Made by a program: the position numbers and the translations under genes | Shown: positions 1 through 64,000 of the stretch, one piece after another | How the letters are laid out: every line of letters starts with the position of its first letter | Position numbering within the stretch: the first letter of the stretch is position 1 | The notes under the pieces: model-generated | Databases searched by the model: none | The model's input: only the letters and a program-made list of their open reading frames with translations | What the model was told of the DNA's origin: nothing | NCBI GenBank assembly: GCA_002269645.1 | Contig: NIVC01000461.1 | Coordinates: 525,377-589,376 of the forward strand | DNA length: 64,000 nucleotides | Reading direction: 5' to 3' | Source: Macrostomum lignano | Taxonomy: Eukaryota

Positions 1-1863
1 GCATTTTTATTGCAAATATACTTGATTTTAAAAAGGAAAAATACAAAGTTCGGCTAATGCCACTTGTGAGTATTTTGCAACTTGGGGCTTATGAAATAAA
101 AAGAAAATAATATGAAGATGAAACTTTCAAGACACAACTACATTAAAATATAATAGAGTAACATGTTGTGCGTGCTAAATAAAAAGAATGGTTATCTTAG
201 CTGCCTTAGATCAAATGCAATCATTGATTTTGTGATGAAAAAATGATTTGCTCCTATCTCCGCAGTGTATTTTTTCCAGGAAATCGTCCTCCTAAAAATT
301 TACACGATCTTTGAGTTTTACGTCCTGCTAGTCTAGAAGTCCTTGGGCATAACTCCTATTTTCTACTTAATTAGGCTAGTAGTTTGTCTTTCTCGCTTGA
401 AAACACTTATAGCATAGTGTTTTCGAGTGTCATGGTTTTTATTTCGGTAGATTTTTAATCAGAAAACCTGCATTGCTGAATGCAGCAATTCAGTAGAAAA
501 GGGTCCTTGTATGGTACATTATAGGGACATAGAAATTTGGTAGCTACAGTAGCTACAGACTAAAGATTATTTGAAACCTAGATGTATGTATTTGTTCATG
601 GAGAGTAGTTAAGGGTTAGAGAGGTGGTGGATTAAGAGAGAGCAAAGTGGGGCTCTAGCCAGTCTGAAAAATTCAGATCGATGTACAAATTGTAATCACA
701 CTCAGGTCTGATGAGTCACTTTAACAAGAGCAGCATTATGGTGCTTTAAAGAATACATTTGAGTATTCCTTAATTGATTACACATTTATTTATTGCAGCT
801 GCTGCTGTGAGTGTACATGATGTTACTTAATTAAGAAAACAAAGTTTGACATTTTAATTGAAAAAAAAACACGTTTAGCTTGCAATAAAATAAAAATAAC
901 ACACTAAAGTAATAGTTTTACACGTCATACGAACATTAACCGTAGGTCAGCATGAAAGCTATATAGCAAGTGAAGATGGGCAAAGAGCTGAGAGCTGAGA
1001 AATGGGCAAAGATGATTAAAACAGGAAGGACGAGGCATCTTGTTTATTAGATTATTTTAAGCCTCATTTTTTCCGAAAAACGACACTATTTGATTAAACG
1101 CCCATAAAATGATAGTTTTAAAATGTACATGCTTTATCTTCTCTATCGCTTTATAGATTTTTTAAGTCAAGCCGTTAAAACTTTTCCAAGAAATCAAGTG
1201 TTTCTATTTTCTCGATTCTATAGTGGAACTTGAAAATGGGAAACTGTCAAAGAAGCAGAGTTGAGACTCAAAAAAGCAAATGAAAATAGCACTCATGTCA
1301 TACCATAAATAATGAATGCGTGTACAACAAACGAGATGTACGGATGTTTACATGTACATAAAAACGCAATAGAAATTTGAAAACATTTGAAAAATGAAAG
1401 AGAAGCGAGACGGAGCCAATATTAAATAACTACATGAATGCAAACGCTAAAGCAGGCATCAGGAAGGCCGCAATGACCTCTTAGGGTTGGGCAATAGAGT
1501 AAATACAATGAAAGATTTATGCTCAAAAGCTCTCTAGCAGGGTGTAAGAGTATACTTTACTTCACAGTTAAGCAAACGATTAGAAAACCACAGCTAACAA
1601 ACAATGGCTAAGAGAATTGCTGACAGAGTACAAAAGTACATTTATGATTAAATATAAATATGAACGTGCTAACTCGATACGTGTGTGACAGAAAGTTGCA
1701 GCGATTGCTTTACTGAAAAATTTGTTCTAATTTTTCTTACGCTATAGAATTAGATAAGAGGATCGTATACTGGGTCCAAAAAATTTGAACGGGAAGAGGG
1801 CCACAGGAATTAAAAAACTGAAACATAAGGCTGCTTTGCTTTATCAAAGGACAGGAAGAAGAG

Positions 1864-2490
1864 TTAGCGGCGCTACATTGAGAGACCGAAAGTGAACTAA
1901 GCGGCGCTAAATTGAAGGAACGGAAGTGAGCTTAGCACCGCTACATTGAGGAACCGGAAGTAAGCTTAGCACCGCTGCATTGAGAGACCGAAAGTGAATT
2001 TAGCGGCGCTAAATTGAGGGACTGGAAGTGAGCTAAGCGACGCTACATTGAGGGACCGGAAGTGAGCTAAGCGACGCTACATTGAGGGACCGGAAGTGAG
2101 CTAAACAACGCTACATTGAGGGACCGAAAGTACATTTAGTGGCGCTACATTGAAGAACCATAAGTGAATTTAGTGGCGTTACATTGAGGGACCAGAAGTG
2201 AATTTAGTGGCACTACATTGAGGGACCGGAAGTGAACTAAGCGACGCTACATTGAGGGACCGGAAGTGAACTAAGCGACGCTACATTGAGGGACCGAAAG
2301 TAAATTTAGTGGCGCTACATTGAGAGACCGAAAGTGAATTTAGTGGCGCTACATTGAGGGACCGAAAGTGAATACAGCGGCTCTACATTAAAGGACCGGA
2401 AGTGAGCTTAGCAGCGCTACATTGAGAGACCGGAAGTGAGCTTAGCACCGCTACATTAAAAGACCGGAAGTGAACCTGGTGGCGCTCCTC
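1864..2490. repeat. 34-bp minisatellite, about 18 copies (GGGACCGGAAGTGAGCTAAGCGACGCTACATTGA)
   Basis: Tandem units directly visible; lies just downstream of the DCAF6-like poly(A) signal. Boundaries approximate. Confidence 0.92.
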
Positions 2491-2567
2491 ATGAGCAGTG
2501 ATAGCAGCTTTAGCCCGCTTAGCCTAAACTCACACTGGATACGCCACTAATTCTTCAAAAATGCTAC

Positions 2568-2573
2568 TTTATT
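2568..2573 (-). terminator. Putative polyadenylation signal AATAAA of the DCAF6-like gene
   Basis: TTTATT on the plus strand, 56 nt past the stop codon. Confidence 0.5.
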
Positions 2574-2628
2574 CCACATTCTCATTGCATGAAAGTACAA
2601 TTGGCTGCATCATGGTTCAAGTTATCAA

Positions 2629-5600
2629 TCACTGCGCATCGTGGGAATAGAGCCTAGACAGAGTCCGCATGATAGATAGCATAGCGCTGCCAGGCACAGT
2701 CACTGTGTTCATAGTCTGCGCTAGCATGGCCTGATTTCGCTTAACCAAACCGGCCAAATCATTATTAGCCGAAGTTAGCGACTTTTCACCGCCGGCTATT
2801 GGCGACCAGAGCTTCACGTCGTAGTCGATGCCGCTGGTTGCCAGGTAGAGCAGGCTGGGATGCGGCGCCACCCGATTCACCACCCGCTTGTCGGCCAGGC
2901 AGGCGTTCAATAGGCGGCCATCGCTGGCGCGCCAGACCAGAAAGTGTCCGCAATCGCTGCCGGACAGGACATAATTGGAGCCCCAGAATGCCGCCTGTTG
3001 GATGCAGGTGCGCGCGTTCCGGTGGCCCTGGAACACCCGGCACACCGGATAGCTTGGATAGTCGGTCGCCGATTCCACTTGCGAGCCGCTGTCGGCCAGG
3101 CCGCGGCGATTTGACTGACATGGAGCGGCGCGGGTGGCGGCGGAGTCAGCAGGGACTGAGGCTACGGAAGCGGCGGAGGCGGCGCCAGCTCCATTGCTGC
3201 TTGAATTCGACAGCTCGTGCGGTTCCGACGAAGGCGCCGGCGTCGGAGGCTCGGAGTGGCGCTGTCGAACTGCGGGCACCTCGTCAGAGGTGTCATCGCT
3301 GTCCTCTGGCAGCGGCGGGTTCTGGCCCTCCTGGTCCATCGGCTGCTCGGACGCTGCAGCGCCGGCCGGATTTCGCTGTCGATTGAGCTGGTAGGCCCGC
3401 ATCATGAACTGCCCGAGGCGCTCGCTGTAGTCGCCTGAGCCGCGGGCGACGCCGCCATCGTTGCCGCCACCGTCTCCGCTGCCACTGCCACCACCGCCGC
3501 TGCCGCCTCCTTCAGTTGAAGACGACGGCGGCTCGGAGCCCGGCCCGGTGTCGGACCAGTCGCCGCGGAAGCGAAACACGATTCGACCTGACGAGTCCTC
3601 GGCTGGAACGGCGTCGGTTGGCAGCGGGCCGCCGTGCAGCGGATCGCAGCCGGCGTTGGGCGCGGCGGTCAGTTGCGACTGAGGCACAGTCTGCTTGATG
3701 TCGAACAGGTAGAGACTGCCGCCATTGTAGGAGGCCAGCAGCTGGGTTGCACTCGGATTAAAGCTTAGGCTGGTAACGCGAACAAGTCGCTTTGAGCTGA
3801 GCACTTCAACAGGTTTGGACTGGCTGACCCAGCGACCGTAGCCGATGCAGCGCCGATCATATTCGCCAATGTAGCCGTCCTTGTCGGCCACGAATAGCCG
3901 CTCTCTGGCCAGCGGGTGGACGGCGGCTGCCGTGTAGCCATAGTAGCTGGGTTGTGAGGTGGGCCGGGGCTGGCGAGCATCGGTCAGAGAGCATCAGTGA
4001 GCATCAGTCAGTGAGCATCAGTCAGTAAGCATCAGTCAGTGAGCATCAGTCAGTGAGCATCAGTCAGTGAGCATCAGTCAGTGAGCATCAGTCAGTAAGC
4101 ATCAGTCAGTGAGCATCAGTCAGTGAGCATCAGTCAGTGCGCATCAGTCAGTGAGCATCAGTCAGTGAGCATCAGTCAGTAAGCATCAGTCAGTAAGCAT
4201 CAGTCAGTGAGCATCAGTCAGTGAGCATCAGTGAGCATCAGTCAGTGAGCATCAGTCAGTGAGCATCAGTCAGTGAGCATCAGTCAGTGAGCATCAGTGA
4301 GCATCAGTCAGTGAGCATCAGTCAGTGAGCATCAGTCAGTGAGCATCAGTCAGTGAGCATCAGTCAGTGAGCATCAGTGAGCATCAGTCAGTGAGCATCA
4401 GTGAGCATCAGTCAGTGAGCATCAGTCAGTGAGCATCAGTCAGTGAGCATCAGTCAGTGAGCATCAGTCAGTGAGCATCAGTGAGCATCAGTCAGTAAGC
4501 ATCAGTCAGTGAGCATCAGTGAGCATCAGTCAGTGAGCATCAGTCAGTGCGCATCAGTCAGTGAGCATCAGTGAGCATCAGTCAGTGAGCATCAGTCAGT
4601 GAGCATCAGTCAGTGAGCATCAGTCAGTGAGCATCAGTCAGTGAGCATCAGTCAGTGCGCATCAGTCAGTGAGCATCAGTGAGCATCAGTCAGTGAGCAT
4701 CAGTCAGTGAGCATCAGTCAGTGAGCATCAGTCAGTGAGCATCAGTCAGTGAGCATCAGTGAGCATCAGTCAGTGAGCATCAGTCAGTGAGCATCAGTCA
4801 GTGAGCATCAGTCAGTGAGCATCAGTCAGTGAGCATCAGTGAGCATCAGTCAGTGAGCATCAGTCAGTGAGCATCAGTCAGTGAGCATCAGTCAGTAAGC
4901 ATCAGTCAGTGAGCATCAGTCAGTGAGCATCAGTCAGTGCGCATCAGTCAGTGAGCATCAGTCAGTGAGCATCAGTCAGTAAGCATCAGTCAGTAAGCAT
5001 CAGTCAGTGAGCATCAGTCAGTGAGCATCAGTGAGCATCAGTCAGTGAGCATCAGTCAGTGAGCATCAGTCAGTGAGCATCAGTCAGTGAGCATCAGTCA
5101 GTGCGCATCAGTCAGTGAGCATCAGTCAGTGAGCATCAGTCAGTGAGCATCAGTCAGTGAGCATCAGTCAGTGAGAATCAGTCAGTGAGCATCAGTCAGT
5201 GAGCATCAGTGAGCATCAGTGAGCATCAGTCAGTGAGCATCAGTGAGCATCAGTCAGTGAGCATCAGTCAGTGAGCATCAGTCAGTGAGCATCAGTCAGT
5301 GAGCATCAGTCAGTGAGCATCAGTCAGTGAGCATCAGTCAGTGAGCATCAGTCAGTGAGCATCAGTCAGTGAGCATCAGTCAGTGAGCATCAGTCAGTGA
5401 GCATCAGTCAGTGAGCATCAGTCAGTGAGCATCAGTCAGTGAGCATCAGTGAGCATCAGTCAGTGAGCATCAGTCAGTGAGCATCAGTGAGCATCAGTCA
5501 GTGAGCATCAGTAAAAGGTCACGAGTCGCGTTCTCACCGGCAGTGCTGGTTGGTGAGCAGCACAACATGCCTGGAGTCGGGCTGGCGCACATCGAACTGT

Positions 5601-7090
5601 CTGAGAGTGCCGTCGGCGCTAACGCTAAGAAACAGGTCGGCCTCAGTGGGGCTGGTGACAATGTCGAACACGGTGGCCCTGTGACAGGCGTAGGAGCGAA
5701 CGTTGCCACCATCGTTGCTGGCCTGGCCAAGGTCGATCAAGTTGATTTTGCCGTCGCCAGCTGCCGATAAAATTTTTAGATCATCTGACATTGGCAGGAA
5801 TTTTGAGCTGAATATGTTCGCCCGGTGGCCAGATGCAATTGAGTGAGACTCGGCCTGGTTAATTTCAAGTATTCAGGCATAATTTCATTTGTAGCTACTT
5901 ATCAGTAGTGTGCTGGGCAAAGACATGCAGGCCTGGACCCTATTCATACAATGAGATGCAGTGCTATCTATATATAAGCCTTTGGATACAATTACTCAAG
6001 ATTTCACTACATTCTTCTGCAGCAACCAAAACAACTGCTTTCATTACCATATGCCCTGTTCTGTTTGCCATTATTTTGCAATGCAAAGCAATGTTCCAAA
6101 TTCAACCTGCATGCATGCAATAGTTTTGGATTTGTTTAGTTTTGATACCAAAAACCATGGTTGGGAAAGATTTGAATCTCTTTCTAAAATAGACAGGAGC
6201 TACAGGGTATTAATCAGATAGTTAAAGGCTTAAGAAATATTAACTAGAGAAAAAAGTCAAATAAAAGTCTAATGGAAATTGTAAAACATCTCAATAATTG
6301 TTAAAATGGTTTATGACTTATTGAAAGCAACTTAGCTTACCAAATGACTAAATGGAGATGTTATAGCAACATTGCGATCATCTGAGCCAGACAATAAGTA
6401 GCGCCCATTAGAGCTCCAACACACTGAATTAACCTACAAAAATGAAAAGGAAAATTCTTGATGATGATGACTATGATGACTAATAGTCATCAAGTTTTTT
6501 AAAGATATACAATAGAATTAAAGAACTCACACAACCAGAATGCACAGGAAGAATTTTTTCCAATGATAGTCGCATTACACTCCATTCAAAGTCTAAAAAG
6601 GTTAGAAAATGTTTAAATGTTTATCTTCTTTATTAAACTTTTACTATATTATATTTATTTCCAATAATGCAATATTGGTCTCATTCTGTATAATCATAAT
6701 TATCATACATAGTTTATTTTAAAACTATCTTATAAGTAAAGGTTTATTACAGAAGAAAAACAAAATGCTTAGATAGAGCAGACTTAGAGCAGAATACTAA
6801 AAGCAAAAAAATAGTTGTTAGTAAATAGCTAAGTTATAAGTTACAACTGATATAAGGGTGCAAAACACAGTGGCACAGTCGGAAATTTTTTTGGGGGGCC
6901 CATTCAGGGGAGGGGGAATTTCGCCAGGCCCCCGCACCCCCCTGGCTGTGCCACAGGCAAAACAATCAATTCAACTTCTTCTCTAAAGCTATCAACATTT
7001 TTGGAGTAATTATTTACCTTTGAAATTGCTTTTTGGAAGGTTATCAGGAAAAGTTATTCGATAGTTCAAATTTTGGTGAAAGAAAGACAT
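2629..7090 (-). CDS. DCAF6: DDB1- and CUL4-associated factor 6-like WD40 protein, about 620 aa, 5 exons
   Basis: complement(join(2629..3946,5538..5854,6341..6433,6531..6592,7018..7090)) = 1863 nt, all GT-AG and frame-consistent. Motifs RLSLEKILPVHSGCVNSVCW..G.YLLSGSDD, SGHRANIFSSKFLP, RGDWSDTGP, GHRNARTCIQQAAFWGSNYVLSGSDCGH and LATSGIDYDVKLWSP match recalled DCAF6/IQWD1 motifs. Confidence 0.9.
3975..5512. repeat. 14-bp minisatellite GTGAGCATCAGTCA with 10-bp deletion variants, filling DCAF6 intron 4
   Basis: More than 100 near-identical units occupying about 1540 of 1591 intron bases. Confidence 0.97.
6868..6956. mobile_element. 89-bp hAT-type mini-MITE in DCAF6 intron 1
   Basis: Terminal inverted repeats (TIRs) CAGTGGCACAG / CTGTGCCACAG (1 mismatch); 8-bp TSD GCAAAACA at 6860-6867 and 6957-6964. 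Confidence 0.7.
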
Positions 7091-9063
7091 TTTTAAAGTT
7101 CACAAAATGTCTAAAATAGATCTGCAAATAAAGTCCCCCCTAGTAATGATTTAGCAAAAAACAAACGAGTAAAAAGTAATCAATTAAAATTAAAAATTCT
7201 ACGGTTACAAACGTCATTTGCTTTGTGAAGCAAACAAAACTTTAGGCAAAGCAAGTTCTACTTTGCCAGTTTGCTGAAAGTTAATTTGATCTCGGTTAAG
7301 CGAACGTTTTGTAGAAAAAAAGTATTCAAATTTTTTGGTCATTTTCGTAATGTAAAATATACTCTATGGCTCGTTTTTATACATAAATATTATTTAATTC
7401 AAAATTAATCATTTAAAAAGTAGACAATTTTTTTGCAAAATTTCTCCTTAATGTAAATATATAGTTATACTTAATACATTTGTACGATAATTTTACGAGG
7501 TAAAACCTATTTTGAAATCATTCAACAGTCCGTCAATTTAAATTTTTGTTTGGCTCTGAACTTTCCTTTTTCGTTTTAAAGAAGTTAAGTAGACATATAC
7601 TTCTTTAGCATGTTTAGCTTTTAAAATTTCTACATTCGAGTGTTATAACTACAGTACAGGCAACATGAATATGAGTATAATGTATATAATGTATAATGTA
7701 TAATGTAATTATATCTGTATTGGTAAACTTACTGTAGTCTGTAATTGTATGTGTACTGTACAATATTAGCTAGGCGGCTAACTTTGGCTCCCTAAGCAGA
7801 TTAAGATGTAGCCTATTACATTTTTATGTGGTGGGTAACTCAGGGTAAGGCTATAGTAGGCCTATAAAACAATTGCATAGCAATATAGATTAAGAGGGTA
7901 TTAGAGCCCAGAGGTTAGTTGCAAGATGTTAGATGGGACATTTTTCTATCTATAGGCCTAGGCCTAAAATGCCTGAAAACTTTAAGCTTTATGTATGACT
8001 ATGAGTATGACATTGGCATAAATAGATAACAGATTTGGCTACAGGCTAGGGGCCTATCTCTTAGTCCATGACTCTACTATCTTATGTTATTATCCCTTGT
8101 TCTTAGGCCTAGGCCTAGCTGTTATTTTATTGGCCTACCTCTTAATTTTGTATCTAGTTTTTTAGGCAGTCATTATTTGCATAGTAGGCCTACTGTGTAA
8201 ATATAGCTAGTGTTATTTACAAATTATTTACAAAAGTAACTAAAATAAATAGGCCTACATTAGCCTAAGGCCCTATAAATAGTTATTTTATCAAGGACTA
8301 ATCAATATTTGATCCTTGTATCTTTTATTTTCAATATGAGTTTAAAATAACTAAGCTAGGCCTTAGTAAAATAGAGTTTAAACATAATTTATGTTTATAG
8401 CTTAGCATTAGCTTAGCATAGCTTAGCTTAGCTAGCCTAGCTTAGTATACTTAAAAAACAAATAAAAGATGCAACTTATTTGCCTTTAAAATAAATGGAT
8501 TTGTGGTCAGTCAAATATAACTTGATTAGGCCCATTCTCTTATAGCCATAGTTAGGAAGATAGCCTTTTTTTACAGATAATTCCAGTGCAAAAAAGGGTT
8601 GGGTATGTTATATTGAAGCATTCTGGCACAATAGTAGGCAAGGGAAAAATTCCATTCTTTTGGTTAACAATCACCTTAACTTAAATAGTGATGATCCCTC
8701 AAACAATGACAATCACTACTGAAAACAGTTGTAAAACATAAAACCCAATGGTGGTTTCCAATGAAATGAAATTGAATGTTGGCAAATTGACTTTGTTTAT
8801 TTCAAATGATGGTAAGACTATTATAGCTTATATTTCACTTTTAGTTTACAATCATCTATATGTATGTTACTATTAAAATGATTGCAAACCAAAGTTGGCT
8901 ATAGGAAAGCCCATTAAATAATTTTAATTATAAAGTCGCAAGTTTGAACTAACAGCTTATATATACAAGGTGTATTCAAAAAGTTCTTTTCAATGCCCTA
9001 CAAAACTGAACACAAAACAACTGGAACTATGAAAACACTATTAGATTGTTTAACATGATTCTG

Positions 9064-10041
9064 TCACTCAACATATTCACTGCCAATGTCTTTGCACTTC
9101 TGCCAGAAATTTACCAGGCCTCTGTTTCCAGAACTCACACCATTTGTATCTGTTTGACGAACAGCTTGACTGCATGCAACTTGGATGTGCTCAACGCTGT
9201 CAAATTGAATGCCTCGAAGGTGCTTCTTCATAGAATGAAATAAGAAAAAGTTGCATGGCAACAAATCAGGCAAATAGGGTGGATGTTGGAGCACTTCTCA
9301 GCCCCATTTGCTCAGGAGTTCCACAACGTTGTGCTTGCAATGTGCTGGCGCATTGTCGTGCAGCAGAATCATGCTAGGTTCCAGCAGACCAGGGGCGCTT
9401 CTTTCCTATTGCTGGGCGCAACTCCTGCAGTATCCACTTTTAGTAGTCCCCATTGACGGTGGTTCCTTGTGGGACTGCCCAGTTCAGCAGGATTCCTTGG
9501 GAATAAAAAACATGACGTGCATGATCTTCAGCGCACCCTGCTTCCTGATGGCCTGAGGTCCTGGAGAATGTGCTGGAAGCCATTCGGCAGACTGGGCCTT
9601 TGTCTCAGGATCCCAGCTGTAAACCCACGTCTCGTCTCCAGCAACAATTCTCGATAGAAAATCCTCCCCTTCTCGATGGAACCGACACAGGTGGCTGCTT
9701 GAAGCCAGAGTTCACTGCATCTTTTGCTCACCTGTCAGCAGGTGTGGCACCCACTTGCAAAACTTTTTCTGCAGGTGAAGACACTCAGTCAGAATTGTGT
9801 GGACGCTTCCTGCTGACACACCAACGTCTTCTCCCAACTCTTCGCAAGTCCGTAGCCGATCATCATCCAGGAGCTCTTGTACTTTCTTCACAACAGTCTC
9901 ATAGGTTGCAGTCATCAGCCTTCCAGAGCGATCATTGTCCCCAACGCTCTCTCTTCCCTCAGCGAACAGCCGGTACCATTTTCGAAATGTCTGCTCAGTT
10001 GGTGCACAGTTGCCAAGCACTTGCTGAAGCTCCCTAAACAT
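9064..10041 (-). pseudogene. Mariner transposase pseudogene
   Basis: ORF pieces 9712-10041 (HTH region, WVPHLLT) and 9064-9294 (C-terminus); in-frame stops between them; third catalytic Asp reads Asn (PCNFF). Confidence 0.88.
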
Positions 10042-10120
10042 ATCCGGTGGCTTTTTACTTGCAGAAACTGAAACTTCATCAAGCTTTGAATGTCTTACTT
10101 TGAAAATGATTCAGCTATGG

Positions 10121-10400
10121 CCCTGATTGCAGCGCATGGGCATTTTGGCGGACGGCGTCTGGCGCGATTCTAATACGGCGCGGCGCGGCGCGTACGGCGC
10201 GCGGCGATTAGTACGGCGCGGCACGGTACTAATTAGATGCCGAGGCATTTAGCCTTGATAAGACAGTCATAGTTACTCCTGCCGTTTATCTAAAACTGCG
10301 TTAATTTTGCTTTAGGGTTTCTTTCACAGGTAAGTCATTTCACAGCGTGGCGCAGGTTGTGTAGGCGTCTGGCGTACTTAAGCCATGCGCTGCAATAGGG
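10121..10400. mobile_element. About 280-bp MITE inserted upstream of the mariner ORF
   Basis: TIRs CCCTGATTGCAGCGCATGG / CCATGCGCTGCAATAGGG; flanking direct repeat GCTATGG(CC) at 10114 and 10401; internal (CGGCG)n tract. Confidence 0.65.
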
Positions 10401-11298
10401 GCTATGGCCAAGAAATTGAGTGGTAGCTGATAAAAATGTTTGCTGCTCTAAACATAGTTGCAAACTGAGGCTAAAAACCCTGGGAACATTTAGGCCATAG
10501 ACATAACTTGGTGAAATCACTAAAATTCTGTTTACAATGCTTTCTAAAAATAAATGCCAAAGGACCAAAAAGAACTATTTGAATACACCTCATATATATC
10601 ACTTTTAGTTTATGATCACCTAAACATATATTGCCTATTGAAATAATTGTGAACTAAAGCTGGCTATAAAAAAGTGCCAAATATAACAAATAGTCACCAT
10701 ATGCAGAAAACTGCTGCTCATTCTAGATCAAAGGCATCAAAATCCCCCTTTACCTTTGCATCCCCCTTACCTTTGCACCCTCTCTCCTTTGGTTTATGAT
10801 TACTTCCACATATGCAATCTGCTAAAATGATCGCAGTCCAAAGCTGGCAATATTACCTTTACCCTAAGTGCATGTGCATTACATATAATATTAATTTTAA
10901 CCCAGTTTCAGTTCAGTTTCAGTTTCTATTTGCATTACACATTCAAATGATCATATACCAAAGCTGATATATAAGCATCATCCAATAAACTGCACTTTCA
11001 ACTTTGTGTATTTTAAGTTTTACTAGTATTTTTTCAAATGGAAAATTATTGATTTTTGCATTTTTTCAAAGAGTTATAGTACAAAACCAAGCAAACCTTT
11101 TTAATAAGATTTGTTCCACAGCACAGTGCAATCAAACTTTTTTGATAAGATTCATTCTGGTATAGGCATGCCATGATCCTGACTATAGGGCTACAGCTAT
11201 AATTATAAGTACTATAATATATAAAACTAGTATTTATTTTATTTACTGTGCAAATAACAAGTACTAGTATTTTAGGATCTTTATTTATTTGTCTTCTA

Positions 11299-12126
11299 CG
11301 AGAGGTGTCCCAAAAGTTCCCGGAATGTCTAACGTAGCTCTTCAACAGAGCCATGAAATTTCACGCCCATGGTGTCAAATGAAAAGAAATTTTGTCACAA
11401 AGAATACAAAGTTAAAATCATGTTGATATCTTTTTTTATTCAAGAGCTACAGCAAGAAACGTGCGCAAAGGTCATGGGTAGTGTTACACAACCTCAACAA
11501 TCTATGGCAATAATTTTTTCATCTCCATTTTTGGAGTTTTTCATTTTGAATTCGTGCTACTGACGTGTTAGAAAGACGTGGTAGTGTCTATGGAAAAAAG
11601 CAGAAATGCTCATAAAGCTAATCTGAGCTTTTGCGCGAGTGCAGATAATTCGTACCAAGCGCTTGCTTTCAACTTGAAATTTCTTTGCGAAAATGAGTTC
11701 TCTTCAGAGCCTTGAAAGTCAGCAAAGTCAAGTTTTTGCCCTTTGGTCAGTAGGATGGAATAGAGCCAAGATTTCTAACCACTTATTCTCCATCCACGGT
11801 GAGAACAGCCTGAAAAAACTGCAATTTACGGATGGATTGAACGCTTTAGAGTTGGCCAGTCTGCTGTGAATGAATTCAAAATGAAAAACTCCAAAAATGG
11901 AGATGAAAAAATTATTGCCATAGATTGTTGAGGTTGTGTAACACTACCCCTGACCTTTGCGCAAGTTTCTTGCTGTAGCTCTTGAATAAAAAAAGATATC
12001 AACATGATTTTAACTTTGTATTCTTTGTGACAAAATTTCCTTTCATTTGACACCATGGGCGTGAAATTTCATGGCTCTGTTGAAGAGTTACGTTAGACAT
12101 TCCGGGAACTTTTGGGACACCCCTCG
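11299..12126. mobile_element. 828-bp non-autonomous mariner-derived foldback element with 255-bp TIRs
   Basis: 11299-11553 is the near-perfect reverse complement of 11872-12126; TA flanks; mariner-like end CGAGAGGTGTCCCAAAAGTTCC. Confidence 0.9.
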
Positions 12127-13964
12127 TAGTTATTTTAGACTAGGGGTTCAATAATATTTAATTTTCAAGATTTTTGAGATTTGCTTTTTTGTCAATACAA
12201 CATAAGATTCAAGTGCTACCAAATTTTTCAATGTCTAATTTGTCAACTATTTTGATGAGTTTGGTTTACCTTACCATGTACTATTGACAAGTTTAGTTAC
12301 TTAACAATAAGTTCACTATTGTCATTGACTAATATATTTACTTTACACTAAAAATTGAAGGACAAAGCCTATTGAGAAGATACATATAGGATAACAAAGA
12401 ATGGTTTTATTTGATATTAATTTTTTATAAGCTGTTAATACCCGCAGATTTTAAAGTCATTGAATTCTAATAATAAATCCCAGGAACTATTTTTGCACGC
12501 ATTTTAAAATCTAAAATCCAAAACCAAGTTAATGGTTGAGATAAGCAAAACTTGGGATTAAATTTGTTTAAAAGGTTTGTTTGTTTAATTTAAATATTTA
12601 TTCTAGTACTTATTTAAATAATGAAAGAAAAACTAAACTTATAAATTATAGTTAGTTTTTAATTATAATAATTAATTATTGTATAATTTCTTTATGTATA
12701 CTAGTGGCTATGCAATATAGTCTTAGCAACAATGCAATTTATACTAAGAGGTTTTTTGTTCATATGGTAAAGTGTGTATATGTACCCAAAATTTGAAATT
12801 GCACCTTGAAATTGATAACAGAGTGCAATTTAATTGTGATATTATTACCTATTTTGATAAGTAATAAAACTACTTAACTTTGACATGTTAGCTGGACTAA
12901 GTTAAGAGTCTTCAACCTTCTACAGAGAGTAGGCTGCATTAATAACTGGCTTGGGGTCTGCAGGCTACATGCTCCCCCCTCCCTCCCAACCCTTTTAACC
13001 CCCAACCCACACCTTTGCCTTGAATCTTACTGATATTAGCTAGCATTCTTTCTTACTTTCATTTCTACTCTTGACTGCATGTATATTTGTATACTAGGAG
13101 TAGTTAAAATAGTAATCCAAATGATTTTTAGGGCTGCATAAAATTTTTGAAGGCAACAATAAAACATACATGCCTAACACCTGTCCAACCTGTCTAAACT
13201 AGATAGTTGAAATAGCTGCCAGCCAAGATAAGTTGCAAAATTGAAAATGCTAAAAAAATGAAAAATTGGGTGAAGAAAGAAAGGAAAAGAAAGAAGGGAG
13301 TAGAGAGAAAAAGAAAGAGGACAAATAAAGAAAAAAAGAGAAAAAGGCAAGAAAAGTCATATACAAAGTGAAAATTAAGTCCCAATCGGAGAAATTAAGT
13401 TGCAATTGAGAGGAACTAAGTTGCAAATCTGGACAAAACTAAGTTGTACTGGATAGGTGAAATTTTAAGGTTGGGCATATATGCAGTGAAATCTGGTGAT
13501 AGAAGGTACATAGTCAAGTTTAGTTATATAGTCTTGGTAGGCCACATGTAATGCAAACTACTAAAAGTTGCCACAAGCTAAAAAAGGGCTTGCAGGCCAA
13601 AGGTTGGGGCCCCTAGACTAAATACTATCATTATAACTGATCCCATAGCTAAAGAAAAAATTGTTTTTGATTCTTAAGCTAAAGAAAATTTGCTTCAAAA
13701 GCTCACTTAAGTAGAAGATATAATGTCTATGCTAACAACTAAAATCAATTAAAGAGCAAGTTCCATGTGCAGAAAAAACAGTTACAATTTTTTATTGTCT
13801 TTCATACAGAAAGGCTATCAAACTTTTCAAATTAATAATTTTGAATTTGACAAAAACTGCTTAAAGCTTTTTGGGTATCATAATAAATATAAAGTAAAGA
13901 GAATTATTGTTTTATTATTATTTATTTTTATTTTATATATAATATAATTAGATATATAATATAT

Positions 13965-14160
13965 AGTGGATTCTTAACCCAGTCGGAACAATTTGTGTCC
14001 TTGAGCAAGACACTTAATACTGCATTGTTTCAGTTCACCCAGCTGTAAAATGGGTGCCAGCATTAGCTGGGGTAATTGAGAGTGTGTGTGGCAACCCCAG
14101 TCCTTGGACTGAACAGCCATAAGCAGCCTTAGATGTGCCACGCAATAGTTGTGGCTGACC
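13965..14160 (+). mobile_element. CORE-SINE-like relic
   Basis: GTGTCCTTGAGCAAGACACTTAA...TTCAGTTCACCCAGCTGTAAAATGGGT resembles the CORE domain of tRNA-derived SINEs. Boundaries approximate. Confidence 0.55.
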
Positions 14161-14454
14161 TATTGGTTGCACATGTGCCCATGTGCCCATTGAAGTTGGT
14201 TACATTTGGATTAAACATTGTCTACAAATATAGCTAATACCCCAATGAGGTCTCTGAAGCCATTTTTAGATATTTTTATACCAAACTTAGGTACATCATT
14301 TTTTATGGAAACTACCTGGTATATAATGCTAGCCAGCTAATATTATATTATGCAAGCAATTAATAAATTTATCTTTATCAAGAAGTCTATCTTAAAGGTG
14401 TAAAGAATTTCAGTAGCTAAAAATTCAGTTTCAGTTTTAATGATTATTTTTCAG

Positions 14455-17400
14455 GGAGACCCTGAGTCATTGATCATCACACCGCAGAGCTTTGCAGCAC
14501 TGCTAGGTGGCAGCTTTCAGGTGAGAATTTGTATATTTATTTAGAGAACTATGGATTAATAAACAGAATTTATCTAATAAAAATGGATCCAAAAGTAATT
14601 TCTTATTTGCATTCAGTCTAGAGAGACTTTTATAAAGCAAAAAATGAACTTAGGTCCTAGTTTGGTCAGGTTATTTTTCTGTACCAACAGCAGTGAATTC
14701 AACTTTATCAATTAAATTTAGCTGCTGCTGATCGACTGCCGCTCGTTCCTTGAGTTCAACACCAGCTGCATACGCGGCGCTATCAATGTGTGCTGTTCGC
14801 GGCTTGTTAGGAAACGTCTGCAACAGGGCAAGGTGAGGAGTAACCTGTGTTGTGTAATAATTGGCAAATATATTGTTAAAAATTGATTTATGGAGTCGGC
14901 CACTTGTGTGATCAACGAGTGTCCAGTGAGACATAACGGTAGAAATTAAAATAAAAGCCACAGACTCTATATTATCTATATGTGTCACTCGCAGCATTCT
15001 CCCAGCACTCCCCCACAGACACTCCCCCACAGGCCACAGACACTGGGTGCTGCTAATGCTTGAGAGCAGCAAAATCTTTACTCTATGGTCCTAACCCATA
15101 GAGTGACATTATTCTGAGATAAAGCCTGCATGAGCTGTCATAGTCTATGGGCCAAAAGTACGAGCTAGATGCCCGAAATCTGCTTTGAGCTGCTTTGGCA
15201 TTTTATATTTAGATAATTCTCTTGGTTGAACAGTTGCCTATCCAGGACGTCAAGGTTGAGGCTGATCTCTCCCGTGGGAAAAAATAAATCTTTGTGCTCA
15301 ATCGTCAATTGGATATTTTTCATTTTACGAGGGAGAGAGAAGCTTCTCAAGCCAGATTCAATATTTTCTACCGCCGCTACGCGCCACCATTTGATGCGGA
15401 TAGTGTTACGCCCGCCTGCTTGTCATAGAGAGGGAGGTTGGGAGGTTTCGGTTGGTAGCAAATAATAAGTGATAAAATCGTATATCCGATCTGATTAAAC
15501 TAAATCTCCGCTAAGGTCTCCTACCCTCCCTCATAGTATGCGTCACCCAACATTGCGGTTTGGCGTAGCGCCTCCCCCCACCCTCCAAGATCAAGGCCAA
15601 TAATGCCGACCGTGTGCAAAATGACGTCAGCGTGTGTTGCAGTCGTGCGCGTAAATGTTAGCTATAAAATATATTTAATCGTATAGTCCTATGCCTGTTA
15701 GCATAAGCTGTTATATACATGTGTGTGATTCGCTTGTTATAGCAACCTTTAACAGCTACTTGTTATCCAGCGCAGTCTGTGTTCTGACTATTCTGACTCA
15801 TTCTGCATAGAGTGCACGCATTAAGCGAGGCTCTTTCAAGGTCAAAAACGCTTTTTTTAACTAACCCCATTTAACCAAGTAAATTTCTGATAGGAGCATT
15901 TTCAACTGGGTTGATCAATGATTCATTGTTCATTATGAGCATTTCCAACTGGGATGATCATCTCTCATTATGAGCATTTTCAACTAGGTGATCAATGCTC
16001 ATTATGAACATTTTCAACTATGTGATCAATGTTTATTATGAGCATTTTCAACTATGTAATCAATGTTTATTATGAGCATTTTCAACTATGTGATCAATGT
16101 TTATTATGAGCATTTTCAACTAGGTGATCAATGCTCATTATGAGCATTTTCAACTAGGTGATCAATGCTCATTATGAGCATTTCAATTGGGATGATCATT
16201 GATTCATTGTTCATTATGAGCATTTTCAACTAGGTGATCAATGCTCATTATGAGCATTTCAATTGGGATGATCATTGATTCATTGTTCATTATGAGCATT
16301 TTCAACTAGGTGATCAATGCTCATTATGAGCATTTCAATTGGGATGATCATTGATTCATTGTTCATTATGAGCATTTTCAACTAGGTGATCAATGCTCAT
16401 TATGAGCATTTCAATTGGGATGATCATTGATTCATTGTTCATTATGAGCATTTTCAACTGGGATGATCATTTCTTTTTATGAGCATTTTCAATCGGGATG
16501 ATCATTGCTCATTATGAGCATTTTCAACTGCGATGATCATTGCTCATTATGAGCATTTTCAAATTGGATGATCATTGCTCATTATGGGCATTTTAAATTG
16601 GGATGGTCATTGCTCATTATGGGCATTTTCAACTGGGATGATCATTGCTCATTATGGTGATAAGGGGCTCTTAATTGGAATGACTATTACTAGTATCGGG
16701 ATTTTTAGCAGGATGGCCATTGCTCGTATTGGGATTTCTAAAGATGACTACTTCTCATATTGGGATTTTTGATGGGGATTTCGAGATCAAATCTGCTCAG
16801 TTCCTCGGAATGCTCAGCTCATACGCAGATTTTCGTGGAGGCTGGTGGGTTGGGAGATTTTCGCCGGATTAGAGGCATCTGTTGCTATTAGCTAGTCCCG
16901 AGGGATGTTCTGTAAATTTTTTCCGGCTTATTTGCTATTCATATCTTCACTTACTTATCTGTGTGTATAACAAAAATCATCTATCCTTTTATTAATGCAT
17001 TCTCAAATATTGATTGCGCAACCAATATTTGCATGTTTCTGAGTAACTGATTTTACATGTATAATACTGTTACAGAAGGGCAGGCTGTTTGTGCGTGTAT
17101 AGAATGTGTCATTGAGCTTGCTATGTTAGATTAGCTACTTAATAATAGTGAGCTGTAGTGGCTTAGGTAAGCCTGGACAATTGAGAATTGTGTGAGAACT
17201 ATAAACGATTACTCACACTTAAGCTAAACTGCAGAGACCGAACATTCGTGCGTGTGAATAATTTCACGTTTACCTTGCGGGTACGCGGCTGGCTGGCCAT
17301 ACACCCTAGATCCATTGATTTTCCCCATTACTGTAGAGTATCCATATTGAGTTTATAGTTGTTTTTTGTAGAGTAGTGAATCCCGGATGGCTTGTGTGAC

Positions 17401-20400
17401 ACACATGATTGACAAACTTGTCCGATATGGGTAAGGCGTTAGTTTCTGTTTATTTACTCTGCGTAAATTAATGAAATATGATGGTTAGATATGGTATTTG
17501 CGTTCTATAGGGGCCGTAGTCTAGTGTTTTAGTGCCTAGTGCCCAGGCTCGATTCCAGGTGTAGTTGCATTAATTTGGGGCTAAATCGGAATCTCAGCTT
17601 GGCTCTGTTTGTGCAATTAACGCCATTGAGGGCCAACCCCCACAAGGCACAGTGAAGTGTACATGCCTAACCATAAATAAAAGTTAGGGCCGCTGTACAG
17701 ATCCTGTGTGAGTGTGTGCCTGTGCGGATGACTGCTCAGGGGAGTCGACGGAATGGGCAATAATGCCTCTCGCAGGTATGTATGTGACAGTGACAATGTC
17801 GATTATTAAAGTGCACCAGGGTGCATGTAGCTCCCTGTCTTTAATAAAGAAATAACGTCTTATACTACTGAAATATAAGTAGAAATAAGAGATAGATTCC
17901 GTATTATGAAATGAAATTTATGAAGAACGCTGGCTCATACAGGGAAGTGAAGAAATTTCAGTGCAATGTGTTTTTGTTTACTTCACTTAACATCTAAAAA
18001 TAGTAGTTTGTAAAGTGTCAAATGGAGCTTACTTCGCGTTAGTCTGCTTGCCCGCGACAACTGAAAATAAGAATACGCGAAATCGATAGCCCCTATAGCA
18101 GGCAAGGTGCGTGTTTACCTTACCTTATTGTACCTGCGCTGTGCACCTGACTGACTGACTCATCGGCCCGCACTGCTATAGCCTCGATAGCCTGCTTATT
18201 GCTAGAAATACTTCAACTTAGATTTCCTGTTTGCGTCTCCTGCTGCCAAATATAGATAGAATTATTGTTTTAAGTAAGCTTAAGTAAAATCCCGAGGGCA
18301 ACGCGTGTTGATTAACCGTTTTTTTAATTATTATGGTGCCTGTGATTATCAAAACTGTTAATTAGATTTAACCATCTTTATTTTAATAGAAATTTCTCGA
18401 ATACAGAGTGTTCGGCCCGTTAATAATTTGTTGTCTCAAGGCTAGTTCAAGTTTCCAATTGAATTTTATTTAGTAAAAGAAGCGACCATGAAATCTGGGA
18501 AGTCTACGAAAAAATGCCAAAATTGCTAGAGTTATGCTTTCGCTCTACTATAAGTAGCGTTTATTTTTAAGCGATTGATTAGTAAGATATTTAAATTCAG
18601 TTTTATTGACTGCATTTAGCTGCGCAATCCAATGCGTGACCTGTCGCGCCCTCATTTTTTACCCAATTCACTTCAAGCAGCTTCTCCTCCCTCGGGCCGG
18701 ACAATTACGTAATTGAGGGGAGTGGGCGAGCGTGTGTTTTTCTTTCTTACTTCTCTCCTCTCCTCACTCACTCCGCGCATCATCGTCACTTTGTGGCGGT
18801 GACTAATGCTTAATGCTGGGCTTGGGCCGCGGTTTTGCCTCGATTGACCTCCCTTTTCTTCTCTTTTTTTTCTAACCCGCAAATCTTCCTGTTTCCCTTG
18901 GGAGACTTCTGGTAAGCATAAGTCCTGGCATATCGAGTCACAGTGCGTATGCGCCAACTATATGGGGCATATATAATGTTTTTCTCTCAATTTTTCTGTT
19001 TTATAGGCTCTCCAATCCTTATTCCCTTGAGCGGTTTCTTAAATCTTTGTCTACCTGGCTTTAGCATCCCTCCCCCGAGCTCTTGCGTTGCATAATAATA
19101 ATCCCACTAACGGATGCTGGGCTATTGGGATTTGAGAATCCGGTGCTCAGGCAGTTGAATTTTACAGTTTAAAAACTGTTTGTTGGTACGCGTTGCCACT
19201 GCACGGCCGTTGTCAGCGCTTGTATAATAATAATAATATTAATAGTTGTGTGTAAAGAGTGAGTCAACGTATTTATTGCTTGGGCGTATGGCATTGGGAA
19301 ATGGGAAAGGAAAGAAAATGAAAGGGATGAGGGAGAGACATGGGAGGAAGAGAGAGAGAGAGGGGGCGTTCTGGGTTGTGACCTTAGCTGGCAGTGCTTC
19401 AGCTGGGGAATGGCTTTGCATTATAGTCACTTTGGTGGTTAAAGTGGCTGCTGATTCGTGTCACCAATTCTAATTGAATTGAACCGGGAGCGTTGGCTAA
19501 ACAGAAGACTGTACGATCTTTTAGATTGCCTGATTCCCAGTCTGGGAGGATGAGTGACCTTGTGTAGGCTTACTAGTAATAACCGTTAGGAATGACGATT
19601 GACCTGCTAGGGGATTTAGGGAGGGCGAGTGACTTACACACACTACGAGTACCAGTTAGAAAGGCCGAGTGACCTAGACCTACTAGGAGTCCCAGTTAGA
19701 GGCTGAGTGACCTAGAGCCATTGAGTGTGCCATCTAGAGAGGCCGAATGACCTAGACCCTCTGAGAGTGCCAACTAGAGAGGCTGAATAACCTAGACCCA
19801 CTGAGAGTGCAATTTAGAGAGGCCGAGTGACATAGACCCACTGAGAGTGCCAATTAGAGAGGCTGAATGACCTAGACCCACTGAGAGTGCCAATTAGAGA
19901 GGCTGAATGACCTAGACCCACTGAGAGTGCAATTTAGAGAGGCCAAGTGACCTAGACCTACTGAGAGTGCCATCTAGAGAGGCCGAGTGACATAGACCCA
20001 CTGAGAGTAACAATTAGAGAGGCCGAGTGACCTAGACCCACTGAGAGTAACAATTAGAGAGGCCGAGTGACCTAGACCCACTGAGAGTAACAATTAGAGA
20101 GGCCGAGTGACCTAGACCCACTGAGAGTAACAATTAGAGAGGCCGAATGACTTAGACCCACCCAGTGAGAGTGCCAATTAGAGAGGCCGAGTGACCTAGA
20201 GCCACTTAGAGTGCCAGTACTCCAATTGCAATGAATAATCGCTAAACTTTGAAAATATTCCGCAGCTGTCAATCGACGATCTGATCGCCTCGGGCAGTCT
20301 TGGCGGCGCTCGAACGCCTCCGTCGCCGAAGTCGCCGCCAGCTGGGGAAGCCTCCGCATCGGGAAGCGCCGAGAGTTTGGGTGTGCAGGCCGCCAAGGGC

Positions 20401-23400
20401 CCCGAGCCCGACCTGGTTGTTGTGTACGATCAGTGCTCAGATCGGCCGCCAATTGAAGCGGGCGATTCCAGCTTCCTAATGCTGCTGATGCAGCGCCTGG
20501 TGCGACAGTACAAAGCTGTCCGCCTGCTGCAGGGTGAGGCTGCTGATGACTCACTGCCCCCCTCTCCCTCTCTCTCAAGCCGGCTTCTTTTGAAGTTATG
20601 ATCTGTAGTTGAGTGGACGATCTAGATAATTTCAATTTTCCTCCCAACAACTAACTATAGGATGAATTGAACTTTTTTGTATCCATTTACAATCCCCTTC
20701 TGAGTCACTTCGAATGGGGGGAAGTGGATCCTGTTTCTGGACTCGGAAATCGGTTCTGAATAGAGTGGCCGCGCCTGGTCCTAGGAATTTATCTATCCGC
20801 ATGTGTGCGCGCAGTCATAGCGTTCAGATACAGCCCTAGATTTTTAGCTATGACTAACAATCTTTGTTTAAGTGCTTTAAAGCGTTTAACCCAAGCGCTC
20901 GTGTCTGTCTCTGTCTTTCTAATGCTGTCTTGGGTTTGGCGGTCCACCCCGGCAGTTACTAGCTGAAGTAGCTAATTACTCATCTTATTGCTTAGTCACA
21001 ATTTAGCCGCTTTATTTCGGCACCCACCCGCCAACTATATAGACTTTGCTAGTTTTTGTTGTTTGTACGACATCTTGAATAGCTTTGGAGGTATCACCCG
21101 AGTTGTCTTTGTCTTATCATATTTTCATGCCCAAGTTGCTAGTTTGTTCCCAGTTGTCTCATTGGGTGAGATTTTGAAACTTCTGTGTCTCACGGGTGAG
21201 ATTTTGGGACCTCTGTGTCTCATTGGGTGAGATTTTGAGACTTCTGTGTCTCACGGGTGAGATTTTGGGACCTCTGTGTCTCATTGGGTGAGATTTTGAG
21301 ACTTCTGTGTTTCACGGGTGAGATTTTGGGACCTCTGTGTCTCATTGGGTGAGATTTTGAGACTTCTGTGTCTCACGGGTGAGATTTTGCGACCTCTGTG
21401 TCTCATTGGGTGAGATTTTGGGACTTCTGTGTCTCACGGTTGAGATTTTGGGACCTCTGTGTCTCATTGGGTGAGATTTTGAGACTTCTGTGTCTCACGG
21501 GTGAGATTTTGGGACCTCTGTGTCTCATTGGGTGAGATTTTGAGACTTCTGTGTCTCACGGTTGAGATTTTGGGACCTCTGTGTCTCATTGGGTGAGATT
21601 TTGAGACTTCTGTGTCTCACGGGTGAGATTTTGGGACCTCTGTGTCTCATTGGGTGAGATTTTGAGACTTCTGTGTCTCACGGGTGAGATTTTGGGACCT
21701 CTGTGTCTCATTGGGTGAGATTTTGAGACTTCTGTGTCTCACGGGTGAGATTTTGGGACCTCTGTGTCTCATTGGGTGAGATTTTGAGACTTCTGTGTCT
21801 CACGGGTGAGATTTTGGGACCTCTGTGTCTCATTGGGTGAGATTTTGAGACTTCTGTGTCTCACGGGTGAGATTTTGGGACCTCTGTGTCTCATTGGGTG
21901 AGATTTTGAGACTTCTGTGTCTCACGGGTGAGATTTTGGGACCTCTGTGTCTCATTGGGTGAGATTTTGAGACTTCTGTGTCTCACGGGTGAGATTTTGG
22001 GACCTCTGTGTCTCATTGGGTGAGATTTTGAGACTTCTGTGTCTCACGGGTGAGATTTTGGGACCTCTGTGTCTCATTGGGTGAGATTTTGAGACTTCTG
22101 TGTCTCACGGGTGAGATTTTTAGGACTGCTGTGTCTTACAGATTGCGTCTATTTAAAGTATTTTTGCATGCTTTTTAGGTTGCTTGAAAATAAGAAATTG
22201 GCTGGGTAGCAGGTGCTTAGCTGCTATTGACGGCAACTCCTTGTTATTTCTTTGAAGCAGCAGACTCGCGCCGCAGCTTTCCTCCCGAGTTGGGAGTCAG
22301 TTGTCTCTGTTGATTAAAAAGTAGATTATAAAAATGCAGAAAGAATTGGATATGGGGAGCCTATTTAGACCGGTTATTAATCCACTGGTTGATAATCTGG
22401 CAGTTCGCATGAGTCACCAAATTGAAATATGGCCATAGCCAGACTGTATACAATACGCAGGTCCTTCCTGTTTCATATATCGGCCATTTTATTTATGTTT
22501 GTTATACTACGGCTTAATCAAGGACAGCTTAAGTAGAATTCTGGTTTCTTAGAAAATTTTGAGAGCTCATTGTTTTGTGATGGAGTAAACGAATAAATGA
22601 AAATTTCCTATCTGCGTAGTGTGTTTTCCTGCGCAAACCCAGTCCTGCTCAAGTCGTCCTTGGTCTTGTGGGTTAATGTTACAACAACTGAGTCATTGCG
22701 CTTGTTTAAGGAGGCCGCACTATTAGCTAATAATATTTATCAAGTGCTGCTCTGCGGCTGACGAATTGTCAACGCTTTGTAGTGAGCTGGCACGTGCGCG
22801 CAGTCATATGATGTCAACACATCCAGCGCTCTCTCAGCCCGTCCAATGTATTTTTTGTTTAAAAAAAGAAACTCAACGCGCTTAGTCAGATTCTCTGTTC
22901 AACTGGCGACAGGGGCCGCTCGGGGGGGGGGGGTAGCCCCGCTGCGTTGGCCTTAGCAACGGGAGTGGGCTTGGTTGGCAACGCTACGGAGATTCCCCCC
23001 TCAACCCCACCCCCACGTCCCCTTATTGTCGCCCGCCCACTTAGTCAGCATTTCAGCCTCTCAGTTCTAATTAAATACTGCCGCTGGGTACATTGCTTGT
23101 GCGTGTTTCTCTTTTTCTAAAACCTATTCGGGAGAGAGGGCGGCGTTGCACATTGCTATAGTGATAGTCGCTCGCTGATTTGCTAAGGCTGTCCACTGAG
23201 GGAGAGAGAGCAGAGTGCGCCCGCCTCCCACCCCTTGCATTTATCTTTTCTATAACTTATTCGACTCTCGGGATAGGAGGGTGCGAGTTATATCAACACG
23301 CGGCCATATTGCTCTGTCACCCTGTCCTCCTGTCCGCCCAGTCATCATTTTTTATTAATCTTCTACTGTGATCGATTTGCCCGTCACGATTTGCAATAAG

Positions 23401-26186
23401 CATGCTTGAAAATCGTGGCGGTACCGGCGGCGGCGTTAACGCCATCGTCACAGATCATCCCCCGGCCGCCTCTGTCGTAGTCAATAGGCCCCGGCCTCCC
23501 TGTCGATTGTCCCTATCGACGCCAATGGCCGCTGCTTTAGCCTCTCCGTTGAGCCCAATCTCGGCTAATCCATGCGTTACCATGGCAACAACGCCGACAA
23601 CAAATTTGGCGCGAAAGCGTCGCACCTGTATGGGTAAGAATCGATTCAAAAAGGATTAGCTAGGGCCCCTAATTGCCGTAGAATCCTCATTACAAGCTGG
23701 GGTGTGGCTTGCATTTTGTCACTCTGCGCTGCTCCCATTGCTCAGCCCCGCTCCAATCTGCTTTGCTTTGGTTTTGACTATTTTCTGCCGCTTTTTTGCT
23801 ATCTTAGCAAAATCTTGTAACCATTATATCAGGTTGAGCTATTTCCTATATCAGGCTTAGCTATTTCCTATATCAGGCTGATCTATTTCCTATATCAGGC
23901 TGAGCTACTTCCTATATCAGGCTGAGCTACTTCCTATATCAGGCTGAGCTACTTCCTATATCAGGCTGAGCTACTTCCTATATCAGGCTGAGCTACTTCC
24001 TATATCATGCTGAGCTACTTCCTATATCAGGCTGAGCTACTTCTCAGAATCATGTCAACGCTGTTATCAGCCTTTCTACTGTGAACTGGGTTTTTATTAT
24101 GAAAAATCTTCTCACCTCTAGGCGGCTTCCTCAGCTTCTCGGCCGGCTATCCGCAGCACTGCGAGTCCAAGACCAGCCAGGACCCGGAGGCTAGCGAGAA
24201 ACCCGCAGCTGAGCCTTCCGCTATCAGCCAGGGCCCGACTCGGGTGCTCAACTTTCTGTACGTCGGTTCGCAAGCCGACGCTCTAGACGAGGAGGTAATC
24301 AGACGGCACGGCATCACGCACATCCTGAACGTCAGCTCCTCCTGTCCGCAGTCTCGGCACGTGTCGCCTGATAATTTTCTACGCATCTCCGTTAACGATG
24401 GTTATGTTGACAGGCTGTTGCCGCATTTTCAACAGGCGTTTCAGTTTCTTGGTGAGCAATTCTTTTCATTAACATTTTTAATGGAGTTAACGATACCTAG
24501 CTCAGCGACTCTCGCGCCACGAACCCTGGTTCGATTCCTTGTGCGGCCACATCAGACGGTTAGAAAATCAGGGCCGCTGTACACATGACTCAAAAAACTG
24601 TAATGTGACAGAGAGGCGACTGACTCTCTAGATAAACTCTAGATATAGTTTTCATAAATGCAAAATGCGATTCTTATTCATAAGTGACGCAGATGGCTTT
24701 AGACGCAACTCAGTGATTCCACAGCGACTCGGGCATGCCTCAGATCCGACTCTGCGGCCCCCCGAGTCATTATAGAAGCGCCCCAGAGTCGTTTCAGAGT
24801 CGCAGGCAATAAAACATCTCAAATTTATCTTTGACGACTACTTGGCAACTTTTACCGTGGCATCTCGTCGTTTTAGAGTTGTCTGGAGACACTTCTTTCC
24901 TAGTTTACCTGGGTTACCTGTAACGCCTTTGAAACGTTAAATGAGTGTGGCCGCGCACGCAATCGAACCCACGTACCACTGAGCTACTCCGCCCCATCCC
25001 ATAGAAAGGCTTGGCTTTCTTAGGCTCGTCTCAGTTTGCATTCGCCATTCCATCGGTCCTTCAATTCAGAAAATGTCCGCGAAACGTCCGGCCGCTGTCT
25101 CGTCCACTGCCTGGCCGGCATCTCGCGGTCGCCCACGCTGTCGATCGCCTATATTATGAAGCACAAGAAGATGTCTCATGAGGACGCCTACAAGTAGGAA
25201 TTTGTTAATTATTATTATTTCAATTGTGTAATATTAGTTTCTGTAGGGAAATGTTTCATTTACTTTGCTATCCACATTTCCGCAGATTTGTCAAAGAGAA
25301 GCGAACCAACATATCGCCAAACTTTAACTTCCTGGGCCAGCTGCTTGAATTCGAAAAGCAATTGAAACGTTCGGAGAGCTTCTCCGAAGCCGCCTCGCCA
25401 TCCGGCGGCGGTGGCGGCAGCGGCGGAGACGGCAGCGACTGTTGGGAGGCGAAACGACAGCGCACGACCGTTGCGAGCAGCCGCAGCCAGCCAGCGGGCT
25501 TCCTCCGGCCGCCGCCGCCTCCGCCGCTGCCAGCCTCGGCACAGAGTCCCACCACGGCGCTATCGCGGCTGTCCTTCACGCCGTGCGCCTCGGCGGCCGC
25601 CCTTCAACATCACAACCACCTGCCGGACTTTCCCGGCACCAGCCTGGAGCAGGTGGCCGTCACGCCCTGCCGGTCCGCCGCCGCTGCCACCTGCTCCGCT
25701 CCACCTACTCCGCCACCTCCGCTCACGTCGGCTCTGCCTCCGCCGCCGCCGCCTCCGGCGCCAGTTCGCACCACCAGCCGTCGAGTCAGCGGCCAACAGG
25801 CATCGGCAGGCAGCGGATCTTCGGCAGCCTCGCCGGCAGCGTCTTCGAATAGCGGGCAAGCCAGCCGACCTCACAGCGTTGTGCTGTCGGCTGCCTCTGC
25901 CGCCGCCGCTGTTCGCAAGAGCCAATCGGAGAATCACCTGCTCAGCGAGGAGGACGATCGAAGCAGCGGCAGCAGCAGCAGTTTGGCGGCCACTTATGCA
26001 GCGGCGGCTGCGGCGGCGGCTGCTGCGGCGGCGGCTGCAGCCGTGGCGGACGGCGGCCGGTCCCGCTCAACGGAGAACCTGGCAGCTGACGCGGCCTGCG
26101 CGGCTAGCGGCGGCAGCATGAAGTCGCTGTCTAGTAGCGCTTCTAATGGGTCCCACGGCAGTCAGGAGATTCTCACCTATTCATAG
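14455..26186 (+). CDS. DUSP16: Dual-specificity MAP kinase phosphatase, DUSP8/DUSP16 (MKP-7) group, about 600 aa, at least 6 exons
   Basis: join(14455..14520,14722..14832,20266..20533,24122..24451,25070..25193,25286..26186) = 1800 nt, frame-consistent. Rhodanese domain LLIDCRSFLEFN with docking motif RLVRKRLQQGK; catalytic VHCLAGISRS; FVKEKRTNISPNFNFLGQL; C-terminal GSQEILTYS resembles the DUSP8/16 GS.E.IEVS end. Start is either an in-frame ATG at 14440 or an unseen upstream exon. DUSP8 versus DUSP16 cannot be resolved. Confidence 0.88.
15890..16660. repeat. 34/42-bp alternating minisatellite (AGCATTTTCAACTAGGTGATCAATGCTCATTATG)
   Basis: Tandem units in DUSP intron 2; a 76-bp dimer period is visible in the centre. 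Confidence 0.9.
17510..17770 (+). mobile_element. tRNA-derived SINE-like relic
   Basis: A-box-like GGGGCCGTAGTCTAGTG and B-box-like GGCTCGATTCC (17546); shares GGGCCGCTGTACA with the relic at 24500-24590. Confidence 0.45.
19660..20215. repeat. 40-bp minisatellite (GAGAGGCCGAGTGACCTAGACCCACTGAGAGTAACAATTA), about 13 copies
   Basis: Tandem units ending about 50 nt before the DUSP exon 3 acceptor. Confidence 0.92.
21155..22130. repeat. 61-bp dimeric minisatellite (31 + 30 bp subunits), about 16 copies
   Basis: TTGGGTGAGATTTTGAGACTTCTGTGTCTCA + CGGGTGAGATTTTGGGACCTCTGTGTCTCA; period confirmed by a 1-nt shift per 60-nt line. Confidence 0.95.
23825..24045. repeat. 22-bp minisatellite (TATATCAGGCTGAGCTACTTCC), about 10 copies
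   Basis: Tandem units ending about 75 nt before the DUSP exon 4 acceptor. Confidence 0.92.
24498..24990. mobile_element. Two short tRNA-head SINE relics in inverted orientation (24498-24590 plus, 24945-24990 minus)
   Basis: Both carry TAGCTCAG, GGTTCGATT and GCGGCCACA. Confidence 0.5.
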
Positions 26187-27339
26187 TTGATTAAACACAT
26201 TAAAGGAATGCTCGTATTCATTTATAGCTGACTTCTGTTTGCATGCGTCGGGTAAAAGTGCAAATAGAGAATATCCAGTGACGTTTGTCCTGGTTTTGCA
26301 GATTATTCATTAATATGTGAACTCTGAAATAAAAAAACTACACGCTAGGATTTGATTTATTACTGTTGTACTTTGTCGTCCGTCTCATATTTTTTGTTTG
26401 TTTCTGAACCCGGAGATGATTTCTAATGTGTTTAATATAAACCAGTGGGTGAGGTTTATCTTTGTTGTCAAGCCTAGGATACCCATTCATATTATTATGT
26501 GTTGTGTGCTGTACCGTCTGTGATTTCTCTACCTTTTCCTTTGTCTTAACACTAAATTATTGGGTGTCTTTATTGTGTAGCAATTAGTCAGTCCAGTGCC
26601 TTGTTGGAGCTTATCTGTATGTTATGATAGCAGTACTGCAGTTGACTGGAATTCAGCAAATAGTATTAGCTTTACTCTGGTCGTGTATAAAACCGTCCCT
26701 GCATACGAACTAACTTATATTTGTAAGAGATCATTATAGCCTCTGTCGCTTTATATTTATCTGATTTTTTGTCATTTTTTAAAACGACTTGAATCAACTT
26801 TGTTAGTCAGCCGAAACTGGCTTACTAAATTGCTACAAACTAAACAAGTGTGCTTATCGTCTCTGTCGGTTAACTTGACTTTTTAACCAGGGTACTAGTT
26901 TGACCTTAGGAGAGAGGGACAGCCGATCTTTCTCTAGTGAGTCATACACCCCTCGTCTCTAGCTGCTCTTTGAAGCCTAGATAACTAGCCAAGTTTATAA
27001 GATATACCAACCACAAAAATGCACTCATCTACTCATTTTTTCAGTAGCAAAATTAGTGTTTTGCCTTTATAATAGTAAAATTAAAAAGTAAATTTAACAA
27101 GATTTTGAAACTGAAACAATCACATTGGCTCTCTGCAAGCAGACCCATAATTAAATTAGCATCTTCACCGTGTTTTAAAGACTTCAGACTGACTCAAACT
27201 CAAAATCATTTAAAAAGAAATGAATTTAAGACTGAAGAATGGAGAAAAATTTGTTAAACTCGAATCTAGTGCGTGTGCATAGTGAGCAAGAGAGAAAAGG
27301 GATTGCGCCCCAGCCCCCAGCCAGTCTGACTTTAACCTC

Positions 27340-27580
27340 TCTCCTTACTGCTTCCTCATTGGCTGACTTAGATTGGGCTTGCCCCCACCACCCCGAGGCT
27401 GCTTTTCGTTCATCTGACTGTCACCTTACCGCTCTCTCATTGGCTGAGCTAGATTGGGCCTGCCTCCAGCCCTGGGCTGATTTTCGTCCGTCTGACTGTC
27501 ATCTCTTTCCGCACTGCTCTCTCATTGGCTGAGCTAGATTAGGCCTTCCCCCAGCCCAATACTGATTTTCGTCCGTCTTG
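27340..27580. repeat. Three degenerate 81-85 bp repeats with CTCATTGGCTGAGCTAGATT core
   Basis: Cores at 27355, 27436 and 27521. Confidence 0.7.
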
Positions 27581-28932
27581 CGTTCAATTTTGCACATCGA
27601 GTTGAATGCTTGTTGTTCATTCTTAACTTCAATATGCTCCTGAGGCCAGAAACTCGGATGAAGAAAAGGCAATTTTAGCTGCCTCATTTAATTTTAATGA
27701 CACTGCGCAGACAAACTACTGAAAAGTAATAGACTCAACTTTTTACGAGTTTAGTTGCGAGTGATATATCCAGTTATTCTGGATTATACTGCCGAAGTAG
27801 TAATGCGGAATCTGCATTGTACGAGCTAGTAAGCGTTTTGGTACATGGAGATCTAATCCTAAAAATGTAGCGGTACGGGGAGCTATAAATCGGTTTGTTT
27901 TAATAAAAGAGAGCTCTCTGAATTGCCATAGTTGATAAAATTGTTAATAATTGAACAAAAAGTGCATAGATTTTTAAACACAACTTTATTAAAATTGTTG
28001 TAAAACTCCGTGTGCCTGCGTTGTGCCCCTTGGACACAGCAGCAAATCTTGTTTTGCTATATACATATATATAAAGCATGCAGACTCAGGGCCTTAGATT
28101 GCTTAACTAAATAGAATACAGAAGATTTTCAGTAACTTCCCCCCCTTTTTGCCTGTCCCGTATCGCTATTTAAAGTAATGTATTCGTCAATAGCTAGTAG
28201 TAAGGATTTTCATCCAAGCCGAAAAAATCTCTGTGATTCTCTGCTGCTGCTTTGCGTCATTATTCTATTCTGTTAGATAGAATTTGCACCTGCACTAAGC
28301 CATGCTCGCATCACTGTCCCGGCTACTGTTTCCAGTGTTATTCTTGTCATACATTTATATATATATCGATTTCACTGTACCAGTTGGATTGTTTGATTAC
28401 TTCGCTGTCTCTATCAGCGAAGTAACCATTCTGTCAGGTATTATTACTGTCATACTTTATTTGCCTTCTCTCGTACGCCCGCCCAGCCCTCTGTCATACT
28501 CTGTCAGAATTTAATAAATCATTTTCTGTAATCGCTGTGCTATTTAAATTACCTATCGCCAGTTTATATTTAAGCAGAGAGTGGACTCTGCCGCTATAAT
28601 AACTATATTATTTCTATTAGTCATTCTACCGGTAGATGTAACCGGTATTTTGCCACTTGCGCTCATTGGCGTCATTAAGTTTAATAAAGCATAGCAGCGG
28701 CAGCACAGTACTGCATAAAATATGTAGTTTAAGGTACGTCTATCTAGTAACTAAATATATTGCATAGAAATTTACTCCCCCGCTGCTCAAACTTTTTAGC
28801 ACTTTTAAGCACAGTGAATTATAAATATTGACTCCGGGTTTTTTTGCTAACAAAAATGTTTTTTTTGGATTAACAATTGTTTATCTAAGGGACAATTGCG
28901 CTTAACAAATGCATCTACACACATTGTACCTT

Positions 28933-31900
28933 GAATCGCCCCTCAACAGTAAATTAAAATCGCTCATCAACAACAGTACGTCAGAATCGCCCATCAACAG
29001 CACATCAGAATCGTCCATCAACAACAGCACATCAGAATCGTCCATCAACAACAGCACATTAGAATCGCCCATCAACAGCACATCAGAATCGTCCATCAAC
29101 AACAGCACATTAGAATCGCCCATCAACAGCACATCAGAATCGTCCATCAACAACAGCACATCAGAATCGTCCATCAACAACAGCACATCAGAATCGTCCA
29201 TCAACAACAGCACATCAGAATCGTCCATCAACAACAACACATTAGAATCGCTCATCAACAACAGCACATTAGAATCGCCATCAACAACAGTACATCAGAA
29301 TTGCCCCTCAACAAGAGTACATCAGAATCGCTCATCAACAACAGCACATTAGAATCGCCATCAACAACAGTACATCAGAATTGCCCCTCAACAAGAGTAC
29401 ATTAGAATCGCCATCAACAACAGCACATTAGAATCGCCGTCAGCAACAGCACATTAGAATCGCTCATCAACAACAACACATTAGAATCGTCCATCAACAA
29501 CAGCACATCAGAATCGTCCATCAACAACAACACATTAGAATCGCCGTCAGCAACAGCACATTAGAATCGCTCATCAACAACAGCACATTAGAATCGCCAT
29601 CAACAACAGTACATCAGAATTGCCCCTCAACAAGAGTACATCAGAATCGCTCATCAACAACAGCACATTAGAATCGCCATCAACAACAGCACATTAGAAT
29701 CGCCGTCAGCAACAGCACATTAGAATCGCCCATCAACAGCACATCAGAATCGTCCATCAACAGCACATCAGAATCGTCCATCAACAGCACATCAGAATCG
29801 CCCATCAACAGCACATCAGAATCGTCCATCAACAACAGCACATCAGAATCGTCCATCAACAACAGCACATTAGAATCGCCCATCAACAGCACATCAGAAT
29901 CGTCCATCAACAACAGCACATCAGAATCGTCCATCAACAACAGCACATTAGAATCGCCCATCAACAGCACATCAGAATCGTCCATCAACAACAACACATT
30001 AGAATCGCCATCAACAACAGCACATTAGAATCGCCGTCAGCAACAGCACATTAGAATCGCCATCAAAAACAGCACATCAAAATCGCCCCTCAACAACAGC
30101 ACATTAGAATCGCCATCAACAACAGCACATTAGAATCGCCGTCAGCAACAGCACATTAGAATCGCCATCAACAACAGCAAATTAGAATCGCCATCAACAA
30201 CAACACATTAGAATCGCCGTCAACAATAGCACATTAGAATCGCTCATCAACAACAGTAAATCAGAATCGCTCATCAACAACAGCACATTAGAATCGCCCA
30301 TCAACAACAACACATTAGAATCGCCCTCAACAACAGCACATTAGAATCGCCATCAACAACAACACATTAGAATCGCCGTCAACAATAGCACATTAGAATC
30401 GCTCATCAACAACAGTAAATCAGAATCGCTGATCAACAACAGCCCATTAGAATCGCCCATCAACAACAACACATTAGAATCGCCCTCAACAACAGCACAT
30501 TAGAATCGCCGTCAACAACAACAACACATTAGAATCCCCGTCAACAACAGCACATTAGAATCGCCATCAACAACAGCAAATTAGAATCGCCATCAACAAC
30601 AACACATTAGAATCGCCGTCAACAATAGCACATTAGAATCGCTCATCAACAACAGTAAATCAGAATCGCTGATCAACAACAGCACATTAGAATCGCCCAT
30701 CAACAACAACACATTAGAATCGCTCATCAACAACAGTAAATCAGAATCGCTCATCAACAACAACAACACATTAGAATCCCCGTCAACAACAGCACATTAG
30801 AATCGCCATCAACAACAGCAAATTAGAATCGCCATCAACAACAACACATAAGAATCGCCGTCAACAATAGCACATTAGAATCGCTCATCAACAACAGTAA
30901 ATCAGAATCGCTCATCAACAACAGCCCATTAGAATCGCCCATCAACAACAACACATTAGAATCGCCCTCAACAACAGCACATTAGAATCGCCGTCAACAA
31001 CAACAACACATTAGAATCCCCGTCAACAACAGCACATTAGAATCGCCATCAACAACAGCAAATTAGAATCGCCATCAACAACAACACATTAGAATCGCCG
31101 TCAACAATAGCACATTAGAATCGCTCATCAACAACAGTAAATCAGAATCGCTGATCAACAACAGCACATTAGAATCGCCCATCAACAACAACACATTAGA
31201 ATCGCCCTCAACAACAGCACATTAGAATCGCCATCAACAACAACAACACATTAGAATCCCCGTCAACAACAGCACATTAGAATCGCCATCAACAACAGCA
31301 AATTAGAATCGCCATCAACAACAACACATAAGAATCGCCGTCAACAATAGCACATTAGAATCGCTCATCAACAACAGTAAATCAGAATCGCTCATCAACA
31401 ACAGCACATTAGAATCGCCCATCAACAACAACACATTAGAATCGCCCTCAACAACAGCACATTAGAATCGCCATCAACAACAACACATTAGAATCGCCGT
31501 CAACAATAGCACATTAGAATCGCTCATCAACAACAGTAAATCAGAATCGCTCATCAACAACAGCACATTAGAATCGCCCATCAACAACAACACATTAGAA
31601 TCGCCCTCAACAACAGCACATTAGAATCGCCATCAACAACAACAACACATTAGAATCGCCCTCAACAACAGCACATTAGAATCGCCATCAACAACAACAC
31701 ATTAGAATCGCCGTCAACAATAGCACATTAGAATCGCTCATCAACAACAGTAAATCAGAATCGCTCATCAACAACAGCACATTAGAATCGCCCATCAACA
31801 ACAACACATTAGAATCGCCATCAACAACAGTACATCAGAATCGCCATCAACAACAACACATTAGAATCGCCCATCAACAGCAACACATTAGCATCGCCCT

Positions 31901-34900
31901 CAACAACAGTACATTAGAATCGCCATCAACAACAACAACACATTAGAATCGCCATCAACAACAGTACATCAGAATCGCCATCAACAACAACACATTAGAA
32001 TCGCCCATCAACAACAACACATTAGAATCGCCCATCAACAACAGTAAATCAGAATCGCTCATCAACAACAGCACATTAGAATCGCTCATTAACAACAGTA
32101 CATCAGAATCGCTCATCAGCAGTACATCAGAATCGCTTATCAACAACAGCACATTAGAATCGCCCATCAACAACAACACATTAGAATCGCCCTCAACAAC
32201 AGTACATTAGAATCGCCATCAACAACAACAACACATTAGAATCGCCGTCAACAACAGCACATTAGAATCGCCATCAACAACAGTACATCAGAATCGCTCA
32301 TGAGCAGCACATCAGAATCGCTCATGAGCAGTACATCAGAATCGCTCATCAGCAGTACATCAGAATCGCTTATCAACAACAGCACATTAGAATCGCCATC
32401 AACAACAGCACATTAGAATCGCCGTCAGCAACAGCACATTAGAATCGCCATCAACAACAGCAAATTAGAATCGCCATCAACAACAGCACATTAGAATCGC
32501 CATCAACAACAGTACATCGGAATTGCCCCTCAACAAGAGTACATCAGAATCGCTCATCAACAACAGCACATTAGAATCGCCATCAACAACAACAACACAT
32601 TAGAATCGCCCTCAACAACAGCACATTAGAATCGCCATCAACAACAACACATTAGAATCGCCGTCAACAATAGCACATTAGAATCGCTCATCAACAACAG
32701 TAAATCAGAATCGCTCATCAACAACAGCACATTAGAATCGCCCATCAACAACAACACATTAGAATCGCCATCAACAACAGTACATCAGAATCGCCATCAA
32801 CAACAACACATTAGAATCGCCCATCAACAGCAACACATTAGAATCGCCCATCAACAACAACACATTAGCATCGCCCTCAACAACAGTACATTAGAATCGC
32901 CATCAACAACAACAACACATTAGAATCGCCATCAACAACAGTACATCAGAATCGCCATCAACAACAACACATAAGAATCGCCGTCAACAATAGCACATTA
33001 GAATCGCTCATCAACAACAGTAAATCAGAATCGCTCATCAACAACAGCACATTAGAATCGCCCATCAACAACAACACATTAGAATCGCCCTCAACAACAG
33101 CACATTAGAATCGCCATCAACAACAACACATTAGAATCGCCGTCAACAATAGCACATTAGAATCGCTCATCAACAACAGTAAATCAGAATCGCTCATCAA
33201 CAACAGCACATTAGAATCGCCCATCAACAACAACACATTAGAATCGCCCTCAACAACAGCACATTAGAATCGCCATCAACAACAACAACACATTAGAATC
33301 GCCCTCAACAACAGCACATTAGAATCGCCATCAACAACAACACATTAGAATCGCCGTCAACAATAGCACATTAGAATCGCTCATCAACAACAGTAAATCA
33401 GAATCGCTCATCAACAACAGCACATTAGAATCGCCCATCAACAACAACACATTAGAATCGCCATCAACAACAGTACATCAGAATCGCCATCAACAACAAC
33501 ACATTAGAATCGCCCATCAACAGCAACACATCAGAATCGCCCATCAACAACAACACATTAGCATCGCCCTCAACAACAGTACATTAGAATCGCCATCAAC
33601 AACAACAACACATTAGAATCGCCATCAACAACAGTACATCAGAATCGCCATCAACAACAACACATTAGAATCGCCCATCAACAACAACACATTAGAATCG
33701 CCCATCAACAACAGTAAATCAGAATCGCTCATCAACAACAGCACATTAGAATCGCTCATTAACAACAGTACATCAGAATCGCTCATCAGCAGTACATCAG
33801 AATCGCTTATCAACAACAGCACATTAGAATCGCCCATCAACAACAACACATTAGAATCGCCCTCAACAACAGTACATTAGAATCGCCATCAACAACAACA
33901 ACACATTAGAATCGCCGTCAACAACAGCACATTAGAATCGCCATCAACAACAGTACATCAGAATCGCTCATGAGCAGCACATCAGAATCGCTCATGAGCA
34001 GTACATCAGAATCGCTCATCAGCAGTACATCAGAATCGCTTATCAACAACAGCACATTAGAATCGCCATCAACAACAGCACATTAGAATCGCCGTCAGCA
34101 ACAGCACATTAGAATCGCCATCAACAACAGCAAATTAGAATCGCCATCAACAACAGCACATTAGAATCGCCATCAACAACAGTACATCGGAATTGCCCCT
34201 CAACAAGAGTACATCAGAATCGCTCATCAACAACAGCACATTAGAATCGCCATCAACAACAACAACACATTAGAATCGCCCTCAACAACAGCACATTAGA
34301 ATCGCCATCAACAACAACACATTAGAATCGCCGTCAACAATAGCACATTAGAATCGCTCATCAACAACAGTAAATCAGAATCGCTCATCAACAACAGCAC
34401 ATTAGAATCGCCCATCAACAACAACACATTAGAATCGCCATCAACAACAGTACATCAGAATCGCCATCAACAACAACACATTAGAATCGCCCATCAACAA
34501 CAACACATTAGAATCGCCCATCAACAACAACACATTAGAATCGCCCTCAACAACAGTACATTAGAATCGCCATCAACAACAACAACACATTAGAATCGCC
34601 ATCAACAACAGTACATCAGAATCGCCATCAACAACAACACATTAGAATCGCCCATCAACAACAACACATTAGAATCGCCCATCAACAACAGTAAATCAGA
34701 ATCGCTCATCAACAACAGCTTATTAGAATCGCCATCAACAACAGTACATCAGAATCGCTCATGAGCAGCACATCAGAATCGCTCATGAGCAGTACATCAG
34801 AATCGCTCATCAGCAGTACATCAGAATCGCTTATCAACAACAGCACATTAGAATCGCCATCAACAACAGCACATTAGAATCGCCCATCAGCAACAACACA

Positions 34901-37900
34901 TTAGAATCGCCATCAACAACAGTACATCAGAATCGCCATCAACAACAACACATTAGAATCGCCCATCAACAACAACACATTAGAATCGCCCATCAACAAC
35001 AACACATTAGCATCGCCCTCAACAACAGTACATTAGAATCGCCATCAACAACAACAACACATTAGAATCGCCATCAACAACAGTACATCAGAATCGCCAT
35101 CAACAACAACACATTAGAATCGCCCATCAACAACAACACATTAGAATCGCCCATCAACAACAGTAAATCAGAATCGCTCATCAACAACAGCACATTAGAA
35201 TCGCTCATTAACAACAGTACATCAGAATCGCTCATCAGCAGTACATCAGAATCGCTTATCAACAACAACAACACATTAGAATCGCCCATCAACAACAACA
35301 CATTAGCATCGCCCTCAACAACAGTACATTAGAATCGCCATCAACAACAACAACACATTAGAATCGCCATCAACAACAGTACATCAGAATCGCCATCAAC
35401 AACAACACATTAGAATCGCCCATCAACAACAACACATTAGAATCGCCCATCAACAACAGTAAATCAGAATCGCTCATCAACAACAGCACATTAGAATCGC
35501 TCATTAACAACAGTACATCAGAATCGCTCATCAGCAGTACATCAGAATCGCTTATCAACAACAGCACATTAGAATCGCCCATCAACAACAACACATTAGA
35601 ATCGCCCTCAACAACAGTACATTAGAATCGCCATCAACAACAACAACACATTAGAATCGCCGTCAACAACAGCACATTAGAATCGCCATCAACAACAGTA
35701 CATCAGAATCGCTCATGAGCAGCACATCAGAATCGCTCATGAGCAGTACATCAGAATCGCTCATCAGCAGTACATCAGAATCGCTTATCAACAACAGCAC
35801 ATTAGAATCGCCATCAACAACAGCACATTAGAATCGCCGTCAGCAACAGCACATTAGAATCGCCATCAACAACAGCAAATTAGAATCGCCATCAACAACA
35901 GCACATTAGAATCGCCATCAACAACAGTACATTAGAATCGCCATCAACAAGAGTACATCAGAATCGCTCATCAACAACAGCACATTAGAATCGCCATCAA
36001 CAACAACAACACATTAGAATCGCCCTCAACAACAGCACATTAGAATCGCCATCAACAACAACACATTAGAATCGCCGTCAACAATAGCACATTAGAATCG
36101 CTCATCAACAACAGTAAATCAGAATCGCTCATCAACAACAGCACATTAGAATCGCCCATCAACAACAACACATTAGAATCGCCATCAACAACAGTACATC
36201 AGAATCGCCATCAACAACAACACATTAGAATCGCCCATCAACAGCAACACATTAGAATCGCCCATCAACAACAACACATTAGCATCGCCCTCAACAACAG
36301 TACATTAGAATCGCCATCAACAACAACAACACATTAGAATCGCCATCAACAACAGTACATCAGAATCGCCATCAACAACAACACATAAGAATCGCCGTCA
36401 ACAATAGCACATTAGAATCGCTCATCAACAACAGTAAATCAGAATCGCTCATCAACAACAGCACATTAGAATCGCCCATCAACAACAACACATTAGAATC
36501 GCCCTCAACAACAGCACATTAGAATCGCCATCAACAACAACACATTAGAATCGCCGTCAACAATAGCACATTAGAATCGCTCATCAACAACAGTAAATCA
36601 GAATCGCTCATCAACAACAGCACATTAGAATCGCCCATCAACAACAACACATTAGAATCGCCCTCAACAACAGCACATTAGAATCGCCATCAACAACAAC
36701 ATCACATTAGAATCGCCCTCAACAACAGCACATTAGAATCGCCATCAACAACAACACATTAGAATCGCCGTCAACAATAGCACATTAGAATCGCTCATCA
36801 ACAACAGTAAATCAGAATCGCTCATCAACAACAGCACATTAGAATCGCCCATCAACAACAACACATTAGAATCGCCATCAACAACAGTACATCAGAATCG
36901 CCATCAACAACAACACATTAGAATCGCCCATCAACAGCAACACATCAGAATCGCCCATCAACAACAACACATTAGCATCGCCCTCAACAACAGTACATTA
37001 GAATCGCCATCAACAACAACAACACATTAGAATCGCCATCAACAACAGTACATCAGAATCGCCATTAACAACAACACATTAGAATCGCCCATCAACAACA
37101 ACACATTAGAATCGCCCATCAACAACAGTAAATCAGAATCGCTCATCAACAACAGCACATTAGAATCGCTCATTAACAACAGTACATCAGAATCGCTCAT
37201 CAGCAGTACATCAGAATCGCTTATCAACAACAGCACATTAGAATCGCCCATCAACAACAACACATTAGAATCGCCCTCAACAACAGTACATTAGAATCGC
37301 CATCAACAACAACAACACATTAGAATCGCCGTCAACAACAGCACATTAGAATCGCCATCAACAACAGTACATCAGAATCGCTCATGAGCAGCACATCAGA
37401 ATCGCTCATGAGCAGTACATCAGAATCGCTCATCAGCAGTACATCAGAATCGCTTATCAACAACAGCACATTAGAATCGCCATCAACAACAGCACATTAG
37501 AATCGCCGTCAGCAACAGCACATTAGAATCGCCATCAACAACAGCAAATTAGAATCGCCATCAACAACAGCACATTAGAATCGCCATCAACAACAGTACA
37601 TCGGAATTGCCCCTCAACAAGAGTACATCAGAATCGCTCATCAACAACAGCACATTAGAATCGCCATCAACAACAACAACACATTAGAATCGCCCTCAAC
37701 AACAGCACATTAGAATCGCCATCAACAACAACACATTAGAATCGCCGTCAACAATAGCACATTAGAATCGCTCATCAACAACAGTAAATCAGAATCGCTC
37801 ATCAACAACAGCACATTAGAATCGCCCATCAACAACAACACATTAGAATCGCCATCAACAACAGTACATCAGAATCGCCATCAACAACAACACATTAGAA

Positions 37901-40369
37901 TCGCCCATCAACAACAACACATTAGAATCGCCATCAACAACAACACATTAGAATCGCCCTCAACAACAGTACATTAGAATCGCCATCAACAACAACAACA
38001 CATTAGAATCGCCATCAACAACAGTACATCAGAATCGCCATCAACAACAACACATTAGAATCGCCCATCAACAACAACACATTAGAATCGCCCATCAACA
38101 ACAGTAAATCAGAATCGCTCATCAACAACAGCTTATTAGAATCGCCATCAACAACAGTACATCAGAATCGCTCATGAGCAGCACATCAGAATCGCTCATG
38201 AGCAGTACATCAGAATCGCTCATCAGCAGTACATCAGAATCGCTTATCAACAACAGCACATTAGAATCGCCATCAACAACAGCACATTAGAATCGCCCAT
38301 CAGCAACAACACATTAGAATCGCCATCAACAACAGTACATCAGAATCGCCATCAACAACAACACATTAGAATCGCCCATCAACAACAACACATTAGAATC
38401 GCCCATCAACAACAACACATTAGCATCGCCCTCAACAACAGTACATTAGAATCGCCATCAACAACAACAACACATTAGAATCGCCATCAACAACAGTACA
38501 TCAGAATCGCCATCAACAACAACACATTAGAATCGCCCATCAACAACAACACATTAGAATCGCCCATCAACAACAGTAAATCAGAATCGCTCATCAACAA
38601 CAGCACATTAGAATCGCTCATTAACAACAGTACATCAGAATCGCTCATCAGCAGTACATCAGAATCGCTTATCAACAACAGCACATTAGAATCGCCCATC
38701 AACAACAACACATTAGAATCGCCCTCAACAACAGTACATTAGAATCGCCATCAACAACAACAACACATTAGAATCGCCGTCAACAACAGCACATTAGAAT
38801 CGCCATCAACAACAGTACATCAGAATCGCTCATGAGCAGCACATCAGAATCGCTCATGAGCAGTACATCAGAATCGCTCATCAGCAGTACATCAGAATCG
38901 CTTATCAACAACAGCACATTAGAATCGCCATCAACAACAGCACATTAGAATCGCCGTCAGCAACAGCACATTAGAATCGCCATCAACAACAGCAAATTAG
39001 AATCGCCATCAACAACAGCACATTAGAATCGCCATCAACAACAGTACATCGGAATTGCCCCTCAACAAGAGTACATCAGAATCGCTCATCAACAACAGCA
39101 CATTAGAATCGCCATCAACAACAACAACACATTAGAATCGCCCTCAACAACAGCACATTAGAATCGCCATCAACAACAACACATTAGAATCGCCGTCAAC
39201 AATAGCACATTAGAATCGCTCATCAACAACAGTAAATCAGAATCGCTCATCAACAACAGCACATTAGAATCGCCCATCAACAACAACACATTAGAATCGC
39301 CATCAACAACAGTACATCAGAATCGCCATCAACAACAACACATTAGAATCGCCCATCAACAACAACACATTAGAATCGCCCATCAACAACAACACATTAG
39401 AATCGCCCTCAACAACAGTACATTAGAATCGCCATCAACAACAACAACACATTAGAATCGCCATCAACAACAGTACATCAGAATCGCCATCAACAACAAC
39501 ACATTAGAATCGCCCATCAACAACAACACATTAGAATCGCCCATCAACAACAGTAAATCAGAATCGCTCATCAACAACAGCACATTAGAATCGCCATCAA
39601 CAACAGTACATCAGAATCGCTCATGAGCAGCACATCAGAATCGCTCATGAGCAGTACATCAGAATCGCTCATCAGCAGTACATCAGAATCGCTTATCAAC
39701 AACAGCACATTAGAATCGCCATCAACAACAGCACATTAGAATCGCCGTCAGCAACAGCACATTAGAATCGCCATCAACAACAGCAAATTAGAATCGCCAT
39801 CAACAACAACACATTAGAATCGCCCTCAACAACAGCACATTAGAATCGCCATCAACAACAACAACACATTAGAATCGCCGTCAACAACAGCACATTAGAA
39901 TCGCCGTCAACAACAGCACATTAGAATCGCCATCAACAACAGTACATCAGAATCGCTCATGAGCAGCACATCAGAATCGCTCATTAACAACAGTACATCA
40001 GAATCGCTCAACAACAGTACATCAGAATCGCTCATGAGCAGCACATCAGAATCGCTCATCAACAACAGCACATTAGAATCGCCCATCAACAACAGTAAAT
40101 CAGAATCGCTCATCAACAACAGCACATTAGAATCGCCATCAACAACAGTACATCAGAATCGCTCATGAGCAGCACATCAGAATCGCTCATTAACAACAGT
40201 ACATCAGAATCGCTCATCAGCAGTACATCAGAATCGCTCATCAACAACAGCACATTAGAATCGCCCATCAACAACAGTAAATCAGAATCGCTCATCAACA
40301 ACAGCACATTAGAATCGCCCATCAACAACAGTACATCAGAATCGCTCATCAGCAGCACATCAGAATCGC
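28933..40369. repeat. 11.4-kb satellite; 24-29 bp monomers (GCCATCAACAACAGCACATTAGAATC) with higher-order periods of about 240 bp and 3.41 kb
   Basis: Monomers directly visible; diagnostic variants recur at 3413-3415 bp spacing. Confidence 0.97.
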
Positions 40370-40974
40370 TAAGACTGTTGCTAACAGTACTGTTGTTGGT
40401 TGCTAACATACCCAAAAAGGGAATGGCCCATAGGCGGCCTCTTAAAATGCATGTCAACAGTGCTTAGAATTGCTTGACTCACGGAAGGCCCTCTAGCTCG
40501 CCAAGATTTGATTAGAATCCAGGCAGCACTGGTCGCACTTTTTAAAAAAATCCCACCCAGTTTTTCATTGCCGCTCCATTATCCGACTGAAAGCTTTTTA
40601 GTCTCTGTTTTTCCCTCTGGGAGTCGCTTCCCCGCGTCCTCAACAGCCCAATGCAAAGGATGAAAGTCATAAATATTACAGTAGTTGTACTGCGGGCGAT
40701 AGATTTATGAATCGGCGGCCTCTGCTGCTCCTCATTTTTCGCTCCTCAGGACGAATTTCAAGTGGGCTCCATCTAGCAACTGCACTCATAGTTAAGGGGC
40801 GGAGCAGCTTAGCGACCCCTAGTTCGATTCCGATTCGAAATCTTCAGTTGGTGCGTCTGTGCATTGAAAATTGGTTCAGGACTCAGAGTGTACATGCCTG
40901 ATGAGTAGAAAGTCGGAGTGTGAGCGTGTGCATGAGTGCGTGCTTGCATACAGTATTGGCGGCTTGTGTGCGCT

Positions 40975-41400
40975 CTTCAACAGGAGAGAATAGATGAGAG
41001 ATCAAAGAAAGAAACAAAAGGAGATAGGATAGACCAGGCAAGAAGAGAGAAAAGAGAGAAGCGAGAGTAGAAGGGAGAGAGGAAAGATGAGAGAGCAGAG
41101 GAGAGATACGAGTACGAGAGAAGAGAGAAGAGAAGAGAAGAGAGATAAGAGGAGAAAAAGGGGAGAGTAGAGGGGGATAAGAGAGAAGAGAGAAGATAGG
41201 AGGGAGTAGAGACCAGATGAGAGAGAAGAGATGAAAGAGTAGGGAGAAGAGTAGGGAGGAGAGATGAAAGAGTAGGAAGAGAGTATAGATATGAGAGCAA
41301 ATAAAGGAGAGATCAGAGATGATAGATAAGAGCAGAGAGGAGAGATTAGAGATGAGAGACCAAAGAGGAGAGAGGAGACATGAGAGAGTCTCAGTCTGAA
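40975..41400. repeat. Purine-rich (GA) low-complexity tract
   Basis: Almost only A and G on the plus strand. Confidence 0.85.
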
Positions 41401-42261
41401 CAATGGCAGTGGAGAAATGGCATTTGAGAGGTTTTATAGAGGATTTGGAGAGGATTTGGAAGATGGAATTCGGGTCATCGGATTCAGCTGATGGATTTCA
41501 TGGAAATGGAATTCTGGCGATGGAAGTTCCATCCCTCCTCCAACGGAGGAGTTGGCCTCGTCATTATTATCACTATGTCTCAAATAACCAGGGACACAAA
41601 AATATTCCATACGCTTCCTCGAAATTCCGAGGGCAGGTGCTGAAGTTTATGCGGCAGGATTTTGTTTATTGTCAAGGAGTTGACAACAGGCGCCTGAGCC
41701 GTGAGAGGCCCAGGATTTGCAACAGGCTTTGCCGGGCGCTGTCTGTCACAGGATCTGCACACGCGGGGATTTGCTCATCAGAGTTGTCATTCCAGGGTCC
41801 GAGGAAAAAGGGTAATATAACAAGTTGCGCATTTTGGGGGGAATTATAGGTATCAAGTTTTTTCAGTCAAGGAGACTTTAGTGCGTTTCGGTTTGCAGGT
41901 GCAGGCATAATGGATTGGGCGGTAGAGCGGATTGATGCCGACTCTTACGAGTATATAGCCTTTCGCTTTTCAAGCAGAAACGCGGCAGTTTTTCAGCGAA
42001 TTTGCTGGAATAAAAAATTCACTTTTTGCGACCTTCGGGGGAGCTTGCATAAAACAACAACTAGCTAGTGCGGGTTCAATTAGCAATTGACTTTGCCAGC
42101 TCGCTCTTGGTTTCTGGACAAACAGCACTTCCTTCTTTGATAAAATATTCTGCAAAAAAACTATGTGCGCGCTATTTAAATACGCTGGATTCGTGGTTGC
42201 GAAATCCATTATCAATTATTTTGTCTCAGTCTGTTCGCTCCTCTCCGTTCTTTCTACCCAT

Positions 42262-45235
42262 TCAACAGATGTCGTGCCACTGGTGCACCGTGCTGGGCTG
42301 GTTCCGGAAACAGTCGCTCCACTGGGCTGCCCCGCTGCCTCCGGCGACGCTCACCGGCCCGATGACCGCCCGGCCGAGGAGGCGGGCGCCGACCATGGCC
42401 ATGCGGGTGCGGGCGCAGGCTACCACCATGAGGTAGGTCTCGCCGTCATCCTGAGCGCCCGGCGCCACTCGGAACCGGAACTCCTGGTTGATAGTAGACA
42501 GCTCGGCTGAGCTCGATAGCTTCAACGGCGGGCCTTTGCGCGACTTCTTTTTGCGCTCTTGGCGCATCAGGCTGACTCGGAATTGCACTGAGACTGTTGG
42601 CGATAGAGGCGGGGTGGGTTAATCGATGTTTTGTTAAACCTGTTGCTTAATATAATGGACATTTTTCTTAGAAATAAGCTTTCGAGGAATCGAATTTCTC
42701 TCGACCGAATCTTTCTATGGCAAAACTCCATTCAGCGCCATCCATGCGGTCTTGAGAGCACGCTAAATGCGACAAATATCCGTTCCTTACCGGCCTAGGA
42801 ACCATGGACAGCTAAAAAACCTTCTGGACTTCCCATTTGCAAATGAACGAAGCGTGCATTTTGTCCGAGATGATCCGAGTCTCTTTAGCTAATGCTTTAA
42901 AATGCTAAAAAGCCAGCGAAATGTGGACCATTTGCAAGTGCAGAGGCTCCTACCTCGTCTGAGGATCTGAGATAAAAAACACACATCTGCCTAGTGCTCG
43001 TACTTCTTCCAGTCAGACAGTCAGTTACCTGACCTGTGTAGATGAAGTATGTTAGCTTTTTACCTGTGCCTGCTGACTGCTCACAATGAGCACAATGCCC
43101 GGATTTGGGACCGGCTCAACGAGAGCTCTCTCTCTCTCTCTCTGCCTCTCAATAAAAGTCATCACTAAGCCTGCATATTAGCCTGGGCAGGCCCTGGGAT
43201 CGGGAAGGGACTCACCGTCAGTGTCTTTCACTCGGAGGTCGCGGCACTCGAGTAGGCCAACGGTGAGCAGGCGCTGCTTCTGGCTGTAGGCCAGCGAGGC
43301 GTGCAGGCGGCTGGGAGGCTGGCCCGGCCGGCTCTGCGGAGGCGGAGGGGGGAGGCGGTTGCGCGAAGCTGCATGTAAAGACAGAAAGAGCAGACTAAAT
43401 GGCTGCCCATGCAGTCCAAGCCAGCTAAGGGGCTTTGGGTGTGGCCAAATATGGAGCCGAGCGAGACCCCATGGCTGCACTTCTAATAAACTATTTAGTC
43501 TGGGGCCAACTCAAAGTTAATGAGGAAGTGAGTAAACACGATACCAAGAGGGTTGTCGACAGTGCAATTTGATGGAGCATTGGGCTCGTTATCGTTTACT
43601 CTAGCGTCTATAGCAACCGACATCTTGATTAACTGCGCTATTGGAGTCAAGGTCATTAATCAGTTAGGCGATGCGATCTTATTAGCTAACTCGGTTCGAA
43701 GTCAGAGATCCATCAAAGTTTGCGCGCACTGTTTGTGAAAAAGTACAAACTGGACCTCTTCGAAGCGAGACTGGACTTCTTCTAAACAAGACTGGATCTC
43801 TTGTAAAACAAGACTTGACCTCTTCTAAAACAAGACTGGACCTCTTCTAAACAAGACTGGACCTCTTGTAAAACAGGACTGGACCTCTTCGAAGCGATAC
43901 TGGACCTCTTCGAAGCGATACTGGACCTCTTCGAAGCGAAACTGGACCTCTTCTAAAACAAGACTGGACCTCTTCGAAGCGAGACTGGACCTCTTCTAAA
44001 CAGGACTGGACCTCTTCGAAGCGATACTGGACCTCTTCGAAGCGATACTGGACCTCTTCGAAGCGAAACTGGACCTCTTCTAAACAGGACTGGACCTCTT
44101 CGAAGCGAGACTGGACCTCTTCTAAACAGGACTGGACCTCTTCGAAGCGAGACTGGGACGGCCCCAATAGCCTAACCTTAGTAGATATGCACCTTGTCAA
44201 AGAGCATCTCAGCGGAACTCTCCAAACGCATCAACTCACAGCCAACTCGCTCGGTGGAGTTTGCAGGTCGCGCCAGAACTCGTGACCGCCGGCGCCCAGC
44301 TTCAGAAGCGGAGCCGCCGGGATGCTGCACACGCCCAACAGCTGCGACTTGCCGCGGAAGCTGGTCGCCCGCTCCTTGACGCGAAAGACGAGCAACAGGT
44401 CGCGCGCCGCCTCCTCGCTGTCGCAGTGCAGCACAAAGCGACGCTCAAGAAATTTCGGATTGCAGGCGGCGCTCACAAGCTGGGTCCGGTGCTTACCGCC
44501 GTCCGGGCCGGCTCTGAATGACACGTAGAAGAAGCTCACGTTGCCAGGCAACCGGCTCATCAGGTGGCGCGCCTCCAGCACAGTCACGGCCAGCCGGCCG
44601 CCTGACTCCATCTCCAGCCGGACGCACAGCCGGCCAAGCGAGGTCTCGTGGCGAGCCGAGCCGCAGTCCGAGTCGGCGCTTTCGGCGCCACGGTACAGGT
44701 TGACGTCGATGCCGAACTCCTCCAGCAGCGAGGCTGTTGTGTCGGCGTCTCTGCTGGATGACCCGGACTGCGGTAGCTGCTGCTGGTCCTGCACGTCGCC
44801 CTGACTCCGGGCTCGCTGGCGTCGAAGATAGTCAACGGCGCCGCCAGCGCGGCTTCGGGACGGCTGGCCGCTTGACGGCTCCTCTACGGAGGTGCCGCTG
44901 CCGATTCGTCGGCCGCCTCGGGTGGTGAAGGTCCGGTAGCTGGCCGGCTGCTGCAGCGGCACGGCGATACCTCCGCGGGTCTCGTCGACCGTGCGGGCCG
45001 ACATCCAAGCGAAGCAGCAGTTGCTGTCACGCCGACTGTCGCTGCTGCTGCTGCTGCCACCGCCGCCACTGCTGCAGCTGCTGTTGTCGCTGCTGAAGAT
45101 GCTCCGGCGGAAGGTTTTGGCTTTTTGCTGCTTCCGCCTGCGCCACAGCCAGAAGCCGGCGGCGGTGGCAGCAGCCGCAGCGACGCAGACCGCTGCCACA
45201 CCGGCCGCCAGAATGGCCGCCTCGGCTGCCTGCAT
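42262..45235 (-). CDS. Atypical synaptotagmin-like protein (N-terminal TM, C2A, C2B), 481 aa, 3 exons
   Basis: complement(join(42262..42593,43216..43333,44240..45235)) = 1446 nt, GT-AG and frame-consistent. Hydrophobic N-terminus followed by WRRRKQQK; C2A GRLCVRL..RLAVTVLEARHL..NPKF; C2B RLHASLAY..LLTVGLLECRDL..INQEFRFRV..LLGRAVIG..QWH. Confidence 0.82.
43745..44155. repeat. 21-bp minisatellite (CTGGACCTCTTCGAAGCGAGA), about 19 copies, synaptotagmin intron 1
   Basis: Tandem units directly visible. Confidence 0.92.
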
Positions 45236-46964
45236 GCTCTCTGACTTGCCTGCCTGTCTGTTGATGATGGAGTCTGTTGATGACTCAATCTTAAGATTCT
45301 TCAGTACGGGCGAACTGAAAGTTTTTACTCGGCTGATTTCGTCTGATGATATTTTTGGTTTTTCCTATTCGAGAGATTCCCGATTTTATAGACTGTCGCC
45401 CACCCCTGGCGCGAAATCCTCTTTGAGTCTCTGCTCCCACATCCCCGCTCCCCTGTTCCTTCTCTACTCGCTCGCCTTCCGTACGCTTGAGATTGGCCAA
45501 TCCCGGTTCGACCCGAACAAAAATGATCTCCAAGCCTGCCCAGAATCCCGCGCCTCATCCTTCAACAGACATCCCTTGGCGCGTCTTACCTGTGAGGGGG
45601 GAGGGGTGGGTGGAGATGATAATCAGCAGGAGTAGCAATATTGAAAATAACTGGCAAAAATTTCGCGCCCGCTCTGATGCGTGTTTTTGTCGCTAAGTAG
45701 CGGCTGAGTGGGTAGAGAGGCAGGTAAGGGAGTTATTGGAAAATTTGTTTACTGCCTGCTGGCACCCGAAATTGCCGCCGCTCCAGTTGCCGCTTTCAGC
45801 GCCTGGGATTTAAAGAGACCGGCAAATTGAGCAATCTCGACTCGGGAAGGCGCGGGGGTGGAGACTTATCGCGAATAAGCGGCTGCTCTAGAGCCGCACC
45901 TGGCTCTTGTCTATTATTATTTCCCAGCTTGAGTATGGGAATCGCTGAGTGCCCGCTTAGCAGGTAGGGCCGGAGAAGGGGGGCGCTAAGCTCCGCGGGG
46001 TCCGGTTGCCCATCATCTCCCGGCTTTAATGAGCTGCGTTGCCTCGTCTTCAGCCTCGTCAGCAACGGTTCACTCTCGTGTAATAAAATATTGCATAAAG
46101 AATGCGTTTGACGGCTCAAATGAAGGACCTCGCCATCTGTCCGATTAGCTGCTATTCGAGACCTCGCGATTTTAATAAGCGGCTTTGCTAATCCAGCAGC
46201 AGCAATTCGAGCTGGGGCGGGGGGCGGTGCTTCGACGAACAGAGATTAAGAAACCTTCCTTAGCTTCCTTTCTGTTCCTTGCTATGTCTCTTAAAAGCAT
46301 TGCGGTGTTGCTTTGGAAGCTAAAATTTGATTTATTTGCTATCTTTCAGGCGCCGCCGCCCGGGCTAGGAGGCCATTTTTGAGAGCGACACCTTGCATAA
46401 TCAAATGGATTGCATGGAAAGGTGACAGGCGGAATAAAGGATTGGATTATAAAACAGGTGGCTAATTTAACTAATGGCACTCAGGTAGACTCTTCTCTTG
46501 GCTCACTAAATGCACTACGACTGTGGAATACTTTTGTACCTTAGTTTTTTTGTTTTTGTTTTTTGCGTCTTTAGCACAAAATGCTCTTTTTATGAGGGAA
46601 TTTTGAGGGAAAGTTACATTTTTTCGAGGCCAATTTCCTGGGAAAACACTGTGGAGATAGGAAAAGTTTATTTTTTTCATAAACAAATCTATGATTGCAT
46701 TTGATCTGGGGCAGTGAAGATAACCATTATTTTAATTTAACATGCACAAATGTTGCTCTGTTGTATTTTATATAGTTGGATTGTGAAAGATTCATTTTCC
46801 TATTATTTTCTTTTCATTTAATATGCTGAAGCCACGTACAGTTAGTTGTACATACTCTCAAGTGAAGTTTTCATTTTATTTCATCTTGAAACAAGTATAT
46901 TTGTAATAAATTTGTTGCATGTGCAGGTACTCTAATGCAGATAAGAAAAGGTAGTCTGTGATAA

Positions 46965-47675
46965 AGTGCATGGCCAGTGAGCAATGTGGCTCTTTGTTGT
47001 GGTCTGATATACTGTACATGTAGCTAAAGTGGCCAGTGAGCAATGTGGCTCTTTGTTGTGGTCTGATACATGTAGCTTAAGTCGCCAGTGAGCAATGTGG
47101 CTCTTTGTTGTGGTCTGATACATGTAGCTTAAGTCGCCAGTGAGCAATGTGGCTCTTTGTTGTGGTCTGATACATGTAGCTTAAGTCGCCAGTGAGCAAT
47201 GTGGCTCTTTGTTGTGGTCTGATACATGTAGCTTAAGTCGCCAGTGAGCAATGTGGCTCTTTGTTGTGGTCTGATACATGTAGCTTAAGTCGCCAGTGAG
47301 CAATGTGGCTCTTTGTTGTGGTCTGATATGGTACATGTAGCTTAAGTCGCCAGTGAGCAATGTGGCTCTTTGTTGTGGTCTGATATACTGTACATGTAGC
47401 TAAAGTGGCCAGTGAGCAATGTGGCTCTTTGTTGTGGTCTGATACATGTAGCTTAAGTCGCCAGTGAGCAATGTGGCTCTTTGTTGTGGTCTGATACATG
47501 TAGCTTAAGTCGCCAGTGAGCAATGTGGCTCTTTGTTGTGGTCTGATACATGTAGCTTAAGTCGCCAGTGAGCAATGTGGCTCTTTGTTGTGGTCTGATA
47601 CATGTAGCTTAAGTCGCCAGTGAGCAATGTGGCTCTTTGTTGTGGTCTGATACATGTAGCTTAAGTCGCCAGTGG
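46965..47675. repeat. 52-bp minisatellite (GCCAGTGAGCAATGTGGCTCTTTGTTGTGGTCTGATACATGTAGCTTAAGTC), about 13 copies
   Basis: Period 52 measured between 47101 and 47153. Confidence 0.95.
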
Positions 47676-48930
47676 CGCAACGGGTGTCATGGATGTCGCA
47701 GCGATCGTGCGGCGCATGGAAGGATTCACTCGTCGTTGAGCTTCAGACTTTCTGTTGAGCAAACGACTGAAGAAGCATATTGGAGACGGAAACAAAAAGA
47801 GGGGAGGGGATCGAAGCACGTGAATTATGCAGACCAGAAGTGGAGCAGCAGAGGCAGTCAGATAGAAGCTTTATCCGAGACTCAACCGATCGTGACACAC
47901 GAGACCCAGAGCCGAGGCGTGCATGGCTAAACGGCTTATGCATACCAATAGGCGCGAAAGGCTTCAGTAAAAATTTGCCCCAGACTCAAGCATCAGAGAG
48001 TACAGAATCCCTGCAAACACAGCAGCAGGCAAGCAGTTTTTTATCTAGCTCAGGCGCATCCCCCCAGGCATGCGCACGAATTCTATACACGAACTCGAGC
48101 ATTCTGCACGGCATTAGTAGCTAAGGGGCAATTATACTGTGCGTATTATGTGCCAGAACACAATACCAATTCACAGCTGCTTTGCCTCCTTCATCATTGT
48201 CTATATCTCTAGTCTGCCGCCCACTCTCGCCGCTGTTGAGCATTCTGTACTATTTGATGTTAGTTGAACAAATTCGTGCAGAGTGAATTATAAATGTGCA
48301 TTATTAATGAAATAATTCTCAAACTGAGTTGTTGCAGAGACTGCAAGCATCATTCCAGATCCCTTCTTTATTTGTTAAATATAAAAAATAGCCGCGATGC
48401 TGCATGGCCTTTAGGGTTATATTTATGAACATATATATTGAACTTCTACATATATTACAAACATATTGAACTTCTGTTTAACACGTAGAACAATTACTAT
48501 ACCATGAAGGGTTCATGTAAAATAGAAATTTCTCAAGCTATTGTTTTTTATCGATAACACCGGCAACCCACGGCTTTTAAATGGCTGTAAGTCGCAGTAA
48601 GAATGCTCTGGGCCCAGCTTAGGAAAATTTTCTGCCGAGCTTTTCACTGTATCTACCTACAGAAGAAAATACCGCTAAGAAAATGCACACCTTGTAGGAA
48701 ACATTTCAGCAAGTAATTATCCTGTATCCCAGAGACAATTTGAGCGAACGGCTATTTGCAATCCCTCTGCAGCTGCTGCTCCGCGGCCGAACCAACATCT
48801 GACTCGTACACACGTATGTAGATGGGATTTCCTCAATGCTACGCTCGTAGATTGTATGATTGTATAGTTATGTTGCATCTTTGAAGAATGGTTAAAGCGT
48901 AGCGCACTGTATAGAATTATCGGGTCTCTA

Positions 48931-49383
48931 CTCAGCAACAGCTAAACCCCCCCCCCCAACTCACGCTGTCACACGGCCCAAAAGTTTTGTATGCCATCGG
49001 TGACTCAGAAATGTGTGAAGGCTGCCGCCGCCAGACGCGAGCGCAAAGTGCGGCATGGGGGATTTGGTGAGGGGGTGGCGCAACTCAAAGTCTCCAGACA
49101 TGAACCCCATCGAGCATGTCTGGGACTTTGTAAAGCGAAGAGTTCAGCAGGATGCCCCACAGAATGCTGAACAGTTGCGACTGGCGGTGCTGAATGCCTG
49201 GCAGCAGCTGCCCCAAGAGTTCATCAACCGGCTGGTGATCAGGATGCCACGACGAGTCACGGCACTTTTGCATGCTCGTGGTTCCTACACACGATACTGA
49301 GACTAGAATTAAAGACATTGCTTAACTTTTGTGCCCGTGTGACAGCGTGAGTTGGGGGGGGGGGGGGGTTAGCTGTTGCTGAG
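48931..49383 (+). mobile_element. 453-bp internally deleted Tc1-like element
   Basis: TA-flanked TIRs of about 50 bp (CTCAGCAACAGCTAA-polyC-AACTCACGCTGTCACACGG); retains the transposase C-terminus SPDMNPIEHVWD...AWQQLPQEFINRLVIRMPRRVTALLHARGSYTRY (49055-49300). Confidence 0.88.
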
Positions 49384-49521
49384 TATATAAGAATTTCCCG
49401 CAGCGATGTTTTCCCGCAGCGAGGTTTTCCCGAAGGGTTATTCCAGTCGGAATTTCAAGTCAGATCCAATCGGATTTGAAATCTAGTCTAGTCCAGTTCT
49501 AATCTAGTATAGTTTTTAATC

Positions 49522-49771
49522 GCACGCGAAGGTGTATTCAGCACGCCAGTGAAGTATGAGACAGACCAGGCCTAAGGGCTACGGTCTGCGATGCTTCACG
49601 CCTGCCCCTATATTCAGCAGGTCAAGGCTGGAGAGGGAGGTCTGCACCCGCTATTTGCCACTGGCAGCCGCAGACCCCCCCCTCACGCTGTTTCACAAGT
49701 CGACCCAGGGTACTCGTCCCCGCGTGTGTTCAAGGCAGACCCTAGGGCTGCTGGACAGACTGGGCTCCGAC
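49522..49771 (+). ncRNA. Predicted HDV-like self-cleaving ribozyme at the retrotransposon 5' end
   Basis: P1 GCACGCG 49522-28 / CGCGTGT 49721-27 with G1-U wobble; P2 GACCCA 49702-07 / TGGG(C)TC 49761-67; P3 GGG / CCC 49708-10 / 49718-20; L3 TACTCGT; P1.1 AC / GT; P4 49730-55; J4/2 CAGAC with candidate catalytic C49756. Predicted cleavage site coincides with the TSD boundary. Confidence 0.8.
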
Positions 49772-49992
49772 GCTGGCGACCCATCCAGTGGCTTCGGCCG
49801 AATTTGGGTATGCGGGTCTGGCTTGCCAGCCTGCAGGCCGTGGTACTGCTTAACGTACCCCCTAATGCCTAAGGTGTTTGACCGTGCCGATGGGCTGGAA
49901 GGCCGGGGGGTTGTCCGGTCGCTAGCGGTCCTTTTCTTTTTCTTCTTTCCTCTTTCTTTTGTGACTCAGCTCACTCCTTCCCGCTTTCAGCT

Positions 49993-51459
49993 ATGGCGTC
50001 ATCCGCCTCTTTAACCCCCGCTGAAGCCGGGGCCCCGGCAACTCCGGCCGGTGACTCTGGCACCAGCGCCGCCCCACCGGGGGCAGATGGGCTTGCCGCC
50101 GGCTCGGCTGGTGACATGCCCGCACGCGCAACCGGGCCCTCCGCTGAAGCCCGACGCACCCGCAACCAACGCCGCAACGAGCGGCGACGGCGACTACGGG
50201 GTACTGCGGGCCGGCCACCGGCGGAAGGGGAACCTAGGGAGGGCGAGGCTGCTGTTGGGCCGAAAGGAACCACAGCAACCCCTGCCCCCCAGGATACAAC
50301 CCCCGCTGGTGAGCCACCCAGTATACCTGCTACAAGCGCGGCCGGGCCTTCGGGAACCGCCGCCACCAACTACGCCTCAAAGGTCAAGCTCCAACCGGCG
50401 GTCATCGTCTTCGGGGAAGAGCAGGACCTCACGGCCGACGAGCTCGACAGTGCCTGGCGCACCATCGATGCTGCGCTCATCGACCAGCTCCTGGCGGGCC
50501 GCCCTGTGAGCGTGGTCAAGTCTGCCAAGACCGACGGCTGCATCTTCATCTGGTGCAGCTCGGAGGAGAGCAGCCGCAATCTACGCGAGCTTCTGCCAAA
50601 GCTGAACTGGCCCAAGAAGCTCGGCAAGCTCGTCTTCGCCAGCGAGGGCGAACGACAGAAGACCCAGCGCTTTCGCGTCTGGATCCCGGCCGGCAGTGCC
50701 ATTAAGTCCGGAGATCAGCTTAGGCAAATATTGCTAAAGCTGCACCCCGACCTTAAGGTCAACGGGCTCCTACACCACGCCACTTCCCGCAAGGAGAAGG
50801 GGGCTACGGTGATCCTAGGGCTCTCTGATGACTGGGCTAAGCGCTTGCCGCCTAAGTCCACAATTCATATTGGTCTGACTCAGCTGACCATCCTCCGTTG
50901 CGAGGAGCGGAAAGCTGATGAAGCCAAGAATGCCAAAGCTTCCGAAACCGGAACTGGGGCCCAGGCTCCTCCGGCAAAGAAGCCGAGGCAAACGGCCGAT
51001 CCTATGCCCGGTAAGGCAGTTCGCGCTGCTGAAACCGGAAATCGCAATCGCAGACCCGCCAGGAGCACCCGGAGGTCCGGCCTGATCCAGCGCGCGCTGG
51101 ACCAGGCCAAGAACCTTCGTGCGCATCGTGAGCGGGCCCGCGCTTCTCGCGCTCCACCCCAACAGCCAGAAGGCCAGACTCTAAGCGGGGAGGCTCCGAC
51201 CGACTGGTTCGAGTCTGTGACTCACCAGGAGGCTGGCGCCACCCGCATCGACCTGACCGACGAGGCAGAGGGGACGGGCAGTGACAGCACCGAAGCACGC
51301 AGGAGAGGCGACGGTAACGTCCACGCTGGGCTCACGTCCGCGGAGGACTCCACAGCCACCCTAACTGCTGAGGACGCTGAAACTCCCATGGAGGTCTGCG
51401 GGTCACCCACCACTGAAAAGGAGGAGGATGACCTGCTCAACGATTCCCCAACTGCGTGA
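49993..51459 (+). CDS. Retrotransposon ORF1p, 488 aa; central domain resembles DUF4780-type ORF1 of LOA/Lian elements
   Basis: ATG at 49993; globular core (IDAALIDQLL..RFRVWIP..VILGL..IHIGL) flanked by low-complexity and basic regions; no CCHC knuckle. Domain name is from recall, not a search. Confidence 0.85.
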   Translation: MASSASLTPAEAGAPATPAGDSGTSAAPPGADGLAAGSAGDMPARATGPSAEARRTRNQRRNERRRRLRGTAGRPPAEGEPREGEAAVGPKGTTATPAPQDTTPAGEPPSIPATSAAGPSGTAATNYASKVKLQPAVIVFGEEQDLTADELDSAWRTIDAALIDQLLAGRPVSVVKSAKTDGCIFIWCSSEESSRNLRELLPKLNWPKKLGKLVFASEGERQKTQRFRVWIPAGSAIKSGDQLRQILLKLHPDLKVNGLLHHATSRKEKGATVILGLSDDWAKRLPPKSTIHIGLTQLTILRCEERKADEAKNAKASETGTGAQAPPAKKPRQTADPMPGKAVRAAETGNRNRRPARSTRRSGLIQRALDQAKNLRAHRERARASRAPPQQPEGQTLSGEAPTDWFESVTHQEAGATRIDLTDEAEGTGSDSTEARRRGDGNVHAGLTSAEDSTATLTAEDAETPMEVCGSPTTEKEEDDLLNDSPTA

Positions 51460-51461
51460 TA

Positions 51462-54400
51462 ATGATCAGCAACCAGGGAATCCATTGCCTGCAGATTAAT
51501 CTGCAGCACTGCGTCGCAGCCTCGGTCAACCTTATGCGTTACGCCGAGCTCGACAAGCCGGGGCTCATCCTCGTCCAGGAACCCTGGACTCTCAGAGGTA
51601 AGCCTCAAAACGCCCCTGCTGGCTACAATTGTTTTTATACTTACCCTCGCGAGGCCAACCAGCCTCCCAGAGCTTGCATCTTTGCGAGCAAAACGCTCAG
51701 TGCGTGGCTCAGATCGGACCTGTCCAACAGGGACATCTGCGTCATCCAATCCGAGGACCTTCTTCCTGGGAAGACCACCCTCATTGCCTCGGTTTACCTA
51801 CCAGGCGATGCTGCGGTCGTCCCCAGAGCCCTCGCTACGCTGGTAGAGCTCTGCTCTGCCAAAAACTACGAGCTCATGGTTGCCGGCGACATCAACGCCC
51901 ACCACACTCACTGGGGCAGCACTGGCATTAATCAGAGAGGCGAAGACCTCCTAGCCTACGTTGCCTCTACGACCCTCGAGTTCTGCAACTCTGGGTCCAC
52001 CCCTACCTTTGACAACGGACGGTGGTCGGAGGTGATCGACGCTACGCTCGCAACGCCCAGACTCTACCAGAGTATTGGGGCGTGGCGGGTGCTTCCAGTG
52101 TCCTCACTATCGGATCACAAGTTCATCTCCTTCAACCTAATGGCCGCGCGTAGCGCAACTCGTGTTATGTGGAGACGGAACGCCAGAAATACGGATTGGG
52201 AAACCTTCGGGCTCGCCCTGAAGGAATTCCATCGGTCTCCTGGCCAACCATCCACGATCACGTCGTGCCGAGAGGCGGATGAGTGCGCGACTGTTTTGAC
52301 AGAGACGCTAACCGCCGCCTTTGAGGCGTCCTGCCCTTTAAAAGCCTATAAAGGGAAAAAATCGGCGCCGTGGTGGAATCCCGAGCTCGGCAACCTCCGT
52401 CGCAGGGCTAAGAGACTCCACCGCAGAGCAACTAAAACTAAGAGCCCTGCAGACCAAACCGCCTATCATGAAGCAATTCATGAGTTTAAAAGGCAGGTTA
52501 GGAATGCAAAGGCTCAAAAATGGCGACAATACTGTGAGGAGCTAGAGGGCTCACGCCCCACCTCCAGAGTTGTGAAAGCGCTCACGCTGGACAAAATGTC
52601 TAAGCTCTCCTCGGTCAAACGCACCGACGGTACGTCCACGGACAACCCAGGGGAAACGCTTGATGTAATGCTCACTGCGTTTTTCCCTAACGAGCCAGCT
52701 AACCAGACCACTCCGGATCACTCGGAGGGAGGTCACGCGCTGGCTGCATCTATCATCACGGAGGACCGCATTGTGAGAGCGGCAAATTCCTTCAAGCCTT
52801 TCAAAGCCCCAGGACCCGACGGCATTGTACCGGCCCTTCTAAGAGAGGCGGTTAAATGCCCAGGCTTCCTGCGCAAACTTTGCAGCCTTCTTCGGGCATG
52901 CATCACGCTTGGTTATGTCCCGCAGGCATGGACCGAGGCAAAGGTGATCTTTATCCCTAAGCCAGGCCGCCCGGACTACCATTCTATCAAATCCTTCAGA
53001 CCGATCAGCTTGACCTCCTCCCTGGTCAAGCTGATGGAGAGACTGGTGCTTTGGCGCCTTCTCTCTGTTGAGCTGAAGAACAAACCTCTCAGCGAGAACC
53101 AGCACGCTTTTCGGGCGGGTCGCTCCACTGAAAGCGCGCTGCACGTCCTGGTCGATAAACTCGAGAAGGCCGTGCTTGGTAGTGGCTTTGCTCTGGGGAT
53201 CTTCCTGGACATCATTGGCGCCTTCGATAACGTCCTCTTTGAGGCGTTCCGAAGAGCTCTTTGTGAGAGGCTAACGCACTCACATCTCACCAGATGGATC
53301 ATGTACATGATCAGCCATCGCACGGCCACCGCCAGTCTGCTGGGCTACCAGAGGACGGTCCCCGTCTGCAAAGGTAGCCCGCAAGGTGGGGTGCTGTCTC
53401 CAGTTCTCTGGAATATGGTCATTGATGAGCTCCTCCGGGATGTTCGGCCTGACCCCATTCTGAAAGTTGGATATGCGGACGATGTCACCGCGGTGGCATC
53501 TGGTCCGTCCCCTGATACCCTCAGGGACCTTCTTCAGAACTTCATCTACGCTGCTGAGCAATGGGCGGACCGCTGTGGTTTAAGGCTCTCTGAGACTAAG
53601 ACCGCAGCGATCATGTTCACCAGCAGGACCAAGTGGCAGATTCGGCCGCTCACGCTTTACGGAAGGGAAATCCCCTTCTGCAAGCAGACTAAATGTCTGG
53701 GTATTACCCTGGACCACAGGCTGAACTGGTCTCCCCACGTTCAAACAAAAGCCAAAAAGGCCTTCGCAGTCCTCGCGCAATTGCGCAGGGCCGTCGGCAC
53801 CACCTGGGGGCTCACCCCCAAGCGCCTCTGGTGGATCTACACTGCAATGGTTAGGCCCGCTATCTCGTATGGCGGCCTGATCTGGGCTAGCGCCCTGCAG
53901 ATAAAGACCTGTCTAGAGGCTCTCAGGAGAGCGCAAGGGCGCGCTTGTCGCACGATCATGAGCGCCCCTCCGTCTGCTCCTTACGATGGCCTCAACGCCT
54001 TCCTCAACATTCCTCCGCTGGACATCTTTGTCCGCAGGGAAGCGGCTAAGACTGCCCGCCGTCTAGCTGACGCTGGCATTCGAATCCAGCCCCATAGGGC
54101 CATGGCTAAGCGCAAGCTTCTGCCCCACGCTGACCTCTGCCTCAAGGACTTGAGAGACAGCGGCGGGCTCCACGTCCTATCTGACGGCGAACCCCGCACT
54201 CTCAACCTCTTTCAGCGCTACAAGGTCACCATCCCCTCTAGGGATGCTGCCAATGACCACTGGAATTTCCAGGAGGTCCATTGCTACACGGACGGATCCA
54301 TCAAAGACGGTCGCGCCGGCTTTGGGGTCTGCATTATCATCAACGGCCGCGTAATTGCCACGCATGCCCAGCACACTGGTAGACTCTCCACAGTCTTCCA

Positions 54401-55166
54401 GAACGAAGTCCTTGCCATCAGCTCTTGCGCTGCAGAGCTAAACGCCAAGGTTACGAGAGGAAAGACTATTGTCATCCACTCCGACAGCCAAGCGGCCTTA
54501 CAGGCCCTTTGCCACACCACAACGAACTCCCGGACAGTCGCCGACTGCGCCCGGCAGCTCAACCTCCTGGCCAGAAGCAATACTGTCAGGCTGAAGTGGA
54601 TCCCAGGGCACGCAGGGTTTCCGGGGAACGAGCTGGCAGACACCCTCGCCAAGAGGGGCGGCTCTGGCTCTTTTTTCGGCCCTGCCCCCCTGGTCCCTAT
54701 GCCCTTGACAGTCATCAATCGTCAGATCGACGACTGGGCTGACTCCCTCCACAGGGACAGATGGGCGGGCACCCAAAACTGCCGGCAATCTCGTGCCGCG
54801 GTTCCTTGCCCGTCTCACAGGCTCAGAAACATCCTTCTGAACCAGAATCGGAAGGATATTCGAGCCCTTGTCATGACCCTTACCGGCCATGGCTACCTCG
54901 CCAGGCACTGCTTCCTCCGAGGCGACCTCGAGAGCGAAATTTGCCCCTTTTGCGAGTGCGACAATGAAGATGCTCAGCACTTTGTCTGTCACTGCCCTTT
55001 CTTTAACAGAGACCGGCTACGCTACCTCGGGCCGAACCCGTCCATTGACGAGGTTTGCCAGCCCGACAGCATCCCACGGCTCATCCAGTTCCTTCGGGCG
55101 ACTAGACGAGCCAGTTTCTTCCCAACGGAAGATCACGCTGCAGGACGGACCGGCGGACCACCCTGA
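51462..55166 (+). CDS. Retrotransposon ORF2p: APE endonuclease, reverse transcriptase, RNase H, C-terminal zinc finger (about 1234 aa)
   Basis: APE: QINLQH, LVQEPW, GDINAHH, SDHK. RT: KAPGPDGI, FRPISL, PQGGVLSP, YADD. RNase H: YTDGS, QNE, SDSQA, WIPGHAGFPGNELAD. Zinc finger CPFCECDNEDAQHFVCHC. First ATG at 51462. Confidence 0.95.
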   Translation: MISNQGIHCLQINLQHCVAASVNLMRYAELDKPGLILVQEPWTLRGKPQNAPAGYNCFYTYPREANQPPRACIFASKTLSAWLRSDLSNRDICVIQSEDLLPGKTTLIASVYLPGDAAVVPRALATLVELCSAKNYELMVAGDINAHHTHWGSTGINQRGEDLLAYVASTTLEFCNSGSTPTFDNGRWSEVIDATLATPRLYQSIGAWRVLPVSSLSDHKFISFNLMAARSATRVMWRRNARNTDWETFGLALKEFHRSPGQPSTITSCREADECATVLTETLTAAFEASCPLKAYKGKKSAPWWNPELGNLRRRAKRLHRRATKTKSPADQTAYHEAIHEFKRQVRNAKAQKWRQYCEELEGSRPTSRVVKALTLDKMSKLSSVKRTDGTSTDNPGETLDVMLTAFFPNEPANQTTPDHSEGGHALAASIITEDRIVRAANSFKPFKAPGPDGIVPALLREAVKCPGFLRKLCSLLRACITLGYVPQAWTEAKVIFIPKPGRPDYHSIKSFRPISLTSSLVKLMERLVLWRLLSVELKNKPLSENQHAFRAGRSTESALHVLVDKLEKAVLGSGFALGIFLDIIGAFDNVLFEAFRRALCERLTHSHLTRWIMYMISHRTATASLLGYQRTVPVCKGSPQGGVLSPVLWNMVIDELLRDVRPDPILKVGYADDVTAVASGPSPDTLRDLLQNFIYAAEQWADRCGLRLSETKTAAIMFTSRTKWQIRPLTLYGREIPFCKQTKCLGITLDHRLNWSPHVQTKAKKAFAVLAQLRRAVGTTWGLTPKRLWWIYTAMVRPAISYGGLIWASALQIKTCLEALRRAQGRACRTIMSAPPSAPYDGLNAFLNIPPLDIFVRREAAKTARRLADAGIRIQPHRAMAKRKLLPHADLCLKDLRDSGGLHVLSDGEPRTLNLFQRYKVTIPSRDAANDHWNFQEVHCYTDGSIKDGRAGFGVCIIINGRVIATHAQHTGRLSTVFQNEVLAISSCAAELNAKVTRGKTIVIHSDSQAALQALCHTTTNSRTVADCARQLNLLARSNTVRLKWIPGHAGFPGNELADTLAKRGGSGSFFGPAPLVPMPLTVINRQIDDWADSLHRDRWAGTQNCRQSRAAVPCPSHRLRNILLNQNRKDIRALVMTLTGHGYLARHCFLRGDLESEICPFCECDNEDAQHFVCHCPFFNRDRLRYLGPNPSIDEVCQPDSIPRLIQFLRATRRASFFPTEDHAAGRTGGPP

Positions 55167-55298
55167 CCGGCCCCACGCCTCTGCCTGTCTGCGGGCCTTC
55201 AGGGGCTAGCGGAATGGGCGACCCTCGCCTCCCCGCTGTGTCTACGGACCACCCTGCAGCTAAGTCAAGCTAAGTCAAGTAAGTCATAGTTTTTAATC

Positions 55299-55330
55299 TA
55301 GTCTAGTCTAGTCTAGTCTAGTCTAGTCCA
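55299..55330. repeat. (CTAGT)n microsatellite, continuing on the left of the element at about 49482-49508
   Basis: TAGTC repeated about 6 times right of the TSD; degenerate CTAGT copies left of the TSD. Confidence 0.85.
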
Positions 55331-58300
55331 GCATTCTTTAGACTGGATTTGAGCGGCCATTATTTCACACTTTTGATTTGATTGGACGAGAGATGGGGTG
55401 GGTGGGTCACTTGGGGCAGAGGGGTTATGATGTACATTGATTACGCGTGGCAAGAAGATAATAGGCGAGTCCAAAAACCTAAATAAATTAATTTCATTAA
55501 TAAAATCATAGAAGTATACCTGCTCTTGTCAATTGGAAACAATCTGCCGCTGCAGGAGTCGCGCGCTGAATGGTGCAATAATGACCGTTTTGACTTGGCA
55601 TTGTGTCTGGGAAAAAGTTCTTACAATGAGCAGCTTGTCATGATCCACCTGTCTTCGTAATTCCTCGATACAAAGATCCATGCATGTACATTGTACATCG
55701 TACATGCACATGTAATTAAGCCAAGGCCTAGCTTGTACTCCCCCCTATGAAAGCCGAATGAAAGCCGCAACATGCCAATTCCGACGCTCTCCACAAGCTA
55801 GCTAGACATCTAGCTAACCATCTTGCGAATTGCAATTGACTTATCAACCGTGTGTGTGTCGGTCCTGGCTGCATTTTGCAGTAATTGCTGACTGTGCTGG
55901 TAATTGTCGCAATTTTGTGCCTCCGAATATAATTGACCGTCTTGAACAGTCTGGAAATTACGGACCGCTTTTAAGTAGCCCGCGTAATTGCAATCTGAAT
56001 TTTCTTTTAATTTTACATGCGACAAGAAAATACTATGCATGCAGTATATGGAGAACGAGACAAAAAAGCATTACACAGGAACGATCAGTCCTGTAAGCTC
56101 AATCAATCGCATATAGAGAGACAAACCATTTTTAGTACTCTCGTATATTGATTTAGTTGTTCAATTTTCAATTGTGCCAGGTGCTTGATTGCCATGATCG
56201 TAATTGCGCTGCAAGAAATTGTCTAAACAAGCAGGCCGCTGCAATTGTAGCAGTTAATCGATCATGCAAATAGCCTGAGCAGAAGATTTTCTATGATGGC
56301 CTGCAGGCGAGCGTCGCCATATGGATTTTAAGGTGGGGGGGGGGGACAAAGCCAAGAATTATGCATGCACGGACTTTTTATTTAATTTTTGAAATACAGG
56401 TTTTTTATCCAGCCTAATATAATGAATAAATGTATTAAATATTACATTCGTTTTTATTATTTATATCATTACAAAACTTGACAGCTGCAGAAATTCTTAG
56501 CTGGTACCCTAATTAGTTCCTTGCCGCAAGTTTTCTCCGCTGGCAACTTTCTCAGCTGGCAAAGTTCGTAGTACATGTAGGACCCTGCACAATTGCATTC
56601 GAGGTGCCGTACTTGAGAGCGACCGGCCACCATCTCATTTATTGGAATTGGGCGTTAAATGTCAGAGACACCGTTTCATTTGAAGGAAAGCCATTTTACT
56701 TTTTGACTTGTTATGGTCACAGAGCCAGAAGCGCTATGTACATGTAGCTAGTAGTATATAGTAGCACCAGCAGCGGTAAGTACCGGGGCGCCAGCATCCT
56801 ATGGGGTGTGACAGCTAGCACAGGATGCCATGGACCAAGGGGTGGCCAGCAACAGGAGAGCTGCTGTAAGAGGTTGCTTTACTTTTAAGATATTACTTTT
56901 GGCAAGCCCATAACTACATGTACATGTACGCCTAGATCTAGAGTACGTAATGATTAACATCGTGTTATTACTACGCATTAGCTTAATCTGATGTTAATTT
57001 ATTACTGACTGAGATTAAATTTTCCACACAAAGTAGTTCCTGCATAACTTATGTCTGTGTGATTGCATGTGCACAAGTAAAATACAAAGGAAATTCTTTG
57101 ATTAATACACATGTAAAGACAATTAAATATTAGTAATTATTAAATATTAAAAAATTATAAATATACAAATATAGATTTCAAAACTTTATCGAACAGAGCT
57201 GTGCGCCATAGTGCGGTAAATACGACTGAAATGCACCAAAAAATCCTTAAAATTTTTTGTAGGTTTTAAGTCGGTTGCATTGTAGCTAAGAGAATTAGAA
57301 AAGTCAAGCTATAGTTTCGTCACCTTTATACTCATGCAGCCGTAAATTCCTAAAATTGCGCCGCTTTGTTTCTTTTGAGTTTTCCTCAATCCAAAACGTA
57401 AATCTTAGCTGAAACAGAGTTTGACATAGTACAGTTTAATACTTAATACCTACTTCAATTAAGGAAGTGAGTTTAGTTTATTCTATTTTAATTTAAACTT
57501 GACCGACACTTCTTTCTTAGAAATATCGCCAGCACCATTACTTTGCAAAACACGTAGGCTGTAGCACGCTTCTGTTGTATTTAGGACTAAGGAGCTTAAG
57601 CCGAGCTACCGATTCATAATAAAAATTATATAATGGTGTATAGCACAGCCATTTTGACTGTGATTTTCCTCGAATTTAGGTCCAGGCCAATATCTAGATT
57701 AGACCTGGCTTATGTTATGTTATGTGTGAAGTGTGGCATTTTTTGGGGGTTTTATGACTGACATTTTCGTCTTCAACAAAAATTTTGATAGGCCTAGAGC
57801 CTTTTGCCTCCGGCACTTAATGCTTGCTGCAATTTTTTAAAAATTAAAGTCATTGTTTCAAATCACGTTTCAGCATTCAACTACAAAATCGCCTACCTAC
57901 TTATCTATAACTAGGCCTATATTATTATATTAGACTTAGTTTTAGACTTAGAGTTAGACATAACATTAACAATAAAATAATAATATTAATGCTAAGGCAG
58001 GCTGCAGTGGCCTTTTTGCTATTTATTAAAGATTAGGGTTAGGGCCTAGCCTAGCTAGGTTGACAATATTTATCATTAGGCCTAGGATTATGCCTAGATA
58101 GCTATAGCTTAGGCCTACTGCTTATAGCTATATGCCTATAGCCCAAATTATAATTTTTGTTCAAAATCCTAAATGCATTCCCTATGCTATGTGTGCTAGG
58201 GTAGGCCTTAACAAAAACTTGTGCATTTGTGTATATCCATAGTTTGGATTGTGTATTAATGTATGCTGTATTTAATTCAAGAAAAAATGATAAGACCTCG

Positions 58301-59839
58301 TTTGTACACTAGGTTTGTGCACCAATACAAAAAAATTTGTCATTTGACACAATCTATCTGCTGTGTCATGTATGCCAAGATATACCTTGATATATACTAA
58401 AAATGCTAAGACCCTTGTTATATGCTAGGAAATCTTAGCATACATGTTGCTTTCCAAATTATAGGTATATATAGTTCTAACAAACTTGCGCAACTCTAAA
58501 AAGTTTATGTCATATGCACAGCTTATTTGTTTAAAAAACTTATATGATTTCATTTAAAAATATTAAATATTGTATTTGCTATAGTTAAACAAAGTTATCA
58601 TTTATCATATATTTAAAATAATAAAACAATACCATGGTCATGGAGCGGAGCAATATATTGTCATTAATAATAAAAAATAATTAGGCCCTATGAAATTTAT
58701 TTTTAGTTGTTTATTTTTAGGGTTAATTATATAGATTTGAGCTTTATATAAAACAAAAATAGATATGGCAGATGAAGAATTTAGCAAGCATAGCAGTGAT
58801 GAAAGTTCTACTATAGCCCCATAGTCAGGATGATATACATTACACCGGAAATTTCTGGCATACAATTGAAAATTTTACTTTTTTGGCATACAATTAGGCA
58901 TAAAAAAATGAGGCGAAATATATTTGGCGTACCTTTTGGCGTGACACCGTGGCGTAAATACGCCAAGCAGCGTACGCCAACTCTAACCTTCATGCCAAAG
59001 TTAATATTAACAATTGTTGGCATAATGCCATAACCTCAGAATCTTATTATAAAATCATAAAAACTGTAAAGCTAGTAAGCAAAGATGAAAGTTCATAACT
59101 ATTCATGATTTATAAAAATTTAAAATTCTACACAAATTAATCGTGTTGATTTTCTAAAAAAAACTTAAACAATAAATTGATTTTTGTTGGCATTATCTGT
59201 AAGCTAATTTACTTTAAAGGAAAACCACACATTTGTTACATTTTTATTGTTAAAAAATGTGTAACACGCAAAAAAGGTCATTTATTGTTGCAAAGCCTAG
59301 AAAACCTGGCGTAAGTTCCTTGGACCTTGGCGTACGTTTCAGTATAAAGTGGCATAGATTTTTTTTAGGGGACTTTTTATTCCCTATCACAAGATAAGCA
59401 ATGAAAAGTAAGTCTTGATTGTTGCTGCCATCAAGAGGTATGATAGTGCAATAGTACTAAGCACATTTTGCAATAGCTGGATATAAAGAGAAAAACTATA
59501 TATTTTATTAGGCATTACTATGAAATAATGGGCCTGTTTGATTGGGTTCTCTGAAATCAGTGTTAATATCAATCATTTTTTGATATGCCATCTATTTGCA
59601 GATGTTATTTCAGTGAAGTTATTCGTGAAGAACTTGTACAAACACTGTGAAAAAGATTAATTGTGTGCCAAGATTCTCAAATTGGTTGCTCCATAGATCC
59701 TCCTTTTGGGCCATAGACAATGAAGAGCAAGTCTTCAATAGCTTGATTTTCCTACTTAGGATTAAATTGCTTGCTCCTAGGCTTAATTGGCTTGAAAAAT
59801 GCTATATTTAAGTATTTAAATTATATAGGTTGTAAAAGC

Positions 59840-60010
59840 AGCATTACATAGTATAGTAGTAGTGGTATTAGTAGTATTATAGTATTATATAGTAGTATTA
59901 TAGTATATATAGTATATATAGTATATAGTATACTTGTACTTTTATATTAAGATATAGTATATCTTAATATACTATATATATACTATATAGTATATATATA
60001 GTATATACTA
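59840..60010. repeat. AT-rich TAG/TATAG microsatellite with an embedded palindrome
   Basis: 14-bp perfect arms at 59943-59956 and 59958-59971. Confidence 0.8.
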
Positions 60011-60244
60011 GCAATGTTGTACCCCCCTTTGGTGCAGCCGTTAAGAAAGGGACAAAATTTTGTTACTTAAATGAATTAGAAAAATATGCTTTAAAAGCTA
60101 TGAAAATTTAGTATCATACTAACATACAATCACCTTTTGAGTAAAAATATCATGGACAAAGATATTTGCTATGAATCTCTTTTTTTCTAAAACTAACAAA
60201 AGTACACAAGAAAAAAAACCTTCACAAAAAGTAGCAGCCATTTT

Positions 60245-60380
60245 CTAGATGGCAAGCCTCCCCCCCAGACAGCAAGCGTCCCCCCTGATAGCAAGCACCC
60301 CCCCCGATAGCAAACACCCCCCCCCAAAAGCAAGCATCCCCTCAGATAGCAAGCATCATCCGATAGCAAGCATCCCTGCA
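60245..60380. repeat. About 7 degenerate 17-20 bp repeats (GATAGCAAGCAYCCCCC)
   Basis: Tandem units directly visible. Confidence 0.75.
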
Positions 60381-60691
60381 AAGAAATGCAAAGAAGAGTT
60401 TAGAGGAAAATATATAGTATGAAATAATTCTAGATTTGAAATGATGTAAATATATTGCATTTAAGAATTGTTGAATAAGAAAAACAATTTAATGATATTT
60501 TTATCTTTAAAAAATTCAACAGTTTTGGTTTTACTTGTTTCTAATCAAGCTTATTATTCTTTCTATAGATGTTGTATGTGTATTATAAAAGTTTGTTAAG
60601 ATGATAGAACCCACAGTGTTTTAACAATATTAACAAAGACAATGTTAAATGGCTTTCTACCTTACTCTCTACCCCACCCTACTCGCATCAA

Positions 60692-61300
60692 GTGCAGCCT
60701 ATTTTGGCAAAGGAATTTTTGGCAAAAGTGAATTTTTAGTTTGCATAAATGTTACATATTTTGGCAAAAGAAAGTGACCAGTTTGGTGAAAAAATAAGGC
60801 TATTTAATTATAACTTATATTTACAAGTAAAAAAACTTTGGTAATTGTAGCTTTAAAAAATTATTAATTGACTGCCTTGCACATATTTGTAGTTTATAAA
60901 TTAAAAAACTCATAACTTAGCCAGTGGCTAAATGTTATCTACATGCAAATCACAATTGATAGATTAGGAATAATAGTGTGGTTTTTCAGCTTTTCAGTTG
61001 TTTAATCATACTTTAAAATCCCAATTTAATGGAATGGCACCTAATGAAACAACTTTTTTCTAATCAAACAGTAAAATTGCCACAGAATTAAACCATAGTA
61101 CACTAAAAGTCTTTTTAAAGTTTGTCTTCTTTTTTGACTTTTTCTGAAACAACAAACTCTTCACTCTTTGCTAGAGCTTGAATCAATCTCAATAAATTGT
61201 TTGCCAAAATTGCCAATTTTAGACAAAATGGTTATTGCAAAATTTTTTTGCTATTATCAACTTTGGCCAAAAATTCCTTTGCCAAAGTGAGTTGAAACCT
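60692..61300. mobile_element. About 600-bp MITE-like element with TTGGCAAA subterminal motifs
   Basis: Inverted GGCAAAGGAATTTTTGGC(A/C)AAAG near both ends; exact termini and TSD not resolved. Confidence 0.55.
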
Positions 61301-61333
61301 CTTAATCCCCACTTCTTTCCTAGCAAATGAATA

Positions 61334-62662
61334 CGAGGGGCACCCAAAAAGTTTTAGCAATTAGTCAACTATTAAAAAACAGTAACTGCAAAGAACAACT
61401 GAACATGTTACAATCCTTCAATGTAGTCTCCCCCTCTCTCAATGCACTTTTGGTGCCGCCGAATCCATGCTTCAAATGCACCATGGTACTCAGAAGCAGG
61501 TATGGCCTTAAGCTCTGAATTGATGCACTTAGCCAGGTCTTGGCATTGGTGAAAATTCTGTCCTGCCAGCCATTTAGTCAGCTTGGTGAACACCCAGAAG
61601 TCGCAAGGAACCAAGTGAAGACTGTAGGGTGGGTGGCAGATGGTCTTGATGTTGTTGGCTGCCAGAAAGTTGGTTGTCAGGGCCGCTGTGTGACTGGATG
61701 CATTGTCATGGTGCAGGTGAACTTGCCCAGCTTGAAGCCATGAGGGCTGAGTTGCATGAAGTGACGCCATGAATTGTGGCAGAACCGTACTGAAGTAGAA
61801 GTTGGCATTCACATTCTGTCCATTAGGCACCATGATGATGGCCCAGGGCCCAGATGTGCTGATGAAGACAACAAAAATCTCCTTCTGGGACCGAAAGCTG
61901 GACTGCAGGACAGTCAGCCTCACGTCTCCAGAGCCCACCCAGGCCTTGTTCTGCATCTTCTGGGACACTTGAAAATAAAAAAACCATTTCTCATCACCTG
62001 TAACAACGTCAGAAAGCCTCTGGCTGCCTCCTGGACCAAAGTTGCGCAGGAGTTCCTGGCTGCACTGCACCCTCTCCCTTTTCTGCTCTTCTGTCAGGAG
62101 GTGGGGCACCCAGCTGGCGGTGACCTTGCGGAGGCCCAGGTGGCTATGCAGGATGGTGTGCGTACTGCCATTGGAAATACCGATAGTCTCGCTAATCACA
62201 GAGATGGTAATGTTTGGATCCTCGTCCACCAGAGCCCTGACAGCAGCGATGTTGGCTTCGGTCACAGCTGTGCTAGGTCGTCCAGATTGGGGGTCGTCGT
62301 TCAAGGAGGCCCGTCCAGCGTTGATGGACTCTATCTACCGGGTGACCGTGCGATAGGAAATGGCTTGGTCCCCGACTACCTGACCAGGTCTGCATGGATT
62401 TTGACCACGCTTTCTCCAAGTTGTGAGCACATGAAAATGTAGAATTGCTACTGGTCTGGTTGCATTGGCTCCATTTTCGGCAGAGTGTAAAACACCACCT
62501 TGCATTGGCCATGCACAAGTATAACACATTCGAGGGAAAAAAGTCATGCTCTGTGGTTGAAACCAATATATGTCTGCAATTTAGTAAAAAAAATTCAACG
62601 CTTTATGATATGTACTTTTGGAGATATTAGGTCAGTTGCCAAAACTTTTTGAATGCCCCTTG
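61334..62662 (-). mobile_element. 1329-bp decayed mariner element
   Basis: TA-flanked imperfect 33-bp TIRs (CGAGGGGCACCCAAAAAGTTTTAGCAA / CAAGGGGCATTCAAAAAGTTTTGGCAA). Confidence 0.92.
61408..62440 (-). pseudogene. Mariner D,D34D transposase pseudogene
   Basis: ORF 61408-62304 has WVPHLLT, TGDEKW, HHDNASSH and YSLHLVPCDF (normally YSPDLAP.D); the N-terminal HTH is broken by a frameshift and a TAG stop. Confidence 0.88.
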
Positions 62663-64000
62663 TAGTTTTAGAAGAAGAAAAGCTTCTTATTTACTCAGTA
62701 GACAAACTGTTAGTAGACAAATTAACTAGAAACCTAATGGGTCATAGGAAATTGCCAAAGCACTTAATCTGAGAAGAGTTGGCACCAGAGGAATGTGTTA
62801 AGGTAAGAGTTGAAAAAGTTTCTATGCTTTTCAATGCCTATGTTTTTTGGTGCCTAGTGTAAAAAGAAATACTGATTTTGTTTAACTGGCATGTTTCTTT
62901 AATTTCAAAAAGTGAGTTGGTTTTTTGCATACATATATTAAAGCCTTTTTATATTTCTTAAAAAAAAATAATTTCAATGAAAAATTGACCTAAAAGTGAT
63001 ACAATTGAAAAATATAAGTTTCTTTATAAATAAATTGTCTGTATTTTAAAATGAGTTTAAATTGGTAGAAAATTTGTTTTAAATAAATTTAAGATCTAAT
63101 AGAATATAAAAGTGTATTTAAAGCATTTTCATATTTTTATTATATCTAGCAATATGATATGTGCAATGGTAAAATGAAAATAGCTAAAATGAACTATTTA
63201 TACTATTTAGGAATATTGATAATAAAGTATGGCTTAGTTTAATATTAAATGTTTAATAATTTTTTAAAAGCAAGGGCTATATGCATTCTAGTGCACTTTA
63301 AGTGGGAGTTATACAACTAGCAAAGGCATTATTTCTAATTCTGCTTACTTCCTAAGCAGGCACATAAGCACATAGATATATAATGATATGCATAGATATA
63401 AACTGATAAGAGTACAGTTGGGTTCATAGAAATATGTCAAAATTCTGCGGACTCAGTTGCTGGTGGGAAACCAATTGTGGCCCCTATCGACTCCAGGGAA
63501 TTCTCTGTCCTATATGTTACATTTATCTTTGAGAAAGTTGGTTTGTATAACTAAACCAACAGAGCAAGAAATTAACCTTGCTTTTGACTAAAAAATGCAA
63601 TGCAAGAAAAGATGGAGAGGGGCAATAATTAAAAGCTGACAAAATCCGTGTGGCAGCACATGATGACTGCATGGCAAAAAGCCAAAGAAAGGTCCTTCAA
63701 ACCAAATGGGACTTTAGAGCATGCAGTGAGGGTTCCTAAAGAGAAGGGAAGGTGGCCTCAATGAGTGGGAAGGAATGTTAAAGGCTCCACAGTATGACCC
63801 CCACCCCAATATAGACAATTTTGCTTTTTTAGGAAGCCTTTACTCAGCTTGCATTTTGTACTCATAACTGTACATAGTGGGAGTATTAGATCCATATCTA
63901 TCTCAAACCCTAATAAGGGTCATGATGTGCTAAAGGAGCAAAGTCTAGCTGGTCAAAGTCAAACTCTATCTTCTGTTCTACATTTTGAGCAGCCCCATGG

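Follow-up and report, generated by a model that had tools for sequence, protein, structure and literature searches.

Does a retrotransposon of the flatworm Macrostomum lignano carry, from its very first base, a self-cleaving ribozyme that sets its own 5' end? This is the question raised by positions 49522-49771 of the window, the whole stretch of 64,000 nucleotides that was analysed and to which all positions below refer. On computational grounds we hold it likely that this segment encodes a functional HDV-like ribozyme at the 5' terminus of the element, catalysis being predicted from sequence features; the excision of the element from read-through transcripts is the role that we infer for it.

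The element and its 5' boundary

The host element is a non-LTR retrotransposon of 5.76 kb, running from 49522 to about 55286 on the plus strand. Its surroundings are repeat-rich, no upstream gene on the same strand was recognised, and the window holds a single copy of the element. The parts outside the candidate ribozyme, with the two copies of the target-site duplication (TSD), are:

49510 to 49521, no strand: 5' copy of the TSD, TAGTTTTTAATC, an identical 12-mer standing at 55287-55298; A49509 is possibly included
49772 to 49992, plus strand: remaining 5'UTR, with blocks kept in the relatives L001 and L004
49993 to 51459, plus strand: ORF1, open, 488 aa, with a weak, sub-threshold match to DUF4780 (E = 0.02)
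51462 to 55166, plus strand: ORF2, 1234 aa when counted from its first ATG, with APE endonuclease, reverse transcriptase, RNase H and a C-terminal CCHC motif
55167 to 55286, plus strand: 3'UTR and a tail of CTAAGTCAAG repeats; the 3' block and the tail motif are shared with L001
55287 to 55298, no strand: 3' copy of the TSD, TAGTTTTTAATC, matching 49510-49521

The insertion site is a (TAGTC)n microsatellite, and the TSD is perfect over 12-13 bp, one ambiguous A setting the range. Given that the 5' copy ends at 49521, the element begins with G49522, and untemplated bases are absent; the original prediction had placed G49522 directly after the TSD, and the copies of TAGTTTTTAATC at 49510-49521 and 55287-55298 bear this out. 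The 5'UTR that starts here is 471 nt long. The ATG of ORF2 (51462) lies 2 nt past the ORF1 stop, and the junction reads UGAUAAUG.

Both reading frames are open and hold their full domains, in agreement with the earlier description of the element as intact. ORF2 matches the Pfam families Exo_endo_phos, RVT_1 and RNase_H, and its C-terminal C-C-H-C columns are invariant in alignment; ORF1 has no above-threshold Pfam family. The best named protein matches in UniRef are M. lignano entries of up to 98% identity with generic names, and look-ups of the exact products of ORF1 and ORF2 gave no match. The element is a young, intact LINE-type retrotransposon, and since both frames are open with full domains, the window probably shows the ribozyme sequence of an active master copy.

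The original prediction called the element LOA/Lian-like, one of several assignments that its domains allow. ORF2 has the APE-RT-RNase H combination of the LOA clade, to which Baggins belongs; clades such as I, Nimb, Ingi and Tad1 share this set, which is therefore not diagnostic. The domain order APE-RT-RNase H-CCHC fits LOA, and fits other I-group clades equally well. A literature search found no paper classifying the LINEs of M. lignano.

A nested double pseudoknot and its chance expectation

Every element of the HDV-like nested double pseudoknot is found within 49522-49771 on the plus strand, in the following order:

49522 to 49528, plus strand: 5' strand of P1, GCACGCG, pairing with 49721-49727; cleavage is predicted 5' of G49522
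49529 to 49698, plus strand: J1/2 peripheral domain (P1.2-like), its closing stem formed by 49532-49542 with 49686-49695
49699 to 49707, plus strand: 5' strand of P2, comprising the extension GUCG (49699-49702), bulged A49703 and the proximal CCCA (49704-49707)
49708 to 49720, plus strand: P3 and L3, with GGG (49708-49710) pairing with CCC (49718-49720) around the L3 loop UACUCGU (49711-49717)
49721 to 49727, plus strand: 3' strand of P1, CGCGUGU, giving a P1 of 7 bp that ends in the G49522-U49727 wobble
49728 to 49729, plus strand: J1/4, GU, forming P1.1 as C49713-G49728 and A49712-U49729
49730 to 49755, plus strand: P4 hairpin, with U49730-A49755 and C49731-G49754 and a distal stem of 49734-49741 with 49746-49752
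49756 to 49760, plus strand: J4/2, CAGAC; its first base, C49756, follows immediately on the closing P4 pair and is the candidate for the catalytic cytosine
49761 to 49771, plus strand: 3' strand of P2, comprising UGGG (49761-49764), the loop CUC and the extension CGAC (49768-49771)

The coordinates and pairings of the original prediction are all present in the sequence, including a 7-bp P1 closed by CGCGTGT at 49721-49727 with G1-U as its terminal pair. The features by which HDV-like ribozymes are recognised are found together here: a P1 of 6-7 bp, the G1-U wobble, which is common in the class though not universal, a G+C-rich P3 with a 7-nt L3, a P1.1 of 1-2 bp, the P2 pseudoknot, the P4 hairpin, which varies and can be dispensed with, and a C opening J4/2. 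P2 amounts to 8 bp in total, its proximal part (CCCA/UGGG) and its extension (GUCG/CGAC) being separated by a 1x3 internal loop. In L3, U and G occupy the positions that form the reverse wobble in HDV-like ribozymes (PMC3774820). The original prediction had said that L3 keeps them; it does so in the window, and U...CG is kept in L001 and L004 as well. The first position of J4/2 is that of the catalytic C in HDV-like ribozymes (PMC10879173), and CAGAC in the window copy fits the C-N-R-A pattern, as had been read from it.

The J1/2 domain measures 170 nt to the extended P2 and 175 nt to the proximal P2; the earlier figure of about 173 nt was right in size, the exact length depending on where P2 is taken to begin. 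Its closing stem encloses hairpins at 49549-49599, 49600-49622 and 49631-49683, and the hairpins listed in the original prediction are those of the minimum-free-energy fold, a closed, branched domain that folds on its own (-72.1 kcal/mol, z = -4.0). RNAfold, which is pseudoknot-free, recovers from the whole 250 nt the J1/2 domain, P2 with its extension, P3 and P4, the outcome expected of the modelled structure, in which P1 crosses P2. The length of J1/2 had been called unusual, a description that does not hold against published cases: the J1/2 loops of silkmoth R2 reach 216-498 nt, with part of the loop required for activity (PMC3774820), and in drz-Agam-2-1 a structured J1/2 with an extended P2 speeds cleavage up to ~1000-fold (PMC4908430).

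Rfam covariance models of the HDV family gave no match over the region, either at the gathering threshold or at E <= 10, and the search yielded only chance miRNA-like matches on the J1/2 hairpins. The compact candidate in the distant locus L047, described below, went unmatched too, so that the negative result says little; Rfam models cannot encode pseudoknots or a 170-nt insert.

Chance resemblance was assessed with a descriptor that demands a P1 of 6-7 bp starting from a G, a J1/2 of up to 300 nt, 4 bp or more in P2, a G+C-rich P3 of 3 bp, an L3 of the form U-N-N-N-C-G-N with its U...G reverse-wobble positions, at least one P1.1 pair, a paired P4 base and a C opening J4/2. The tolerances were chosen after the sequence had been seen and the counts are consequently indicative, not formal probabilities: both strands of the window (128 kb) held one match, with G1 at 49522 and the C at 49756; L001 also held one; the other 83 loci of our collection (~1.1 Mb, both strands) held two, mutually identical and antisense; dinucleotide-shuffled element sequence gave 93 in 17.3 Mb (~5 per Mb), of which seven had a 7-bp P1 with a 2-bp P1.1; and among 20,000 shuffled 5'UTRs a match occurred anywhere in 29 and at base 1 in none. 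An HDV descriptor with relaxed J1/2 length was a check proposed with the original prediction, and its single window match fell on G49522. Decoy descriptors in which the catalytic C was swapped for A, G or U showed no discrimination, the J4/2 window being loose, and specificity was lost entirely when the L3 pattern was relaxed or mismatches were allowed in P1.

That a permissive descriptor has simply met GC-rich sequence by chance is, on these figures, extremely improbable. Loose descriptors do match shuffled GC-rich sequence at the rate given above, and Rfam leaves the region unmatched; against this reading stand the 0/20,000 shuffled UTRs with a match at base 1, the position of the only match in 128 kb exactly on the boundary defined by the TSD, and the compensatory changes found in relatives.

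Conservation in close and distant relatives

Protein searches and contig look-ups yielded two close relatives with 5'UTR sequence: L001, a Logan contig of run ERR14788467 with an ORF2 61% identical to that of the window, and L004, a JGI metagenome contig with an ORF1 62-66% identical, which starts within J1/2 and is without the P1 5' strand. Searches for ORF1 homologues, with a single sequence and with a profile, returned P0078 only; a scan of metagenome contigs with the ORF1 profile returned no relative, the contigs of P0006 and P0008 end inside ORF1, and no additional alignable relative came out of a BLASTN comparison of the three 5'UTRs with 84 loci.

Window, L001 and L004 were aligned with MAFFT on sequence only and scored against the structure derived from the window. 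Standard pairs filled 86.8% of the alignment cells, versus 37-43% when the 3' partners were slid by 1-3 columns; changes on both sides of a pair numbered 20, versus 1-6 when slid, and none of 500 shuffles reached the observed pairing values. Compensatory pairs are spread over the structure (two in P1, two in P1.1, one in proximal P2, one in the P2 extension, five in the closing stem of J1/2 and more in the hairpins). As the comparison covers three sequences, one of which also supplied the structure, the covariation is good support for the fold and falls short of statistical proof.

Sister copies had been named in the original prediction as the place to look for conserved pairing in P1, P3 and P1.1, and in L001 and L004 the fold is kept through compensatory changes. 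P1 of L001 is GCCUGC/GCAGGC, of 6 bp, with two compensatory pairs and a change of G-U to G-C; its P1.1 is CU with AG, versus AC with GU in the window, so that both pairs are changed on both sides, in line with the compensatory reading already given to the A-U and C-G pairs of P1.1. L004 keeps the C-G pair of P1.1 next to a U.U mismatch and has one Watson-Crick pair there. In P2, which is of 10 bp in both relatives, the extension has C-G in place of U-A and the proximal part U-A in place of C-G, and the J1/2 of L001 folds into an architecture matching that of the window. P3 is invariant in all three sequences, and L3 reads U-N-N-Y-C-G-U throughout (UCUCCGU in L001, UUCUCGU in L004).

The 3' part of the core is more variable. 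The hairpins at the position of P4 differ in sequence in L001 and L004, and the foot of P4 is UC/GA in the window and, by hand reading, UU/AA in L004 and GC/GC in L001, where the MAFFT columns score it as unpaired. The C at the first position of J4/2 is kept in both relatives; past it there is no conservation (CAGAC in the window, CGUG in L004, CUGC in L001). The G1-U wobble of the window is G1-C in L001 and in the distant loci L006 and L061. In R2 ribozymes little is conserved apart from the catalytic C and a handful of other positions (PMC3774820), and a P1.1 of one or two pairs occurs (PMC4908430); the differences in J4/2, at G1 and in the number of P1.1 pairs therefore lie within the known range, and some of the relatives that show them could be weak or inactive.

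An ORF2 profile run against metagenome contigs gave 80 further loci, with ORF2 sequences 30-39% identical and 5' regions that are unalignable to the window. These were searched for canonical motifs, here requiring the canonical L3 and 6 bp or more in P2. The sense strand upstream of ORF2 held six matches in 98 kb, versus none in a 509-kb control made up of the antisense strand of the same upstream regions and both strands of the remainder. The motifs sit upstream of ORF1 in the following loci, to which L009, a relative of L061 with an altered L3, was added only by a looser pattern:

L006 and L042 (one locus): P1 G7/C7, J1/2 of 133 nt, P2 of 8 bp, L3 UCUACGU, J1/4 AG, J4/2 CUGA
L061: P1 GGGCGCG/CGCGCCC, J1/2 of 152 nt, P2 of 8 bp, L3 UCCACGU, J1/4 GG, J4/2 CGAA
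L047: compact, with a J1/2 of 2 nt and J4/2 CUAA
L044: among the canonical matches

J1/2 ranges from 2 to 193 nt in the distant matches, and each of the large ones has a closing helix a few nt from P1 and P2. The full-length distant relatives L085 and L086, in which ORF1 matches DUF4780, gave no canonical match on the sense strand; the motif is thus frequent in the group and either not universal or not always canonical. Its presence in L001, L004 and the distant loci indicates a ribozyme inherited with the element lineage.

In several of these sequences the predicted cleavage site also falls on the very base at which the full-length insertion starts. In the window it is defined by the TSD; the L001 contig starts exactly at its G1, which fits either a processed or initiated RNA 5' end or an assembly break at a repeat edge; and the similarity between L061 and L009 begins at the predicted G1, with unrelated sequence upstream. 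The central claim of the original prediction, an HDV-like ribozyme at the exact 5' end of the element, is in this way sustained by the anatomy, the chance controls, the compensatory changes and the 5' boundary.

Function, alternatives and comparison with known ribozymes

The conserved 5'UTR structure might instead do something else, acting as an internal promoter at the DNA level, as an IRES or as a binding site for the element's proteins; transcription would simply start at G49522, and the HDV-like pairing would either resemble a ribozyme without being catalytic or be the relic of a dead one. A 5' terminus at G1 is equally expected of a +1 internal promoter, and internal promoters are present in many LINEs. 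In L1Tc the same 77 nt serve as promoter and ribozyme (PMC3383444). Conservation also extends to the remaining 5'UTR, and the relatives conserve neither J4/2 beyond the C nor the G1-U wobble. The topology, however, is not what a promoter or an IRES predicts: the first base finds its partner 200 nt further downstream, immediately past a 3-bp P3 whose loop reads U...CG., P1.1 and the P2 pseudoknot covary, a C opens J4/2, and the canonical motif recurs in distant relatives whose 5' regions cannot be aligned (six matches, and none in the controls). We consider a purely non-catalytic module unlikely.

A combination of the two is somewhat easier to entertain, and we give it a lesser but real chance: the region would be an active ribozyme and at the same time promote transcription internally or aid translation, as in the case of Pr77 of L1Tc, and cleavage would matter only for read-through transcripts. 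Such dual roles have precedent (PMC3383444, PMC3185411), HDV-like ribozymes are reported to promote translation initiation (PMC6765202, citing Ruminski 2011), and this copy is inserted in a repeat-rich region with no obvious upstream gene on its strand.

On the preferred reading, that of a functional HDV-like ribozyme, the element would be transcribed as a segment of a longer RNA or from whatever start lies upstream. HDV-like ribozymes cut at one site in the presence of Mg2+, leave 5'-OH and 2',3'-cyclic phosphate ends, and lose their activity when the catalytic C is changed to U. The 170-nt J1/2 would fold first into a closed multi-branch module that aligns P1 with the extended P2, and once ~250 nt had been made, C49756 and a bound Mg2+ would cleave the bond 5' of G49522. 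The product would be an element RNA with a 5'-OH, starting exactly at G1 and retaining the ribozyme; target-primed reverse transcription over its full length would then give new copies that begin at G1, matching the TSD seen here. The uncapped RNA may be translated in a cap-independent way, with ORF2 reached by restart at UGAUAAUG. Ribozyme-aided translation of this kind is reported in other elements (PMC6765202, citing Ruminski 2011) and may apply in this one.

The large J1/2 invites a broader proposal, which we offer tentatively and would expect to fail more often than not: that the branched, helix-closed J1/2 of 130-190 nt is a conserved functional module and not a neutral insert, ancestral to the whole RNase-H-bearing LINE lineage and marking a distinct, large subclass of HDV-like ribozymes. 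Its hosts may include flatworms and animals known from metagenomes, and it may serve as an obligatory folding "pinch", as a 5' binding site for element proteins, or as a platform from which the cleaved, uncapped RNA is translated.

The original prediction rested on the established processing of the 5' ends of R2 and several other non-LTR clades by HDV-like ribozymes, and 5'-terminal ribozymes of this type have indeed been published for R2, R4/Dong, RTE, Baggins and L1Tc (PMC3774820 and PMC6765202, which also summarise Ruminski et al. 2011). A ribozyme is also predicted in the R2 of the planarian Schmidtea mediterranea (PMC3774820). The suggestion that a case in this host lineage and with this J1/2 may be undescribed is too strong in view of these precedents: the phylum, the long J1/2 and, if LOA holds, the clade all have one, in planarian R2, the silkmoth R2 loops and Baggins, respectively. 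A literature search found no paper linking ribozymes with Macrostomum and no ribozyme report for this RNase-H-bearing LINE lineage. It is well supported that we are dealing with a new example of a known LINE mechanism, not with a new mechanism, and the picture of LINE 5'-end processing is unchanged. What is added is a convincing predicted HDV-like ribozyme in M. lignano, a laboratory flatworm capable of transgenesis. The ribozyme would explain the sharp 5' end of full-length copies and offers an annotation marker for full-length, probably active copies; as a natural ribozyme with a large J1/2 and covarying relatives, it is suited to testing the "pinch" model of peripheral domains.

Among known systems, the closest in arrangement are the ribozymes of Baggins (Drosophila), RTE (the drz-Agam-2 family), R4/Dong and L1Tc. 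In these, as here, the ribozyme lies at the extreme 5' end with cleavage, which in our case is predicted, at the first base of the element; upstream sequence is not required, and release from co-transcripts is presumed, again as here. The present case differs in its host, a macrostomid flatworm, and we found no sequence similarity to the described ribozymes, Rfam being without a match.

The mammalian CPEB3 ribozyme is intronic, non-mobile and ~68 nt long, and resembles the sequences studied here in local detail. J1/4 is GU in CPEB3 and in the window; its L3 is UUCACGU, versus UACUCGU in the window and UUCUCGU in L004; its P1.1 is a single C-G pair with U.U, like that of L004, and its J4/2 is of the C-N-R-A form seen in the window.

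The R2 ribozymes (Eickbush and Eickbush 2010; PMC3774820) share the double pseudoknot, a P1 of 6-7 bp, a P2 of at least 5 bp, variable P4 and J4/2 and a large J1/2. R2 itself is rDNA-specific, with a single ORF and a restriction-like endonuclease, and its ribozyme often cleaves upstream in the 28S sequence, whereas the M. lignano element has APE and RNase H, is not site-specific and is predicted to be cleaved at its own first base. With drz-Agam-2-1, for which the "pinch" model was proposed (PMC4908430), it shares a large, helix-closed J1/2 (P1.2) and an extended P2; the J1/2 of the M. lignano element is a branched domain of ~170 nt, whereas that of drz-Agam-2-1 is one long helix.

Repeats and open reading frames around the insertion

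The repeat content of the window is unusually high. Besides one long satellite it contains numerous separate minisatellite arrays, whose periods range from 14 to 170 bp, and a (TAGTC)n-type microsatellite (flanks at 49480-49509 and 55299-55330) forms the insertion site of the retrotransposon itself. A G run of about 18 nt lies upstream of the element, at 49353-49370.

Repeats and open reading frames in the window
28944-40369: satellite with a 26-bp unit, 11.4 kb, about 433 copies, 85% matches
1864-2486, 3994-5512, 15918-16656, 19616-20216: separate minisatellite arrays
21155-22136, 23825-24043, 43745-44156, 46973-47674: further separate minisatellite arrays
44231-45235, minus strand (opposite to the element): 334-aa ORF with a C2 domain
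61408-62304, minus strand (opposite to the element): DDE_3 transposase remnant

The strand asymmetry of the 26-bp satellite is very strong, with a GC skew of about -0.45 and an AT skew of about +0.43. The ORF encoding the C2 domain is possibly a host exon.

Coding regions and 5'UTR of the element

The stop codon of ORF1 and the start codon of ORF2 are contained together in UGAUAAUG (51457-51464), and in the closely related metagenome contig L004 the two reading frames overlap by 4 nt; this junction and overlap suggest that ORF2 is translated via termination and reinitiation. Pfam domain DUF4780 was found in ORF1 of two distant full-length relatives (L085, 1619-3400; L086, 930-2633), and the ORF1 sequences of the window (49993-51459) and of L004 match it weakly (E about 0.02), so that this lineage probably has an ORF1 of DUF4780-like type. 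In the 5'UTR 3' of the ribozyme (49772-49992), conserved blocks are common to L004 and to the other close relative, contig L001, one example being a CCGGGG..UCCGG hairpin near 49903-49920; this region may constitute a second structured module, perhaps with a role in translation.

The proposed ribozyme in close and distant relatives

The L001 contig has its 5' end exactly at the G1 of the element, and extends about 530 nt beyond the 3' tail (L001 5954-6492), with antisense ORFs in the extension. The proximal P2 helix comprises 4 bp in the window copy (49704-49707 with 49761-49764) versus 6 bp in the relatives (in L004, 89-94 with 147-152); it is 2 bp shorter on both strands of the window copy, and the two P2 strands appear to have been shortened together.

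Distant RNase-H-bearing LINEs, drawn from metagenomes and belonging to animal hosts, also carry canonical HDV-like ribozyme candidates at their 5' ends.

Ribozyme candidates in distant LINEs
L006 2666-2875, the same locus as L042 135-344
L061 706-945
L009, from 157 onward
L047 177-287

Among these candidates J1/2 spans 2 to 193 nt, and J4/2 reads CUGA, CGAA or CUAA.
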